DNA of 64,000 nt, taken from positions 519,641 through 583,640 of the forward strand of contig CAVQQD010000002.1 in NCBI GenBank assembly GCA_963714975.1, in the 5' to 3' direction. The stretch's first letter is position 1; the number at the start of each line of letters is the position of its first letter. Both the position numbers and the translations under genes were made by a program. Below the pieces are notes generated by a model. The model made no database searches and was not told the origin of the DNA. It saw only the letters and a program-made list of their open reading frames with translations. This document shows positions 1 to 64,000 of the stretch, piece after piece. Source of the DNA: an uncultured Gammaproteobacteria bacterium. GTDB taxonomy: Bacteria > Pseudomonadota > Gammaproteobacteria > JAURND01.

Positions 1-980
1 ATCGCGATAAATACTAAACCTGATAAAGCGGCTTGGCTGTAATAAAAAATTAAAATCCATTGTGGTGTACCGGCAATGAATAATATGCCCATTAGGATAT
101 GTAATGTGACAATCATGGTTATGATTAGAGGAATTTGCCAGTTTTTAAATCCAGATTTAAAGAACAATCGTCCTGATAGAAAACAGCTAAGACTGGCAAT
201 AATGCCGCAGATTAATCCGGTATGCGGGCTGTTAATTTGATATTTTTCTAAAATGCTAGTGCTGGTCATCATATAAAGCCAGTTAATGTTCACCAGGCAA
301 TTCGCAAAACATCCAAATAAAACCGGTTTTAGATGGTTCGAAAATAAATCATAAATACTCACTTGATGCCTGCGCTCTGGAAATTGAATGGTGCGGCGGA
401 TTAAATACACGGCCAAACCAAAAATTCCGCCAAAAATAAACGGCAAGCGCCAGTAAAAAGACATCGAACCGGTACTTTTGACCAATAAGACAATTAAGCA
501 AGCGATGACAAAACCGCCAAAAAGGAAGGTATAAAGTACGCTGTGGTTTTTATAGCGTTGTTCTGGCTTGGATTGTTCAAAGAGCAGCACAATCGCTGAG
601 CTGAGCTCACCACTGATCGACACGCCTTGCAGCATTCTCAAGGCTAACAGTAAGATGGGGGCCGCCATACCAATTTGGTCATAAGTGGGTAAGAAGCCAA
701 TCAACATCGTCACGACCGCCATAAACAACATGGAATTACGAAACACCCAAGACTTTCCTGATTTATCTCCTAAAATTCCCCACAGCACACCACTGATGGG
801 GCGGATGATAAATATAATGGAAAAACTCAGTGTGGCGAGAAATTCCTGGTGCGCGCTAAATTTTAAAAAATTCCTGGCGATTTCCGGCATTAAAAAGGCG
901 AATAAATAACTATCGTAGACTTCTAAAAAAGTGCCAGCGCAAATAATGAAAATGTGTTTTAAGGAAAAATTTTGGGACAT
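1..980 (-). CDS. MFS-family transporter (ProP/metabolite:H+ symporter-like), partial; C-terminus lies outside the window
   Basis: Manual translation of the minus strand from ATG (complement 978-980) gives an open frame to position 1 with about 8 hydrophobic TM-like segments and an MFS-type motif (GxLxDKxGRK-like 'GILGDKSGKS'). The six-frame track omits it because it runs off the window edge. Confidence 0.6.
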   Translation of the reverse strand, partial: MSQNFSLKHIFIICAGTFLEVYDSYLFAFLMPEIARNFLKFSAHQEFLATLSFSIIFIIRPISGVLWGILGDKSGKSWVFRNSMLFMAVVTMLIGFLPTYDQIGMAAPILLLALRMLQGVSISGELSSAIVLLFEQSKPEQRYKNHSVLYTFLFGGFVIACLIVLLVKSTGSMSFYWRLPFIFGGIFGLAVYLIRRTIQFPERRHQVSIYDLFSNHLKPVLFGCFANCLVNINWLYMMTSTSILEKYQINSPHTGLICGIIASLSCFLSGRLFFKSGFKNWQIPLIITMIVTLHILMGILFIAGTPQWILIFYYSQAALSGLVFIA

Positions 981-985
981 GGTGG

Positions 986-2210
986 TTAGTCATCTGGCTT
1001 AATTTTCTTTTTTCGTGCTGAAGCATGACGTTCACGCAATTCAATGTCAATGTACTTGTCGGTAATAGCGCTAGAGCTGTGCCCAGCGTCATCACGCACG
1101 TGCTCACGTGGGCGGTGCTTCACATCATCTGAAATCCCGGTATGTCTTAGCCAATGCACCGTGGCTGCTTTTAATTGTTCAGCTTCTTCAATAAATTGAT
1201 CTTTCTGTAGGCGCAAAATTGCTTGATCAAAGCAATGTTGAACAATAATGCGAATTTGTCGTGTGCTGCTGATAGCACCGCGGCCGCGATTTTTTTTCAG
1301 TAATGGGGTGGTTTCCCCTGGATAGGGCAGGGGGGTAAATTTAAATATTGGCGATACTGCTTTAATGCCGCCAGCATATCATCACTGACACTGATGATGC
1401 GTTGTTTATTGCCTTTGCCTACTGTAGTAAACCACCAGTGACCATCTTGATCGTGGTGAAAATGCCCCATTTGGGGTTCCCAACGTTTTGACACCGCCAA
1501 TTCTGAGATCCGCAGATACATACTATATAACGCTTTGATTATGAATAAACTGCGTTCGTGGATCTCGGGCTCTGCCTGTGCCATGAGTTCTGTGGTTTCA
1601 ATGACGTAGGCCCATTGGGTCTCGCTTAGACGGCGGATGATCGGTTTACTTTGATATTTACGTAGAAATTTACTTTTTTGCCGAATTTGCGTGACCGGGT
1701 TGACCTCGACATAGTTCTCTTGCAGTAGATAATTAAAAAAACTGCCGCTAATTGCAAATAGTGCCTGTAATGCCTGTTGCGAGGGGGTATATTTCGAGGG
1801 CTCTGGTTGTTCACCATGGCTATGTGCGATCTTAGTTACCGTCGCGATAAAAGGTCGCCATTGCGGATTAGCGATCCGTTCGCCCAGATGTTGAGAAAGC
1901 GCGGCGCTTGTTTAACGCCAATCCAGGCATTTGGTGGTCTTTGACAGAATTCCACCCATTGTTCAATATCCGTCCGTTTAATAGCGGGTAGATTTTTGTT
2001 AGCCACTCTCCAAGTCCATTGCAGAAGACGCTCGATTTCACGCCGATAAGCATTAAAAGTAGCCTCACTGCCTCGATACATGCGTAAAAATTGGCAAGCA
2101 TGGAAATAATCTTTTTGCTGTTCTGCCTGCAGGGTAAGTCGTGAGGCATGGTTATCCAGATAATCAAGCTTGTCAAATAAGGGCTGAGGAGGCTGTTTTA
2201 GGTATTCCAT
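986..2210 (-). pseudogene. Tyrosine recombinase / phage-type integrase, fragmented by several frameshifts
   Basis: Four consecutive minus-strand ORFs (1836-2210, 1626-1817, 1297-1584, 986-1216) carry in order an N-terminal SAM-like domain, a 'GKGNKQR' core motif, and the C-terminal catalytic region ('HWLRHTGIS...HVRDDAGHSSSAITDKYI'). Together they make one integrase split into frames. Confidence 0.65.
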
Positions 2211-2351
2211 AAGAGCTCATTGTAATCATTAGGCTAAAAAAAGAAACAGCCTTTTCTGGATTATCTTGCCTTATTGCTAATAATCCTAAAAACGGCAGTT
2301 ATACTAAGTTTGACGCAATCTAAATAATATTGAAATAGGAGGGGTACGTTC

Positions 2352-2879
2352 ATGAAAAATACCAGCTTAAAAATCTCTGCACTAACAGTTTCACTGTTAG
2401 GTTTTATGAGTTTTGCTTATGCAAATGACCTCAATGTGAATTTTGATTCTGTTGCTTCAGGTAAAAGCACTGAGCAGCGTATTGATGCCCAGCAAAACCC
2501 AAATGCCGCCAGCACAATTCAATGTAATATTTTATCCAATGCGCCAAAAATCGCTACAGGACAATCGACAATTTGGTTGAAATCTGATCAAGGGTCTACA
2601 AATCGTGTTGGTGCCTTAGATAAAAATAATGATACATCCGCTGAATTTACGCTTAATGCCAATTCAATTCCCGGGAGTGTTTATCTCGATACTACTCCAG
2701 ATTTGGTTTTAGAAAATAATGCTGCTTCTACCTCAGTACAGTGCACAGTTAAAAATGTTGCTCCTACTGCAGCCGGCGCTTACACAACGGCCCCTGCTGC
2801 ACCTGGGACTTATCCAACCGAACCTGCTGCCCCCCCAGCTGCACCCATAGCGCCTACCCAGGATAATATGGGACAGTAA
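2352..2879 (+). CDS. Hypothetical secreted protein with signal peptide and Pro/Ala-rich C-terminus
   Basis: AGGAGG RBS at 2338-2343; N-terminal 'MKNTSLKISALTVSLLGFMSFAYA' signal peptide; low-complexity PAAP tail. No family recognised. Confidence 0.55.
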   Translation: MKNTSLKISALTVSLLGFMSFAYANDLNVNFDSVASGKSTEQRIDAQQNPNAASTIQCNILSNAPKIATGQSTIWLKSDQGSTNRVGALDKNNDTSAEFTLNANSIPGSVYLDTTPDLVLENNAASTSVQCTVKNVAPTAAGAYTTAPAAPGTYPTEPAAPPAAPIAPTQDNMGQ

Positions 2880-2915
2880 TCGTTGCTGCTAATCTTTTTC
2901 CTAAATTGTTTAATA

Positions 2916-2983
2916 CCCTCTCCCACAAATCCCCCCTACCCCCCTTTTTTAAAGGGGGGTAGGGGGGATTTGTGGGAGAGGGC
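2916..2983. repeat. 68-bp near-perfect palindrome (29-bp arms, TTTTTTAAA centre) between convergent genes; terminator-like
   Basis: ccctctcccacaaatcccccctacccccc / ggggggtaggggggatttgtgggagaggg read directly; member of the 'gggagaggg' dispersed repeat family. Confidence 0.8.
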
Positions 2984-2994
2984 TTCCATAAAAG

Positions 2995-3984
2995 CTATAA
3001 CGCAGACCTTAGGTTAGAAACTTCTAGTTGTTGAGTGGAGTTTATTTGGGACGGCGCTGTAGTTGCGACACTCAGCATCCGATCCTGCTCTTGAGTAGTA
3101 CGGGCCATGGCTCTTGCTAATTCATGCTGAATGGCAGTTGCCTGAGGATCTTGCATGCGCTGTGCGGAATTATAGACAATGCTAGCAAGCCAGGCAGGAA
3201 ACTCTGCATTTCCCAGGTTGCGAATGCTTATCGCCACGGTACCATTGGGGCCTGATAATGTAGCCAGGCCTTGCATGTAGTTAGTATAGCTTTGGGAATC
3301 TTTCGCCAATGCTGCTGCCTGAATAGCCATCGCATAGGTCCACATGACATTGGAAAGAGAAGCTTTAATCTCCCTCTCCCCCGAAGATGGGAGAGAGTTG
3401 AGGAGAGGGGGCTCATAGTGCCCGTGTTGATATTGGACTGCCGCTTGGAGTGCTGCTTTATTGGCTTCATAGGCAGATTTATTATGCAATGCATAGTAAG
3501 AAAGCAGATAACCCAGGGCCCAACCAGCAAAAGCAGTATTTTCGCTATAATTTGCTTGAGTGGGAGCATACCGGGTTGAAGTGAGTGCAGGCCGCAAATC
3601 GGCTGCAATGCGGGCCGCTTCTTTTTCTTGACTGGCATGCATGGCAATTAATAATTGACGCCCTTTCATCCATAAACCAAATTCCAGACCTTCTTTGCCT
3701 TCAGCCAATAATGTTTTGAATTGCTCCGCAATTTTTGGATTCGTGTAATGCTTTGGATTAGCTAATAAAGGCATACTCATCTGGTAGGCAGTTTTAGCTT
3801 CTTGCAAATATTTTCCTGCTAATTCATTCACATTAACTGTCACTTGTTTGTGTTCTTGAAAATAACGGCTGCTCATGGGTTCCTCTGTTGTTGTTATGGA
3901 TAAACTACTGATTGAATCAAGCCCCAGGAGAAATCCTGTGACCACGATCACGACTATGTGCATAATATCTCTCTTTAACTTCAT
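2995..3984 (-). CDS. Hypothetical exported/membrane-anchored protein containing an in-frame dispersed-repeat insertion
   Basis: Start taken at internal Met 'MKLKRDIMHIVVIVVTGFLLGL' (signal/TM). The ORF track's longer 5' extension looks spurious. Repeat copy at 3371-3415 is translated in frame as '...EPPLLNSLPSSGEREIKAS...'. Confidence 0.5.
   Translation of the reverse strand: MKLKRDIMHIVVIVVTGFLLGLDSISSLSITTTEEPMSSRYFQEHKQVTVNVNELAGKYLQEAKTAYQMSMPLLANPKHYTNPKIAEQFKTLLAEGKEGLEFGLWMKGRQLLIAMHASQEKEAARIAADLRPALTSTRYAPTQANYSENTAFAGWALGYLLSYYALHNKSAYEANKAALQAAVQYQHGHYEPPLLNSLPSSGEREIKASLSNVMWTYAMAIQAAALAKDSQSYTNYMQGLATLSGPNGTVAISIRNLGNAEFPAWLASIVYNSAQRMQDPQATAIQHELARAMARTTQEQDRMLSVATTAPSQINSTQQLEVSNLRSAL
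3371..3415. repeat. Dispersed palindromic element (gggagaggg family) inserted in frame inside CDS 2995-3984
   Basis: ctccctctcccccgaagatgggagagagttgaggagagggggctc; paralogous to the copy at 19396-19445. Confidence 0.75.
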
Positions 3985-4054
3985 CGCTATTTCGAGGTTG
4001 CTATTGTAGCACGGGGGCTTATAATGACAAGCTGCAGTGTGAGCGTGTCGAAGG

Positions 4055-4112
4055 GGCATCTTCTCCCAAGGGGAGAGGAAATAATGTTGATGATAATAAT
4101 AGAGAGAGTGAT
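4055..4112. promoter_or_regulatory. Repeat-derived SD plus a 10-codon Ile-rich uORF (MLMIIIERVI) whose TGA overlaps the ATG of the downstream phosphatase gene (ATGA coupling)
   Basis: 'gggagaggaaataATGttgatgataataatagagagagtgatATGA' read directly; the same GGAGAAGGAATAATG module ends the repeat copies at 39175-39204 and 57066-57097. Confidence 0.4.
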
Positions 4113-4919
4113 ATGAGAAGATACTTATTAGCTGGTTTGATGTTTGTCTGGTGTATTGGTTCTTTGGCAGAAGCGCCACACGGGCCGGCATGCCGTCCTG
4201 GAGAAATTACGACGGCAAATGATTACATGGCAATTCAGTGGTATCGTACTTCCGCAGAGAAAAATGCTTTATACCGCGAGATATTTTCCATGGCTGAGCA
4301 ACAAGTTCGGGCAAAAAAACGCTTTTTGAAACTAGAGCCACAGCAATGGGGAGTTGTTTTTGATATTGATGATACGTTACTTGATAATAGCCTACACAGC
4401 TATGAAAATGCCTTGTACTGTGCTGGCCAACATTCTATTGGTTCAACCGCTTTCTTTGTGCGAGAAGTTTCCGTCCCGACACCGGGTGCTAAAAAAATTA
4501 CCTGTGATATTCGCAAGATGGGTGGTTATGTGTCATTAGTGAGCAATCGTGATGGGAATCAGACCGATCCACGGACTGGAAAGAATTTACTCGACGCCAC
4601 TGTAGAAAATTTAAAGAAAGCAGGCATTTGTTTTGATCAAGTAGTGCTGGCCAATTCAGTGAATGGGAATAAAAATCCGCGTTTCCAAGCCATTAACTCA
4701 GGCGAATATCCTGCGGATATGATTGTGACTCGCAAGCTGCCGGCGCATCGCGTCATCGCTTACTTTGGTGATAATATCCAGGACTTTCCCAATACATTTC
4801 AGCAAGAAATGAAGCAAGAAAATCCTGAAGGACAGGCTTATGCTAATTTTGGAATTTCTTATTTTGTGTTGCCAAATCCACTTTACGGTAGTTGGCAGCA
4901 TGCCACAAAAAAACCTTAA
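4113..4919 (+). CDS. HAD-superfamily acid phosphatase (subfamily IIIB, e(P4)/class B-C acid phosphatase-like), secreted
   Basis: Signal peptide 'MRRYLLAGLMFVWCIGSLA'; HAD motif I 'VVFDIDDTLLDNS'; length and motif order match e(P4)-type lipoprotein phosphatases. Confidence 0.7.
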   Translation: MRRYLLAGLMFVWCIGSLAEAPHGPACRPGEITTANDYMAIQWYRTSAEKNALYREIFSMAEQQVRAKKRFLKLEPQQWGVVFDIDDTLLDNSLHSYENALYCAGQHSIGSTAFFVREVSVPTPGAKKITCDIRKMGGYVSLVSNRDGNQTDPRTGKNLLDATVENLKKAGICFDQVVLANSVNGNKNPRFQAINSGEYPADMIVTRKLPAHRVIAYFGDNIQDFPNTFQQEMKQENPEGQAYANFGISYFVLPNPLYGSWQHATKKP

Positions 4920-4928
4920 GGAGTATTT

Positions 4929-5450
4929 ATGGACACCCAGGAATTAAAAAATTTAATCCGCGAGATCCCCGATTTTCCAAAACCGGGTATCAACTTTTAT
5001 GACATCACTACGCTACTTAAAGACAAGGTCGGATTACGAATGGCCATGGATGCTTTGGCTGTGCCCTATATTAAGCGACATGTCGATTGTGTCGTCGGTG
5101 TTGAAGCACGAGGTTTTATTTTTGCTTCTGCGATCGCTTATCAATTAAATGCGGGTTTTGTTCCAGCACGCAAAGCAAAAAAGCTCCCAGGTGAAGTCAC
5201 ACGGATGGTTTACGATTTAGAATATGGCGAAGAGATGTTAGAAATCCACAAAGATGCCATTATTACCGGACAAAAGGTGTTAATTATTGATGACGTATTG
5301 GCGACTGGCGGCACGGCAGCTGCTACGATTGAGCTAGTAGAAATGCTTGGCGGGGAAGTACTCGGGTTGGGGTTTCTGATGGAGCTTGGATTTTTAAATG
5401 GTCGAGATAAATTAAAAGGCTATGAAGTCTTTACCGTATTGCAGTACTAG
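4929..5450 (+). CDS. apt: Adenine phosphoribosyltransferase
   Basis: AAGGAG RBS at 4918-4923; PRPP-binding motif '[14 protein letters not shown]'; 173 aa, typical of Apt. Confidence 0.9.
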
Positions 5451-6830
5451 CTGTTGTTTAATCTGCTCAAGACCTGGTTCAACCAGCAAGGGATAAGTTT
5501 CGCTAGGATGGGTAGCTTGGAAATCCGCTAATTGCTTTTGGCAGCGCTGCTGGATTTCGGGTAGGCTAGGTTTCTTATACACACACAGCCCTTGCTGGAA
5601 AATCGGTGTTAGTAAATCTTCATAATGCGTGGCAGATTGAACTAGTGGAATGTCGTCCGCATTTAGGCCGGTAGGCAGATCGAAGAGTACATCCGCCAAA
5701 TAGTTTTGATGCTGAAAATAACGGCGTACTTGCAAAATTCCTGGATAAGTTGCTTTGTTCGGTGAATCAGAGATTTTTATTTTATAATCCCAAGTGCCTG
5801 TGTCATTTGCGATGGCTGTTAGCTTATAAATCATATCCAAAGCAGGATGCTCATAGGCTGTTATTAGCCGAGTGCCTACTCCCCAACTATCAATGGGTGC
5901 GCCTTCTCCTTTTAACTTAGCAATACTGTATTCATCCAAATCGCCGCTGGCTAGGATTTTCGTTGCGGTAAATCCAGCAGCATCTAACCGTTGCCGGGCT
6001 GTGCGACTTAATTCTGCTAAATCACCTGAATCAAGGCGAATGGCTTGTAATGAGTAACCTTGGGCTTGCAATTGCTTACCGGTGTTAATGGCATTTTCAA
6101 TGCCGGTAATGGTGTGGTAAGTATCAACGAGCAATGTTACCTGATCTGGAATGGCAGTAGCAAAACTGTTGAAAGCTGCAGCCTCATCTGCAAAAGCCAT
6201 AATCCAGCTATGCGCCTGAGTTCCTTGCACCGGGATCCCATAAAGTTTACCAGCTAACACATTGGAGGTACTGTTGCATCCCCCAATATACGCAGCTCGG
6301 CTGGCGCTTAAGCCGCCGTTGGGACCTTGTGAGCGACGTAAGCCAAATTCGATTACTGTATCTTGTTGCGCCGCTTGTCGCACGCGGCTGGCTTTAGTGG
6401 CAATTAAACTCGAAAATTGCAATAAATTAGTCAGCGCGGTTTCTAACAACTGGCATTGTAACAGTGGCGCTTTTATTCTTAACAAAGGCTCATTAGGAAA
6501 TACCGGGGTACCCTCGGGGATCACATCAATATCGCCAGTGAAGGCCAGTTGAGACAGATAGTGGAGGAATTCTTGGGTAAATAGCGGCTGGTGAGCACGA
6601 TTTGTAAGTGAGCTTAGGTAATCAAGATCTGATTGGCTGAATTTCCAAGCGTGGATAAAATCAATTACTAGTTCTAAGCCAGCACAAACGGTGTAGTTGC
6701 TGTTGAAGGGATTGTGACGAAAAAAATTTTGGAAGACGGCTTCTTGTTCGGCCTTACCCAAGCGCCAATAACCATAGGCCATAACTATTTCATATTGGTC
6801 AGTAAAGAGCGGGCTGTGGGCGGTTTCCAT
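5412..6830 (-). CDS. pncB: Nicotinate phosphoribosyltransferase
   Basis: NAPRTase-like sequence over about 470 aa. Start placed at '[14 protein letters not shown]' (AAGGAA RBS upstream) rather than the GTG at 6854. The 5' flank carries a repeat at 6855-6903. Confidence 0.8.
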
Positions 6831-6854
6831 TGGTATTCCTTTAGCAGCAGTCAC

Positions 6855-6903
6855 CCCTCATCCGCCCTTCGGGCACCTTCTCCCACAGGGGGAGAAGGAA
6901 TTA
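6855..6903. repeat. Dispersed palindromic element (gggagaagg family) between pncB and ffh
   Basis: cacccctcatccgcccttcgggcaccttctcccacagggggagaagg; close copies at 15369-15420 and 51945-52000. Confidence 0.75.
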
Positions 6904-6909
6904 TTCAGG

Positions 6910-8268
6910 CTATTCAGGAAGATCAGGTGGCAACATTCCCTTCATATTTTGCATCATGCGATTCATTCCGCCACCTTTCATTTTCTTCAGCATTTTTTGT
7001 GTTTGTAAGAAATGCTTGATGAGGCGATTGACATCTTGGACTTGGGTGCCAGAGCCATTAGCAATTCGGCGTTTCCGGGAGCCATTAATTAAATCAATAT
7101 AATGTCTTTCTTCCTGGGTCATGGAATTAATAATGGCTTCCATTTGCGTGACAAATTTATCGTTCATCATATTTTTGGCCGCTTGAGGAATTTGTCCCAT
7201 GCCCGGAATTTTTCCCATAATGCTGGCGATGCCTCCTAACTTGCGCATTTGCTGCAATTGTTCGCGAAAATCTTCTAGATCAAATTCCTTGCCTTTTTTA
7301 AATTTTTTCTCAAGCTTCTCTGCTTGTTTTTGATCCATCTTCCGCTGAGCTTCTTCGACCAAGGTGAGAATATCACCCATGCCTAAAATACGCGAAGCCA
7401 TCCGTTCAGGATGAAAGGGCTCAAAAGCATCAATTTTTTCACCAACGCCCACAAACTTAATCGGCTTACCGGTAATGGACTTAATGGAAAGAGCGGCGCC
7501 TCCGCGCGCATCGCCATCTGTTTTGGTGAGGATTACGCCAGTCAGGGTTAATGCATCATTAAATGCTTTGGCAGTATTCGCCGCGTCTTGGCCTGTCATA
7601 CTATCAACGACAAATAAGGTTTCTGTCGGTTTAATTGCGGTATGAATTTTTTGGATTTCCGCCATCATCTCTTGATCAATATGTAAGCGGCCAGCGGTAT
7701 CGATAATCACAACATCGAGCAGGTGGGTTTTAGCATATTGCACTGCGCCAGTAGCAATGGCGATGGGAGATTGGGAAGGGTTACTGGCAAAAAACTCTAC
7801 GCCTATTTGCGTAGCTAAAACTTTTAACTGTTCGATGGCCGCGGGTCGATAAATATCAGCGCTGGCAATTAATACGGATTTTTCATTTCTGGTTTTTAAT
7901 AAATTAGCCAATTTAGCCACAGTCGTGGTTTTACCGGAACCTTGCAGTCCCGCCATTAAGATGACGATCGGGGCTTGGGCTTTAAGATTGAGATCGGTTA
8001 AGCTGGGTCCTAGCAGGTCAACTAAGGCGTCATTGACGACCTTGATTAGAGCATCGCCTGGCTTTATGCTGCGGATGACTTCTTTGCCAACCGCCTTACT
8101 GCGAATGGTCTCGGTAAAGGTTTTAACCACCGGCAGCGCAACATCGGCATCCAATAGCGCAGAGCGGACTTCCTTTAGGGTCTCCTGGATGTTTTCCTCA
8201 GTTAAGCGCCCTTTGCCAGTCAGGCGTTGCATGGTTTTGGTCAATTTACTCGATAATGTTTCAAACAT
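6910..8268 (-). CDS. ffh: Signal recognition particle protein Ffh
   Basis: The SRP54 N and G domains are present, including the GKTTT P-loop and 'DTAGR'; the M domain has Met-rich 'MMQNMKGM'. Start placed at 'MFETLSSKLTKTMQRLTGKGRLTEEN' to match the canonical Ffh N-terminus, giving 452 aa. Confidence 0.9.
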   Translation of the reverse strand: MFETLSSKLTKTMQRLTGKGRLTEENIQETLKEVRSALLDADVALPVVKTFTETIRSKAVGKEVIRSIKPGDALIKVVNDALVDLLGPSLTDLNLKAQAPIVILMAGLQGSGKTTTVAKLANLLKTRNEKSVLIASADIYRPAAIEQLKVLATQIGVEFFASNPSQSPIAIATGAVQYAKTHLLDVVIIDTAGRLHIDQEMMAEIQKIHTAIKPTETLFVVDSMTGQDAANTAKAFNDALTLTGVILTKTDGDARGGAALSIKSITGKPIKFVGVGEKIDAFEPFHPERMASRILGMGDILTLVEEAQRKMDQKQAEKLEKKFKKGKEFDLEDFREQLQQMRKLGGIASIMGKIPGMGQIPQAAKNMMNDKFVTQMEAIINSMTQEERHYIDLINGSRKRRIANGSGTQVQDVNRLIKHFLQTQKMLKKMKGGGMNRMMQNMKGMLPPDLPE

Positions 8269-8364
8269 ACAAATAATGAATCCTGTCTGGTATACTTTTG
8301 TAACGATTAGTGGAACCGCGCCAAGTATACCCCTAACTCCACTCAGGAAAAAGGCCCAAATAAC

Positions 8365-8799
8365 ATGCAAAATGTGCTAACAGCTTTAGGCGTCAAAGAG
8401 CTTATTCATGTTTTATCTGCAATGGCCGCTTTTAGCGTTATCTGTCTTGGCACTCTGCAAGCCATATTTGTTGCGATTCAAGAACATTTGCTGCGTTATA
8501 ATTATGCGGGTACGGTGATCAAAAAATTGCCTCCGTTAGAGAGGATGGAGACAATCCTATTTCAACTCATTTGGCTAGGATTTATTCTGCTAAGTTTGGT
8601 TCTAATTAGCAGCTTATTCTTTTTCTATCCAGTTTTTTCCCCTTTCTTGTTAGAAAAAACCTTATTAGCAAGTTTTGCTTGGATGATTTATGCTATTTTG
8701 TTATTAGGTCGTTATTTCGTTGGTTGGCGAGGTCGGAAGATTATTTATTACACATTATGTGGGTTTGCCTTATTGGTTATTGTTTATTTTTGTCAGTAG
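8365..8799 (+). CDS. ypjD: YpjD/CcsA-family inner-membrane protein; only the C-terminal roughly 60% appears present
   Basis: The C-terminal half aligns to E. coli YpjD ('...GWRGRKIIYYTLCGFALLVIVYF'). Only 97 bp separate it from the divergent ffh start, so the N-terminal roughly 100 aa of canonical YpjD cannot be encoded. ffh-ypjD-yfjD synteny as in E. coli. Confidence 0.5.
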   Translation: MQNVLTALGVKELIHVLSAMAAFSVICLGTLQAIFVAIQEHLLRYNYAGTVIKKLPPLERMETILFQLIWLGFILLSLVLISSLFFFYPVFSPFLLEKTLLASFAWMIYAILLLGRYFVGWRGRKIIYYTLCGFALLVIVYFCQ

Positions 8800-8834
8800 T
8801 TTTGTTTAGACTGTAGAAATGGGAGCTTTTATAC

Positions 8835-10094
8835 ATGTATTTGCTGTTCCTCGGTTTGGGTTTCTTAATTTCCGTCTCTAGTTTTTTTTCAGGATCAGAA
8901 ACAGCCATGATGGCAATTAATCGTTATCGCTTACGGCACTTAGTCAGTAAGCAGCATCCTGCAGCCATGCGCGTCAGTCGTTTACTGGAACGACCTGATC
9001 GATTGCTGGGAGTCGTGTTGATCGGTAATACTTTCACCAATATGCTTATTTCTGCGGTAGCCAGCTTAGTAGCCATTCATTTGTTCGGACCAGTTGCTGT
9101 TATTCCTGCTTCCATTGCGATGGCGCTGATCGTACTTATTTTTGCCGAGGTGGTTCCTAAAACCTTAGCTGCACTACGCCCGGAAAGTTTTGCGTTCCCT
9201 GCTTCAGGACTACTTGCAATATTATTAACTGTGTTATACCCCCTGGTTTGGTGTGCTAATGCAATTTCCAATGGATTCTTGCGTTTATTCAATGTGAATA
9301 TAAAATTGTACGGGAAGGTGCTGGACCATTTAACTGGGGAAGAAGTGCGCACGATTGTGCATGAAGCAACCCACCAATTGACTACGGGTTCCAAGCATAT
9401 GATGTTAGGAGTTCTAGATTTAAGTGCTATTACGGTGGATGATGTTTCAGTGCCGCGCAATGATATTGTCGGGATTGACCTTGAGGATTCTTGGCCGGTG
9501 ATATTAGAACAACTAGCCGCTTCAGAACATACGCGATTACCGGTATTTAACAGCAATATCGATCAAGTCCAGGGAGTTTTGCATGTTCGTAAGGCTTTAA
9601 ATTTAGCGACGCAAGGGCAATTGAGCAAAACAACATTAATGAACAATTTGGAAGATGTTTATTTTATTCCCGAAGGAACCCCCCTGAATGTGCAATTATT
9701 AAATTTTCGGCAAGCAAAACGTCGCATCGGCTTGGTGGTTGATGAATATGGAGATATTCAGGGACTGATTACTTTAGACGATATACTTGAGGAGATTGTT
9801 GGAGAATATACGACTAATTTAGCGGCATCTTATAAAAATATCCAACGGCAACCGGATGGGAGTTATTTGATTGATGGTGGAGCAAGCATCCGAGAGCTCA
9901 ATCGGCGTTTTCAGTGGGGGCTACCCACCAGCGGTCCCAAAACCTTAAGTGGGCTGATTGTTGAATATCTGGAAATGATTCCTACTGCTGGAGTGGGCTT
10001 GCGCATCAGCGGTTATCCGATAGAAGTTTTAGAAATGGAAGAAAATACCATTAAGGTGGTGAGGATTTGGCCAGAACGGCGCCGTTATGAATAA
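8835..10094 (+). CDS. CNNM/CorC-HlyC family transporter-associated protein (DUF21 TM domain, CBS pair, CorC_HlyC), YfjD-like
   Basis: N-terminal TM block 'FFSGSETAMMAINRYRL', central CBS-like region and C-terminal 'IDGGASIRELNRRFQWGLPTSGPKTLSGLIVEYL' transporter-associated domain. Confidence 0.8.
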   Translation: MYLLFLGLGFLISVSSFFSGSETAMMAINRYRLRHLVSKQHPAAMRVSRLLERPDRLLGVVLIGNTFTNMLISAVASLVAIHLFGPVAVIPASIAMALIVLIFAEVVPKTLAALRPESFAFPASGLLAILLTVLYPLVWCANAISNGFLRLFNVNIKLYGKVLDHLTGEEVRTIVHEATHQLTTGSKHMMLGVLDLSAITVDDVSVPRNDIVGIDLEDSWPVILEQLAASEHTRLPVFNSNIDQVQGVLHVRKALNLATQGQLSKTTLMNNLEDVYFIPEGTPLNVQLLNFRQAKRRIGLVVDEYGDIQGLITLDDILEEIVGEYTTNLAASYKNIQRQPDGSYLIDGGASIRELNRRFQWGLPTSGPKTLSGLIVEYLEMIPTAGVGLRISGYPIEVLEMEENTIKVVRIWPERRRYE

Positions 10095-10545
10095 TTTGTT
10101 CGAGCTGTTACTCGTTTTATTTATTGTCAGTATTTTACTGATGGCTGCTGTACCTTCCGGACGGAAATTTTTAGTAGAAAAAACTACGGCTACCGCGATT
10201 AATTCTTTAGTGGCTGGTTTAAATTTTGCTCGTAGTGAGGCCATTCACCGTAGTGAAAAACTGCTATTTTGTAAGAGTTCTAATCACAAAACTTGTGGTG
10301 GAAATTGGGCCGATGGGCAGCTGGTCGTGAACCACTCAGGAGTAGTTTTGAAAGTGTTACCAGCAATCCCCAAAGCTGCGCATTTAGCGTGGAATAGTAG
10401 CGGCGGTAAAGACGATTTTCTGGAGTGGTTGCCTACAGGCTATACCAATGGTCAACGTGGCACTTTTTACTATACTGCGCCTGGAAGTCAAGCCAATTCA
10501 CAGGCGATCGTAGTTTTAAACACCGGGAGAATTAGTGTGCAATGA
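10087..10545 (+). CDS. FimT/GspH-family pseudopilin (type IV minor pilin or T2SS GspH-like) with atypical leader
   Basis: 'ARSEAIHRSEKLLFCKSS...CGGNWADGQLVV' and C-terminal 'AIVVLNTGRISV' match FimT/GspH. The N-terminal hydrophobic helix is present but lacks the canonical G-F-T-L-I-E prepilin cleavage motif ('MNNLFELLLVLFIV'). Confidence 0.6.
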   Translation: MNNLFELLLVLFIVSILLMAAVPSGRKFLVEKTTATAINSLVAGLNFARSEAIHRSEKLLFCKSSNHKTCGGNWADGQLVVNHSGVVLKVLPAIPKAAHLAWNSSGGKDDFLEWLPTGYTNGQRGTFYYTAPGSQANSQAIVVLNTGRISVQ

Positions 10546-11782
10546 ATTCTAGGAGAGGGGAGGTGCTGTCCAGAGCATTTTTAATCTCATCCATCATCCC
10601 ATAAAAATCTGGGTTGTAGTTTAAGCGTTGAATTACATGATGAAGTAAATTGGTCGGCTGCAGTGATCCAAGATAAATGTCGCCTAATTTGGGCGGTACG
10701 GAATGGGGATAATGGATGAATTCTTGATAATCTCCTTGTCTGCCATAATGAGGATTCTCGGGAGAATTGGGGATGCTTGTATGAGCAAAATCTAAGATTT
10801 TTTCTTCGGGAAAATAACTGCTGCGCTCAATGATACGTGGATCTGGCAGATGGAGTGGTTTTTTTGTATAAACTAGTAAACGATTTTGCGGGTTTTGATA
10901 GTGGCTAAAAAAATCATAAACAGCCTTGGTGACAATGACTTCATCCTCATGACTGAGAGCGATAAATAGTTGGGGTAGCTGAGGATTTAATGCCAGTAAT
11001 CGGCGAGTTCTTTGGATTAATCGATAGCATTGATAACCCGCATTAAAGCAAAAGGACTCATATTTAGCATAATTTTTGAGTGGTGATCGTTTGTACCATT
11101 TAAGTGCATTAAAAGCCCAATCAATTAAGTGGAACCAAACGCTTAAACGAATGATTCCCTCTCCATAGAATTTTAAGGCGGGAGCAAATAGGATTAAGCC
11201 TTGGATATGGCTATTATTGATAGCTTGGTCGAGGGCCAAAATTGCCCCTGTTGAATGTCCCCCTATATAGACCTGATCTACAACTTTCGTCAATTCTTTG
11301 ATCCCATAGTGGGCTGCCTTAATCCATTCTTGATAACGAATATTAAGTAAATCGCCAGGTACGGTACCATGACCTGGAAGCAATAGCCCATACACTAAAA
11401 AGCCTTGCTCTTGCAATTGACGACCTACATCGCGCATACCAAAGGGAGAATCATAAAGACCATGAATTAATAAAATGCCACGACGTATTGAAGATGATTT
11501 TGTGGGCTCAAAGATAAAGGGGCTATTTGCTGCTATGATATGCTCCTGGTGAATATTTTCATGCGATGATAAATCCAGGCGAGCTTGGCGGATCATTTTT
11601 TGAGTTTCCGCGATATAGGAAGAAAAAGATAATCCTTCACCAATAAATTGGTTATTTAGGCCTGAGGGTTTTAGTAATCGCGGATCATAGTACATGCGGC
11701 TATCATAGCAAAAATTAACTAGCAATTCCCACTGCTTCAGAGCTACAGGACCTGATAACCTTGAAGTGATATAGTACTTCAC
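10532..11782 (-). CDS. Alpha/beta-hydrolase fold protein (lysophospholipase/esterase-like)
   Basis: Nucleophile elbow 'GHSTG' and oxyanion region 'ILLIHGLYDSPFG'; 416 aa. Confidence 0.65.
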   Translation of the reverse strand: MKYYITSRLSGPVALKQWELLVNFCYDSRMYYDPRLLKPSGLNNQFIGEGLSFSSYIAETQKMIRQARLDLSSHENIHQEHIIAANSPFIFEPTKSSSIRRGILLIHGLYDSPFGMRDVGRQLQEQGFLVYGLLLPGHGTVPGDLLNIRYQEWIKAAHYGIKELTKVVDQVYIGGHSTGAILALDQAINNSHIQGLILFAPALKFYGEGIIRLSVWFHLIDWAFNALKWYKRSPLKNYAKYESFCFNAGYQCYRLIQRTRRLLALNPQLPQLFIALSHEDEVIVTKAVYDFFSHYQNPQNRLLVYTKKPLHLPDPRIIERSSYFPEEKILDFAHTSIPNSPENPHYGRQGDYQEFIHYPHSVPPKLGDIYLGSLQPTNLLHHVIQRLNYNPDFYGMMDEIKNALDSTSPLLEFIAH

Positions 11783-11799
11783 AGCCTGGAGAGTTTGAA

Positions 11800-13209
11800 A
11801 TGGTGTTTAATCGTGATTATTTGTCCCAGATATTGCAGCAATTAAATTTACCACCTCAGATTATGGTTGCTTATAGCGGCGGCTTAGATTCCCACGCGCT
11901 GTTATATGCCCTAGTTGAGTTACGCAACTTAAATCCAGGACTTTCCTTGCGGGCAGTGCATATCGATCATGGCCTTAGTGCGCGTTCCGTCGAATGGAGT
12001 GCGCATTGTGTTAGGGTATGTCAACAATTAGCAATCGAATGTATCATCAAGAAAATCCAAGTTATAGCCGCCGAGGATAGTTTGGAAGAAGTGGCGCGAA
12101 ATTTAAGATATGCCGCTTTCGCTGAAATAATGATGCCCGGCGAATGTCTGGTGACGGCACACACCGTGGATGATCAAGCCGAAACCGTCTTGCTGCAATT
12201 ATTGCGAGGAGCAGGCATTCCAGGTTTGGCAGCAATGCCCGTGGTTAAACCATTGGGACCGGGTAAATTAGCTCGCCCGCTATTATCCATAAGTCGAGCA
12301 GCATTACATACTTTTGCGTGCGAAAAGCAATTACGTTGGATTGAAGATGAAAGTAACTTAAATACTAATTTTGATCGCAATTTTATTCGCCATCAGGTCT
12401 TGCCGATACTACGAAAGCGTTGGCCCAGTACGGCTAAAGTAATCGCCCGAACCGCGCGCCATTGTGCAGAAGCCAATGATTTACTAGCCGAACTTGCCAC
12501 ATCTGCAATTCCCGCTGAAGCCCTGTTCCCCGACGGGTCCTGCCGCGCGGGCAACCCGCCGTGCTCGCACACTGCGCGCGGCGTTGTTGCCCCACGCGTC
12601 ACCCGTCGGCCAAAGTACTATAGAGCGGAAATTGCTGATTCCATACTGGGCGGAAGGAGGGGAAATTTCGCGTTAACCATCTCATGCTTACAATCATTTG
12701 ATCCTAGTCAGCAAAAAAATGTATTGCGGGTGTGGCTGCGATCTCAGCAGTTTCGGGTGCCAAGTGAGGTGAAATTACATCAATTACAACAAGACTTTTT
12801 ACACTCCAAAGCGAGTGCAACGCCCTATATGCAATGGGCGGGAGTAGAGGTGCGACGTTTTAAGGATAATTTATACGCCATGCCACCCTTGTCCGCTCAT
12901 GATCCCGGAATAATCCTAACTTGGGATTTGCACCAGCCCCTGGCTTTACCCTCAGGTATCGGCGTTTTGCAACCGCACATGCTGGCAGCAGAAGGTGTCG
13001 ATCTCTCAAATGGTTCTTTAGTGACGATCCGTTTTCGGCAGGGGGGCGAACGGTTTAAGCCAGCAGGCCGTTTTGGGTCTCATCCTTTAAAAAAACTTTT
13101 TCAAGAATGGCAAGTACCGCCTTGGCTGCGTGATCGTATACCGCTCATTTATTTGGAAGGACATTTGGTCGCCGTGATTTGGCGGCCTTTTATTAGGGAT
13201 GTGGAGTAA
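11800..13209 (+). CDS. tilS: tRNA(Ile)-lysidine synthetase, carrying an in-frame GC-rich repeat insertion
   Basis: PP-loop 'AYSGGLDSHALL'; TilS C-terminal domain. The region 12527-12612 (about 70% GC) is translated as 'PDGSCRAGNPPCSHTARGVVAPRVTRRPKYY' and is paralogous to an insertion in nlpD. Confidence 0.85.
   Translation: MVFNRDYLSQILQQLNLPPQIMVAYSGGLDSHALLYALVELRNLNPGLSLRAVHIDHGLSARSVEWSAHCVRVCQQLAIECIIKKIQVIAAEDSLEEVARNLRYAAFAEIMMPGECLVTAHTVDDQAETVLLQLLRGAGIPGLAAMPVVKPLGPGKLARPLLSISRAALHTFACEKQLRWIEDESNLNTNFDRNFIRHQVLPILRKRWPSTAKVIARTARHCAEANDLLAELATSAIPAEALFPDGSCRAGNPPCSHTARGVVAPRVTRRPKYYRAEIADSILGGRRGNFALTISCLQSFDPSQQKNVLRVWLRSQQFRVPSEVKLHQLQQDFLHSKASATPYMQWAGVEVRRFKDNLYAMPPLSAHDPGIILTWDLHQPLALPSGIGVLQPHMLAAEGVDLSNGSLVTIRFRQGGERFKPAGRFGSHPLKKLFQEWQVPPWLRDRIPLIYLEGHLVAVIWRPFIRDVE
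12527..12612. repeat. GC-rich palindromic element (family 'gttgccccacgcgtcacccgtcgg') inserted in frame in tilS
   Basis: Inverted termini ccgacgggt ... acccgtcgg; shares 24-bp and 20-bp modules with 22858-22922 inside nlpD. Confidence 0.75.
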
Positions 13210-13486
13210 TGGCTAAGATAGTGATTGCTTTTTTATTAGGTCCATAATACCAAAAAATGCGATAAGCTGCCGGAGTGTTATTTTCAGCATAAGCTTCAAA
13301 AATTTCTTCCCCATGAGGTCCCTGCAGGGAAGAGAATTTATGAGTATTAAGACTTGAGTGTTTAGGGTTTGTTTCTAAGTAGCCTAAGGCTTTACGGACA
13401 GCTTTAAAGCGTTTTGATAACGCAGCACTTTGTTCAAGTTCATCTAAATCATGACTGGCTTGGGTACTAAATAATAGTTTGAACAT
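13193..13486 (-). CDS. RelE/ParE-superfamily toxin-like protein (type II TA toxin candidate)
   Basis: 97 aa, starting 19 bp downstream of the antitoxin-like gene; C-terminal 'YRIFWYYGPNKKAITILAITPHP' resembles the RelE/ParE/YoeB C-terminus. Family assignment tentative. Confidence 0.45.
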   Translation of the reverse strand: MFKLLFSTQASHDLDELEQSAALSKRFKAVRKALGYLETNPKHSSLNTHKFSSLQGPHGEEIFEAYAENNTPAAYRIFWYYGPNKKAITILAITPHP

Positions 13487-13504
13487 TTCAATTGTAATTG
13501 TTAG

Positions 13505-13777
13505 TTAGTCGATATCATCCTCATCGACATATTTTGCAAAGCTGCCTTTTTCGTGGACTTGCTGTGAAGCAGCATCTTTTATTCCTTGTGCCACTTTTTT
13601 CAAAGCAGCTTTATTATCAAATAACCATTTTTCGCGTGCTGGGATTTCGGTATAAGGCTCTAAAATAATTCGGTCATCTTTATCTTTTTTGATTAAAAAT
13701 CCACTCACACCCTCTGCCCATCGACCTAGGGTAATTCTGCCTTTGGAATCTGGTCTTACCATTTTTACACATTTCAT
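13505..13777 (-). CDS. AbrB/MazE/SpoVT-type swapped-hairpin antitoxin-like protein
   Basis: Start at 'MKCVKMVRPDSKGRITLGRWAEGVSGFLIKKDKDDRIILEP' preceded by GAGGTGAG SD and a TTGAAT-17-TATTCT promoter. The longer ORF in the track reads through upstream receiver-domain remnant and a repeat. Confidence 0.5.
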   Translation of the reverse strand: MKCVKMVRPDSKGRITLGRWAEGVSGFLIKKDKDDRIILEPYTEIPAREKWLFDNKAALKKVAQGIKDAASQQVHEKGSFAKYVDEDDID

Positions 13778-13785
13778 TTCACTCA

Positions 13786-13860
13786 CCTCACAAAAAAGAA
13801 TAGCCCTATGTGGGATATAATTCAAGTGGGAAATAAGAAAATGTCGGAACTCAGTGAAAA
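13786..13860. promoter_or_regulatory. Promoter/leader of the antitoxin gene (-35 TTGAAT, 17 bp, -10 TATTCT, SD GAGGTGAG); first copy of a duplicated ~70-bp segment
   Basis: Read on the minus strand; second copy at 14455-14525. Confidence 0.5.
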
Positions 13861-13861
13861 T

Positions 13862-13925
13862 GTCCCCATAAAAACTCAATAGAAATCCCCCTTTGAAAAA
13901 GGGGGGGTAGGGATTAAAGAGGTTG
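13862..13925. repeat. Dispersed palindromic element (ccccctttgaaaaaggggg / gggtaggg family)
   Basis: aaatccccctttgaaaaagggggggtagggatt; related copies at 2916-2983 and 24530-24645. Confidence 0.7.
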
Positions 13926-13989
13926 ACAACTACACAGCCAACGAACGGCGGCCGTTCTTGATTCTCAAAAAAGTAACCTGTTGGTGGCT

Positions 13990-14351
13990 GCGACAAAACT
14001 AATCTATTTAGTATTTGTTCGCATAATTCATATAGTACGGGTTTGTGCAGAAATCCGCCTAATTCTAGGTTTCGCGCTTCAGTTTTTAGTTTTTCATCCC
14101 CATGCGCGGTGGCGATGAGAATTGGTGTTTGGCTATATAGGGCCTGGGCTGTGCCGAAACTGGCGAGCAACTTCCATCCCATTTAAGTCGGGCAGACCCA
14201 GGTCACAGATGATTAACAGGTAGGGGTTATGCAGCTTCTCCAATGCGACTAGCCCACAATTGGCTATATCCACATGACAACCAAGCTGTTTAAAGGAGCC
14301 GCTGATGGCGCGGGTGGCCATTGGTTCGTCATCTCTGAAGGATGAAGACAT
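13990..14351 (-). pseudogene. Single-domain CheY-like response-regulator receiver, frameshifted
   Basis: N-terminal piece 'MSSSFRDDEPMATRAISGSFKQLGCHVDIANCGLVALEKLHNPYLLIICDLGLPDLNGMEVARQFR' and, in another frame, 'TPILIATAHGDEKLKTEARNLELGGFLHKPVLYELCEQILNRL'. Frame change near 14140-14180. Confidence 0.55.
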
Positions 14352-14362
14352 TAATAATTTGA

Positions 14363-14410
14363 TGGATGCTACTTTTAGAGATGGTTCTACTATAAGAAGC
14401 ACGTGGTAGT
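14363..14410. repeat. Direct repeat (about 48 bp, 85% identical) with 15153-15200; encodes a paralogous C-terminal tail '...DATFRDGSTIRSTW*'
   Basis: gatgctacttttagagatggttctactataagaagcacgtggtagtaa versus gatggtacttttggaaatgatgctactataagaagtacgcggtagtaa. Confidence 0.7.
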
Positions 14411-14454
14411 AATTAAATGAAATAGTGTTTCTTTGTTATCTTTTATTTGTTTCA

Positions 14455-14525
14455 CATACCTCACCTCACAAAGAAGAATGGCCTAATGTGGGATGTAATT
14501 CAAGTGAGAAACAAGAAAAACATAT
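14455..14525. repeat. Second copy of the antitoxin promoter/SD/ATG segment, here followed immediately by a stop (ATG TGA), upstream of the receiver gene
   Basis: cacctcacaaagaagaatggcctaatgtgggatgtaattcaagtgagaaacaagaaaa, about 88% identical to 13786-13860. Confidence 0.65.
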
Positions 14526-14714
14526 GTTGAAATGATTAATTGCCTTTCTTTATTGAGTGTGATAAGTTTTCTAAGATTTTTAACAAAAAATATTGTAACT
14601 ATTCACCACAATTTTGGTTGCAATACTCCTTCTCCCCTTGTGGGAGAAAGAGTTCGCCCCATATCATGCTGAATGGTTACAAAATATTTTTAACTACATA
14701 TATAGAGGTGATTT

Positions 14715-15197
14715 ATGGCGGAGATCAGCATTGAAAGCAAAAGACCTGCGCAGCCAGGGTTTTTTGAAAGATTAATTTTACCTCCAGCACGATTAAATAA
14801 AGAGGATGAGATTATTAAAGGCTTTACTCTTGAGGGAAAAGAAAAAGAAAAAGAAAAAGAACAACTGATAAATTGGGTAAATAATAGCAAGTTTTGGCTC
14901 TGGGAAGGTAGGCTTGGAGCTATATTGTTTGGTGTGCTAGATACGACCCTCATTAGTATGCATTTTGGTTATGGGCAGAAGGCTAGCCCAAGTGATGTAG
15001 GCCTATATTTTATCGGATTGCTATCCGCGGTGTTTTTATATTTCGTTGTTAAGGGTGTCGTGGGTTATTGCTGTAAATTACAGGGCATCGCGGACTTGAC
15101 TGAGAGCTTACAACAAAAGAACTGGGGGGAGGATGAGATTAATAAGGTGATAGATGGTACTTTTGGAAATGATGCTACTATAAGAAGTACGCGGTAG
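14715..15197 (+). CDS. Hypothetical membrane protein with internal (GAAAAA)4 microsatellite encoding KEKEKEKE
   Basis: AGAGGTGA RBS before the ATG; two hydrophobic segments; hexanucleotide repeat at 14834-14858. Its C-terminal tail is duplicated at 14363-14410. Confidence 0.5.
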   Translation: MAEISIESKRPAQPGFFERLILPPARLNKEDEIIKGFTLEGKEKEKEKEQLINWVNNSKFWLWEGRLGAILFGVLDTTLISMHFGYGQKASPSDVGLYFIGLLSAVFLYFVVKGVVGYCCKLQGIADLTESLQQKNWGEDEINKVIDGTFGNDATIRSTR

Positions 15198-15261
15198 TAA
15201 GCAATCCATACCTCGGTTTGTAGATCAACTAGGTCCTCGTTTTTTCGTAACCATCCACCAC

Positions 15262-15422
15262 GATTTTGCCTCTCCCCTTGTGGGAGAGGCCGCCGCGCCG
15301 TAAGGCGCGCGGGTGAGGGGTAGGCAGCATTTAGCTAATAAAATGCTTCTTGCTGATTTCAAGGTTACCCCTCATCCGCCCTTTCGGGCACCTTCTCCCA
15401 CAAGGGGAGAAGGATCAATAGA
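15262..15422. repeat. Two adjacent dispersed palindromic elements (gggagaagg family) in the pyrG upstream region
   Basis: ctctccccttgtgggagaggccgccgcgccgtaaggcgcgcgggtgagggg and cccctcatccgccctttcgggcaccttctcccacaaggggagaagg. Confidence 0.7.
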
Positions 15423-15462
15423 CTGGGTCTGCTCTTGTTGTTAAAATGCCAGCTGTTCCTGA

Positions 15463-17298
<1,836 letters not shown>

Positions 17299-17302
17299 TT
17301 TC

Positions 17303-18121
17303 GTGAAAATCGGTCCCTATCAGGTAGGTATCCAACATCCCTTTTTTTTAATTGCGGGTCCTTGTGTCATTGAAAGCGAGCAGCTCGCTTTAGATACGGC
17401 GGCAGAATTGCAAGCAGTAACCCAAAGTTTGAATATTCCTTTTATTTATAAGTCTTCTTTTGATAAGGCAAATCGTACCTCAAATAAAAGTTTTCGTGGT
17501 TTGGGATTTGAAAAAGGCTTGCAAATCCTAGAAAAAGTGAAAAATAGCTTAGGGGTTTTGGTGCTAACCGATGTACACGAGGATACGCCTTTGCAGGAAG
17601 TGGCGCAGGTGGTGGATGTGTTACAGACCCCAGCCTTTTTATGTCGGCAAACTAATTTTATTCAAAAAGTAGCTGCTTGCGGCAAGCCCATGAATATCAA
17701 AAAGGGACAATTTTTGGCGCCGGGGGACATGTCCCATGTGGTTGAAAAAGCCCAGGCGATGGGGAATCAACAAATAATGGTTTGTGAACGTGGGGTGTCA
17801 TTTGGGTATAACAATTTAGTTGCGGATATGCGTTCTTTAATGATCATGCGCCAGTGTGGTGTTCCTGTGGTGTTTGATGCTACCCATTCAGTGCAACTTC
17901 CAGGAGGAGCAGGAGGTAAATCCGGTGGGCAGCGCGAATTTATCCCTGCCTTAGCACGAGCTGCTATGGCGGTTGGGATTGCAGGGATATTTATGGAAAC
18001 TCATCCCGACCCGGATAAAGCTTTAAGTGATGGCCCTAATTCATGGCCCTTAAATAAAATGCCTGCATTATTGAAAACATTGCAAGCTATTGATCAGATA
18101 GTTAAGGCGAAAGAAGGATAA
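17303..18121 (+). CDS. kdsA: 2-dehydro-3-deoxyphosphooctonate aldolase (KDO-8-P synthase)
   Basis: '[14 protein letters not shown]', 'DVHE', '[16 protein letters not shown]'; strong KdsA similarity; GTG start. Confidence 0.9.
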
Positions 18122-19445
<1,324 letters not shown>

Positions 19446-19724
19446 GTGAAACCAGCAACGATCTTTCTAGTTTCGTTAGTAATTTTACTTGCTGTATTGC
19501 AATATAAACTTTGGGTCTCTCCCGAGGGGGTCCCCCAATTTTGGAAATTAAAACATAGCATTCAGCAAGTACATAAAGAAAATGCAGTTCTCCAAGAAAG
19601 AAATGCTTGGGTAGTGAGGGAGGTCAAGGAATTAAAGCATGGTATGGACGGAGTTGAAGAACGCGCTCGTGATGATTTTGGTTTAACTAAACAAGGGGAA
19701 GTTTTTTATCAGATTGTTGAATAA
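19446..19724 (+). CDS. ftsB: Cell division protein FtsB
   Basis: GTG start at the TM helix 'VKPATIFLVSLVILLAVLQYKLW'; coiled coil; C-terminal 'EERARDDFGLTKQGEVFYQIV' matches FtsB. The track's longer N-terminus is repeat-derived. Confidence 0.75.
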   Translation: MKPATIFLVSLVILLAVLQYKLWVSPEGVPQFWKLKHSIQQVHKENAVLQERNAWVVREVKELKHGMDGVEERARDDFGLTKQGEVFYQIVE

Positions 19725-20463
19725 TTCCTTGGCCCCCCTCACCCTAACCCTCTCCCACGAGGGGAGAGGGGATTTTATAAAATACTGGGCTATTATTCCT
19801 GCTGCAGGTCTTGGTAGACGGTTTGGTTCTGACACGCCGAAACAATACCTAATGCTCAAGGATAAAACTATCTTAGAACATACCCTCAATGTTCTCTTAT
19901 CCTATCCTTTGTTTCAAAAAATAGTCGTTGTGCTAGCTTCAGCAGATCCTTATTGGTCAACATTAACATTACCCAGTCGCACTAAAGAGCGGATTATCTG
20001 CGTTACTGGGGGCCAAGAGCGTTACATTTCGGTATATCAAGGTCTGGAAGTCCTTGATAAAATAGCCGCTCCTGAGGATTGGGTACTGGTGCATGATGCG
20101 GTGCGCCCTTGTCTTAACCATGCTGATTTAGATCGGCTTATCCAGGCATTAAAAGATCATCCCGTAGGAGGGCTACTTGGCATTCCAGCGCAGGACAGTT
20201 TAAAAGCAGTTGATCCACAGCAGAATGTGCAGCACACCGTAGATCGATCCAACATTTGGCAAGCGCAATCACCACAAATGTTTCGGTTCAATAAATTAAA
20301 GCAAGCTTTGGAAAAAGTGATTCGAGAACAACAGTCAGTGACTGATGATGCGGGGGCCATTCAGCTATTAGGCGAATCACCCCTGATGGTTGAAGGTAGT
20401 CGAGAGAACATAAAAATAACACGTCCCGAAGATTTGTTACTGGCAGAGAAGTTTATGCTATAA
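19714..20463 (+). CDS. ispD: 2-C-methyl-D-erythritol 4-phosphate cytidylyltransferase with N-terminal 20 aa encoded by a repeat element
   Basis: 'AIIPAAGLGRRFGSDTPKQYL' IspD motif. The only in-frame start is the ATG at 19714, so 'MLNNSLAPLTLTLSHEGRGD' (repeat 19735-19780) is translated. Confidence 0.85.
   Translation: MLNNSLAPLTLTLSHEGRGDFIKYWAIIPAAGLGRRFGSDTPKQYLMLKDKTILEHTLNVLLSYPLFQKIVVVLASADPYWSTLTLPSRTKERIICVTGGQERYISVYQGLEVLDKIAAPEDWVLVHDAVRPCLNHADLDRLIQALKDHPVGGLLGIPAQDSLKAVDPQQNVQHTVDRSNIWQAQSPQMFRFNKLKQALEKVIREQQSVTDDAGAIQLLGESPLMVEGSRENIKITRPEDLLLAEKFML
19735..19780. repeat. Dispersed palindromic element (gggagaggg family) forming the 5' coding end of ispD
   Basis: cccctcaccctaaccctctcccacgaggggagagggga. 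Confidence 0.7.
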
Positions 20464-20600
20464 ATCCCCTCTCCCGCTTGCGAGAGCGGGTGCTGAAGGG
20501 GAACGTCGTCCCGGCATGGATGCCGGGATCCAGGGCATAAGGACATGAAACTTTAACGTCCTTGTTAACTGGATCCCGGCATCCTGCCGGGACGACGGTT
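20464..20600. repeat. Composite repeat between ispD and ispF: short gggagaggg-type palindrome plus about 100-bp 'cgtcgtcccggcatggatgccgggatcca...ggatcccggcatcctgccgggacgacg' element
   Basis: Long inverted termini acgtcgtcccggcatggatgccgggatcca / tggatcccggcatcctgccgggacgacg; paralogs at 37391-37488 and 44848-44946, partial at 24041-24117. Confidence 0.8.
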
Positions 20601-20611
20601 GGGGGAACATT

Positions 20612-21121
20612 ATGCGCATTGGCCATGGTTTTGATATTCATTGCTTCGAGCCAGAAAAACCTCTGATGTTAGGTGGCGTTCATATTCCTTTCCCGCAAGG
20701 GATGAAAGCCCATTCCGATGGTGATGTTCTCTTACATGCCCTCTGCGATGCTTTGTTGGGTGCCTTAGCTTTGGGCGATATTGGCCAACATTTTCCCGAT
20801 ACTGACCCTGAGTTTCGTTTGGCGGATAGCCGTCAGCTTTTGAGAAATGTGCTAGTATTGATAGAGAGTCATGGTTATGTTGTTGAAAATATAGATGCGA
20901 CAGTGATTGCCCAAGTCCCAAAACTCTCGCCTTATATTGAGCCAATGCGAGTCAATATAGCCCATGATTTAACAATTGACACGCAGTGTGTCAGCATTAA
21001 GGCAACTACGATGGAAAAACTGGGTCCGATTGGAGCAGGTCAAGCCATTGCAGTGCACGCCGTTGTTTTGTTAAAACGTAAGACAGAGGGTGTGCCAAAG
21101 AATGAACATACTCGTTTGTAA
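20612..21121 (+). CDS. ispF: 2-C-methyl-D-erythritol 2,4-cyclodiphosphate synthase
   Basis: 'GHGFDIHCF...HSDGDVLLHALCDALLGA' IspF metal-binding motifs; short C-terminal extension overlapping surE. Confidence 0.9.
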   Translation: MRIGHGFDIHCFEPEKPLMLGGVHIPFPQGMKAHSDGDVLLHALCDALLGALALGDIGQHFPDTDPEFRLADSRQLLRNVLVLIESHGYVVENIDATVIAQVPKLSPYIEPMRVNIAHDLTIDTQCVSIKATTMEKLGPIGAGQAIAVHAVVLLKRKTEGVPKNEHTRL

Positions 21122-21872
21122 TGATGATGGAGTCTATGCAGAGGGAATGCGCTTATTAGCAAATTCTCTGCGTAAAATTGGCAAAGTGACCATTATTGCG
21201 CCAGATCGTAATCGTAGTGGTGCTAGCAACTCCTTAACTCTTGACCATCCCGTGCGGGTAAAAGCCTTGGAAGAAAACGTTATCAGTGTTGAAGGCACTC
21301 CCACCGACTGCGTGCATTTGGCGCTAACTGGCTTATTAAAAGAACCGCAAGATATCGTTGTTTCAGGTGTCAATGAGGGTTCGAATTTAGGTGACGACGT
21401 GTTGTATTCAGGCACCGTAGCGGCTGCTATTGAGGGACGCTTTTTAGGATTACCGGCAATCGCAATTTCCCTGGGCGCCCAAGGAGGTGTGAATGCCTTG
21501 ACTTCCTTGTATTATGAAACTGCTTGTCATGTGGCTTCTCGTCTAGTGCAGCATCTCAATGCCGATCCCTTACCAGCTACTACCATTCTGAATATCAATG
21601 TGCCTAATGTGCCATTACAAGAATTAGTTGGGTATCAGGTGACTCGCTTAGGGACGCGCCATCAGGCCGAACCGACTATCCGTCAGCTAGATCCTCGAGG
21701 GCGTCCGGTGTATTGGGTCGGCCCCCCAGGTTTAGAGCAAGATGCAGGGCCAGGAACTGATTTTCATGCTATTCACTCCCGATGTGTATCAATCACGCCT
21801 TTGCAGGTTGATTTCACTCACTATCAAGTGTTCGATCAACTCGTTAAATGGATCGATGGACTAAAAGAATAA
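21102..21872 (+). CDS. surE: 5'/3'-nucleotidase SurE
   Basis: 'MNILVCNDDGVYAEG...PDRNRSGASNSLTL' canonical SurE N-terminus. Confidence 0.9.
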   Translation: MNILVCNDDGVYAEGMRLLANSLRKIGKVTIIAPDRNRSGASNSLTLDHPVRVKALEENVISVEGTPTDCVHLALTGLLKEPQDIVVSGVNEGSNLGDDVLYSGTVAAAIEGRFLGLPAIAISLGAQGGVNALTSLYYETACHVASRLVQHLNADPLPATTILNINVPNVPLQELVGYQVTRLGTRHQAEPTIRQLDPRGRPVYWVGPPGLEQDAGPGTDFHAIHSRCVSITPLQVDFTHYQVFDQLVKWIDGLKE

Positions 21873-21919
21873 TCTATGTAAATATGCCGCATAAAATCCC
21901 TCTGCTAATAAACCTCGGC

Positions 21920-21982
21920 ATTGTTCCTTCTCCCCTTGTGGGAGAAGGTGGCCGCAGGCCGGATGAGGGGAGAGGGGTAATA
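21920..21982. repeat. Dispersed palindromic element (gggagaagg family) whose end GAGGGGAGAGGGG supplies the SD for the next gene
   Basis: ttccttctccccttgtgggagaaggtggccgcaggccggatgaggggagaggggtaat ATG. Confidence 0.7.
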
Positions 21983-22566
21983 TGCGTCTTTTTTCTAAAT
22001 TATATAATCTGGTGATGAGTTGGTCTCAAAATCGTCATGCCCCTTATTACTTAGGTGCGGTCAGTTTTATTGAGTCTTCCCTATTTCCTATTCCCCCTGA
22101 TGTCATGTTAGCGCCGATGGTGATGGCCAAACCTGAGTCTGCTTGGCGCTATGCAGCATTGACAACTATCGCTTCGGTGTTGGGGGCGTTGTTTGGCTAT
22201 GTATTAGGCATGTTTTTTTTCCATTGGATCATGCCTTATTTTGAGCATTTGGGTTATCTCTCTGCCTACCAGCATGTGCAAACATGGTTTGCCGAATGGG
22301 GGGGCTGGGTTTTACTCGTGGTGGGTTTTACGCCCATTCCGTTTAAACTATTTACCATTGGCGCGGGAGCTCTGCATATGAGCTTGCTACCTTTTACTGT
22401 AGGGGTCTTTGTGGGAAGGGGTATGCGTTTTTATTTGGTATCTGGGTTTATGAAGTGGGGTGGAGCTAGCATGGATGCATTACTGCGACGCAGTGTTGAT
22501 TGGATTGGCTGGAGTGTAGTTGGTCTGATTATCGCAGGATATAGCATTTATGCCCTTTGGAAATAA
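21982..22566 (+). CDS. YqaA/DedA-related inner-membrane protein
   Basis: 'SFIESSLFPIPPDVMLAPM' aligns with the YqaA N-terminus; 4-5 TM segments. Confidence 0.6.
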   Translation: MRLFSKLYNLVMSWSQNRHAPYYLGAVSFIESSLFPIPPDVMLAPMVMAKPESAWRYAALTTIASVLGALFGYVLGMFFFHWIMPYFEHLGYLSAYQHVQTWFAEWGGWVLLVVGFTPIPFKLFTIGAGALHMSLLPFTVGVFVGRGMRFYLVSGFMKWGGASMDALLRRSVDWIGWSVVGLIIAGYSIYALWK

Positions 22567-23344
22567 ATTTAAAGCGGGAATTGCGGTTCTAATCCTAAGT
22601 TTATTGACACCGGCCTGCACGCTAACTCCCACGGAGGAGGCGCCGATCATTGATGGCTGGCAACAGCCGGCATTCAGTGGGGATTATCGAGTGCAGCCTG
22701 GGGACACTATTTATTCCATTGCTTGGTCTTTTGGGATGGATTATCGTGCTATTGCTAAGTTCAATCAGCTCACTGAGCCTTACCACTTACATCCTGGACA
22801 GTGGTTGTATATGGCTTCTCGTCCCGCAATTTCTGCTGCAGCTCTGATCCCCGAGGGTGTTGCCCCACGCGTCACCCGTCGGAGCACGGTGGGGTGCCGC
22901 AGCGGCAGGACCCGTCGGGCATCAGGGCTGCAGCGGGAATTGCTGAAGGATCCAGTGCACAGAGATGTGAAAGCGTCGTCCTGGCAATGGCCAACGGTTG
23001 GTAAAGTGGTACGTGGTTATTCACCTGCCTTTGGCGGCAATCGTGGTTTGGATATTAAGGGTAAGTTTAATCAACCGGTGTTAGCCGCTGCGGCAGGTAA
23101 AGTCGTTTATACCGGGTCAAGTATGCCGGGTTATGGTAATTTAATTATCATTAAGCATAATGATAATGATTTGAGCGCTTATGCGTTTAATAAGACCCTG
23201 ATGGTGACGGAAGGCCAGATAGTGAAGACGGGTCAGACGATCGCGATGATGGGGAAAAATGAGCGTGGTGAAACCATGTTGCATTTTGAAATTCGTCGAA
23301 GTGGCAAGCCTGTAGATCCTAGGAGATACTTAAAGAATGATTGA
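22550..23344 (+). CDS. nlpD: LysM/M23-peptidase lipoprotein NlpD-like, with in-frame GC-rich repeat insertion
   Basis: Lipoprotein signal '...LTPAC'; LysM 'YRVQPGDTIYSIAWSFGMDYRAIAKFNQL'; M23 domain 'GGNRGLDIKG...GYGNLIIIKH'. Insertion 22858-22922 translated as 'VAPRVTRRSTVGCRSGRTRRASG'. Confidence 0.8.
   Translation: MPFGNKFKAGIAVLILSLLTPACTLTPTEEAPIIDGWQQPAFSGDYRVQPGDTIYSIAWSFGMDYRAIAKFNQLTEPYHLHPGQWLYMASRPAISAAALIPEGVAPRVTRRSTVGCRSGRTRRASGLQRELLKDPVHRDVKASSWQWPTVGKVVRGYSPAFGGNRGLDIKGKFNQPVLAAAAGKVVYTGSSMPGYGNLIIIKHNDNDLSAYAFNKTLMVTEGQIVKTGQTIAMMGKNERGETMLHFEIRRSGKPVDPRRYLKND
22858..22922. repeat. GC-rich element (same family as in tilS) inserted in frame in nlpD
   Basis: gttgccccacgcgtcacccgtcggagcacggtggggtgccgcagcggcaggacccgtcgggc. 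Confidence 0.75.
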
Positions 23345-25265
23345 GCGCATCCAACGATTAGATACTTTATTAGCAAACCAAATTGCTGCCGGAGAAGTGG
23401 TGAGCCGTCCTGCCTCTGCGTTGAAAGAGTTAGTTGAAAATAGCTTGGATGCGGGGGCAACGCAGATTGAAGTGACGTTAGAAAAAGGCGGTATTCAATT
23501 AATTCGCGTCCGGGATAATGGTCGGGGGATTCATAAAGAAGATTTACCGTTGGCTTTAAGCCGACACGCCACCAGTAAAATTTCCACGCTGGAAGAGTTA
23601 GAATGCATCCAATCCTTAGGTTTTCGTGGAGAAGCTTTGGCGAGCATTGCTTCGGTATCACGTTTGGTTTTAACTTCGCGCCAAGCCAATGAAACTTTGG
23701 CCTGGCAAATTAAAGCGGAAGGTCGGACGGCAGAAATTGAATTTAATCCGGTATCTCATCCCATGGGCAGCACTATTGAAGTGCGCGATTTATTTTTTAA
23801 TACACCAGCGCGGCGAAAATTTTTACGCTCAGAAAAAACCGAATATTCCCACTGTGAGGAATTGATTAATCGCATTGCATTAGCTTCTTTTCATGTTGCT
23901 TTTGTGCTGAAACATAATCAAAAAACTATTTTGCAATTGCCTCCCGCTATTTCTCAAGCAGAACAAGAGCAACGCGTGGGCAAATTGTGCGGAAATTTTT
24001 TTATCGAACAAGCCAAGGCTATACAGATTGGAAACCATTCACCCGTCGTCCCGCTCCCGCGACTTGATCGCGGGATTGTCCGCGGGATCCAGGATCCAGA
24101 AAGCAGGGATGCAGGATTTTCATTAGCGGGTTGGTTGGGCTTGCCGATTATTTCGCGCGCGCAGGCTGATTTGCAATATTTCTATGTCAATGGGCGCATG
24201 GTCCGTGATAAGTTAATTACTCACGCCATTAAACAAGCGTACCACGATGTAATGTATGGTCATCGCTATCCCGCCTATGTGTTATTTCTTAGTTTGGATC
24301 CAACTTTGGTTGATGTTAATGTGCACCCCACAAAATCCGAGGTGCGGTTTCGTGACAGTCGCTTTATTTATGATTTTTTATTTAGTCGCATCCATGAATC
24401 TTTGGCGCAAAAAGAGCAAGTCACCGCTGGAATTTCTGCTATAGCCGATTCAATATTCGCGCCAGAACCATGGGGGATGCAGCATCAATTGCAGATTAGT
24501 GAAGCAAAAGCAGACTACTTAGCGTACCAGGAAATCCCCCCTACCCCTCTTTTTCAAAGGGGGGGCGATAAAATTCCCCCCTTTTTCGAGGATGGGGATC
24601 AAGAAATTCCCCCCTTTGAAAAAGGGGGGGTAGAGGGGATTTCCTGCAGTTTAGCTCCCAGCCCCGTGCGGGAACGACTTGAGGGAGCTCTAGGCTATGC
24701 TCTTGGCCAATTACATGGCATCTTCATCCTAGCCGAAAATCAACAAGGCTTAGTGATTGTCGACATGCACGCCGCTCACGAACGTATTTTGTATGAAGAA
24801 TTAAAGCTAGCTCATCAGCGCGAGAAAATTGTGCGCCAAACCTTGTTAATTCCACTGACTTTATCATTGACGACGCGAGAGGCGGACTATGTGCAAGAAC
24901 AACAAGCTTTGTTTGCTGAGCTTGGGTTTGAACTCGAGCGAATTAGCCCAACGAGTTGTATTATTCGCCAGGTTCCTGTGTTATTGAAACAGGTGGATGT
25001 TTTGCAGTTAATCCGTGATGTGATAGCAGATTTTCTAACTCTGGAGAAAAGCCAGCGCATCGAACAACAATTCCATAAAGTTTTGGCGACTATTGCCTGC
25101 CACAGCTCGGCACGGGCTCATCGCCGTCTTACCCTCCCGGAAATGAATGCACTGTTGCGGCAACTGGAACAGACCGACCGCAGCGGTCAGTGCAATCATG
25201 GCCGTCCTACGATCAGGCAGTTTTCCCTGGAAGAATTGGATAAGTTATTTTTAAGGGGAAGATAA
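23337..25265 (+). CDS. mutL: DNA mismatch repair protein MutL carrying two in-frame repeat insertions in its linker
   Basis: GHKL ATPase motifs (ELVENSLDAGAT, DNGRGI, GFRGEAL); C-terminal dimerisation domain (QCNHGRPT). Insertions at 24041-24117 ('PVVPLPRLDRGIVRGIQDPESRDAGFS') and 24530-24645 ('PTPLFQRGGDKIPPFFEDGDQEIPPFEKGGVEG'). Confidence 0.9.
   Translation: MIERIQRLDTLLANQIAAGEVVSRPASALKELVENSLDAGATQIEVTLEKGGIQLIRVRDNGRGIHKEDLPLALSRHATSKISTLEELECIQSLGFRGEALASIASVSRLVLTSRQANETLAWQIKAEGRTAEIEFNPVSHPMGSTIEVRDLFFNTPARRKFLRSEKTEYSHCEELINRIALASFHVAFVLKHNQKTILQLPPAISQAEQEQRVGKLCGNFFIEQAKAIQIGNHSPVVPLPRLDRGIVRGIQDPESRDAGFSLAGWLGLPIISRAQADLQYFYVNGRMVRDKLITHAIKQAYHDVMYGHRYPAYVLFLSLDPTLVDVNVHPTKSEVRFRDSRFIYDFLFSRIHESLAQKEQVTAGISAIADSIFAPEPWGMQHQLQISEAKADYLAYQEIPPTPLFQRGGDKIPPFFEDGDQEIPPFEKGGVEGISCSLAPSPVRERLEGALGYALGQLHGIFILAENQQGLVIVDMHAAHERILYEELKLAHQREKIVRQTLLIPLTLSLTTREADYVQEQQALFAELGFELERISPTSCIIRQVPVLLKQVDVLQLIRDVIADFLTLEKSQRIEQQFHKVLATIACHSSARAHRRLTLPEMNALLRQLEQTDRSGQCNHGRPTIRQFSLEELDKLFLRGR
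24041..24117. repeat. Partial 'cgtcgtccc...gatcgcgggatcca' family element in frame in the mutL linker
   Basis: acccgtcgtcccgctcccgcgacttgatcgcgggattgtccgcgggatccaggatccagaaagcagggatgcagga; compare 44848-44880. Confidence 0.7.
24530..24645. repeat. Two tandem copies of the 'ccccctttttcaaaggggg' palindromic element in frame in mutL
   Basis: ccccctacccctctttttcaaagggggggcgataaaattcccccctttttcgaggatggggatcaagaaattcccccctttgaaaaagggggggtagagggga. Confidence 0.75.
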
Positions 25266-25280
25266 CACGAGCGCGTTTGA

Positions 25281-26465
25281 TCACTGGATTAAACTAAAAA
25301 TTTTTGCAATATTTTTAAAATTTACCAGATGAAAATCCTCAATTTGCTGTTCGTATTCTCCGGTATAAATTAAAAAACCAGTAGGGCAGCGGTCATTGAC
25401 TAATTTTTTAAAAAACCGCAGATTTTTTAATAACGCGGGATGAAAAGTTTGGGTAGATTTAATTTCAATGGGTATTAGTTGATGACCGACTTTTAATATG
25501 GCGTCTACTTCGTTGTGATGGTTGTCTCGATAATAATAAATTTCTGGTTCCATCGCATGATTCAAGCGAAATTTGATCAATTCTAAGATGGCTAAATTTT
25601 CAAATAACGGACCACGCAGCGGGTCACGATCCAGTTGCTCGGGTGTTTGAATACCTAATAAATAGCTGGCTAAGCCTACATCGGTGCAATAAATTTTTGG
25701 GGACTTAATTATTCGTTTACCAAAATTTTCAAAATAGGGCTGAATTCTAACCATGAGATAAGAAGCTTCTAGTACAGATAACCAATTTTGGATTGTTTTA
25801 TGGGCTACGCCTACATCATTGCCCAAGCTTTCCAGATTTAAAATACTGCCAATTCGTCCGGCGCATAAGCGCATAAACCGCTGAAATTGCGTTAAATCTT
25901 TTACATTAATAATTTGTCGGACATCTCGTTCCACATAAGTTCGTACATAATTTCGATAAGCGAAGCTGGGCTCAAGATCTGAGGCATAAATACGGGGGAA
26001 AAAACCTTTAATTAACAGTTCTGGAAAGGAAAGGGATTGAATTGGTTTTTGTATCTCATCTAAGCTAAGTGGCAGTAAGTCGAATAAGGCAGCACGGCCT
26101 GCCAGTGATTGACTGATCGCTTCTTGCAAAATCAATTGATGGCTGCCCGTTAAAATGAACATGCCTGCTTTTTGCTTTTGATCGACAATGGATTGGATAT
26201 AAGAGAGTAAAGTAGGAACCCGTTGAATCTCATCCAGAATTGCACCTTCTGGGATACTAGCAAGAAAATGTCGAGGGTCAGCTGCAATTAAAGCCCGAGT
26301 GTCAGGCTCTTCTAAATTGAAGTAGGGCTTATGGGGAAATAAATACCTTACCAGGGTAGTTTTACCCGATTGCCGAGGTCCCATTAATACAATCGCAGGG
26401 TATTGCTGAAATGCTTTTTGGACTGCGTCTTCAATTGTTCGCTTAAACATTACCACTCCGTACAA
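25281..26465 (-). CDS. COG1373-type AAA+ ATPase (AAA_14 N-domain plus DUF4143 restriction-endonuclease-like C-domain)
   Basis: Walker A 'LMGPRQSGKTTL', Walker B 'ILDEIQ'; about 390 aa with characteristic C-terminal DUF4143 region; paralog at 27974-29152. Confidence 0.7.
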   Translation of the reverse strand: MYGVVMFKRTIEDAVQKAFQQYPAIVLMGPRQSGKTTLVRYLFPHKPYFNLEEPDTRALIAADPRHFLASIPEGAILDEIQRVPTLLSYIQSIVDQKQKAGMFILTGSHQLILQEAISQSLAGRAALFDLLPLSLDEIQKPIQSLSFPELLIKGFFPRIYASDLEPSFAYRNYVRTYVERDVRQIINVKDLTQFQRFMRLCAGRIGSILNLESLGNDVGVAHKTIQNWLSVLEASYLMVRIQPYFENFGKRIIKSPKIYCTDVGLASYLLGIQTPEQLDRDPLRGPLFENLAILELIKFRLNHAMEPEIYYYRDNHHNEVDAILKVGHQLIPIEIKSTQTFHPALLKNLRFFKKLVNDRCPTGFLIYTGEYEQQIEDFHLVNFKNIAKIFSLIQ

Positions 26466-26606
26466 AATTAGAACTCAAGTGCTAAAATTGTACAGATTGG
26501 GTTGGGAAATACAACTTTTTAGTGATGTTACACACAAACTCCCTTGGTTAATACTCTAATTTATGGTAAATTTTATAAAATTTATTTATTAATGAGGAAT
26601 TTAGGC

Positions 26607-27740
26607 ATGAGCGAAGATAAAGAGACTAAAGAAAATAAAGAAACCAGGGTTGAGCCAGAGGGTGGAGAATTACTGAACCAGTTGAGTAATTTGGATTCAG
26701 TCACGCAGGGGGTGCTTTTCGAACAAATGGGCCAATATTTAACTCCCAATGATCAGAAAGAGTTAAGTGAGGTCAATCATAACTTTCATGACAATCATCC
26801 TTTCCTGCCAACTACGTATGAACAGCTAGGGCTAAGCGATTCTGAAATTAAAATTCCTTCACATGAACGTTCCAATATTCATCAAATTCTCACTGCCTAC
26901 TTTAAACACTGCAATTTCGGAACTGAACCACGACCTGATCAAATAGCTGAGCTTTTAAAAGATGAAAACTTAGGTGGCAAGTTGGCTGTTTTTTGTAGTA
27001 AAAATTGGAAAATGGCCCATCTGGTTTGCAAAACTCCCTATTTATGGAAAAAATTACCCCCCAAAGAGCGAGAAGAATTGCAGCAAGCTATTACTTGGCA
27101 AAGTAGTTTAGCTGGCGGTCTAGGCGCTGCAGGCTTAGGTTTGTTAGGTGTGGGTATTTCAGGGGCTATGATTTTTGGGTTCGAACAATTCTGGGAAAGA
27201 GTTGCTTTACCTGGGCTAAGTGCTCAGGTTAATGGCAAACTTCTTAATGATCCTCAATTGTTACAAGATGTTGCTTGGGTTTTGGCTCTTGTTGTTGTGT
27301 TTTTTATATCCACGATCATGCAAGCTTCTGAGAAACCAGAAACAGGTAAACAGGGGGCGCCAGCTGGGCCTACTATAGCCCCCATACCTTTTGCCTGGTT
27401 TACCTATTTATATGATTGCTTTTGCTTTGGTTGGAAGCATGGCCATAAAGTTCTTAATGCGACAAATGCAGATAAACTCGTTAGCTATGGGATGTTTGCG
27501 CCTAGTCAAGGGGATGGGTTTGCTGCTCGAATGTTGCCAATTTGTATGTTGGCGCAGAAGTATCAACAAAATATGGAAGCCAAACCAGAAGCAATGCTAC
27601 CTGCAGCTTCCTTTTGGTCATCGGCGCCTACGCCACCGGTTGACGACCGGGGGGAGGGAATTGAATTTGCTTTTAGAGATCCTAATAGGGATGCTAACGG
27701 GGGCGAACAGGCTCCTTTGCTTGTCCCTTGTCAATCTTGA
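26607..27740 (+). CDS. Hypothetical membrane protein with N-terminal F-box-like motif and glycine-zipper TM segments (effector-like)
   Basis: Start at 'MSEDKETKENKE' (GAGGA RBS). 'GVLFEQMGQYLTPNDQKELSEVNHNF' matches the F-box pattern (ILLEIFSYLDPKDLLRLSLVCKRW). TM 'LAGGLGAAGLGLLGVGISGAMIFGF' and 'VAWVLALVVVFFISTIM'. Confidence 0.45.
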   Translation: MSEDKETKENKETRVEPEGGELLNQLSNLDSVTQGVLFEQMGQYLTPNDQKELSEVNHNFHDNHPFLPTTYEQLGLSDSEIKIPSHERSNIHQILTAYFKHCNFGTEPRPDQIAELLKDENLGGKLAVFCSKNWKMAHLVCKTPYLWKKLPPKEREELQQAITWQSSLAGGLGAAGLGLLGVGISGAMIFGFEQFWERVALPGLSAQVNGKLLNDPQLLQDVAWVLALVVVFFISTIMQASEKPETGKQGAPAGPTIAPIPFAWFTYLYDCFCFGWKHGHKVLNATNADKLVSYGMFAPSQGDGFAARMLPICMLAQKYQQNMEAKPEAMLPAASFWSSAPTPPVDDRGEGIEFAFRDPNRDANGGEQAPLLVPCQS

Positions 27741-27973
27741 GCTCAGGGGAAGAGGGGACTTAAAAAATTGATTGAAAATGCACTTGCGTAAACGTTAAGA
27801 CACTACCGATGCTCACACCTTGTTCTACGACTTCTTCGCGTAAGCTTACAATTTGTTCTCCCAGTTTTTTAATAGCATCGTTGACAGCGCTGATTAAATT
27901 GCTCACGAGGGTTGAGAATCAATTTTCCTGGAAAATTGTTGACAGTGTTTAAAAAATTCTGCATCCTGGAGCC

Positions 27974-29152
27974 ATGCTTATTCATCGCCTATTAGAAAAT
28001 GCTCTGCTTAAATATCTGGGAAAAGGTAAGAGCATTTTATTGTTGGGGCCGCGACAAACTGGCAAAACCACTCTAATTAATCAATTATCTTTCACTCGTC
28101 TGATTTCTCTAGCCAATCCTCAAGAACGCTTGCGCTATGAAAAGCAGCCTGAGCTGTTAACCGCGGAAATGGAAGCTCTTGCGGCAGCAAGTGCAGGTCA
28201 GCGTCCTTTAATTGTCGTTGATGAGATACAAAAAATTCCGTTTCTGCTGGATGCTATTCAAGATTTAATTGATAGAAAGATAGCGCAATTTGTTTTGACA
28301 GGTTCATCAGCAAGAAAGTTGCGTAAAGGCACGCAGGTTAATTTATTACCTGGACGCGTTATTCCGTTACGCTTAGATCCTTTATTACAAAGTGAAATAC
28401 CAACGGAATTGTGTGAACTCAATCATTTGATTTTAGATGGTTGTTTGCCGGAAATTGTGCTGGAAAAGGATGCGCAGATGCGCGAGACTTTGCTTGATGC
28501 TTATGTCACTATTTATCTCGAGGAAGAAATTCGTGCTGAGGCTCGTGTGCGAGAATTAGGCCTTTTTGCTCGCTTTCTTGAACTTGCGGCATCTGAATCA
28601 GGTAAAATTGTTAATCTCAGTAAATTATCGCAAGAAATTGGCGTCTCACATTCAACCATTGCAGGGTATTATCAAATACTTGAAGATTGTTTAATCGTAG
28701 AACGCATTGAGCCTATCACCACGAGTAAAGTTCGCAAAAAATTATCCCGATCTCAAAAATATTTATTCTATGATTTGGGGGTCAGGCGGGTTGCTGCTCG
28801 TGAAGGGAGGCGCTTATCTCGCGATCAATTAGGACATTTGTTTGAACAATATGTCGGATTAGAGCTAATTAAGTTATTACGCTTATCATATCCTCGTTTT
28901 GTTCTCAAATATTGGCGCGATCCTGGTGGACCTGAAGTGGATTGGGTCGTTGAGACGGATTCGGGGTATATTCCTATTGAAATTAAGTCTACCACTGCAC
29001 CTGGAGTTCAAGATGCCAAGTATCTGCAGATTTTTTTAAATGAATACCCGCAAGCTAAACAAGCTTATATTATTTGCCAAAGCCCACATCCGATGAAAAT
29101 TGCGAGCAATATAACAGCTTTACCCTGGCAACGCCTCGCGGAGATTTTTTGA
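27974..29152 (+). CDS. COG1373-type AAA+ ATPase (AAA_14 plus DUF4143), second paralog
   Basis: Walker A 'LLGPRQTGKTTL', Walker B 'VVDEIQ'; same architecture as 25281-26465. Confidence 0.7.
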   Translation: MLIHRLLENALLKYLGKGKSILLLGPRQTGKTTLINQLSFTRLISLANPQERLRYEKQPELLTAEMEALAAASAGQRPLIVVDEIQKIPFLLDAIQDLIDRKIAQFVLTGSSARKLRKGTQVNLLPGRVIPLRLDPLLQSEIPTELCELNHLILDGCLPEIVLEKDAQMRETLLDAYVTIYLEEEIRAEARVRELGLFARFLELAASESGKIVNLSKLSQEIGVSHSTIAGYYQILEDCLIVERIEPITTSKVRKKLSRSQKYLFYDLGVRRVAAREGRRLSRDQLGHLFEQYVGLELIKLLRLSYPRFVLKYWRDPGGPEVDWVVETDSGYIPIEIKSTTAPGVQDAKYLQIFLNEYPQAKQAYIICQSPHPMKIASNITALPWQRLAEIF

Positions 29153-29156
29153 ATGG

Positions 29157-29228
29157 ATCCTGACCATTCTGACACCAATTCCGTTTTGGTCATGACTAAA
29201 ACGGAATTGGTGTCAGAATGGTCAGGAT
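29157..29228. repeat. 72-bp near-perfect palindrome (32-bp arms, GTCATGAC centre) between ATPase paralog 2 and clpB
   Basis: atcctgaccattctgacaccaattccgttttgGTCATGACtaaaacggaattggtgtcagaatggtcaggat; one mismatch; no trailing T-run. Confidence 0.8.
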
Positions 29229-29305
29229 GATATTATCATTTGAAACTCTGAGCAGGATCCCCATATTATGGTTAATGAACTTAACTCTTGAAATCGGAGG
29301 AAATA

Positions 29306-31898
29306 ATGCCACGACTAGATAAATTCACCACCTCATTTCAAAATGCCATCATGGATGCCAAATCCATGGCGTTAGGCTTAGATAACCAAGTGATCGAACC
29401 CTTGCATCTAATGAAAGCTTTACTCGAGCAAGAGGCAGGAACAGTGCCGGCTTTGTTAGAACAAGCAGGGGTCAATCTTAATCAATTCCAAGCAAAGCTA
29501 CAGCAAGCATTAGATCGTGTACCCAAAGTGGAGGGAGCTGGCGGTGAATTAATGATTTCTCATGAATTAGATCGCTTGCTGAATGTGATGGATAAATTAG
29601 CGCGAGAGCGAAATGATGCTTTTATTGCTTCTGAACTTTTTGTAGTCGCTGCTCTCAAGGATCGAGGTGAATTAGGGCGAATTCTGCGAGAATCAGGCGC
29701 CAATGAAGCAGCGTTATTAAGCGCCATTGATAAAATTCGAGGAGGAGAGCGAGTGGAAAATCCAGAATCTGAAGGTCAACGTCAAGCCTTGGAAAAATAT
29801 ACGATTGATTTAACTGCCATGGCGAGAAAGGGTAAATTAGATCCAGTCATTGGTCGTGATGCGGTGATTATGCGCGTGATTCAAGTGTTGCAACGTCGCA
29901 CTAAAAATAATCCCGTGTTGATTGGCGAACCTGGGGTGGGTAAAACAGCTATTGTGGAAGGATTGGCGCAGCGTATTGTCAATGGTGAAGTTCCTGAGGC
30001 GATGAAAAATAAACGCATTTTGGCCTTAGACATGGGTGCATTAATTGCCGGGGCGAAATTTCGTGGTGAATTTGAAGAACGTTTAAAAGCGGTGTTAAAA
30101 GATTTAGCCAAACAAGAAGGCCAAATTATTTTATTTATTGATGAATTGCATACGATGGTGGGGGCGGGAAAAGCAGAAGGTGCCATGGATGCAGGTAATA
30201 TGTTAAAACCTGCTTTAGCACGAGGTGAATTGCATTGTGTTGGCGCGACCACATTAGATGAATATCGCAAATATATTGAAAAAGATGCAGCGTTAGAACG
30301 TCGTTTTCAAAAAGTATTAGTGGATGAACCCAGCGTTGAGGATACCATTGCTATTTTGCGTGGCTTAAAAGAACGTTATGAAGTGCATCATGGCGTAGAA
30401 ATTACTGATCCTGCCATTGTCGCTGCGGCCACCTTATCGCATCGTTATATTACTGATCGAAATTTGCCTGATAAAGCCATTGATTTAATGGATGAAGCAG
30501 CCAGTCAAATTCGCATGGAAATTGATTCCAAACCGGAAGAAATGGATCGATTAGAACGACGCTTAATTCAATTAAAAATTGAACGCGAGGCTTTGAAAAA
30601 AGAAAAAGATGAAGCCACTAAAAAACGCTTAGAACGATTTAGAAACAGAAATTCAAGCAAATTAGAAAAAGAATATGCGGATTTAGAAGAAGATTTGGAA
30701 AGCAGAAAAAGCCAGCTTGCAAGGCACGCAGCAAATTAAAGAAGCACTGGAACAAGCGCAGTGTAGAATTAGAAGCTGCACGTCGTGCCGGTGATTTAGC
30801 GCGCATGTCGGAATTACAATATGGCCGTATTCCTGAGTTAGAAAAACAATTAGCGAAGCTGCCAATTCAGCAGAAAGAAAGGCAACATAAATTATTACGT
30901 AATAAAGTGACTGAAGAAGAAATTGCTGAAGTTGTTTCAAAATGGACGCATATTCCTGTAGCAAAAATGATGGAAGGTGAGCGAGAAAAATTATTGCATA
31001 TGGAAGAAGCGTTGCATAAACGTGTTGATTGGTCAAGATGAAGCGATTAAAGTCGTTTCTAATGCGATTCGCCGTTCGCGCGCTGGGTTGTCTGATCCTA
31101 ATCGACCCATTGGTTCTTTTTTATTTTTGGGCCCCACCGGTGTTGGTAAAACTGAATTATGTAAGGCCTTAGCTGGATTTTTATTTGATACTGAAGAGGC
31201 GATGGTGCGTATTGATATGTCTGAATTTATGGAAAAACATTCGGTGGCGCGATTAATTGGCGCGCCTCCTGGTTATGTAGGTTATGAAGAAGGTGGTTAT
31301 TTAACCGAAGCAGTGCGTCGTCAGACCTTATTCGTGTGATTTTGTTAGATGAAATTGAAAAAGCACATACGGATGTATTTAATATTTTATTGCAAGTGTT
31401 AGATGATGGTCGTTTAACCGATGGTCAAGGGCGCACAGTTGATTTTCGTAATACGGTGATGGTCATGACTTCAAATTTAGGTTCGCATTTGATTCAAGAA
31501 TTGTAGCTGACGAAAGTTATACAGTAATGAAAAAAGCCGTGATGGAAATTGTTAGCAAACATTTTCGTCCTGAATTTATTAATCGAATTGATGAAATGGT
31601 GGTATTTCATCCCTTGGATAAAGAGCAGATTACCAGGATTGCTGCGTTGCAAATGGAGCAAGTGCGAAAACGCCTGCAGGAAAAAGAATTACAATTACAG
31701 CTTGATGAGCCTATTTTAGATTTCTTAGCTGATGCGGGCTATGATCCTGTTTATGGCGCCAGACCATTGAAACGTGCCATCCAGCAATATCTAGAAAATC
31801 CTTTGGCGCAGGATATTTTGTCCGGAAAATTTTTGCCAGGGGACACTATCGTGGTGAGTATGCGTGATCGTGGTGGGTTAAGGTTTGAGAAGGGATAA
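29306..31898 (+). pseudogene. clpB: Chaperone ClpB, disrupted by six single-base indels
   Basis: RBS GGAGGAAATA then '[24 protein letters not shown]'. Four ORF pieces (29306-30739, 30805-31041, 30977-31339, 31527-31898) plus an untracked piece (31336-31506 '[41 protein letters not shown]'). Indels reconstructed at about 30695, 30765, 31033, 31318, 31332 and 31506. No in-frame nonsense or obvious missense decay otherwise. Confidence 0.8.
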
Positions 31899-31905
31899 GT
31901 CCCGA

Positions 31906-32941
31906 TCAAGAAGGAGTACCAGGAATACTTGTCACATGTTGTTCTGGTGGAGATGGTTTGTCACGTGAGCTATCTTTGGCGACGACAGATGGTGGGCTTT
32001 GGCGATGCTTAAATAAATCGGTTAGGTTGTTTATTTTCTGTAGTGCGGGTACAGAAATTTCCAGGTCAGGCAGGCCTGAGTATTTTATCTCGAGTTTTTT
32101 TGGTGATAAATTTTGGGATGCTTCATACTCACGCAGGAGTCTGATCTTTGATTTCTCAAATAACACAGCATCAATCTCTGGAATAAAAGGGACCAGGCCG
32201 ATTAAATTGAGGCTGTCTTCTATTTGCGTCAGGTGTTTAACGATGAGTTTAAATTGTTCTGGGGTAAATGCTCGGCGAAATTCTGCAACCGCTTTAAAGA
32301 TTATAAGTCCATAGGAAAGCCAGTCTATATTGTTTTGTGTTTTTCTTTGGTGCATATTTATTTTTTTTAAATATTTAGCGCAGAAATAAAAATAATCTGG
32401 GTCATGTTGTAATTTTTCACATTTTTTTGTCAAATCATCCAGGAAATGAGATTGTCTATTTAGAAAATTCTGCCAAGATTCGTTTTGGTTCATCCGATAG
32501 GGCTTACTATCAAAGAAAGCAGCTATTTGCTCGAGTTTTTCGTGAAGAGCTTGGAATTGCTGTAGAGAAAGTGAAGGTGTTAGATCAAAATAGTCAATAC
32601 CATACTGTTTAAATAAATTACGCAGCTGTCGGGCACTGAAAACATTGGAGATTAGCACTTTCTCGGTGATATAGGCAATTAACGTACTGTATTTTTCTTT
32701 ACTTGGTTTATCGGATTCCAGCTCGCTCGCGAGCTTCACAGAGTGCTCTTAAGTAATGAAAAACGATATAAGTTTCAGACCGATGTTTTTCACTATCATG
32801 AGCTAAGGGTTTTGTCAGATTATCAATCCATAATTGGGCTTCATTTAAAGAATAGTTTAAAGCATTTGCAAAAAAAATAGATTTTGGTTGAAAATCATGA
32901 GGATTGATGGTTGGCAAATGGGGAGGTTTTCGTTGTTCCAT
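31906..32941 (-). CDS. Hypothetical protein (about 345 aa), apparently one gene split by a frameshift near 32725
   Basis: ORFs 32708-32941 (AGGAG RBS, 'MEQRKPPHLPTINPHDF...') and 31906-32739 abut in adjacent frames ('...HYLRALCEA' / 'SELESDKPSKEKY...'). No recognised domain. Confidence 0.4.
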
Positions 32942-32961
32942 AGCAATCTCCTGGGTTTCAA

Positions 32962-33056
32962 GTGTCATCCCGAGCGCAGCGAGGGATCTGTTGTTCATGC
33001 CACATTCATGAGAATCCCTCGCTTCGCTCGGGATGACACCGCTCGGGATGACACCT
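32962..33056. repeat. Dispersed palindromic element (gtcatcccgagcgaagcgagggatc family) abutting the maeB stop codon
   Basis: gtgtcatcccgagcgcagcgagggatctgttgttcatgccacattcatgagaatccctcgcttcgctcgggatgacaccgctcgggatgacacc; 'gccacattcatgaga' block shared with 58563-58625. Confidence 0.75.
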
Positions 33057-34737
33057 AAGGGAATTTTCTTAAACTAACATACTTAGGTTCCCAAATTTGC
33101 TCGTTGATACAGGTTGCGACATCCGCATAAGTGAGGGTAGCCACGCCGTCTTTTTGGGCTTGCAATGCAACACAAATGGCAATTTCACGAGCAATTTTTT
33201 GTGCATTTTTAAGCGGTGGTAATACCGACCCATGCCTATCTTGATGGATAGGCGCACACCGATTCAGCGCTAGGCACGCTTCCCACAGCATGTTATCAGT
33301 AACCTCCTTGGCTTTGACGGTAATGACGCCTAACCCAATTCCTGGAAATATTAACGCATTATTGCATTGAGCAATAGGCCAATCTTGATTTTGGTAATGA
33401 ACAGGTGGGAAAGGGCTGCCAGTGGCAATGAGAGCTTTACCTTGGGTCCAGTGAAATAAATCTTCTGGCGTGGCCTCAACTTTTTCTGTGGGATTTGAGA
33501 GCGGAAGAATAATTGGTGTTGCAGTGTGTGCTGCCATGGCTTGTACCACTTCTTTCGTAAAAGCACCACTTTGCGCAGAACAACCAATCAGAATGGTTGG
33601 TTTGATATGGGTTACGACATCATATAATTGTGGCGAAGGCAGCCAATCCACTAGTTCATCGGCGGGGCGAGCAAAGGGGACTTGGGCTGGAGTTAAATCA
33701 GTAATGGTATCTACGAGTAAACCGGGTTTATCAATCAACCAAAAGCGTCGGCGGGCTTCGCTGTAACTTAGGCCCATCCGCACCATGGCAGCGGTGATTT
33801 GATTAGCGACCCCAGTTCCGGCACTACCGCTGCCGAAAATGACAATGCGTTGCTCGATTAAAGAAGAATCCGTACTTTTAATCGCGGCCAATAACGCTGC
33901 CAAGGTGGTCGCTCCTGTGCCTTGGATATCGTCATTAAATGAACAAATATCTTGTTGGTAACGGTGTAAGATGCGATTGGCATTATCCCGACCAAAATCT
34001 TCCCAGTGAAGAAAAACTTGCGGTAAGTTTTCTTTGACTGCCTGCACGAAAAGCTCGATAAACTCATCATAAGCTCGGCCGCTAATGCGCGGATGGCGTA
34101 AACCAAGATAGAATGGGTCATTGAGTAGATCTTCATTATCAGTGCCAAGGTCTAATAGAATTGGCAAAGTTCTTAAGGGATTAATTCCGCCGCAAATCGT
34201 GTAAACCATTAGTTTCGCCACTGGAATTAACATCGCACCAACCCCTTGGTCGCCAATGCCTAAAACCCCGCCGCCATCGCTGACTACAATCAAATCCACT
34301 TCAGGATTACTGCGGTTCATTAAAATTTCTGGGATACGAAAACGGTCTGCATAGGAAATATATAAACCACGAGCTTGCTGAAATTCACGGCTAAATTTTT
34401 TAATTGCCGTGCTGACAGTTGGAGTGTAGACGATGGGAATCATCTCTTCTTCATGATGTTGCATCAACTTGTAAAATAACACTTGATTATAATCATGGAG
34501 CTTGTTGAGAAAGATATTTTTTTGCAGTGGTGTGGTATAAGTTTGATATTGCAAATAAGCACGTTGTACTTGTTGCTCTAAAGTTTCTATTTGTGCCGGT
34601 AATTTTCCAGTAAGATTAAACAGACTGCGCTCTTCTTCGGTAAAAGCGGTCCCTTTGTTTAGTTGTGGTGTGGTCAATAAAGGCTTGCCACTGAGAGAGG
34701 TTTCAATCCAATTTTTTTTAATTTTAAAATTCAGCAT
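33055..34737 (-). CDS. NAD(P)-dependent malic enzyme (SfcA/MaeA type)
   Basis: 560 aa; malic enzyme motifs ('FNDDIQGTGATTLAALLAA', 'IVIFGSGSAGTG'). Confidence 0.9.
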   Translation of the reverse strand: MLNFKIKKNWIETSLSGKPLLTTPQLNKGTAFTEEERSLFNLTGKLPAQIETLEQQVQRAYLQYQTYTTPLQKNIFLNKLHDYNQVLFYKLMQHHEEEMIPIVYTPTVSTAIKKFSREFQQARGLYISYADRFRIPEILMNRSNPEVDLIVVSDGGGVLGIGDQGVGAMLIPVAKLMVYTICGGINPLRTLPILLDLGTDNEDLLNDPFYLGLRHPRISGRAYDEFIELFVQAVKENLPQVFLHWEDFGRDNANRILHRYQQDICSFNDDIQGTGATTLAALLAAIKSTDSSLIEQRIVIFGSGSAGTGVANQITAAMVRMGLSYSEARRRFWLIDKPGLLVDTITDLTPAQVPFARPADELVDWLPSPQLYDVVTHIKPTILIGCSAQSGAFTKEVVQAMAAHTATPIILPLSNPTEKVEATPEDLFHWTQGKALIATGSPFPPVHYQNQDWPIAQCNNALIFPGIGLGVITVKAKEVTDNMLWEACLALNRCAPIHQDRHGSVLPPLKNAQKIAREIAICVALQAQKDGVATLTYADVATCINEQIWEPKYVSLRKFP

Positions 34738-34770
34738 TATTATTTTTCACTAGTATCAGATTTTTGCCAG

Positions 34771-34830
34771 GTGTCATCCCGACTCCAGGGTTGTCATCCC
34801 GAACGAAGTGAGGGATCCCTCGCTGCGCTC
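34771..34830. repeat. Inverted arm and core of a gtcatcccga-family element immediately upstream of maeB
   Basis: gtgtcatcccgactccagggttgtcatcccgaacgaagtgagggatccctcgctgcgctc. Confidence 0.75.
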
Positions 34831-35057
34831 GGGATGACACCCTGGAGTCGGGATGACACCCTGGAGTCGGGATGACACCCTGGAGTCGGGATGACACCCT
34901 GGAGTCGGGATGACACCCTGGAGTCGGGATGACACCCTGGAGTCGGGATGACACCCTGGAGTCGGGATGACACCCTGGAGTCGGGATGACACCCTGGAGT
35001 CGGGATGACACCCTGGAGTCGGGATGACACCCTGGAGTCGGGATGATGCCCCGAGAG
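34831..35057. repeat. Tandem repeat: 19-bp unit gggatgacaccctggagtc x 11 perfect copies plus a degenerate 12th
   Basis: Units begin at 34831, 34850, 34869 ... 35021; derived from the right arm of the adjacent palindromic element. Not CRISPR-like (no spacers). The three overlapping minus-strand ORFs with 19-aa repeats in the track are artefacts of this array. Confidence 0.9.
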
Positions 35058-35987
35058 TCATGTTTTTTTTTCTTGCTTTTGTTCCTTTTTTTCTTCCTCG
35101 AAGTGGGGATTCGCAGTTGGTATCAAACTAATTAATCGCTTGTGATTTCCTTTCGTTTTGTTGCTCTCTGGATGATTTTGAATTCGAATATATTCTATGC
35201 CACTGGTTTGATCTTCTTGCCAGGGCAAGTGCTGATATACACTTTCACCAATCAATGGCAGCACAGGATATTTAATGATATCGAAAAACGGGGAGAAATC
35301 AAAATCTTTGGGAGTGAACAAGCGTGGGTTGCGACTCACCAGAGTGATTCCTTCTTTATCTTCAATGATTTCCGGTAAAATCGGGAAGTGCACTGTTTGA
35401 AATGCGCTAGCAATCATTGAAGAACATATTTCCTCCGTGGGTTTTAGCGCGTTATGTACAAATAAGGTAGAACGCCATTTTCTGGGCAAAACTCCCCACG
35501 GAAATAAAAAACGAAATAAATCGATCACATGCCTGAGACTATAGCGCATTCCAAGGTGGTTAATGCCATAGCCAATCACTTTTTGTGCGTCTTCGCGTGA
35601 TAGCCCACGGGGGCGGCAGATGCGAATATTGTAATCTTTGTAGCGCACCAGCGAGGTCACAATAGTTCCCCGGCCGACCATGCTTTCAATCAGCAATTGC
35701 TCATCTGGTGGCCCTTTGTAATATTTTTTAACCTGAGCTCGCAGGTGAATATCATCGATATCATACAGGCGACCAATATACAGGGTAGAGTGAGACCACA
35801 TGCTATGAGTGACCTGCTTAATAATATCACTCATGCGATTACGCCCTTCTACCAGCAGGACATCGCCAGGTCTGATTTCAAAACGAATTTTTTCAAAATC
35901 GTATAAAAAGGCCGGTTTTAGTGGGGGTTCGCGTAAGAACCATTTGCTAAAACTAATAATAATCCGTTGGGCAAATTTAGACTTCAT
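35058..35987 (-). CDS. Hypothetical protein, possibly YiiX/permuted-papain-fold (NlpC/P60-like) family
   Basis: Start 'MKSKFAQRII' 1 nt after the purB stop. 'PGDVLLVEGRNRMSDIIKQVTHSMWSHSTLYIG' resembles YiiX-type motif. Lys/Glu-rich C-terminal tail. Assignment tentative. Confidence 0.4.
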   Translation of the reverse strand: MKSKFAQRIIISFSKWFLREPPLKPAFLYDFEKIRFEIRPGDVLLVEGRNRMSDIIKQVTHSMWSHSTLYIGRLYDIDDIHLRAQVKKYYKGPPDEQLLIESMVGRGTIVTSLVRYKDYNIRICRPRGLSREDAQKVIGYGINHLGMRYSLRHVIDLFRFLFPWGVLPRKWRSTLFVHNALKPTEEICSSMIASAFQTVHFPILPEIIEDKEGITLVSRNPRLFTPKDFDFSPFFDIIKYPVLPLIGESVYQHLPWQEDQTSGIEYIRIQNHPESNKTKGNHKRLISLIPTANPHFEEEKKEQKQEKKT

Positions 35988-35988
35988 G

Positions 35989-37386
<1,398 letters not shown>

Positions 37387-37390
37387 TCAA

Positions 37391-37488
37391 GCGTCGTCCT
37401 GGCATGGATACCAGGATCCAGATCATAGGGACGTGAAACTTTGCATCCTGCAGACTGGATCCCTGCTGCCATGCAGGGACGACGTGCT
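37391..37488. repeat. About 100-bp 'cgtcgtcc...ggacgacg' family element in the divergent purB/znuC promoter region
   Basis: gcgtcgtcctggcatggataccaggatccagatcatagggacgtgaaactttgcatcctgcagactggatccctgctgccatgcagggacgacg. Confidence 0.8.
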
Positions 37489-37533
37489 TGCAGGGGATTT
37501 TAACATAGTCCATTGAGGTCAAGACAATAAAAT

Positions 37534-38325
37534 ATGACGATTGCCATCTGTGCTGAGGATCTTAGTGTTGGATATAAAAATCAAGCAGTGGTTTCTGCCT
37601 TTTGTGGCCACATTGAGCAAGGTCAATTTGTCGGGGTATTTGGGGCCAATGGGGCAGGGAAAACCACATTATTACAATGTGCACTTGGCTTGCTAAAGCC
37701 CGTGGCGGGCCGACTTTTGGTTTTAGGAAAGGTCCCGCGAGTGGGAAACCGGAATATCGGTTATGTGCCGCAAGTTTTGCCTGCAATCAATGTGCCCATT
37801 ACGGGGCGGAGCTTTTTATTGGCAATTCTGCAAGGCAATCAATGGGGGTTACCTATAGTAAGGGCAAAGCACCGGCAGGAAGTTGATCGGGTCGTGGAAC
37901 TTGTGGGCTCGGAACATTATATTAATCGGCCCTTCATGCAACTTTCAGGCGGCGAGAAGCGCCGCTTATTATTGGCTCAAGCTTTGTTGAATAAACCGAA
38001 AATTTTGTTGCTCGATGAACCCTTGGCAAATTTAGACCCACATTATCAATATGTGCTTATTGATTTGTTGAAAAGAATCCACCGAGAGTTAGGTATCACG
38101 GTTTTACTGACTGCTCACGATGTCAATCCCTTGCTCGAGGTGATGACGCAGGTGCTGTATTTAGCGCGAGGTAATGCGGCAATGGGGAGAGTCGAGGAGG
38201 TGATCACCAGCCAAGCCTTATCTTCTCTTTATGGTTCCCCAATAGAGGTAATTCGGCTTAAAGGTCGGATTCTTGTGATCCACAGTGCTACAGGACAACA
38301 TGAAGATGCTGCATGTCATCATTGA
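37534..38325 (+). CDS. znuC: Metal (Zn/Mn-type) ABC transporter ATP-binding protein
   Basis: Walker A 'GANGAGKTTL', signature 'LSGGEKRR', Walker B 'LLLDEP'; followed by an ABC-3 permease. No substrate-binding protein gene adjacent. Confidence 0.7.
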   Translation: MTIAICAEDLSVGYKNQAVVSAFCGHIEQGQFVGVFGANGAGKTTLLQCALGLLKPVAGRLLVLGKVPRVGNRNIGYVPQVLPAINVPITGRSFLLAILQGNQWGLPIVRAKHRQEVDRVVELVGSEHYINRPFMQLSGGEKRRLLLAQALLNKPKILLLDEPLANLDPHYQYVLIDLLKRIHRELGITVLLTAHDVNPLLEVMTQVLYLARGNAAMGRVEEVITSQALSSLYGSPIEVIRLKGRILVIHSATGQHEDAACHH

Positions 38326-39139
38326 TTTCTTTACTCTGCCATTTCAATACGATTTTATGCGCAATGCATTTTGGGCTGGCAGCATGGCTGCGATCGTAGC
38401 AAGCTTAGTGGGTTTTTTTGTGGTGGTGCGACAAATTGGTTTTGCGGCCCATGCTTTAGGACATATCAGCTTTGCCGGCGCTTGTGGGGCGATTCTGTTG
38501 GGTTGGTTGCCCATTATTGGCCAGCTGGTTGTTACTTTAGGCGCAGGCATTATTATGGGCAGTATGGGTCGACGTTTGAACGAAAAGGATACCATTATCG
38601 GGGTGACATTAGCATTGGCTTTGGGAGTGGGTGTGTTGTTGCTACATTTTTTTCGTTCCTATAGCGGTCAGGCCAATAGTATTTTATTTGGTGATTTATT
38701 GGGCGTATCCACTTCCGCTTTGCGTTGGATGGCTTCTTTGATGCTATTAGCGATTTTGGGTTTGGGGTTGCTAGCGCGCAGGCTGTGGTTTGCAAGTTTA
38801 GTGCCGACATTAGCTCAGGCGAAAAGTATTTCATTAACCTGGATTTCACTACTATTTTTTTCTATCATGGCGCTAGCAATTACTTTAGCTAGTCAGGTTG
38901 TTGGAATTTTATTAGTATTTACCCTAATTGTGGGCCCTCCTGCCATTGCCTTGCAGTGGTCGAAAAATTTTTGGAGTGCCATGGGCGTATGTTGTGCTAC
39001 CGGAGTTTTAATCGTATGGCTAGCGGTTTATTTATCTTATTATACTGACTGGCCAGTTAGCTTTTGGATTAGTACAGCTGTATTCGTGCTTTATGTGATA
39101 GGGGTACTTTTGCGAGGCCAGGTAGTTTCTGAAGCGTAA
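38303..39139 (+). CDS. znuB: ABC-3 family metal transporter permease
   Basis: Eight predicted TM segments; 'FAAHALGHISFAGACGAIL' ABC-3 motif. Confidence 0.7.
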   Translation, partial: KMLHVIIDFFTLPFQYDFMRNAFWAGSMAAIVASLVGFFVVVRQIGFAAHALGHISFAGACGAILLGWLPIIGQLVVTLGAGIIMGSMGRRLNEKDTIIGVTLALALGVGVLLLHFFRSYSGQANSILFGDLLGVSTSALRWMASLMLLAILGLGLLARRLWFASLVPTLAQAKSISLTWISLLFFSIMALAITLASQVVGILLVFTLIVGPPAIALQWSKNFWSAMGVCCATGVLIVWLAVYLSYYTDWPVSFWISTAVFVLYVIGVLLRGQVVSEA

Positions 39140-39146
39140 CTAAATC

Positions 39147-39204
39147 CCCTCCCCCCATAAGCTTTTGCATTATTCCTTCTCCCCTGGTGGGAGAAGGAAT
39201 AATG
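39147..39204. repeat. Dispersed palindromic element (gggagaagg family) ending in GGAGAAGGAATAATG upstream of pstS
   Basis: ttccttctcccctggtgggagaaggaataatg; creates an out-of-frame ORF (39187-39417) overlapping the pstS start. Confidence 0.7.
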
Positions 39205-39229
39205 TCAAAGGGTGTATCAGGAGTAATAT

Positions 39230-40260
39230 ATGAAAATTTTATTTTGGTTAACAGGACTAGCACTGCTAGTCTCAAGTGCTGCCTTAGCGGACACCATATT
39301 AACTGGAGCGGGTGCCACTTTCCCTTATCCACTTTACGTCAAATGGGCACAGGCCTATCAGAAGAAAATCGCTGTGCGTTTAAATTATCAACCTATTGGT
39401 TCGGGTGGCGGTATTAATCAGATACAAGCTAAAACAGTGGATTTTGGCGCTTCAGATAAGCCTTTATCGAAAGAAGAGTTAACAGCTAGTCACTTAATCC
39501 AATTTCCTACAGTGGTGGGTGGGGTGGTTCCTGTGATTAATTTGCTTGGAATCCCCAGTGGACAGCTGAAACTTTCAGGTCCAGTCTTAGCCAATATTTA
39601 TTTAGGTAAAATTAAAAAATGGAATGACCCAGCCATTGTGGCTTTAAATCCACAGCTTTCCCTACCGAATAAAGGTATTGTAGTAGTCCATCGTTCTGAT
39701 GGTTCAGGGACAAGCTATCTCTTTACCTACTATTTAAGTCAGGTAAGCCCAGAATGGCAAACGCGGGTAGGTAGTAATACAGCAGTGGCTTGGCCTGTGG
39801 GAATTGGCGGGAAAGGTAATGAAGGGGTAGCTTCCTATACCCAGCGGGTCAATGGCAGTATTGGTTATGTTGAGTATGTCTATGCGGCACAAAATAAACT
39901 GAACTATGTGCAATTGATTAATCAAGCAGGCCATGCAGTTTCTCCTTCATTAGAATCTTTTGAAGCAGCGGTAAGTCAGCTACTTGGGATTCAGAGCAGC
40001 AATTTGCTGGCAGCATTACCAATAGCCCAGGTGCAGATAGTTGGCCTATTACTGGCGCCACATTTATCCTGATGCAAACTGAACAAGATAATCCTGAAAA
40101 AGCCAAGGCAGTATTGGCATTCTTTGCTTGGGCCTATAAAGAGGGACAAGCAATGACCAAGGAATTAGATTATGTTCCTTTAGAAGATAAGGAAATTCAG
40201 CTAATTCAAGCCTCTTGGAAGCAAAATATTAAAGACAAGGCAGGAAACCCCATTTGGTAA
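39230..40260 (+). CDS. pstS: Phosphate ABC transporter substrate-binding protein PstS, apparent single-base deletion frameshift near 39967
   Basis: CAGGAG RBS; signal peptide; PstS sequence. The C-terminal 95 aa continue in the +1 frame ('...ASGKSATWDSEQQFAGSITNSPGADSWPITGATFILMQTEQD...[10 protein letters not shown]'). Two ORFs in the track (39230-40072, 40072-40260). Confidence 0.75.
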
Positions 40261-42113
40261 CTAAATTGTCACAGCAATTCCAAACCCAGCGCCGCTTCGA
40301 TCAACTGTTATTGGCAGTTGCTCTTTTCTTTGCCATTGTTTTACTCGTATTAGCTGGCTGTATTGTTTTTAAATTGTATCAGGCTAGCATCCCAAGCCTC
40401 CAAGCCTTTGGTTTGAGGTTTTTGATTAGCAGCGAATGGAATCCGGTAACCGAGCAGTTTGGTGCTTTAGTCGCAATTTTAGGGACTTTAACTACAGCTT
40501 TTATTGCGCTTTTGCTAGGAATCCCGATTAGCTTTGGTATTGCTGTATTTCTTACTGAGCTAGCTCCGACTATGCTTCGTCGCCCGTTACGCATTTTAAT
40601 TGAATTACTTGCTGGAATTCCCAGTATTATTTATGGCATGTGGGGACTGTTTATTTTTGCTCCCCTTTTCGCAGACACAGTCCAGCCTTGGTTAATCGAA
40701 CATTTGGGTAGTAGACCCCTAATTGGCCCATTTTTCCAAGGGGTCCCAATGGGAATTGGGATATTAACCGCTGGAATTGTACTCAGTATTATGGTGATTC
40801 CTTTTATTGCCTCGGTAATGCGTGATGTTTTTGAGATTGTACCTGATCTACTTAAAGAATCTGCCTATGCTTTGGGCGCCACTCGTTGGGAAGTAGTGTG
40901 GAATGTGATCCTACCCTATTCTCGTATTGGTGTTGTGGGTGGAATTATTTTGGGATTAGGCCGTGCTTTGGGAGAGACAATGGCAGTCGCTTTTGTGATT
41001 GGCAATTCACATGCATTATCCGCCTCAATTTTGATGCCAGGCAGCAGCATTTCCTCAGTATTAGCCAATGAATTTACTGAGGCCACTGGAAAAATTTATA
41101 GCTCCTCTTTAAGCGAATTAGGGTTAATTTTGTTTGCGATCACTTTAGTGGTTTTTGTGTGTGCCAAGTTATTGACGCAGAGGTTAAAAAAGATCCTCCT
41201 CTCTCATGCCTTCTCCCCTTGTGGGAGAAGGCGCCGAAGGCGGATGAGGGGAAAACCGGAAAAAAATATGACACTACTGTATATTAAACGCAGATTAGTT
41301 AATTTTATTAATCTATCCCTTGCGACCTTGGCTATGCTGATTGGCCTATTGTGGCTAAGCTGGATTTTATTTAGCCTGGTTCAAAATGGCTTACCAGGTT
41401 TCTCTTGGGCACTTTTTACCCAGATTACCCAAGCACCGGGTGGCCAAGGTGGGTTATTAAATGCCATTATTGGCAGTTTATTAATCGTGTTTTTTGCGGT
41501 CATCATTGGTGCTCCCATCGGTTTATTAGTGGGCACTTATCTTGCCGAGTTTGGAAAATATAGCCGATTTGCCCGCATCGTACGCTTTGTTAATGATATT
41601 TTATTGAGTGCTCCGTCGATTATTTTAGGTTTGTTTATTTATCAACTCTATGTCGTCAATGTGCAACATTTTTCAGGCTGGGCTGGTTCTTTTGCCTTAG
41701 CATTCTTAGTGGTGCCTATTGTCGTGCGCATTACCGAAGATATGTTTCTATTAGTGCCTAGTTCATTGCGAGAAGCGGCGGCTGCTTTAGGTGCTCCGCG
41801 GTGGAAAGTAATTGCTGAAATTGTGCTACGGGTGTCGAGAACGGGGGTGATCACTGGGATTCTATTAGCTTTAGCCAGGATTAGCGGTGAGACAGCCCCC
41901 TTGTTATTTACTGCGTTAAATAACCAATTTTTGAGCTTTAATATGAACCACCCCATGGCCAATTTACCTTCAGTAATTTTTCAGTATGCCATGAGTCCTT
42001 ATGCCGATTGGCACCAATTAGCATGGGCAGGAGCATTACTCATTACCGCCTGTGTTTTGGGATTGAATATTATCGTGAGAGTTGTGTTTAAACAAAAGCC
42101 GCCAATCACTTAG
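40254..42113 (+). CDS. pstCA: PstC-PstA phosphate permease as one 619-aa ORF, joined through an in-frame repeat element
   Basis: Residues 1-300 align to PstC and 330-619 to PstA ('[34 protein letters not shown]...'). Junction '[24 protein letters not shown]' is encoded by the repeat at 41205-41262 with no stop codon. Confidence 0.8.
41205..41262. repeat. Dispersed palindromic element (gggagaagg family) occupying the pstC/pstA junction, open in frame
   Basis: ctctcatgccttctccccttgtgggagaaggcgccgaaggcggatgaggggaaaacc. Confidence 0.75.
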
Positions 42114-42121
42114 GGGTTTGC

Positions 42122-42883
42122 ATGAAACAAGACGAAAAGATCAGGACGCGCGATTTAAATTTTTACTATGCCAAGTTTCGTGCGCTTAAAAATATTAATG
42201 TGAGCGTCATCAAAAATCATGTGACAGCACTGATCGGCCCCTCAGGTTGCGGCAAATCGACTTTGTTACGCACTTTTAATCGCATGTATGAGTTATATGA
42301 TGAACAACACGCTTTAGGGGAAGTGTGGTTAGATCAGGAAAATATTCTAACGCCTCGCTATGATTTAAATCGATTGCGCAGCCGAGTTGGGATGGTATTT
42401 CAAAAACCAACGCCATTTCCTATGTCGATTTTTGATAATGTCGCCTTTGGGGTAAAGTTATATGAAAATTTAAGCCATGTGGAGTTAGCTGCCCGAGTTG
42501 AATGGGCACTTCGCAAGGCTGCCTTATGGAGAGAAGTAAAGGATATATTAAAACTAAGTGGCCTAGGACTTTCGGGTGGTCAGCAGCAACGGCTTTGTAT
42601 TGCTAGAGCCATCGCGGTAAGACCTGAGGTTATTTTATTAGATGAACCAACTTCGGCATTAGACCCGCTCTCTACCGCTCGTATTGAAGAATTAATTCGG
42701 GAATTAAAAGACGATTATACTATTTGCATCGTCACGCATAATATGCACCAAGCAAAAAGAATTTCCGATTACACCGCATTTATGTATTTAGGGCGAATGA
42801 TTGAATACAATAAAACTGAAGTAATTTTTTCTAACCCAACAGAGCAAGCAACCAAAGATTTCATTTCGGGAAAAGTGGGATAA
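42122..42883 (+). CDS. pstB: Phosphate ABC transporter ATP-binding protein
   Basis: 'GPSGCGKST', '[14 protein letters not shown]', '[10 protein letters not shown]'. Confidence 0.9.
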
Positions 42884-42888
42884 TTTTT

Positions 42889-43575
42889 ATGCAAGCAAAT
42901 CTGGGCATTTTAATTGTCGAAGATGAGGAACCCATTAAGGAAATGCTTAAACGTTGTTTAGAAATGGCGGATTATCGTGTCATGGAAGCTACAGATACAA
43001 CTCAAGCTGAAAAGCGAATTCAGCAAGAGATGCCGGATTTATTATTGTTAGATTGGATGCTGCCTGGCCTAAGTGGCATTGATTATGTGCAAGTGTTACG
43101 CAAGAGCGCTCTAACCGCACATTTACCTATTATTTTGTTAACAGCTCGTGCCGAAGAAGAAAGTAAGATCCGCGGCTTAGATATGGGTGCGGATGATTAT
43201 GTCACTAAGCCTTTTTCACCACGAGAACTTATTACGCGCATCAAAACGGTGCTGCGACGTGGTCCTTTGGTGGAGGCAAATGCTATTTTGATGGTGCGAG
43301 GTTTAATGGTTGATACTCAGTCCTGCCAGGTGACACTGGCAGGAAGGAAATTATCGCTCACCACCGACAATTATCAGCTGTTGCTTTTTTTTATGCAGCA
43401 CCCTCGAAAAGTTATTTCTCGTGAAAGTTTATTAATGCATGTTTGGGGTGGAGATAAAGGCGCCAGTGATCGCAGTGTCGATGTTCAGATATTGCGCTTG
43501 CGCAAGATATTAGCACAGCATGGCTGTGATGATTTGATTCACACGGTAAGAGGTTTGGGATACCAATTTCGCTGA
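42889..43575 (+). CDS. phoB: Phosphate regulon response regulator PhoB (OmpR family)
   Basis: Receiver 'ILIVEDEEPIKEML...LLDWMLPGLSG' and winged-helix output domain; 228 aa. It follows pstB directly with no phoU between. Confidence 0.85.
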   Translation: MQANLGILIVEDEEPIKEMLKRCLEMADYRVMEATDTTQAEKRIQQEMPDLLLLDWMLPGLSGIDYVQVLRKSALTAHLPIILLTARAEEESKIRGLDMGADDYVTKPFSPRELITRIKTVLRRGPLVEANAILMVRGLMVDTQSCQVTLAGRKLSLTTDNYQLLLFFMQHPRKVISRESLLMHVWGGDKGASDRSVDVQILRLRKILAQHGCDDLIHTVRGLGYQFR

Positions 43576-44324
43576 TGCCAATGAATAGTAATGAACTCGT
43601 GTTGACCTCTTTAATATTTTTAGATACCCAATTGCGTCTCTTGGAAAGTATGCGGCAAGATTTTGTCGCGAATGTTTCTCATGAATTACGTACGCCGCTT
43701 ACCGTATTTCATGGCTATTTAGAAATGCTTTTGGATCTGACAAATCAACCAGGTAATGAGCAACATCAAATCTTAGAGCAAATGTATCAACAAAGTTTAC
43801 GCATGAGCCAGTTGATTGAAGATTTGTTGCTTTTGTCACGTTTGGATAGTTATGTCAGTAAAGATAAATGCAGTTCAGTTGATGTGCCTTATTTACTTAA
43901 AACCATTGCTGAAGATGCTCGAGTGCTTAGTCGAGAGCAACAGCACAAAATCGAACTCTATATCGATGATCAATTAAAAATCCAAGGGATTGAGCGTGAA
44001 TTAAGCAGTGCATTTTCCAATCTTATTATTAATGCTATTAATTATACCCCGATGGGCGGTGAAATTAAGATTCGTTGGTTTAAGCAACAGCATCAGGCCT
44101 ACCTGGAAGTCATTGATACCGGTATTGGTATTGCGCCCGAACATATTCCTCGACTGACCGAGCGATTTTATCGAGTAGACAAGGCTCGTTCACGCAGCAC
44201 CGGTGGTACTGGTTTAGGCTTGGCCATTGTGAAACATGTTTTGTTACGACATAAAGCCAATTTAAAAATTGCCAGCGAGTTAGGTCAGGGCAGTAGCTTT
44301 ACCTGCATTTTTCCGCTGCTCTAG
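43575..44324 (+). CDS. phoR: PhoR-like histidine kinase consisting only of DHp and catalytic domains (no TM, charged or PAS sensor region)
   Basis: ORF begins at the phoB stop. H-box 'VSHELRTPLTVFHGYLEML' lies about 30 aa from the N-terminus; N, G1 and G2 boxes present; 249 aa against about 430 aa for canonical PhoR. Confidence 0.7.
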   Translation: MPMNSNELVLTSLIFLDTQLRLLESMRQDFVANVSHELRTPLTVFHGYLEMLLDLTNQPGNEQHQILEQMYQQSLRMSQLIEDLLLLSRLDSYVSKDKCSSVDVPYLLKTIAEDARVLSREQQHKIELYIDDQLKIQGIERELSSAFSNLIINAINYTPMGGEIKIRWFKQQHQAYLEVIDTGIGIAPEHIPRLTERFYRVDKARSRSTGGTGLGLAIVKHVLLRHKANLKIASELGQGSSFTCIFPLL

Positions 44325-44400
44325 GGAGAGGGGACTACGGTATTGTTTTTAAGCTTCATGCTATATGCTGTGAAGCCTAAAACAACCGGAGATCTTTACT

Positions 44401-44805
44401 ATGATTGAAACAATTCAAAAATTGAAACAATTAAGCTTAGAAAAAACTGCAGATTTTTCCCATTGCTTTAATATGTTTATGGACCTTGCGGCAGAGCCGC
44501 AATTTGCTCAAGCAGGGCAAGCACTGCAAAGCAATAAAGAATTTTTCCAAGCGTTACTGGCGCCAGTAACTAATTTTTTTGGCGAAACTATTACTATGAC
44601 TACTTTGTTTCCAGTCAGCGTCCAGCAATATCATTTAATTCATGGCTTTGCCAATCTTTCGAATCACTATATGGTTGCCTTTTATTTTTTTGATGATATT
44701 CAATGTGGAATAGCTTGTGCTTCTAAACTAGGTGAGATACGTAGCGAATTTTTTAGAATTACCCTGATAGAAACTAGTTCTTCGCCTTCGTCGCTGCTGC
44801 ATTAA
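44401..44805 (+). CDS. Hypothetical protein
   Basis: 134-aa ORF in the accessory islet; no recognised domain. Confidence 0.35.
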   Translation: MIETIQKLKQLSLEKTADFSHCFNMFMDLAAEPQFAQAGQALQSNKEFFQALLAPVTNFFGETITMTTLFPVSVQQYHLIHGFANLSNHYMVAFYFFDDIQCGIACASKLGEIRSEFFRITLIETSSSPSSLLH

Positions 44806-44847
44806 AAATCCCTTCTCCCAATGGTTCCCTACCCTTTCTCGGCGAAA

Positions 44848-44946
44848 ACGTCGTCCCGCGACTTGATCGCGGGATCCATGCCATTGAGACGCACGAAACG
44901 TTAACTTCCCTGCTCCCTGGATTCCAGCTTCCATGCTGGGACGACG
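44848..44946. repeat. About 100-bp 'cgtcgtccc...gggacgacg' family element
   Basis: aacgtcgtcccgcgacttgatcgcgggatccatgccattgagacgcacgaaacgttaacttccctgctccctggattccagcttccatgctgggacgacg. Confidence 0.8.
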
Positions 44947-45061
44947 AGGCTTTGGAAATTCACCGGGAATTGCTGGACTTGCATTGCTTAAATCGCTCAT
45001 CTCAACTAGAATTCCTAATCAGATAACTTTGTTTTTAATTTTTAAAAGAAGAAAATACAGT

Positions 45062-45991
45062 ATGTCAGAACAAACCGGTAATCCTATTTCACAGCATTCA
45101 TCTGGCAGCGGGTTTACCGCAGAGTTCATTCCAATCTCTGAACTTCAAAAATTTCTTCCGCTATTCAATAAAGAATTAAGCGAAAAAGTTTTTTCATACC
45201 ATTTAATTCCTCAACCTTTTCCAGTCCAATTCGCATTTGCTTGTGATTTTTTTAAAGCTTTTGTTAATGGAAATCCATTACCCGAATCAATACCTAATTT
45301 TTTTGAAAAGTGGTTTGATTCTGGGCGATATAAATTGGCACATGGTGATGATTCAATTTTTACATTGCAAGATGAGAAAGGGCAAAATAAATCAAGAGGG
45401 CGCCGTGTCTTTGACTTATTTATTAAATTTGATAATTGGGGAGAAAGAGGGGTAACATTTGAAAAATATTTCAAAATTACTAACGGTTTACAACAACATC
45501 TCACCGTAGTACAAGAATTATTGAATGTTCTTAAACGTTATGACCCACAAGGTTCGCAAGCAGATGAGAAATTACAAAACGTAACAGCTGCTCCCTCATT
45601 GATTACTTCTTTTCAATGGTTGTCATCTGAAAGTCTAAAAACTCCATTTTTGCCAGAGAAAAAATTTACAGGTATGGCTGGACAAACCAACATTTCTATT
45701 CCACGGAATTTACCTGAAGGTCAGTCGTTCTCAAAGTTACCTCCAAGCTCTGAACTGGATACAAAAACTTCATTTTTATCAAAGAAAAAATTTATAGGTA
45801 TGGTTGGCTTAATCAGCCTTGGGGGCTTGATTACCACAGCTTTAATGGCCAAAGATCGATTGATGATCGAGGTTTATATTGCAGTCGTGATATTGGAAAT
45901 TTTATTAACCACTTTTTTTATAGGTTTAACTGGTAAAAAAGTGTTAGATGATTGCCGTGAAATTTCCAGTCAGAACAATAGCATGGCTTAA
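45062..45991 (+). CDS. Hypothetical protein with C-terminal transmembrane segments (effector-like)
   Basis: Start at 'MSEQTGNPISQHSSGSG'; C-terminal 'MVGLISLGGLITTALMA' and 'VYIAVVILEILLTTFFIGL' TM helices; internal duplication 'LPEKKFTGMAGQT' / 'LSKKKFIGMVGLI'. Confidence 0.4.
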   Translation: MSEQTGNPISQHSSGSGFTAEFIPISELQKFLPLFNKELSEKVFSYHLIPQPFPVQFAFACDFFKAFVNGNPLPESIPNFFEKWFDSGRYKLAHGDDSIFTLQDEKGQNKSRGRRVFDLFIKFDNWGERGVTFEKYFKITNGLQQHLTVVQELLNVLKRYDPQGSQADEKLQNVTAAPSLITSFQWLSSESLKTPFLPEKKFTGMAGQTNISIPRNLPEGQSFSKLPPSSELDTKTSFLSKKKFIGMVGLISLGGLITTALMAKDRLMIEVYIAVVILEILLTTFFIGLTGKKVLDDCREISSQNNSMA

Positions 45992-46032
45992 ATCAGTCAT
46001 GAGATCCCTCGCTTCGCTCGGGAGGACAGCTG

Positions 46033-46057
46033 GGATGAATCAAGCATTTTAAAATCC
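46033..46057. repeat. 22-bp direct repeat (g[ga]tgaatcaagcattt(t)aaaatc) flanking the yhcG-like gene; second copy 47109-47130
   Basis: ggatgaatcaagcattttaaaatcc versus ggtgaatcaagcatttaaaatcttc read directly. Confidence 0.7.
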
Positions 46058-46071
46058 TTTTGCCCTAATCA

Positions 46072-47094
46072 TCATATTTCTCCTAACAATTGAGCAATTA
46101 GTTCGGGACTGGGTAATTGGCTTTTTAACTCCTTGGGCAATTTAGTAAATACTCGATATTGAGCAACACCAATAGGTTTATTTGCATCATGCAAAGTATA
46201 TTCAACAATAGTTTTGCGCTTGCTTTTGCAAAGAATAATGCCTATGGATGGGTTTTCATCTGGCAATCTTACCTGCACATCCAGGGCGCGTAGATAAAAT
46301 TGCATCTTGCCAACATATTCTGGCTCAAATTCTCCTATTTTTAATTCTACCGCTACGAGTGCCTTCAGTTGACGATGATATAGCAAAATATCAATGAAAA
46401 ACTCCCTGTTGTCTACTTCAAGCTTATATTGGCTGCCAACAAATGTGAAAATTCCACCCATTTCTCTTAGGAAATGCTCTATTTTCGCCAAAAGTGCTTG
46501 TTCCAGCTCATGCTCACTGTGGGCTTCACCCAATTCCAAAAAGTCAAAAGTGTACTCATCTTTAACTGCCAATTTAGCTTGTGTTTTGATTTCTTTAGGC
46601 AGGGTGTTTTCAAAATTGTTTTGATTTAAAAGGGTTTTTTCGTAGGCTTGATTTTCAATTTGGTGGATAAGGACATTTTTTGACCAGCCAAATTTGCGAG
46701 TCATCCGTAGGTAAAACTCGCACTGCAGCTCGTCCTTACACTGATCCATAATGATGAGATTATTAGACCAGCTAATTTCTCTCACCAGTGGTGAGAGTTT
46801 TGGGTTTTGGTGGTAAGTTTCGTAAAATGAGCGCATTCGCCATAAATTAGGGGCAGAAAAACCTTTTATTTCAGGAAAATCTATTTTTAAATCATTAGCT
46901 AATTGTTCTACTACAGACTTCCCCCAACCTTCTATTCGCTGACGTTCAATAATCATTTTTCCAATATCCCAATAAAGTCCCACTAGTGTTTTATTAACTG
47001 TTTTTAACGCTTCATATTGTGCCTCAGCAATGCGGGTCTTGATTTCTTTCAGGAGGCTGGCATAGTTTTTTATTTTTTGGTTAGTTGATGTCAT
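46072..47094 (-). CDS. YhcG-family PDDEXK nuclease (DUF1016 N-domain plus restriction-endonuclease-like C-domain)
   Basis: 'FTFVGSQYKLEVDNREFFIDILLYHRQLKALVAVELKIGEFEPEYVGKMQFYLRALD' matches the YhcG/DUF1016 signature. Start at 'MTSTNQKIKNYASLL'. Confidence 0.75.
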   Translation of the reverse strand: MTSTNQKIKNYASLLKEIKTRIAEAQYEALKTVNKTLVGLYWDIGKMIIERQRIEGWGKSVVEQLANDLKIDFPEIKGFSAPNLWRMRSFYETYHQNPKLSPLVREISWSNNLIIMDQCKDELQCEFYLRMTRKFGWSKNVLIHQIENQAYEKTLLNQNNFENTLPKEIKTQAKLAVKDEYTFDFLELGEAHSEHELEQALLAKIEHFLREMGGIFTFVGSQYKLEVDNREFFIDILLYHRQLKALVAVELKIGEFEPEYVGKMQFYLRALDVQVRLPDENPSIGIILCKSKRKTIVEYTLHDANKPIGVAQYRVFTKLPKELKSQLPSPELIAQLLGEI

Positions 47095-47161
47095 TGGAAT
47101 ATTCAGCAGGTGAATCAAGCATTTAAAATCTTCTAGGGGACGTGCGCAAAATAACTTCAAA

Positions 47162-47668
47162 CTATTGTGCACGTTCCTTTGTTCCTACCATCACGCAGAG
47201 TGCATAACAAGGTTCAGAATTATTATTGATCCAAGTATGTTCTGGACCAACCTGTACTAGAAAATCTCCAGCATGTAAATCAATTTTATTTTTACCGACA
47301 ATGCAGGTAATTGATCCAGATAAAATGAAAATATAATCCACTGAATTGGTGCTGTGTAGGTTAAATTTTGTCCAATCTGTGGGAATAGCTTGCCCAGAAT
47401 TTTGCAGGTCTGCGGCTATTTGTGCTTGGGTGGGCATACAAATCTTTAAAAACCGCATCGCACCCTCTGGCAAGTGAAGATCGTAAATATTATCTAGATG
47501 TCGAGTTGCCAAGGTTTGTGGATTTTCTTCTGTATAGAAAAGGTCCTGCAAATAAAAAGAGGGAAGAGAAGGGTATGGTGCAAGAGCTGCAATTTTTTCA
47601 TCGGCAAGGATGGTTGACTTTTGATTGGCATTGATGCCTGATATAACTCTGCGGGTTTTTTTTAACAT
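47162..47668 (-). CDS. Cupin-domain protein
   Basis: 'HAGDFLVQVGPEHTWINNNSEPCYALCVM' cupin beta-barrel motif region; 168 aa. Confidence 0.5.
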   Translation of the reverse strand: MLKKTRRVISGINANQKSTILADEKIAALAPYPSLPSFYLQDLFYTEENPQTLATRHLDNIYDLHLPEGAMRFLKICMPTQAQIAADLQNSGQAIPTDWTKFNLHSTNSVDYIFILSGSITCIVGKNKIDLHAGDFLVQVGPEHTWINNNSEPCYALCVMVGTKERAQ

Positions 47669-47700
47669 TTTTTATCCTTTTTAGGTTAAGCCACCGCGAT

Positions 47701-47725
47701 TTGAGGTCACAATTTGTGACCTCAA
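47701..47725. promoter_or_regulatory. Perfect 12-1-12 inverted repeat TTGAGGTCACAA-t-TTGTGACCTCAA about 35 bp upstream of the cupin gene; candidate operator
   Basis: Read directly; lies between the HTH regulator gene (stop 47869) and the cupin start (47668). Confidence 0.45.
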
Positions 47726-47868
47726 ACTTTCAAATTCCTGAGGAAAAAGAACTGGTAAGAAATTTTGACCGGTTTTAAAGGCTACAATGATTCGTGTGCT
47801 TCTGCTCTTACCGCGACTTGTTGGTAATTCGTTTTATTACGCCATGGCCATAATAAACATAGTAAGTA

Positions 47869-48255
47869 TTATGCCGTCTTATTCTCTGTGTGCTTTTTCC
47901 AATGTATACCCAACATCACATTAAATTTCGTAGCTTTGGCGATAGGGCAAATAGTTCTATGACGTTTTTCGAGCCTCACAAAACCATAAGCCGACAGTGT
48001 TTTTAATGTCCTAGACAAGTTATTGAGTTGACGTCCTGTGATCGCAGCTAATTCACTTATAGAATCAGGTTTTTTCTCTGTAATAATTTGTAATAAGGCT
48101 TGATTTTCATCACTTAATACCTCTGCGAGTGACCTTATTGAAGTAAACCAAATTTTAGGCTCATCTGGTTTTGGTTTGTATTTACCTTGTGCAACCGCAA
48201 GCGTTCGTTCTCTGATTTCTTTTTGCGACATAAGGCCAATTCTGACAGTCTTCAT
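47869..48255 (-). CDS. Predicted winged-helix transcriptional regulator (COG4190-like)
   Basis: 'MKTVRIGLMSQKEIRERTLAVAQGKYKPKPDEPKIWFTSIRSLAEVLSDENQALLQII' resembles conserved COG4190 predicted-regulator sequences; 128 aa. Confidence 0.5.
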   Translation of the reverse strand: MKTVRIGLMSQKEIRERTLAVAQGKYKPKPDEPKIWFTSIRSLAEVLSDENQALLQIITEKKPDSISELAAITGRQLNNLSRTLKTLSAYGFVRLEKRHRTICPIAKATKFNVMLGIHWKKHTENKTA

Positions 48256-48368
48256 TATGGTTACTCCTTTATTCCGAGTGCATTCAATCTCTCCAATCCT
48301 AGCTTAAAACAAGGGGTCCCCTCAACCGTAAGAACGTAGGAACCCCCTCATCTCAAGTTTATTACTTC

Positions 48369-48827
48369 TTAGAACAAACCGGTCTGTTTTTTCTGCGTGA
48401 GCAGGTCCATGAACCGGTTACATTCTTCCCAGGGTACGTCCCCATGACGATAACTCAGCGCTTTACACAGCAAGCGGCAGAATTCACCATGGTAGACGGG
48501 ATATTTCACAAAGCTAAAAACATAAGCTCCGCCAGCTACGATTTCTGCAATGGCTCGTGAGAACATATGCAAATACTCCAGATGCTCCTTAAATTCTCGG
48601 TAGCGTATGAAGGTTTGCAGGCGAGACTCATAGATGCATAGCAGACGCCCATCGGTTAAGATTGCCGTGAAACTAAGCCCCACTAACGCGGAGATTTCAC
48701 GTAAATACTCTTTCTCGTTGGGATCGCATACGTCGCAGTAACGTTTGAAGCTAGAGTGGAATATTTCAGCAAGACGATAAATGTCGTTGCTCGATAGCGG
48801 CAAAGCCGCTAAAGTAGGATTAGCCAT
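48369..48827 (-). CDS. Hypothetical protein upstream of and co-directional with the HTH regulator
   Basis: 152-aa ORF; no recognised motif. Confidence 0.35.
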   Translation of the reverse strand: MANPTLAALPLSSNDIYRLAEIFHSSFKRYCDVCDPNEKEYLREISALVGLSFTAILTDGRLLCIYESRLQTFIRYREFKEHLEYLHMFSRAIAEIVAGGAYVFSFVKYPVYHGEFCRLLCKALSYRHGDVPWEECNRFMDLLTQKKQTGLF

Positions 48828-49190
48828 CTTGACCTCCTATAACAGGTTAATTTGGTTAGCATCGTCATTGGGCTGCAATCCCTTTGACGGTGCGCTTACA
48901 AGATACGGAGACATTTGCTCCCCATTGGAAAACTGATGTCTCCATCTCCCGCTTCCTTGTAGTGGATTTAATACACAACAAGAAAGCGAGTTGATTATCC
49001 CCTCTAAGAAAAAGCCTGTCAACGCGGGTTTCAAATTTTTTAAATTAGGTGAGTTTACTGTGTCTTCGATGGGCGAATAGTATATTGTTATTCATTTCTT
49101 TCAATACTTTAGTTGTTTTGGTTGTGACAGAACTGATGCACCCAAGGTTGAACAACAGAATTCACAAAACCGTCCATCGGAGGTTTAAGC

Positions 49191-49406
49191 ATGTCACAGA
49201 TCCCACCCTGCCTCGAACAAATTTTTGACGATCTAAATAACAGTGATGAATTCAAAATTCTTCTCATTATTTTTGCTGCCTGTATAGTAGTAGCAATGGG
49301 CCTATTTCCCCTTCTGGGTTCTTGCTGCTGCGGAATTCAGGATCAAGGAGCGCCGGATAATAACAATCCACCACTTCCACAAAACCAAATGCGTACGACG
49401 CAGTAG
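49191..49406 (+). CDS. Small hypothetical membrane protein with Cys-rich segment
   Basis: 71 aa; 'ILLIIFAACIVVAMGLFPLLGSCCCG' single TM. Confidence 0.3.
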   Translation: MSQIPPCLEQIFDDLNNSDEFKILLIIFAACIVVAMGLFPLLGSCCCGIQDQGAPDNNNPPLPQNQMRTTQ

Positions 49407-49429
49407 CTTCAGAAGGCCAGCCTTGAGGA

Positions 49430-50511
49430 TTAACGCAACTTCAGCGAAGCGAGTCCGCATAGCACCAGCATGAAGGTAATAATCCAAAACCGCACGATTA
49501 CTCGAGGTTCAGGCCAGCCTTTGAGCTCAAAATGGTGATGAAGGGGAGCCATTTTAAAAATACGTTTACCGGTGAGCTTAAATGAAGCGACCTGTAATAT
49601 CACCGAAAGCGTTTCTATTACAAATACCCCGCCCATAATAAAGAGCACTAATTCTTGGCGAACAATTACTGCCACAATACCTAAAGCAGCGCCTAGTCCT
49701 AAAGCGCCTACATCACCCATAAATACCTGGGCAGGATAAGTGTTGAACCATAAAAAGCCTAAGCCTGCTCCGACCAGAGCGGCGCAAAAGACTGCGACTT
49801 CTCCTGCACCAGGGACATAGGGAATGGTTAAATATTTAGAAAATTCAAAATTACCACTTAAATAAGCAAAAATAGCCATAGCGCCAGCGACCATTACTGT
49901 GGGCAGAATGGCCAGCCCATCTAGGCCATCAGTCAGGTTGACGGCATTACTGGTGCCGACAATCACAAAATAAGCCAATAAAATATACAACAAACCTAAG
50001 TTAATACTGACATTCTTGAGATAGGGAATTAACAACTGGGTTTCAGCAGGTGTTTTCGCCATGTAGTAGAGAATAACAGCGATGGTAATACCCAATATAG
50101 ATTGCCAAAGATATTTCCAGCGCGCTGGTAAACCACTGGGTGATTTCTTGCTAAGTTTTAGATAATCATCTAACCATCCAATAATGCCAAATCCCAGCAT
50201 ACCAAACAGGGTTAGCCAAATGTAGGGATTGGCTAAATACCCCACAACAAAATGCTGGCGCTGATAGCAATGAGGATTAGGGTGCCTCCCATAGTGGGTG
50301 TGCCGGCTTTGGAGAAATGGCTCTTCGGTCCATCGTTGCGCACCACTTGCCCGACTTGATGATGACTGAGCGCATCAATCATTTTGGGGCCGACAATCAG
50401 AGCGATCACCAGCGCAGTGAGCGCGGCGAGAATCGAGCGAAAAGTGAGATATTGAAAAACCCGAAAGCCTTCGTAATAGTGTTGTAAAAATTGCGTTAGC
50501 CAAAGTAACAT
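49430..50511 (-). CDS. mraY: Phospho-N-acetylmuramoyl-pentapeptide transferase; apparent -1 error in a G4 run near 50246
   Basis: Two ORFs (50233-50511, 49430-50245) align to MraY. Adding one G to 'ttgtggggtattta' restores '...[14 protein letters not shown]...'. Confidence 0.85.
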
Positions 50512-50512
50512 A

Positions 50513-51926
50513 TTAAGCCTCTCCTTCTAAAGCAGCGACAATTTTCCCATTTTGCATCGAGCGCGATCCTTTAATCAATGCGGTCGTTTGAGCATTAAGT
50601 TGTAATTTCAAGGCAGCAATTAATTGCTGTTGTTCAGAAAAATGTTGGGCTTGCTGACCAAAGGCTGCTACTGCTAAGCGGCTCAACTCACCATAGGCAA
50701 ATAATTGCGTAATGCCCAAACGCTGTGCTTCATAGCCAAGCAATTTTAATGAAATATTCGGGCCCATAGGAGCCTAATTCTTTCATGTCGGCAAGTACCA
50801 AAATTTTAATTCCGGGCATATGAGCTAATACTTCAATAGCTGCTTGGGCTGAGCGTGGATTGGCATTGTAACTATCATCAATAATCCGTGCGCCATTGGT
50901 TAAGTATTTTATTTGTAAGCGTTTGTTTACCGCTTGAGTATTTTCCAAGCCCTGTTTTATCGCAGTCAATGGTATATTCAGTGCGCAAGCGCAAGCAGCT
51001 GCTGCCAAGGCATTGGCAATATTATGTTTTCCTAGCAGAGGCAGTTGAATAAAAATGGTTCCATAGGGGGTATGTAGAGTAAATTCAGGATTTCCTTCGG
51101 GATTTATTAAGGGACTTTCTGCCCAAATAGATGCTTTTTTCTGAAGGCCAAAGTGGAGAATTTTCTTGGTTGGCACGAGAGATTCCCAATAGGGGGCAAA
51201 GTGATCGTCAGCATTAATGATGGCAATTCCAGTCTCATCGAGTCCGCGAAAAATTTCGCCTTTTGCCTGTGCTACTCCTTCTAGAGTTTGTACTCCTTGC
51301 AAATGAGCAGGTGCTGCATTAGTAATTAGGGCAATGGTCGGATGAGCGAGCTGCGATAAATGAGCAATTTCACCAAAATGATTCATCCCTATTTCAATCA
51401 CGGCATATTGATGATCAGAATTTAATCCCAATAGGGTCAGCGGGACACCGATTTCATTATTAAAACTTTTTTCGCTAGCCAAAACTTTGTTGGATCCCTC
51501 GCTGCGCTCGGGATGACACCCCTGCTCGGGATGACACGCCTGCTCGGGATGACCCCCCCCCTGCTGCAGAATGCTGGCGAGCATAGAGCGCACGGTAGTT
51601 TTACCACAACTACCGGTGATGCCGATCATTGGCAGCGTAAATTGTTGCCGATGAAAACGCGCAAATTGTCCCAGTGCCTGAATCGTGTCGTTGACTTGTA
51701 GCTGTGGTAGCGGGCAGGGCAGGGGGTGCTGGACCAAGGCGGCAGCGGCCTGCTGTTGTTTTGCCATGGCAATAAAATCATGGCCATCGAAATGAGGGCC
51801 TTTGATGGCGACAAATAATTCTCCAGGTTGTAAGCTGCGGGTATCCGTGCTCACACCTTGAAAACAGACATCTGCGCCTAACAGTTGGCCGCTAAGTAAA
51901 TGGCTAAGACTTGAAAGTTGTATCAT
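50513..51926 (-). CDS. murF: UDP-MurNAc-pentapeptide synthetase MurF; apparent single-base indel near 50760, plus an in-frame repeat insertion
   Basis: ORFs 50730-51926 and 50513-50767 match the MurF N- and C-terminal parts. Frame change at 'tatgggcccgaat' (ggg/ccc runs). The 51492-51561 element is translated '[23 protein letters not shown]' just after the P-loop 'GSCGKTT'. Confidence 0.85.
51492..51561. repeat. gtcatcccga-family element with three partial 15-bp tandem units and a C9 homopolymer, in frame inside murF
   Basis: ggatccctcgctgcgctcgggatgacacccctgctcgggatgacacgcctgctcgggatgaccccccccc; C-run 51553-51561. Confidence 0.8.
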
Positions 51927-51937
51927 TATACACTCCC

Positions 51938-52042
51938 TCTCCCTACTGCCCTCTCAAATCCCCCTCATCCGGCCTGCGGCCACCTTCTCCCACAAGGGGA
52001 GAAGGGATGCTGCCGAGAGTTTATAGAGGAGAGGGGATTAGA
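51938..52042. repeat. Dispersed palindromic elements (gggagaagg and gagaggggat types) between murE and murF
   Basis: ccctcatccggcctgcggccaccttctcccacaaggggagaagggatgctgccgagagtttatagaggagaggggatta. Confidence 0.7.
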
Positions 52043-53520
52043 TATCGCAAAACTTGTTCTACATCATTAAACGGCAATTTTTCCGCACCAATTTGTTGAT
52101 AATTCTCGTGACCTTTGCCCGCCACTAAAACCACATCCCCTGCTTGCGCATGGTGGATGGCATAAGCAATAGCTCGTTGCCGATCATGTTCCACTTGGAT
52201 GTCTTCAACAGCTTGCAGACCACTTAAGATATCGTCAGTAATGCGTTGCGGATCCTCAAAACGCGGGTTATCCGTGGTAATAATCATCCGATCACTATAA
52301 CGCTGGGCGATTTGCCCCATCAGTGGACGTTTCCCCGCATCTCGATTGCCGCCACAACCAAAAACGCACCACAAAGTTCCTGAGCAATGCTCACGTAAGG
52401 CGATCAATGCTTGTTCTAAAGCATCCGGAGTGTGCGAATAGTCAACGACCACTAAAGGCTGATTGATTCCGCCCAAAGCTTGCATACGGCCATTGATCGT
52501 GGACAAAGCAGACACCTGTCGCAGGATATCAGTCCAGGGCATCCCTAAAATCCCTAAGGTGGCCACTGACGCTAGTAAATTGCTTAAATTGAAGCGCCCT
52601 AATAATGGACTTTGAATCAGGCCTTGACCCCAAGGAGAACTCACTTGAGCTGAAAACCCTCTGGCATTAAGTTGAATCTCAGAGGCCGAAATAGTAGCAG
52701 TAGCAGTAGCTTTAGCATTTTGAGTAGTATAGGCATAACAGGGTAATTTAGTGGAGAATTCCTCTAATAATTGCCGACCAAAGGCGTCATCGGCATTAAT
52801 GATGGCGGCTTGCAAGGGCCGCAAGAATAATTGTCGCTTGACTTGACCATAGGCTTCCATGCTGCCGTGATAATCCAGGTGGTCGCGAGTTAAATTAGTG
52901 AATACGGCAATGTCAAATTTTACCCCAGCTACCCGATGTTGTGCCAAACTGTGCGAGGAAACTTCCATGGCAACACATTGGGCTTTTTGCGCTTTTAATT
53001 CAGCTAAGATACGTTGCAGACTGATGGCGTCTGGTGTAGTCAAAAATCCGGGTTGGATTGCTTCAGGAAAGCCATAACCTAGGGTGCCAATCACCCCACA
53101 ACGGGAATTTAATTGACTTAAGGCCGCAGCAATAAATTGGCTGCAAGAGGTTTTGCCATTGGTGCCAGTGATACCAATGGTTGTCAGATCGCAAGAAGGA
53201 TCCTGATAAAAACGCGCGGCAATAGGCCCTACTTGGGCTTTTAGGTCGGGAATCGCTAAAATGGGGATAGTCTGCTGACCAAATTTCTGCAGAGTCAGTG
53301 CAGAAGTGGCGTTATCTGCCTCTTGTAATACCGCAGCAGCTCCTTTGCTAAGGGCTTGTTGGATAAAACGCGGTCTAAATTCCATGGGTCCGGCTGCAGC
53401 AATAAATAAATCAGCGGCCTTGGTTTGGCGACTATCTGAACATAGGCCAGTGATTTCAAGTGGGAAATCACTGGGCCAAGGGGCTATGCCATCTAATAAT
53501 ACACTAAGTTTCTTCATCAC
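52021..53520 (-). CDS. murE: UDP-MurNAc-tripeptide:meso-DAP ligase
   Basis: 'GITGTNGKTS' P-loop; Mur ligase middle and C domains; 499 aa. The 5' end of the ORF likely starts at 'MMKKLSVLL'. Confidence 0.9.
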   Translation of the reverse strand: MMKKLSVLLDGIAPWPSDFPLEITGLCSDSRQTKAADLFIAAAGPMEFRPRFIQQALSKGAAAVLQEADNATSALTLQKFGQQTIPILAIPDLKAQVGPIAARFYQDPSCDLTTIGITGTNGKTSCSQFIAAALSQLNSRCGVIGTLGYGFPEAIQPGFLTTPDAISLQRILAELKAQKAQCVAMEVSSHSLAQHRVAGVKFDIAVFTNLTRDHLDYHGSMEAYGQVKRQLFLRPLQAAIINADDAFGRQLLEEFSTKLPCYAYTTQNAKATATATISASEIQLNARGFSAQVSSPWGQGLIQSPLLGRFNLSNLLASVATLGILGMPWTDILRQVSALSTINGRMQALGGINQPLVVVDYSHTPDALEQALIALREHCSGTLWCVFGCGGNRDAGKRPLMGQIAQRYSDRMIITTDNPRFEDPQRITDDILSGLQAVEDIQVEHDRQRAIAYAIHHAQAGDVVLVAGKGHENYQQIGAEKLPFNDVEQVLRYLIPSPL

Positions 53521-55186
53521 TAGTTCCTCTCGCTGCAGCTGCTGCTAAATTATCCGGCGCAATATTTAAATATCGTAAAGCGCCTCCCATCACTTGCGCA
53601 AATAGGGGAGCTGACACTTGGGCGCCAAAATGCAAATTCCCTCTGACATCATGCAAAATAACGGCTACGACCAATTGCGGATTGCTTAAGGGTGCAATGC
53701 CGATAAACGAGGAATTATAACGATCTTTTTGGTAACCGTTAGGCCCAGAAATATAAGCCGTTCCTGTTTTGCCGCCAATTTGATAGCCAAAAATGCGGGC
53801 TTGTAAGCCACTTCCCCCCTCAGCGACGGCTTGCAACAGAACTAACATTTGATCGGCTAATGAACGTGTAATCACTCGTTCTCCAGCCGGCGCTTGAGTT
53901 AGTTTCACAAACGTCACGGGCTTTTTTACCCCATGGGCAGCAAGAATGGCATAGGCTTGAGTGAGTTGCAATGCTGTTGCCGATAATCCGTAGCCATAGG
54001 ACATGGTGGCTAAATTAGCTGGGTATTTAATGCGTTCCTTGATTAAGCTACCACTGGCTTCTCCAGGAAAACCACTCGCAGTTCGCTCGCCAAAACCCAT
54101 GCTGCTTAAGAACCGCCACAAATTTTCCGGAGGTAAGGATAAAGTGATTTTAGCAGCGCCAATATTACTGGATTTTTGTAGCACTTGGGTCAAATTAATG
54201 ACGCCGTAATTTTCATGATCCCGAATCACTCGACCACTGATGGACATCCAACCCGGGTGAGTGTCGACCATAGAATTAGGCGTATATTTACCACTGGCGA
54301 GAGCGCTGGCGACGCTGAAGGCTTTCATGGTGGAACCTGGTTCAAATTGATCTGTCACCGCACGATTGCGGTAACGATTATCATGAGCGGAGCGGGCATT
54401 AGGATTGTAAGAGGGCGCATTGGCCATGGCCAAAATTTCTCCGGTATTAACATCCAGCACCACAATCGAGCCAGATTCGGCGTTGAATTTTGGTACAGCG
54501 GTTTGTAATGCGGTATAGGCCAAATATTGAATTCGCGAGTCGATACTTAAACTAAGATCATGTCCTTCTTGCGGCGGACGTAACACTCCAAGATCAGAGA
54601 CAATTTGCCCAAGGCGATCTTTCACCACTTGTCTTTTTCCGACGACCCCTTGTAAATAGTCGTTAAAGGCCAATTCCAATCCCTCTTGCCCTTGATCATC
54701 CACGTTATTAAAACCTAGGATATGTGCAGTAACTTCACCTGAAGGGTAAAAACGCCGATATTCCCGTTGAAAAGCGACGCCGTTAATTTTGAGTGCGGCA
54801 ATTTTGTTGGCTGTTTCAGGAGGAATGCTGCGAGCAAGATAGACAAATTCACGATCTTGATTTTTCCTGATTTTCTGTTCAATTTCTGTCGGGGTAAGCT
54901 TAAGCCAGGCGCCTAATTGTTTTAATTGGGCAGGATTGGCGTCAAAAACTCGCGGATTAGCCCATGCTGAATCCACTGGGGCACTGATGGCCAGAGGGAC
55001 GCCATTTCTGTCAGTCAACATTCCACGATGTGCTGGAATATCAACCACACGTAAGACGCGGGCTTGGCTTTGTTTTAACAAAAAAGTTCGATTAATAATG
55101 CTCAGATCCAACATGCGGCCAATTAAACCGATGGCTCCCAATAACATGAGGATAATGAGCACCAAAAATCGCCACGAGTTTTGCAT
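53504..55186 (-). CDS. ftsI: Peptidoglycan transpeptidase PBP3
   Basis: N-terminal TM; 'STMK' (STxK), 'SSN', 'KTGT' penicillin-binding motifs. Confidence 0.9.
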   Translation of the reverse strand: MQNSWRFLVLIILMLLGAIGLIGRMLDLSIINRTFLLKQSQARVLRVVDIPAHRGMLTDRNGVPLAISAPVDSAWANPRVFDANPAQLKQLGAWLKLTPTEIEQKIRKNQDREFVYLARSIPPETANKIAALKINGVAFQREYRRFYPSGEVTAHILGFNNVDDQGQEGLELAFNDYLQGVVGKRQVVKDRLGQIVSDLGVLRPPQEGHDLSLSIDSRIQYLAYTALQTAVPKFNAESGSIVVLDVNTGEILAMANAPSYNPNARSAHDNRYRNRAVTDQFEPGSTMKAFSVASALASGKYTPNSMVDTHPGWMSISGRVIRDHENYGVINLTQVLQKSSNIGAAKITLSLPPENLWRFLSSMGFGERTASGFPGEASGSLIKERIKYPANLATMSYGYGLSATALQLTQAYAILAAHGVKKPVTFVKLTQAPAGERVITRSLADQMLVLLQAVAEGGSGLQARIFGYQIGGKTGTAYISGPNGYQKDRYNSSFIGIAPLSNPQLVVAVILHDVRGNLHFGAQVSAPLFAQVMGGALRYLNIAPDNLAAAAARGTSDEET

Positions 55187-55197
55187 GGTTTTAACCT

Positions 55198-55560
55198 TCA
55201 GGCTTCATCAGCAGGAGCGTTGCTTGAGCTCTTAATGATCATAATTTTATCGTTGGCAGGTGCGCTCATTTCCAAATGTTGTTGCGCTAAATTTTGGATT
55301 CTTGCTTGCGTGGACCAGGTACTTTCTTCCAGGAGTAAATTTCCCCATTCTTGACGAATTTGGCCTTGAATAGTTTGCGCCATTTGCAATTCCATAAACA
55401 GGCGGCGATTGATATCTGTGGTGTAGACGACGGCCAAGCCCGAGAGCATGACGACAATGGCTAACAGCAAGGTTCCCATGCTGGGTTTGATGAAGAAAAG
55501 GAAATGCTGCTTTTTAAATGGTTCATTGTTTTGTGGTAAAGCTCTTACAGCAGTGTTCAT
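55198..55560 (-). CDS. ftsL: Cell division protein FtsL
   Basis: 120 aa; single TM plus coiled coil; position between rsmH and ftsI. Confidence 0.7.
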   Translation of the reverse strand: MNTAVRALPQNNEPFKKQHFLFFIKPSMGTLLLAIVVMLSGLAVVYTTDINRRLFMELQMAQTIQGQIRQEWGNLLLEESTWSTQARIQNLAQQHLEMSAPANDKIMIIKSSSNAPADEA

Positions 55561-56483
55561 GAGAGTTTCTCCATGGTGTGTAGTTTTGCGCTCCTTGCGC
55601 GGGGGTTAGCTTGTAATTCGCTCTCGCTGGGACGAATAACGCCGTTGATACGTTTTAAACGTCGTAGCGATTGCAGTTGAGCATGAGTTAACGGCAATTC
55701 TCGGGGCACATGCGCGGTGTTGGCGTAAATTTGAAGAAACGCCTTGATGATTTGTTCCTCCAAGGAATGAAAGCTAATCACCAATAAACGCCCGCCGATG
55801 GTTAATGCAGTCAAGCACTGCGGGAGCACTGCCGTTAATTCCTCTAGCTCGTGGTTAATAAAAATTCGAATGGCTTGGAAAGTGCGCGTTGCCGGATGTT
55901 TATTGGGTTCCCAACGTGGGTGTGCCTGCGCCACAATTTCCGCTAATTGCAAAGTGGTGGTGATCGGCGTTAGTTGGCGCGCTTGGGCAATAGCAGTGGC
56001 AATGCGCTTGGCGAAACGCTCTTCGCCATATTCTTTTAATATTTGGCGAATTTCTTGCTCGCTGGCTTGATTGAGCCAGCGAGCTGCATTCATTGTTTGT
56101 GTGGTATCCATACGCATATCTAGAGGTCCGTCTCTAAGAAAGCTAAAACCGCGGTCAGCTTCATCTATTTGTGGTGATGAAACGCCTAAATCCAGCAGGA
56201 TGCCATTGACTCTACCTTCCCAGCCACGTTGGCTGATGTTTTCGCCTAAACTGACGAAAGAACCTGCTTGCATGGAGAAGCGAGGGTCATTCATTAAGCC
56301 GCTTGCTGCGCTAACAGCCTGCGGGTCTTTATCTATTGCCAATAAGCGCCCAGCTGGCCCCAAATGGTTTAGTATCGCTGTGCTATGGCCGCCTCGACCA
56401 AACGTCGCATCGACATAAATGCCATTAGGCTCTATTGCTAAATGCGCAATCACTTCGTCAAGTAATACAGGTCGATGCTTCAT
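55557..56483 (-). CDS. rsmH: 16S rRNA m4C1402 methyltransferase
   Basis: 'YVDATFGRGGHS' SAM-binding motif; 308 aa. Confidence 0.9.
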   Translation of the reverse strand: MKHRPVLLDEVIAHLAIEPNGIYVDATFGRGGHSTAILNHLGPAGRLLAIDKDPQAVSAASGLMNDPRFSMQAGSFVSLGENISQRGWEGRVNGILLDLGVSSPQIDEADRGFSFLRDGPLDMRMDTTQTMNAARWLNQASEQEIRQILKEYGEERFAKRIATAIAQARQLTPITTTLQLAEIVAQAHPRWEPNKHPATRTFQAIRIFINHELEELTAVLPQCLTALTIGGRLLVISFHSLEEQIIKAFLQIYANTAHVPRELPLTHAQLQSLRRLKRINGVIRPSESELQANPRARSAKLHTMEKLS

Positions 56484-56520
56484 AAAAAATGCGTTCGTAG
56501 ATATTTTTATTATTATGTTC

Positions 56521-56976
56521 TTATAACGAAAAAGACTGCAGTTCCGGTGGCGTCAGTTCCTCTTGGGATTCTTCAGACAACCATCCGTCTCGTCCCGACT
56601 GCCAATTTTTCTCGCTCCAAAGCTCAAATTTTTTCCCTTGCCCTACCAAAATGACTTGTTTTTCGAGGTGGGCATAATCACGTAATAAAGTAGGCAATAA
56701 GAATCGACCATTACTATCCAGTTCTATTTCAGTGGCATGTCCAATCAGCAGACGTTGAATTCGTCTGGTGGCTTTATGAAAACTCGGTAGTGCATCGATT
56801 TTTGCTTCAATTAACTCCCATTCGGGGAGTGGATAAAGTAATAAGCAAGCTGCTTGTGTATCGATAGTGAGAATAAGCTGTCCCTTGGATAGGGTTTCCA
56901 GACGAGCACGATAGCGAGCGGGTATCGCTAAACGTCCTTTAGGGTCCAGACTTATTAAGTTTATTCCTCGGAACAC
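56521..56976 (-). CDS. mraZ: Transcriptional regulator MraZ
   Basis: 'MFRGINLISLDPKGRLAIPARYR' duplicated MraZ domain; 151 aa. Confidence 0.9.
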   Translation of the reverse strand: MFRGINLISLDPKGRLAIPARYRARLETLSKGQLILTIDTQAACLLLYPLPEWELIEAKIDALPSFHKATRRIQRLLIGHATEIELDSNGRFLLPTLLRDYAHLEKQVILVGQGKKFELWSEKNWQSGRDGWLSEESQEELTPPELQSFSL

Positions 56977-58322
56977 AACTTTACTCCACTATCACCCACT
57001 TTTCTCCACATTATGGCACTAAATTTCCAAAATGCAAGAAGGTGCGCAATGCGCACCACCCGAATTTCCTTCTCCCCTTGTGGGAGAAGGAATAATGACG
57101 GACAGTCAAGCTCGCTTGATAATCCCCATGTCCCCACAAGACATGCTACGAGTTTTTGGGGAATGGTGATTTTTTTTGGGGGGGGGAAAGACTCTGGGTT
57201 GAGGAGATTTTCCTCCGATCTGGATATAACTTTTGGATCCTTTGGTATTTTAAAAACTTGTTGCGCTTTTTGTTCTTGGATTTGTTGAAATTGTTTTTCT
57301 CGTTCTTCTTCTTCATCATCAGAGTGGTAGGATGCAGCATTACTCATCAGGCTTTCTCTGCTTATGGTAGGGTATACCCCCTTGAAGGTTCGTATATAGG
57401 GGGGGCTGGTAGGATCCTGGTCGATGCGGCGTTGGCTTAGATTTAGATTTGAATCATCCGTCGTTCTTGGTTGCACTTCTGGGGTTTTGGGGATAGGGAG
57501 TGTTTCAAGTAGGGGGATATAGCGTGGTCTCGAGAGCAAAGTTTTATAAGCAATTTCGGCCCCTTCGCCAAACAGGCCATGCGCAAGGCCATAACTTAAA
57601 TCTTTTCCCACTAGACTGAGCCTAGTTTTCCAAGGCAGATGTTCATCAATCTCGGTGGTCGAGATTTTGCATGGCTCGGTGAATTGTGCATAAATACTAT
57701 CGGTAATAATTCGGGCAATGAGTATGGTGATAGAGAGCATCATTAGATAGTGCATTTCTGTGGATAGAGAGTTTGAGCTAATATTTAGTTTTCTTTTAAT
57801 AAACTCGAGAGAAAGTTGCGTAGATTGATAGTCTTTAGCGAGCCAAATTGCAGGAATTGCCGTGACGACAAAATCAAGCGTGTACTCGCTGAGTTTTTTT
57901 TCATAATTTTTATTTTGTAAATAGATTTCCTCATCGGATATACGCGCTAGTTGCGTATGCAGGTCTTTATACTCAGCACTTGCTATAGCAATTTTATAGG
58001 CATTAATAGCCTCAATTTTCCTTTTTCGCTGATGCGCTAATTTGTGCAGGGCATTGTCCTTGTTGAAATAACGATAAAGCGTTTTGAATAAAGAAAGGCA
58101 GGAACCTAGAAAAGGTAAACTAAGATTTAAAATACTATGCAGACCCACGCTAATCCAGGATGCCCACCCTGGTGCTGGGATATTAGCTTGTGCTTCTAGT
58201 TGCGCTTGCTGGTGTGGCTCGGAAAGTTGTGGTTCTTTCCCAGTGGTTGGGGCTTTGGGAACCTCTGGGTCATAGTTATCACTAGAATCAGACCTTGATT
58301 TTTCTTCTTTGATGTTTTCCAA
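56961..58322 (-). CDS. Hypothetical acidic coiled-coil protein (effector-like) containing a repeat element and T8/G9 homopolymer tracts near its 3' end
   Basis: 453-aa uninterrupted ORF; acidic 'SDDEEEEREKQFQQIQEQKAQQ'; TM-like segments; repeat 57062-57097 translated 'SLFLLPQGEKEI'; tract 57170-57186 translated 'PPPKKI'. Confidence 0.45.
   Translation of the reverse strand: MENIKEEKSRSDSSDNYDPEVPKAPTTGKEPQLSEPHQQAQLEAQANIPAPGWASWISVGLHSILNLSLPFLGSCLSLFKTLYRYFNKDNALHKLAHQRKRKIEAINAYKIAIASAEYKDLHTQLARISDEEIYLQNKNYEKKLSEYTLDFVVTAIPAIWLAKDYQSTQLSLEFIKRKLNISSNSLSTEMHYLMMLSITILIARIITDSIYAQFTEPCKISTTEIDEHLPWKTRLSLVGKDLSYGLAHGLFGEGAEIAYKTLLSRPRYIPLLETLPIPKTPEVQPRTTDDSNLNLSQRRIDQDPTSPPYIRTFKGVYPTISRESLMSNAASYHSDDEEEEREKQFQQIQEQKAQQVFKIPKDPKVISRSEENLLNPESFPPPKKITIPQKLVACLVGTWGLSSELDCPSLFLLPQGEKEIRVVRIAHLLAFWKFSAIMWRKVGDSGVKLCSEE
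57062..57097. repeat. Dispersed palindromic element (gggagaagg family) ending GGAGAAGGAATAATG, inside CDS 56961-58322
   Basis: ttccttctccccttgtgggagaaggaataatg, near-identical to 39175-39204. Confidence 0.75.
57170..57186. repeat. Adjacent homopolymers T8 then G9 within a coding region
   Basis: gattttttttgggggggggaaag read directly. Confidence 0.9.
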
Positions 58323-58467
58323 AGTTTTTTCCTATAGATCAGGATGTTACATTAGTGAATTATGCGGCAGTTTAGCTGGTGATTTAAAAAATATCATCAA
58401 TTTGATGGTTTTAGCTTTAATGTTTAGCTAAATAACAACGTAAAGCTCGTTGTCCTGGCATCCTGCA

Positions 58468-58625
58468 GGAAATCCCCTCTCCCCCGCCTGAGCGTCAGCG
58501 AAGGAAGGTGGGAGAGGGTTAGGGAGAGGGGGGTGGTGGATCTGGCTCTGCCCTCATCCGTATGCTTTGCCACATTCATGAGATCCCTCGCTTCGCTCGG
58601 GATGACATCTTTCGCTCGGATGACA
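58468..58625. repeat. Cluster of a gggagaggg-family element and a gtcatcccga-family element upstream of the ankyrin-like ORF
   Basis: tcccctctcccccgcctgagcgtcagcgaaggaaggtgggagagggttagggagaggggggtgg then gccacattcatgagatccctcgcttcgctcgggatgacatctttcgctcggatgacacc. Confidence 0.75.
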
Positions 58626-58733
58626 CCTGGGGGGAGGGAATAAAGCCGAGGCTAAAAAAACATTGGAAAAAAATCCTAATTTTTGGTAAATTATTGCCAT
58701 TCAGATTATTTAAAATTAAGAGGGGTGAGATAT

Positions 58734-60899
58734 ATGGCAGAGCAGCCTGAGCAAAAGCAGGGCGAGAACAAAGAAGAAAATAGTGGGTCAGGGGTGTTTG
58801 AGCTAGTGCTTAATGATTCAGCAACCCCTGGAGGGCCTGAGCCACCAAAGGGGACCACCGATCCGTCTATTATCATTTCTATCGACCCTAACAGCCCAAT
58901 TACACCTCTGAACAAGGATTTCAGGCCTTTGAGGGGTGTGGTTAATCCCGATGCTAATCTGCCTCTTACTGGTAAACTTAAATCCGAAGTTAAAGAAAAA
59001 AAGGAACCTTACCCGGATCTGTTCGAGCACAAATACCCATCATTCTCTTTTTTCCACCCGTCTCATGAGCAACCTACAGAAATAAAAGTCCAGGGGGATG
59101 ACATTGCCTCATTAAAAGCTCTCGCCGAAAAGATTAATAAAGGCGATTGGTACGAGGCAAAGAGTTATGTTGTTAATGGTCAGTGGAAAGATTTACGAGA
59201 TAATCCTGAGCCATTTGTCGCATTTCTAACACAATTTGTAGGCTCGATGGGTAAGTATTCAGCTTCTTTTACTCAGCGCTTGTTACTATTACGTGAGATG
59301 CGGACCAATCTTGTTTTTAGTCCATTCTTTAACTGCCAGGAGAAAAATTATCCTATATTCTATGCAGCATTAGCATCTAACCAAGGAAAAGTAATCGACG
59401 AACTAATACGAGATAATCATAGCGATGTCACAGAATATATTCTTCACTGTGCTGTATATAAAAATAATGTACCTATGTTAGATCATTTGTTTGGAACAGT
59501 GAAACACCAGCGTGATCTGATCCGGAGAGCTTTAAGCATAGCCGTAGAGCATGAAAAAATTCAAGGTTTTGCTAGCCTACTACAAAAATTGGACTTGAAT
59601 TTACCGGAGCATCATCAAATTATCTCGGATCAGGTTTCTAGGATTGCCTTGGGAAATTTACCCCCACGCACGAAAAATAAATTTCAAGTTTTATTGTTGA
59701 AAAAGTTACAAAAAGCTCCTTTTACATCAAGCGATACTAACTTAGCGGGTCAGGCGCCTTCTCCGTTCAAATTGGTTTTAGACTATTTCAAGTCAGATGC
59801 ACCAGCTGATGATTATTGGGATCAAGTGATCCCTTATGTCATGCAATCGCCGGAAGAAGAGAAAAAAAACGGCATGGCCACAGAACACAAAGAGGAATCA
59901 AGTTATCTAAAGATTCCAGCGAAGAAAGAAAGGGCAGGGAAATTACGTTGCAGTCAAGCTCTTGCTGCAGCTGCACAAGCCCCAATTGAGGGTGAACATA
60001 GTTTTTTTGAAAAATTAGTAAAGTATGTGCGTGAGAAAATTGCCATTGAGCTAAATTACCATGAAAACTTTCATATTGTGGGGGGTATACCGGAAGAACT
60101 AGAACGTAAGCCTGGTGTTCTCTATGTTGTACTAGGTTCTTCACAGGTAGAAGTTGCTTCTGCGAAAGCTAAACAAAAAATAGTAATGAAAGATGGGGCG
60201 ATAATCCAAGCTGTAACTGAGATTGTGGGAAATCAAAAGGGTCAAGATGCAATTGGCAATATTATATCAATATGTGGTTTTGTTCCTGATGGTTTTACTA
60301 AAGCTAAGAAAGAACTTATTTCTTACGTCACTGAAGAACTTGACTATGTAATAGAGTCTAGTGCTAATAATTCTGGGTTCCATTTCCTCCCTGATTATGC
60401 CACTCGATTAATGAATGTAAAACAGCAATTGGAAGAAGAATTGGCTCGTGATTGGGATACCGCTCATAGAAAACGCTGGGCAGCTCTAACTGCGGCTTTT
60501 GCCAAAATGGGAAGTTTGCACGATAGATGGCATCATCGTAGAGCGCCTGCTCCTTCGTTCCATGAATTTATGTTGGCTTATCAGGAGATTTTGCAGCGCT
60601 GTGATGCTTTACCAGAATTAATGCAGCGTAAAAAATGGACTAAGTTAGGCTTTTATTGGGGGTTGCCAATAATGTTGGCAATACCAGGAATCTGCATTTT
60701 AGGGATACCGCCTGTTACTGATGCGCTCATGAATTTAGTAAACGCACCTAGTCTTACTACTTTTATTACGTATAACATTTTTCCAGTATATACTTTCCTC
60801 CTTACTGCATATGCCGTGGTAAGGAAATATGTGGAGGAAAATAAATTGTTAGAGGATCCTTTGCTTAGCCAGGCCAAAGCGCTGAGTGCGCCAGGGTGA
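58734..60899 (+). CDS. Large hypothetical protein with ankyrin-like repeats and C-terminal hydrophobic segments (candidate secreted effector)
   Basis: Start 'MAEQPEQKQGENKE' with a GAGGGGTGAG RBS upstream. 'PIFYAALASNQGKVIDELIRDNHSDV', 'YILHCAVYKNNVPMLDHLFG' and 'LIRRALSIAVEHEKIQGFASLLQKLD' fit the ANK pattern. C-terminal TM 'LGFYWGLPIMLAIPGICILGI' and 'ITYNIFPVYTFLLTAYAVV'. Confidence 0.5.
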   Translation: MAEQPEQKQGENKEENSGSGVFELVLNDSATPGGPEPPKGTTDPSIIISIDPNSPITPLNKDFRPLRGVVNPDANLPLTGKLKSEVKEKKEPYPDLFEHKYPSFSFFHPSHEQPTEIKVQGDDIASLKALAEKINKGDWYEAKSYVVNGQWKDLRDNPEPFVAFLTQFVGSMGKYSASFTQRLLLLREMRTNLVFSPFFNCQEKNYPIFYAALASNQGKVIDELIRDNHSDVTEYILHCAVYKNNVPMLDHLFGTVKHQRDLIRRALSIAVEHEKIQGFASLLQKLDLNLPEHHQIISDQVSRIALGNLPPRTKNKFQVLLLKKLQKAPFTSSDTNLAGQAPSPFKLVLDYFKSDAPADDYWDQVIPYVMQSPEEEKKNGMATEHKEESSYLKIPAKKERAGKLRCSQALAAAAQAPIEGEHSFFEKLVKYVREKIAIELNYHENFHIVGGIPEELERKPGVLYVVLGSSQVEVASAKAKQKIVMKDGAIIQAVTEIVGNQKGQDAIGNIISICGFVPDGFTKAKKELISYVTEELDYVIESSANNSGFHFLPDYATRLMNVKQQLEEELARDWDTAHRKRWAALTAAFAKMGSLHDRWHHRRAPAPSFHEFMLAYQEILQRCDALPELMQRKKWTKLGFYWGLPIMLAIPGICILGIPPVTDALMNLVNAPSLTTFITYNIFPVYTFLLTAYAVVRKYVEENKLLEDPLLSQAKALSAPG

Positions 60900-60905
60900 G
60901 GGACT

Positions 60906-61592
60906 TCACAACCCCCAATCAATCTCCTTTTTGCCCATCTGCTGCAGTAACGCATTGGTCCTGGAAAAATGTTTGCAGCCAAAGAAACCCCGATGCGCTG
61001 ATAAGGGTGAGGGATGGGCGGCTTTTAAGATGTAATGCTTGGTTGGATCAATGAGTTCTCCTTTGCGTTGCGCAGGGGATCCCCAAAAAATAAAAATCAA
61101 TCCTGCTTTTTCTGCATTGAGGATTTCAATGACTTTGTTGGTGAAGAGTTCCCAGCCGATCTTGGCATGAGAATGCGGCAGTCCGGCTTCGACGGTTAAG
61201 ATGGTGTTGAGTAATAACACCCCTTGCTTGGCCCATTTTTCTAGGCAACCCTGCTTAGGAATTGGAACGCCCAGATCATTATGCAGTTCCTTAAAAATAT
61301 TTTGTAATGAAGGGGGTGGGGTAATCCCGAGTGGTACGGAAAAACATAGGCCGTGCGCTTGGTTAGGGCCATGGTAAGGGTCTTGGCCGAGAATCACTAC
61401 ATTCACTTCCGCAAACGGGGTGTAGCGAAAGGCATTGAAAATGTCAGAATTTTTCGGGTAAATTTTCTTACCTGTCGCGGCCGCTTTTTTGAGAAAATCG
61501 AGGATCTGCAAAAAATAGGGTTGTTGTTTTTCATCAGCCAGTAAATTTTGCCAGGTTTTATTAGCGAGAACCGCTGTTTTATTGTTATCCAT
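60906..61592 (-). CDS. ung: Uracil-DNA glycosylase
   Basis: Start '[15 protein letters not shown]'; '[18 protein letters not shown]' and '[14 protein letters not shown]' UDG motifs. Confidence 0.9.
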
Positions 61593-61603
61593 GGTGACTC
61601 CAA

Positions 61604-62623
61604 ATGTATATTTTAGGCATTGAAACCTCGTGTGACGAAACCGCTGTGGCGATTTACGCGACCGAGGGAGGGTTGTTGGCGCACACATTATATAGTCAAA
61701 TTGATTTACATGCGCAATATGGCGGAGTAGTGCCTGAGCTGGCTTCGCGTGACCACGGGCGCCGCTTGTTGCCACTGGTGCGCCAAGTTCTGAGTGAGGC
61801 CCAGTTAAGCCTGCAACAACTTACCGGCATTGCCTATACCCAAGGCCCTGGATTAATCGGCGCCTTATTAGTGGGTGCTGCCTTTGCTCGTAGTTTAGCT
61901 TGGGCCTTAACTATTCCTTGCTTAGGGGTGCACCATCTGGAAGGGCATTTGTTAGCGCCAATGTTAGAAGCCAAGGCGCCGGTTTTTCCATTTGTAGCGT
62001 TGTTAGTTTCCGGTGGGCATACTTTGTTAGTGGCCGTTGAAGCTTTGGGGCGTTATCAGGTGTTGGGTGAGACTTTGGACGATGCTGTGGGAGAGGCTTT
62101 TGACAAGACGGCAAAATTATTGGGGCTTCCTTATCCTGGCGGGGCGCAGCTGGCGCAGTTGGCTTTGCATGGCAACCTTCAGCGCTTTCATTTTCCTCGA
62201 CCCATGATCGATCGTCCTGGGGTGGAGTTTAGCTTTAGTGGTCTTAAAACTTTTGCGCGTAATACTTTGCAGATGGCGGGCGACGATCCCCAAACTAAAG
62301 CAGATATTGCCTGTGCTTTTCAGCAAGCCATTGTGGATACCTTACGGATTAAATGTCAGCGGGCACTGGCAATGACTGGGATAAACCGGCTGGTGGTGGC
62401 GGGGGGAGTAGGGGCGAATCAAGCTTTGCGTACTGCGTTGCAGAATCACTTAGCTCCACAGGGCGTCGAGTTATTTTTCCCGCGTAAAGAATTTTGCACG
62501 GATAACGCCGCCATGATTGCCTATACCGGCTATCAGCGTTTAAGTGCTGGTCAGCGTGATTTTGGCTTGGAAATCCAGGTCAAACCGCGCTGGCCAATTG
62601 AAGAGTTAGCTGCGGTGGGATAG
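61604..62623 (+). CDS. tsaD: tRNA N6-adenosine threonylcarbamoyltransferase (Kae1/YgjD)
   Basis: '[18 protein letters not shown]', 'GVHHLEGH', '[10 protein letters not shown]'; 339 aa. Confidence 0.9.
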
Positions 62624-62681
62624 AATTCCCGCTCCCCTCTCCCGCTTGCGGGAGAAGGAATTTATTCAACAAGGATCCCCT

Positions 62682-64000
62682 ATGCCAATTATTACTTTGC
62701 CCGATGGGCATACTAAACATTTCCCCCAACCGGTAACTGTGGCTGAAGTCGCAGCGAGTATAGGTTCTGGTCTAGCTAAAGCGGCGTTGGCTGGAAAAGT
62801 GAACGGCCAATTGGTTGATACTTCCTACTTGCTGGAGCAAGATGTCGAAGCCAATCTGGCCATCATTACTGACAAAGATCCGGAAGGCCTGGAAATACTC
62901 CGGCATTCGTCGGCGCATTTATTAGCTCACGCCGTGAAACAATTGTTTCCGCAAGCACAAGTGACGATTGGACCGGTTATTGCCGATGGTTTTTATTATG
63001 ATTTCTCTTATCCACCTGGTTTCACTCTTGACGATTTGCTTGCGATTGAAGCACGGATGCGCGAACTAGCGGCGCAGGATTTCTCCGTCAGCCGCAAGGT
63101 GGTGACCCGGGAAGAAGCCTTGGCTTTTTTTCGAGCCCAAGGTGAAATTTACAAGGCGCAGATTATCGAGGCTATCCCCGAAACCGAAACACTCAGCTTG
63201 TATCAACAAGGCGATTTCGTCGATCTCTGCCGCGGCCCGCATGTACCGCGTACCGGAATGTTAAAAGTATTTAAATTAACGCATTTAGCCGGCGCTTATT
63301 GGCGGGGTGATGCTAATAATGAAATGCTGCAGCGGATTTATGGCACGGCTTGGTCGGATAAAAAAGCTTTAGAGGATTATCTGCATCGACTCGAAGAAGC
63401 TGAAAAACGTGATCATCGTAAATTGGCAAAGAAATTAGATTTATTTCATTTGCAAGAAGAAGCTCCAGGAATGGTGTTTTGGCATCCGGATGGTTGGACG
63501 ATTTATCAAACGATCGAGCGCTATCTACGTCGCAAACTGCGTCAACAGGATTATCAGGAAATCCGTACCCCGCAATTATTGGATCGAAGTTTATGGGAAA
63601 AATCCGGCCATTGGGACAAATTTGGCGAGGATATGTTTTATTCTGAATCGGAATCGCGGCATTTTGCTATTAAGCCCATGAACTGTCCTTGCCATGTCCA
63701 AGTGTTCAAGCAAGGCTTGCGTAGTTATCGAGATTTGCCATTGCGCCTAGCTGAATTTGGAGTGTTACATCGTAATGAATCCTCGGGTAGCTTGCATGGC
63801 TTATTGCGTGTGCGCAGTTTTGTGCAAGATGATGGGCATATTTTCTGTACTGAAGAACAAATTGTTTCAGAGGGGGTGCGCTTTATTCAGCAACTGCGTG
63901 AGGTGTATGCGGATTTTGGCTTTAATTCCATTATCGTCAAATTATCTACTCGTCCTGATAAACGCATTGGCAGCGATGAGATTTGGGATAAGGCTGAGCA
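62682..64000 (+). CDS. thrS: Threonyl-tRNA synthetase, N-terminal roughly 440 aa (continues beyond window)
   Basis: '[28 protein letters not shown]' TGS domain; '[11 protein letters not shown]'; class II core motifs begin near the window end. No stop before 64000. Confidence 0.85.

Follow-up and report, generated by a model that had tools for sequence, protein, structure and literature searches.

Yamada et al. in 1990 and Scholten and Tommassen in 1993 reportedly found that deletions of Escherichia coli PhoR that take out the stretch between membrane segment and kinase core lead to constitutive Pho expression. Repression by PhoR at high phosphate in E. coli and Salmonella needs the binding of PhoU to the PAS domain of PhoR, and the regulon is derepressed when this contact is broken (PMC4423584, PMC9239213, PMC13577022). 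The contacts of PhoU also include the catalytic part of the kinase, as Arg184 of Salmonella PhoU contacts the PhoR kinase domain and PhoU touches the CA domain as well (PMC9239213), and as E. coli PhoU has been placed near the CA domain by docking with direct-coupling analysis (PMC9239213, PMC4423584). In vitro, PhoR without its membrane part is able to autophosphorylate and to transfer phosphate to PhoB (PMC5458449). Perception of phosphate by PhoR is unsettled: external phosphate may be relayed via PstSCAB/PhoU to the PAS domain, or the signal may be internal (PMC11389368).

The locus described here is the pstS-pstC/A-pstB-phoB-phoR operon of an uncultured gammaproteobacterium (Table 1), and it lies in a 64-kb stretch of DNA, hereafter called the window. 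In agreement with the preliminary description of this DNA, pstB, phoB and phoR follow one another head to tail, and the coordinates of their ORFs were confirmed. Two details of the earlier account needed adjustment: pstB and phoB are adjacent as claimed, with a spacer of 5 nt (TTTTT) instead of 6 bp, and phoR does start at the phoB stop, more precisely with one base common to stop and start (TGATG). The identification of the kinase as PhoR is based on its core motifs, its curated profile score, its adjacency to phoB, and its linkage to phosphate transport genes. As for the organism, the PurB protein encoded in the window has database matches of at most 74% identity, with an unclassified gammaproteobacterial metagenome-assembled genome as the nearest named source and cultured genera at 63-65%.

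Table 1. Features of the pst-pho locus, in window positions
Feature	Position	Strand	Remarks
REP-like 23-bp palindrome	39175..39197		within the 90-bp gap from a znuB-like gene to pstS
pstS	39230..40260	+	split by a 1-base frameshift near 39965-39975
pstC + pstA as a single 619-aa ORF	40254..42113	+	pstC residues ~19-311, pstA ~353-614
pstB, phosphate ABC transporter ATPase	42122..42883	+	253 aa; TIGR00972 376.6 bits, cut-off 343.2
phoB, OmpR-type response regulator	42889..43575	+	228 aa
phoR, cytoplasmic minimal histidine kinase, DHp + CA only	43575..44324	+	249 aa
DHp / HisKA domain of PhoR	43650..43850	+	residues 26-92; H-box His36 codon 43680-43682
CA / HATPase_c domain of PhoR	43992..44318	+	residues 140-248; N, G1, F, G2 boxes intact

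The HisKA and HATPase_c domains are the only Pfam domains of the 249-aa PhoR, and its phospho-acceptor histidine is residue 36; the Pfam search gave no PF11808 N-terminal domain. Only profile positions 105-333 of 333 of TIGR02966 (proteobacterial PhoR) are matched, and no PAS domain N-terminal to the DHp domain (TIGR02966 positions 1-104) was seen in the profiles, the alignment, or the AlphaFold model; the protein passes the curated equivalog cut-off of this family without it (342.4 vs 334.2 bits). Its match to the E. coli-type PhoR profile NF008235 is confined to positions 195-422 of 431 and scores 274.9 bits, below the cut-off of 390, so residues 1 to ~194 of the E. coli type are without a counterpart here. 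The missing parts are the two membrane helices, the charged region, and the PAS domain. The AlphaFold model (mean pLDDT 85; alignment input of 44 short homologues) predicts a helix at residues 5-55, a second at 62-91, and one alpha/beta CA domain, with nothing more, and the check made alongside it found no hydrophobic N-terminal segment in PhoR. Pfam, TIGR02966, NF008235, and AlphaFold therefore all bear out the earlier claim of a 249-residue PhoR that has no membrane anchor and no charged or PAS region. The region that receives the PhoU/PstB signal in E. coli had been reported missing as well, and this too proved right, in that the route has no receiving domain in the window PhoR.

What is left of the kinase appears complete. 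Aligned with full-length E. coli PhoR and 22 homologues, the window protein is a core-only form that has kept all catalytic motifs, namely H36, N149/N153, DTGIGI (G1), FYR (F), and GGTGLGLAIV (G2), each invariant with E. coli PhoR. It aligns end to end, by sequence, with the crystallised core of HK853 (2c2a residues 12-244), and the best PDB match of its CA domain is the CA domain of a PhoR (8h70).

A search of 5.8 billion proteins with the window PhoR recovered one identical 249-aa protein, encoded on a 1,240,461-bp contig, and 119 further homologues at 53-78% identity, and the H box was located in each of these 120 closest sequences. The histidine lies before residue 60 in 73 of them (232-277 aa, no PAS), at residues 80-150 in 46 (mostly 329-357 aa, with a PAS and no membrane segment), and at residue ~210 in a single full-length protein (433 aa) with the PF11808 N-terminal domain; a membrane anchor is thus missing in 119 of the 120. 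The preliminary description had named short forms being the norm of the lineage as one half of what would speak against its reading. The short PhoR is not peculiar to this genome, and short forms were indeed found to be the norm among the closest homologues.

Bootstrap neighbour-joining trees of the PhoR kinase core (121 sequences, 229 columns, 100 replicates) recovered the short forms as monophyletic in 0 of 100 replicates, and 7-15 changes in PAS presence or absence (median 10) were needed on them. Of the 100 replicates, 89 unite the short P0004 with P0005 and P0006, both of which have a PAS domain, and all 100 join the PAS-bearing P0098 to the short P0117 and P0058. Since a lost PAS domain is unlikely to be regained as a homologous one at its old site, this amounts to at least seven independent PAS losses, a count that is approximate, coming from distance trees with weak deep nodes. 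Within a group of uncultured gammaproteobacteria, core-only PhoR proteins are widespread and have evolved repeatedly, and the window protein is not a one-off oddity. Similar sequences are already present in public databases, where they are automatically annotated as PhoR or 'ATPase', and in open-access literature text we found no description of a natural anchor-less or PAS-less PhoR or of its repeated origin. The short PhoR is a natural variant, so far little described, of a system that is already known.

An assembly or gene-calling artefact that conceals a true PhoR with a PAS domain or a longer N-terminus might be suspected of a metagenome-type contig that carries other frameshifts. Such an artefact is very improbable, however: phoB fills the upstream space, with its stop overlapping the phoR start; the identical protein is on record from the 1.24-Mb contig; an independent contig encodes the nearest relative, which is likewise short and begins at the phoB stop; and 72 other short homologues exist. 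Furthermore, the short phoR overlaps the end of phoB by 4 nt in L084, L086, L090, and L091 and follows it after a 2-nt gap in L089, and since the start thus falls at or within 3 nt of the phoB end in five independent contigs, the short starts are not miscalled.

The same junctions bear on how the short gene arose. A coupled phoB-stop/phoR-start junction is common to the PAS-bearing L088 and to the short loci with the 4-nt overlap, and its retention with and without the PAS domain means that the deletions fall inside phoR and spare the start. The N-terminal leader of P0004 resembles the pre-PAS leader of its relatives significantly (4 of 300 shuffles reach the score), which points to an internal in-frame deletion. 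In a gap-affine alignment of the window PhoR, residues 1-17, ending in LIFLD, fall on the first PAS strand (P-LIFLD), and residues 18 onward (TQLRLLESMRQDF) fall on the PAS-DHp linker (D-V/I-TQLHHLERMRQDF). Composition-preserving shuffles equalled the LIFLD/PAS-strand score in 100 of 300 cases by maximum score and in 27 of 300 by mean score, and a reading of the N-terminal LIFLD as the scar of the first PAS strand is suggestive only.

Purifying selection acts on the short gene, whose evolution is far from neutral. Its nearest relative, P0002 (L091), has a short PhoR of 245 aa with 78% identity that starts at the phoB stop, and the comparison of the two phoR genes gave dN of 0.18-0.20, dS of 1.9-2.9, and dN/dS of ~0.06-0.11, which is a rough value in that dS is saturated and the ratio averages a long branch, along which a recent relaxation of selection is possible.

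The preliminary description had noted that no phoU lies between pstB and phoB, and this is correct: PhoU is absent from that position and from the whole 64-kb window (tblastn with E. coli PhoU from NC_000913; best E = 0.65). Of the PAS-bearing relatives on long contigs, the two nearest, L083 (ENA ERZ25039590, 1.06-Mb contig) and L088 (GCA_035546635.1), share the order pstS-pstC-pstA-pstB-phoB-phoR, also with no phoU, and no PhoU-family gene occurs within 10 kb of phoR in the contexts of seven relatives, these two included. As the PAS-bearing relatives lack it too, the absence of phoU predates the loss of the PAS domain and is a trait of the clade. With the domain for the PhoU/PstB signal gone and no linked phoU, the window PhoR is not switched off by that route.

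The neighbourhoods of the short genes differ between lineages. In L084, a PHO4-type phosphate transporter gene is followed by phoB and phoR, with icmS/icmT nearby; in L086, phoBR stands alone on a contig that matches Coxiella sp. DG_40; and in L089 and L090, phoBR adjoins glmU or an outer-membrane efflux gene. No conserved partner gene was seen next to the short phoBR pairs. Some of the relatives with a short PhoR carry Dot/Icm genes or a Coxiella sp. label, which does not suffice to assign the window organism to Legionellales.

These contexts have to be weighed against the idea that the short PhoR is still regulated by phosphate, with PstB or an unlinked PhoU contacting the DHp/CA core and toggling it between kinase and phosphatase, and the PAS domain being an accessory. 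Several observations are compatible with it, including the contact of Salmonella PhoU Arg184 with the kinase domain and the docking of E. coli PhoU close to that of the CA part (PMC9239213, PMC4423584), the occurrence in Legionella pneumophila of a PhoU homologue, Lpg0584, that was grouped under uncharacterised proteins (PMC2908689), and the purifying selection on the short PhoR in many lineages with intact Pho boxes. Two observations argue in the other direction, namely that phoU was seen neither in the window nor, in seven relatives, within 10 kb of phoR, and that the neighbours of the short phoBR change, with no conserved linked partner, and we regard continued regulation of this kind as unlikely. 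A broader version, in which the DHp/CA core of short PhoRs would be the entry point of the phosphate signal, be it carried by PstB, by an unlinked PhoU, or by adenylate/phosphate status, with anchor and PAS domain dispensable, would explain how at least seven PAS losses came about alongside purifying selection on the kinase; it is speculative and, in our estimate, rather improbable.

The preliminary description overlooked damage to the operon, in the form of a frameshift in pstS, a REP-like fusion of pstC and pstA, and a missing Pho box. This damage and the missing box bear directly on whether phosphate is still sensed. Frame 0 of pstS ends at a stop at 40072, and the C-terminal ~95 residues go on in another frame to 40260, so that the 280-aa product is without the last fifth of the protein. 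Consistent with this, the product matches only profile positions 1-231 of 315 of TIGR00975, and tblastn with the PstS of L088 as query returned two HSPs in different frames. The frameshift was probably caused by the loss of one G from a GGG run (GCGGGT). Next, pstC lacks its own stop codon and is read through in frame into pstA, the joint being a translated REP-like insert of ~46 bp (nt 41209-41253) that consists of CCTTCTCCCCTTGTGGGAGAAGG, a second small hairpin, and then GGATGAGGGG. Four intact and separate pst genes are therefore not present in the window, with pstS frameshifted, pstC-pstA one ORF, and pstB intact. The identity to L088 is 76-80% for PstC, PstA, and PstB (PstB 78%).

The REP-like palindrome occurs in 9 copies in the window vs 0 expected, and the copy upstream of pstS occupies the site of the Pho box of the relatives. 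A search of the whole window against Rfam gave no match. As a marker of the lineage, the REP-like 23-mer was considered and rejected, being pan-bacterial, with 79 of 80 metagenome loci at 57-72% G+C and unrelated; the one PhoU hit, in L123, was likewise set aside, as it belongs to a 64%-GC organism.

Pho boxes were sought in the window with the E. coli consensus, a consensus of the clade, and a relaxed half-site pattern, and no Pho-box-like site was found upstream of pstS, znuC, or phoB. Across the 64 kb, no sequence fits the strict half-site pattern TGTCA-N6-TGTNA, and a single one fits the looser TGT[CA]A-N6-TGT[ACT]A; its position is 58904 (minus strand), within the ORF 58683-60899 and far from the pho genes. 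Among the relatives, TGTCAT-N4-TTGTAA lies upstream of pstS in L083 (-134) and L088 (-74) and, in the short-PhoR locus L084, upstream of the PHO4 gene (-60), and a similar site precedes the gene adjoining phoR in L086. The relaxed pattern matches 7 times in a background of 378 kb on both strands, or 9 times with the inclusion of L091 and of L085, which is a second contig for L084. The canonical site of L084 and the one in L086 indicate that systems with a short PhoR still stand beside recognisable Pho-box-like sites.

PhoB of the window has a receiver and a winged-helix domain, with the phospho-relay residues Asp55, Thr85, and Lys107 conserved. Its recognition helix, DRSVDVQILRLRK, carries a Leu at a position that is Arg or Lys in seven relatives. 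The protein scores 275.3 bits with TIGR02154, below the cut-off of 296.2, and no other family scores nearly as high. It is 56% identical to PhoB of L088.

The operon in this genome looks eroded, the Pho system may be partly degenerate, and either gene decay or a long-read error rate is evident in the window. As a separate observation on another gene, the window copy of clpB is split over three or more reading frames, and the gene is fragmented in the relative L083 too. Such findings invite the reading that the whole Pho/Pst module is a decaying remnant on its way to being lost, with the PAS deletion as one more lesion and no signalling left, which would account for the frameshift in pstS, the pstC stop lost to the REP-like insert, the Pho box missing here and present in L083, L088, and L084, the low identity and sub-threshold score of PhoB vs the better-conserved PstC, PstA, and PstB, and the broken clpB. 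However, the catalytic residues of PhoR and PhoB are all intact, the dN/dS of phoR is low, and the short architecture persists in dozens of lineages; in addition, the loss of a single G in pstS could be an assembly error, and an in-frame fusion of PstC and PstA is topologically possible. On balance, we consider decay of the module doubtful.

The reading that we favor, with a probability of roughly one half, is that the short PhoR is functional and that its output is set by its expression level and by factors that act on the catalytic core. Under this proposal, the ancestor would have been an already anchor-less PAS-DHp-CA PhoR, from which the PAS domain was lost by a deletion inside phoR, with the coupled start retained. 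The 249-aa protein would be a working soluble DHp+CA dimer, maintained by selection, that autophosphorylates on His36 and then passes the phosphate to Asp55 of the translationally coupled PhoB. Most likely, PhoR would be kinase-biased and largely constitutive, with an output that depends on the amounts of PhoB and PhoR plus any direct influence on the catalytic core, either by ATP/ADP or by a partner protein. We infer kinase activity, a kinase-biased default, and a lack of phosphate input in the short PhoR by analogy with described PhoR proteins, and constitutive activity is plausible on the same grounds.

For the window genome alone the significance is modest, and the value lies in the pattern across the family. 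A large, conserved PhoR family, anchor-less and repeatedly PAS-less too, that stands beside PhoB and Pho boxes is in effect a deletion series made by evolution. Constitutive short PhoRs would mean that many host-associated or small-genome gammaproteobacteria gave up phosphate sensing and retained expression that depends on PhoB. A response to phosphate would require entry of the signal via the catalytic core, and the short proteins would then offer a natural minimal system for solving how PhoR perceives phosphate.

Compared with the PhoR-PhoB-PstSCAB-PhoU system of E. coli and Salmonella, the window system has orthologous DHp and CA domains (a core 48% identical to that of E. coli PhoR), an adjacent PhoB, and linkage to pstSCAB, and the Pho box of its relatives is of the same type. 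It differs in that its PhoR has no membrane helices, charged region, or PAS domain, no phoU follows pstB, and phoBR is joined to the end of the pst operon, whereas theirs is a separate locus; the PhoU-to-PAS off-switch cannot operate in it.

Closer to the window are the anchor-less PAS-DHp-CA PhoRs P0005 (L083) and P0006 (L088), which share the operon order, the lack of phoU, and the coupled phoB and phoR starts and stops, with 63-67% identity to the window PhoR over the kinase core. Unlike the window, they keep a PAS domain of ~100 residues, an intact pstS, separate pstC and pstA, and a Pho-box-like site. Similarly, KPJ68007.1 (Coxiella sp. DG_40, 237 aa) and MCD6047642.1 (241 aa) consist of DHp and CA only, at ~60% identity, with phoB directly upstream and an overlapping stop and start, but their contexts are different (PHO4-type transporter-phoB-phoR, or phoBR alone), and, given their position on different branches of the trees, the PAS domain appears to have been lost independently in these other short PhoRs.

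In the soluble histidine kinase NtrB (NRII), the balance between kinase and phosphatase depends on the binding of the partner protein PII to the catalytic core. By analogy only, this is the type of control that a still-regulated short PhoR would need; NtrB differs in keeping an N-terminal PAS domain, and the window holds no linked partner. Finally, the window PhoR has the same extent as the catalytically competent DHp+CA cores known from laboratory deletions of E. coli PhoR and from the HK853 core (2c2a) (PMC5458449). Those cores are artificial, whereas the truncation found here is natural, conserved, and under purifying selection.

We found that the phosphate-transport genes of the window carry two alterations (coordinates are collected in the table below). 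A 1-base frameshift, probably GCGGGT to GCGGT, interrupts pstS near 39965-39975, and PstS is intact (347-348 aa) in the two closest PAS-bearing relatives with long contigs, L083 and L088; the window pstS could genuinely be a pseudogene, or the frameshift could stem from an error in the assembly. The ORF immediately downstream, of 619 aa, is a fusion of pstC and pstA with the junction at 41195-41270, where the pstC stop is replaced by a REP-like insert that is read in frame as a 25-residue peptide.

The palindrome of this insert, CCTTCTCCCC-TTGT-GGGAGAAGG, was observed 9 times in the window against 0 copies expected. Another small hairpin, together with GGATGAGGGG, often comes after it, giving an element of ~46 bp in all. 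The exact 23-mer was also present in at least 120 metagenome contigs, nearly all of them unrelated and of 57-72% G+C, where inverted pairs ~100 bp apart were frequent; over 45-55 bp, the longer element shared 94-98% identity with some of these contigs, although their base composition is very different.

Signs of gene damage in the window extend beyond the pst genes. The clpB gene is a pseudogene; only its N-terminal half forms a single ORF (483 aa), while its C-terminal half matches the ClpB of L088 in three different frames with one stretch missing; among the relatives, clpB is fragmented in L083 and intact in L088. Both murF (398 aa, whose Mur_ligase_C domain aligns with no more than positions 2-52 of the 127-position profile) and mraY (271 aa versus the usual ~360) look truncated, and because the ~485 bp between them contain no long ORF, frameshifts at the murF/mraY junction are possible. 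As for the source genome, the protein collection contains a sequence identical to the window PhoR and none identical to the window PurB (best match 74%), and the position index lacks every window protein that was tried; the genome therefore seems to be only partly represented in these two resources.

Zinc/manganese-type ABC transporter genes lie directly 5' of the pho unit both in the window (znuC-like and znuB-like) and in the short-PhoR locus L084 (a ZnuA-family gene), which could reflect shared synteny or coincidence. The two ORFs just downstream of the window phoR were not found beside phoR in the locus of its nearest relative (L091).

Coordinates of features in the window and in related loci
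Feature	Sequence	Position	Strand	Remark
clpB	window	29288-31906
purB	window	35989-37365	minus
znuC-like, znuB-like	window	37534-39139
pstS	window	39230-40260
pstC-pstA fusion	window	40254-42113
PhoB recognition helix	window	43489-43527		PhoB residues 201-213
ORF, 134 aa	window	44401-44805		no Pfam match; just 3' of phoR
ORF, 352 aa	window	44933-45991		no Pfam match; just 3' of phoR
murF + mraY region	window	49430-51926	minus
ORF, 453 aa	window	56961-58322	minus	no Pfam match
ORF, 738 aa	window	58683-60899	plus	no Pfam match
REP-like palindrome 23-mers	window	6876, 14628, 15391, 19748, 21926, 39175, 41209, 51983, 57068		starts
ZnuA-family gene	L084	7292-8188
Pho-box-like site	L083	5378		upstream of pstS
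Pho-box-like site	L088	5360		upstream of pstS
Pho-box-like site	L084	8251		upstream of PHO4-type phosphate transporter gene
Pho-box-like site	L086	11702	minus	upstream of unannotated 289-aa gene adjoining phoR

Finally, a Pho-box-like sequence, TGTCAT-N4-TTGTAA (or -TTGTCA), is conserved in the relatives L083, L088, L084, and L086 and represents a clade-specific putative PhoB site; the 289-aa gene of L086, a phoBR contig matching Coxiella sp. DG_40, is a candidate new member of the Pho regulon. The recognition helix of the window PhoB reads VDVQILRLRK, with a Leu at a position that is occupied by Arg or Lys in E. coli and six relatives; this substitution may go together with the disappearance of any recognisable Pho box.
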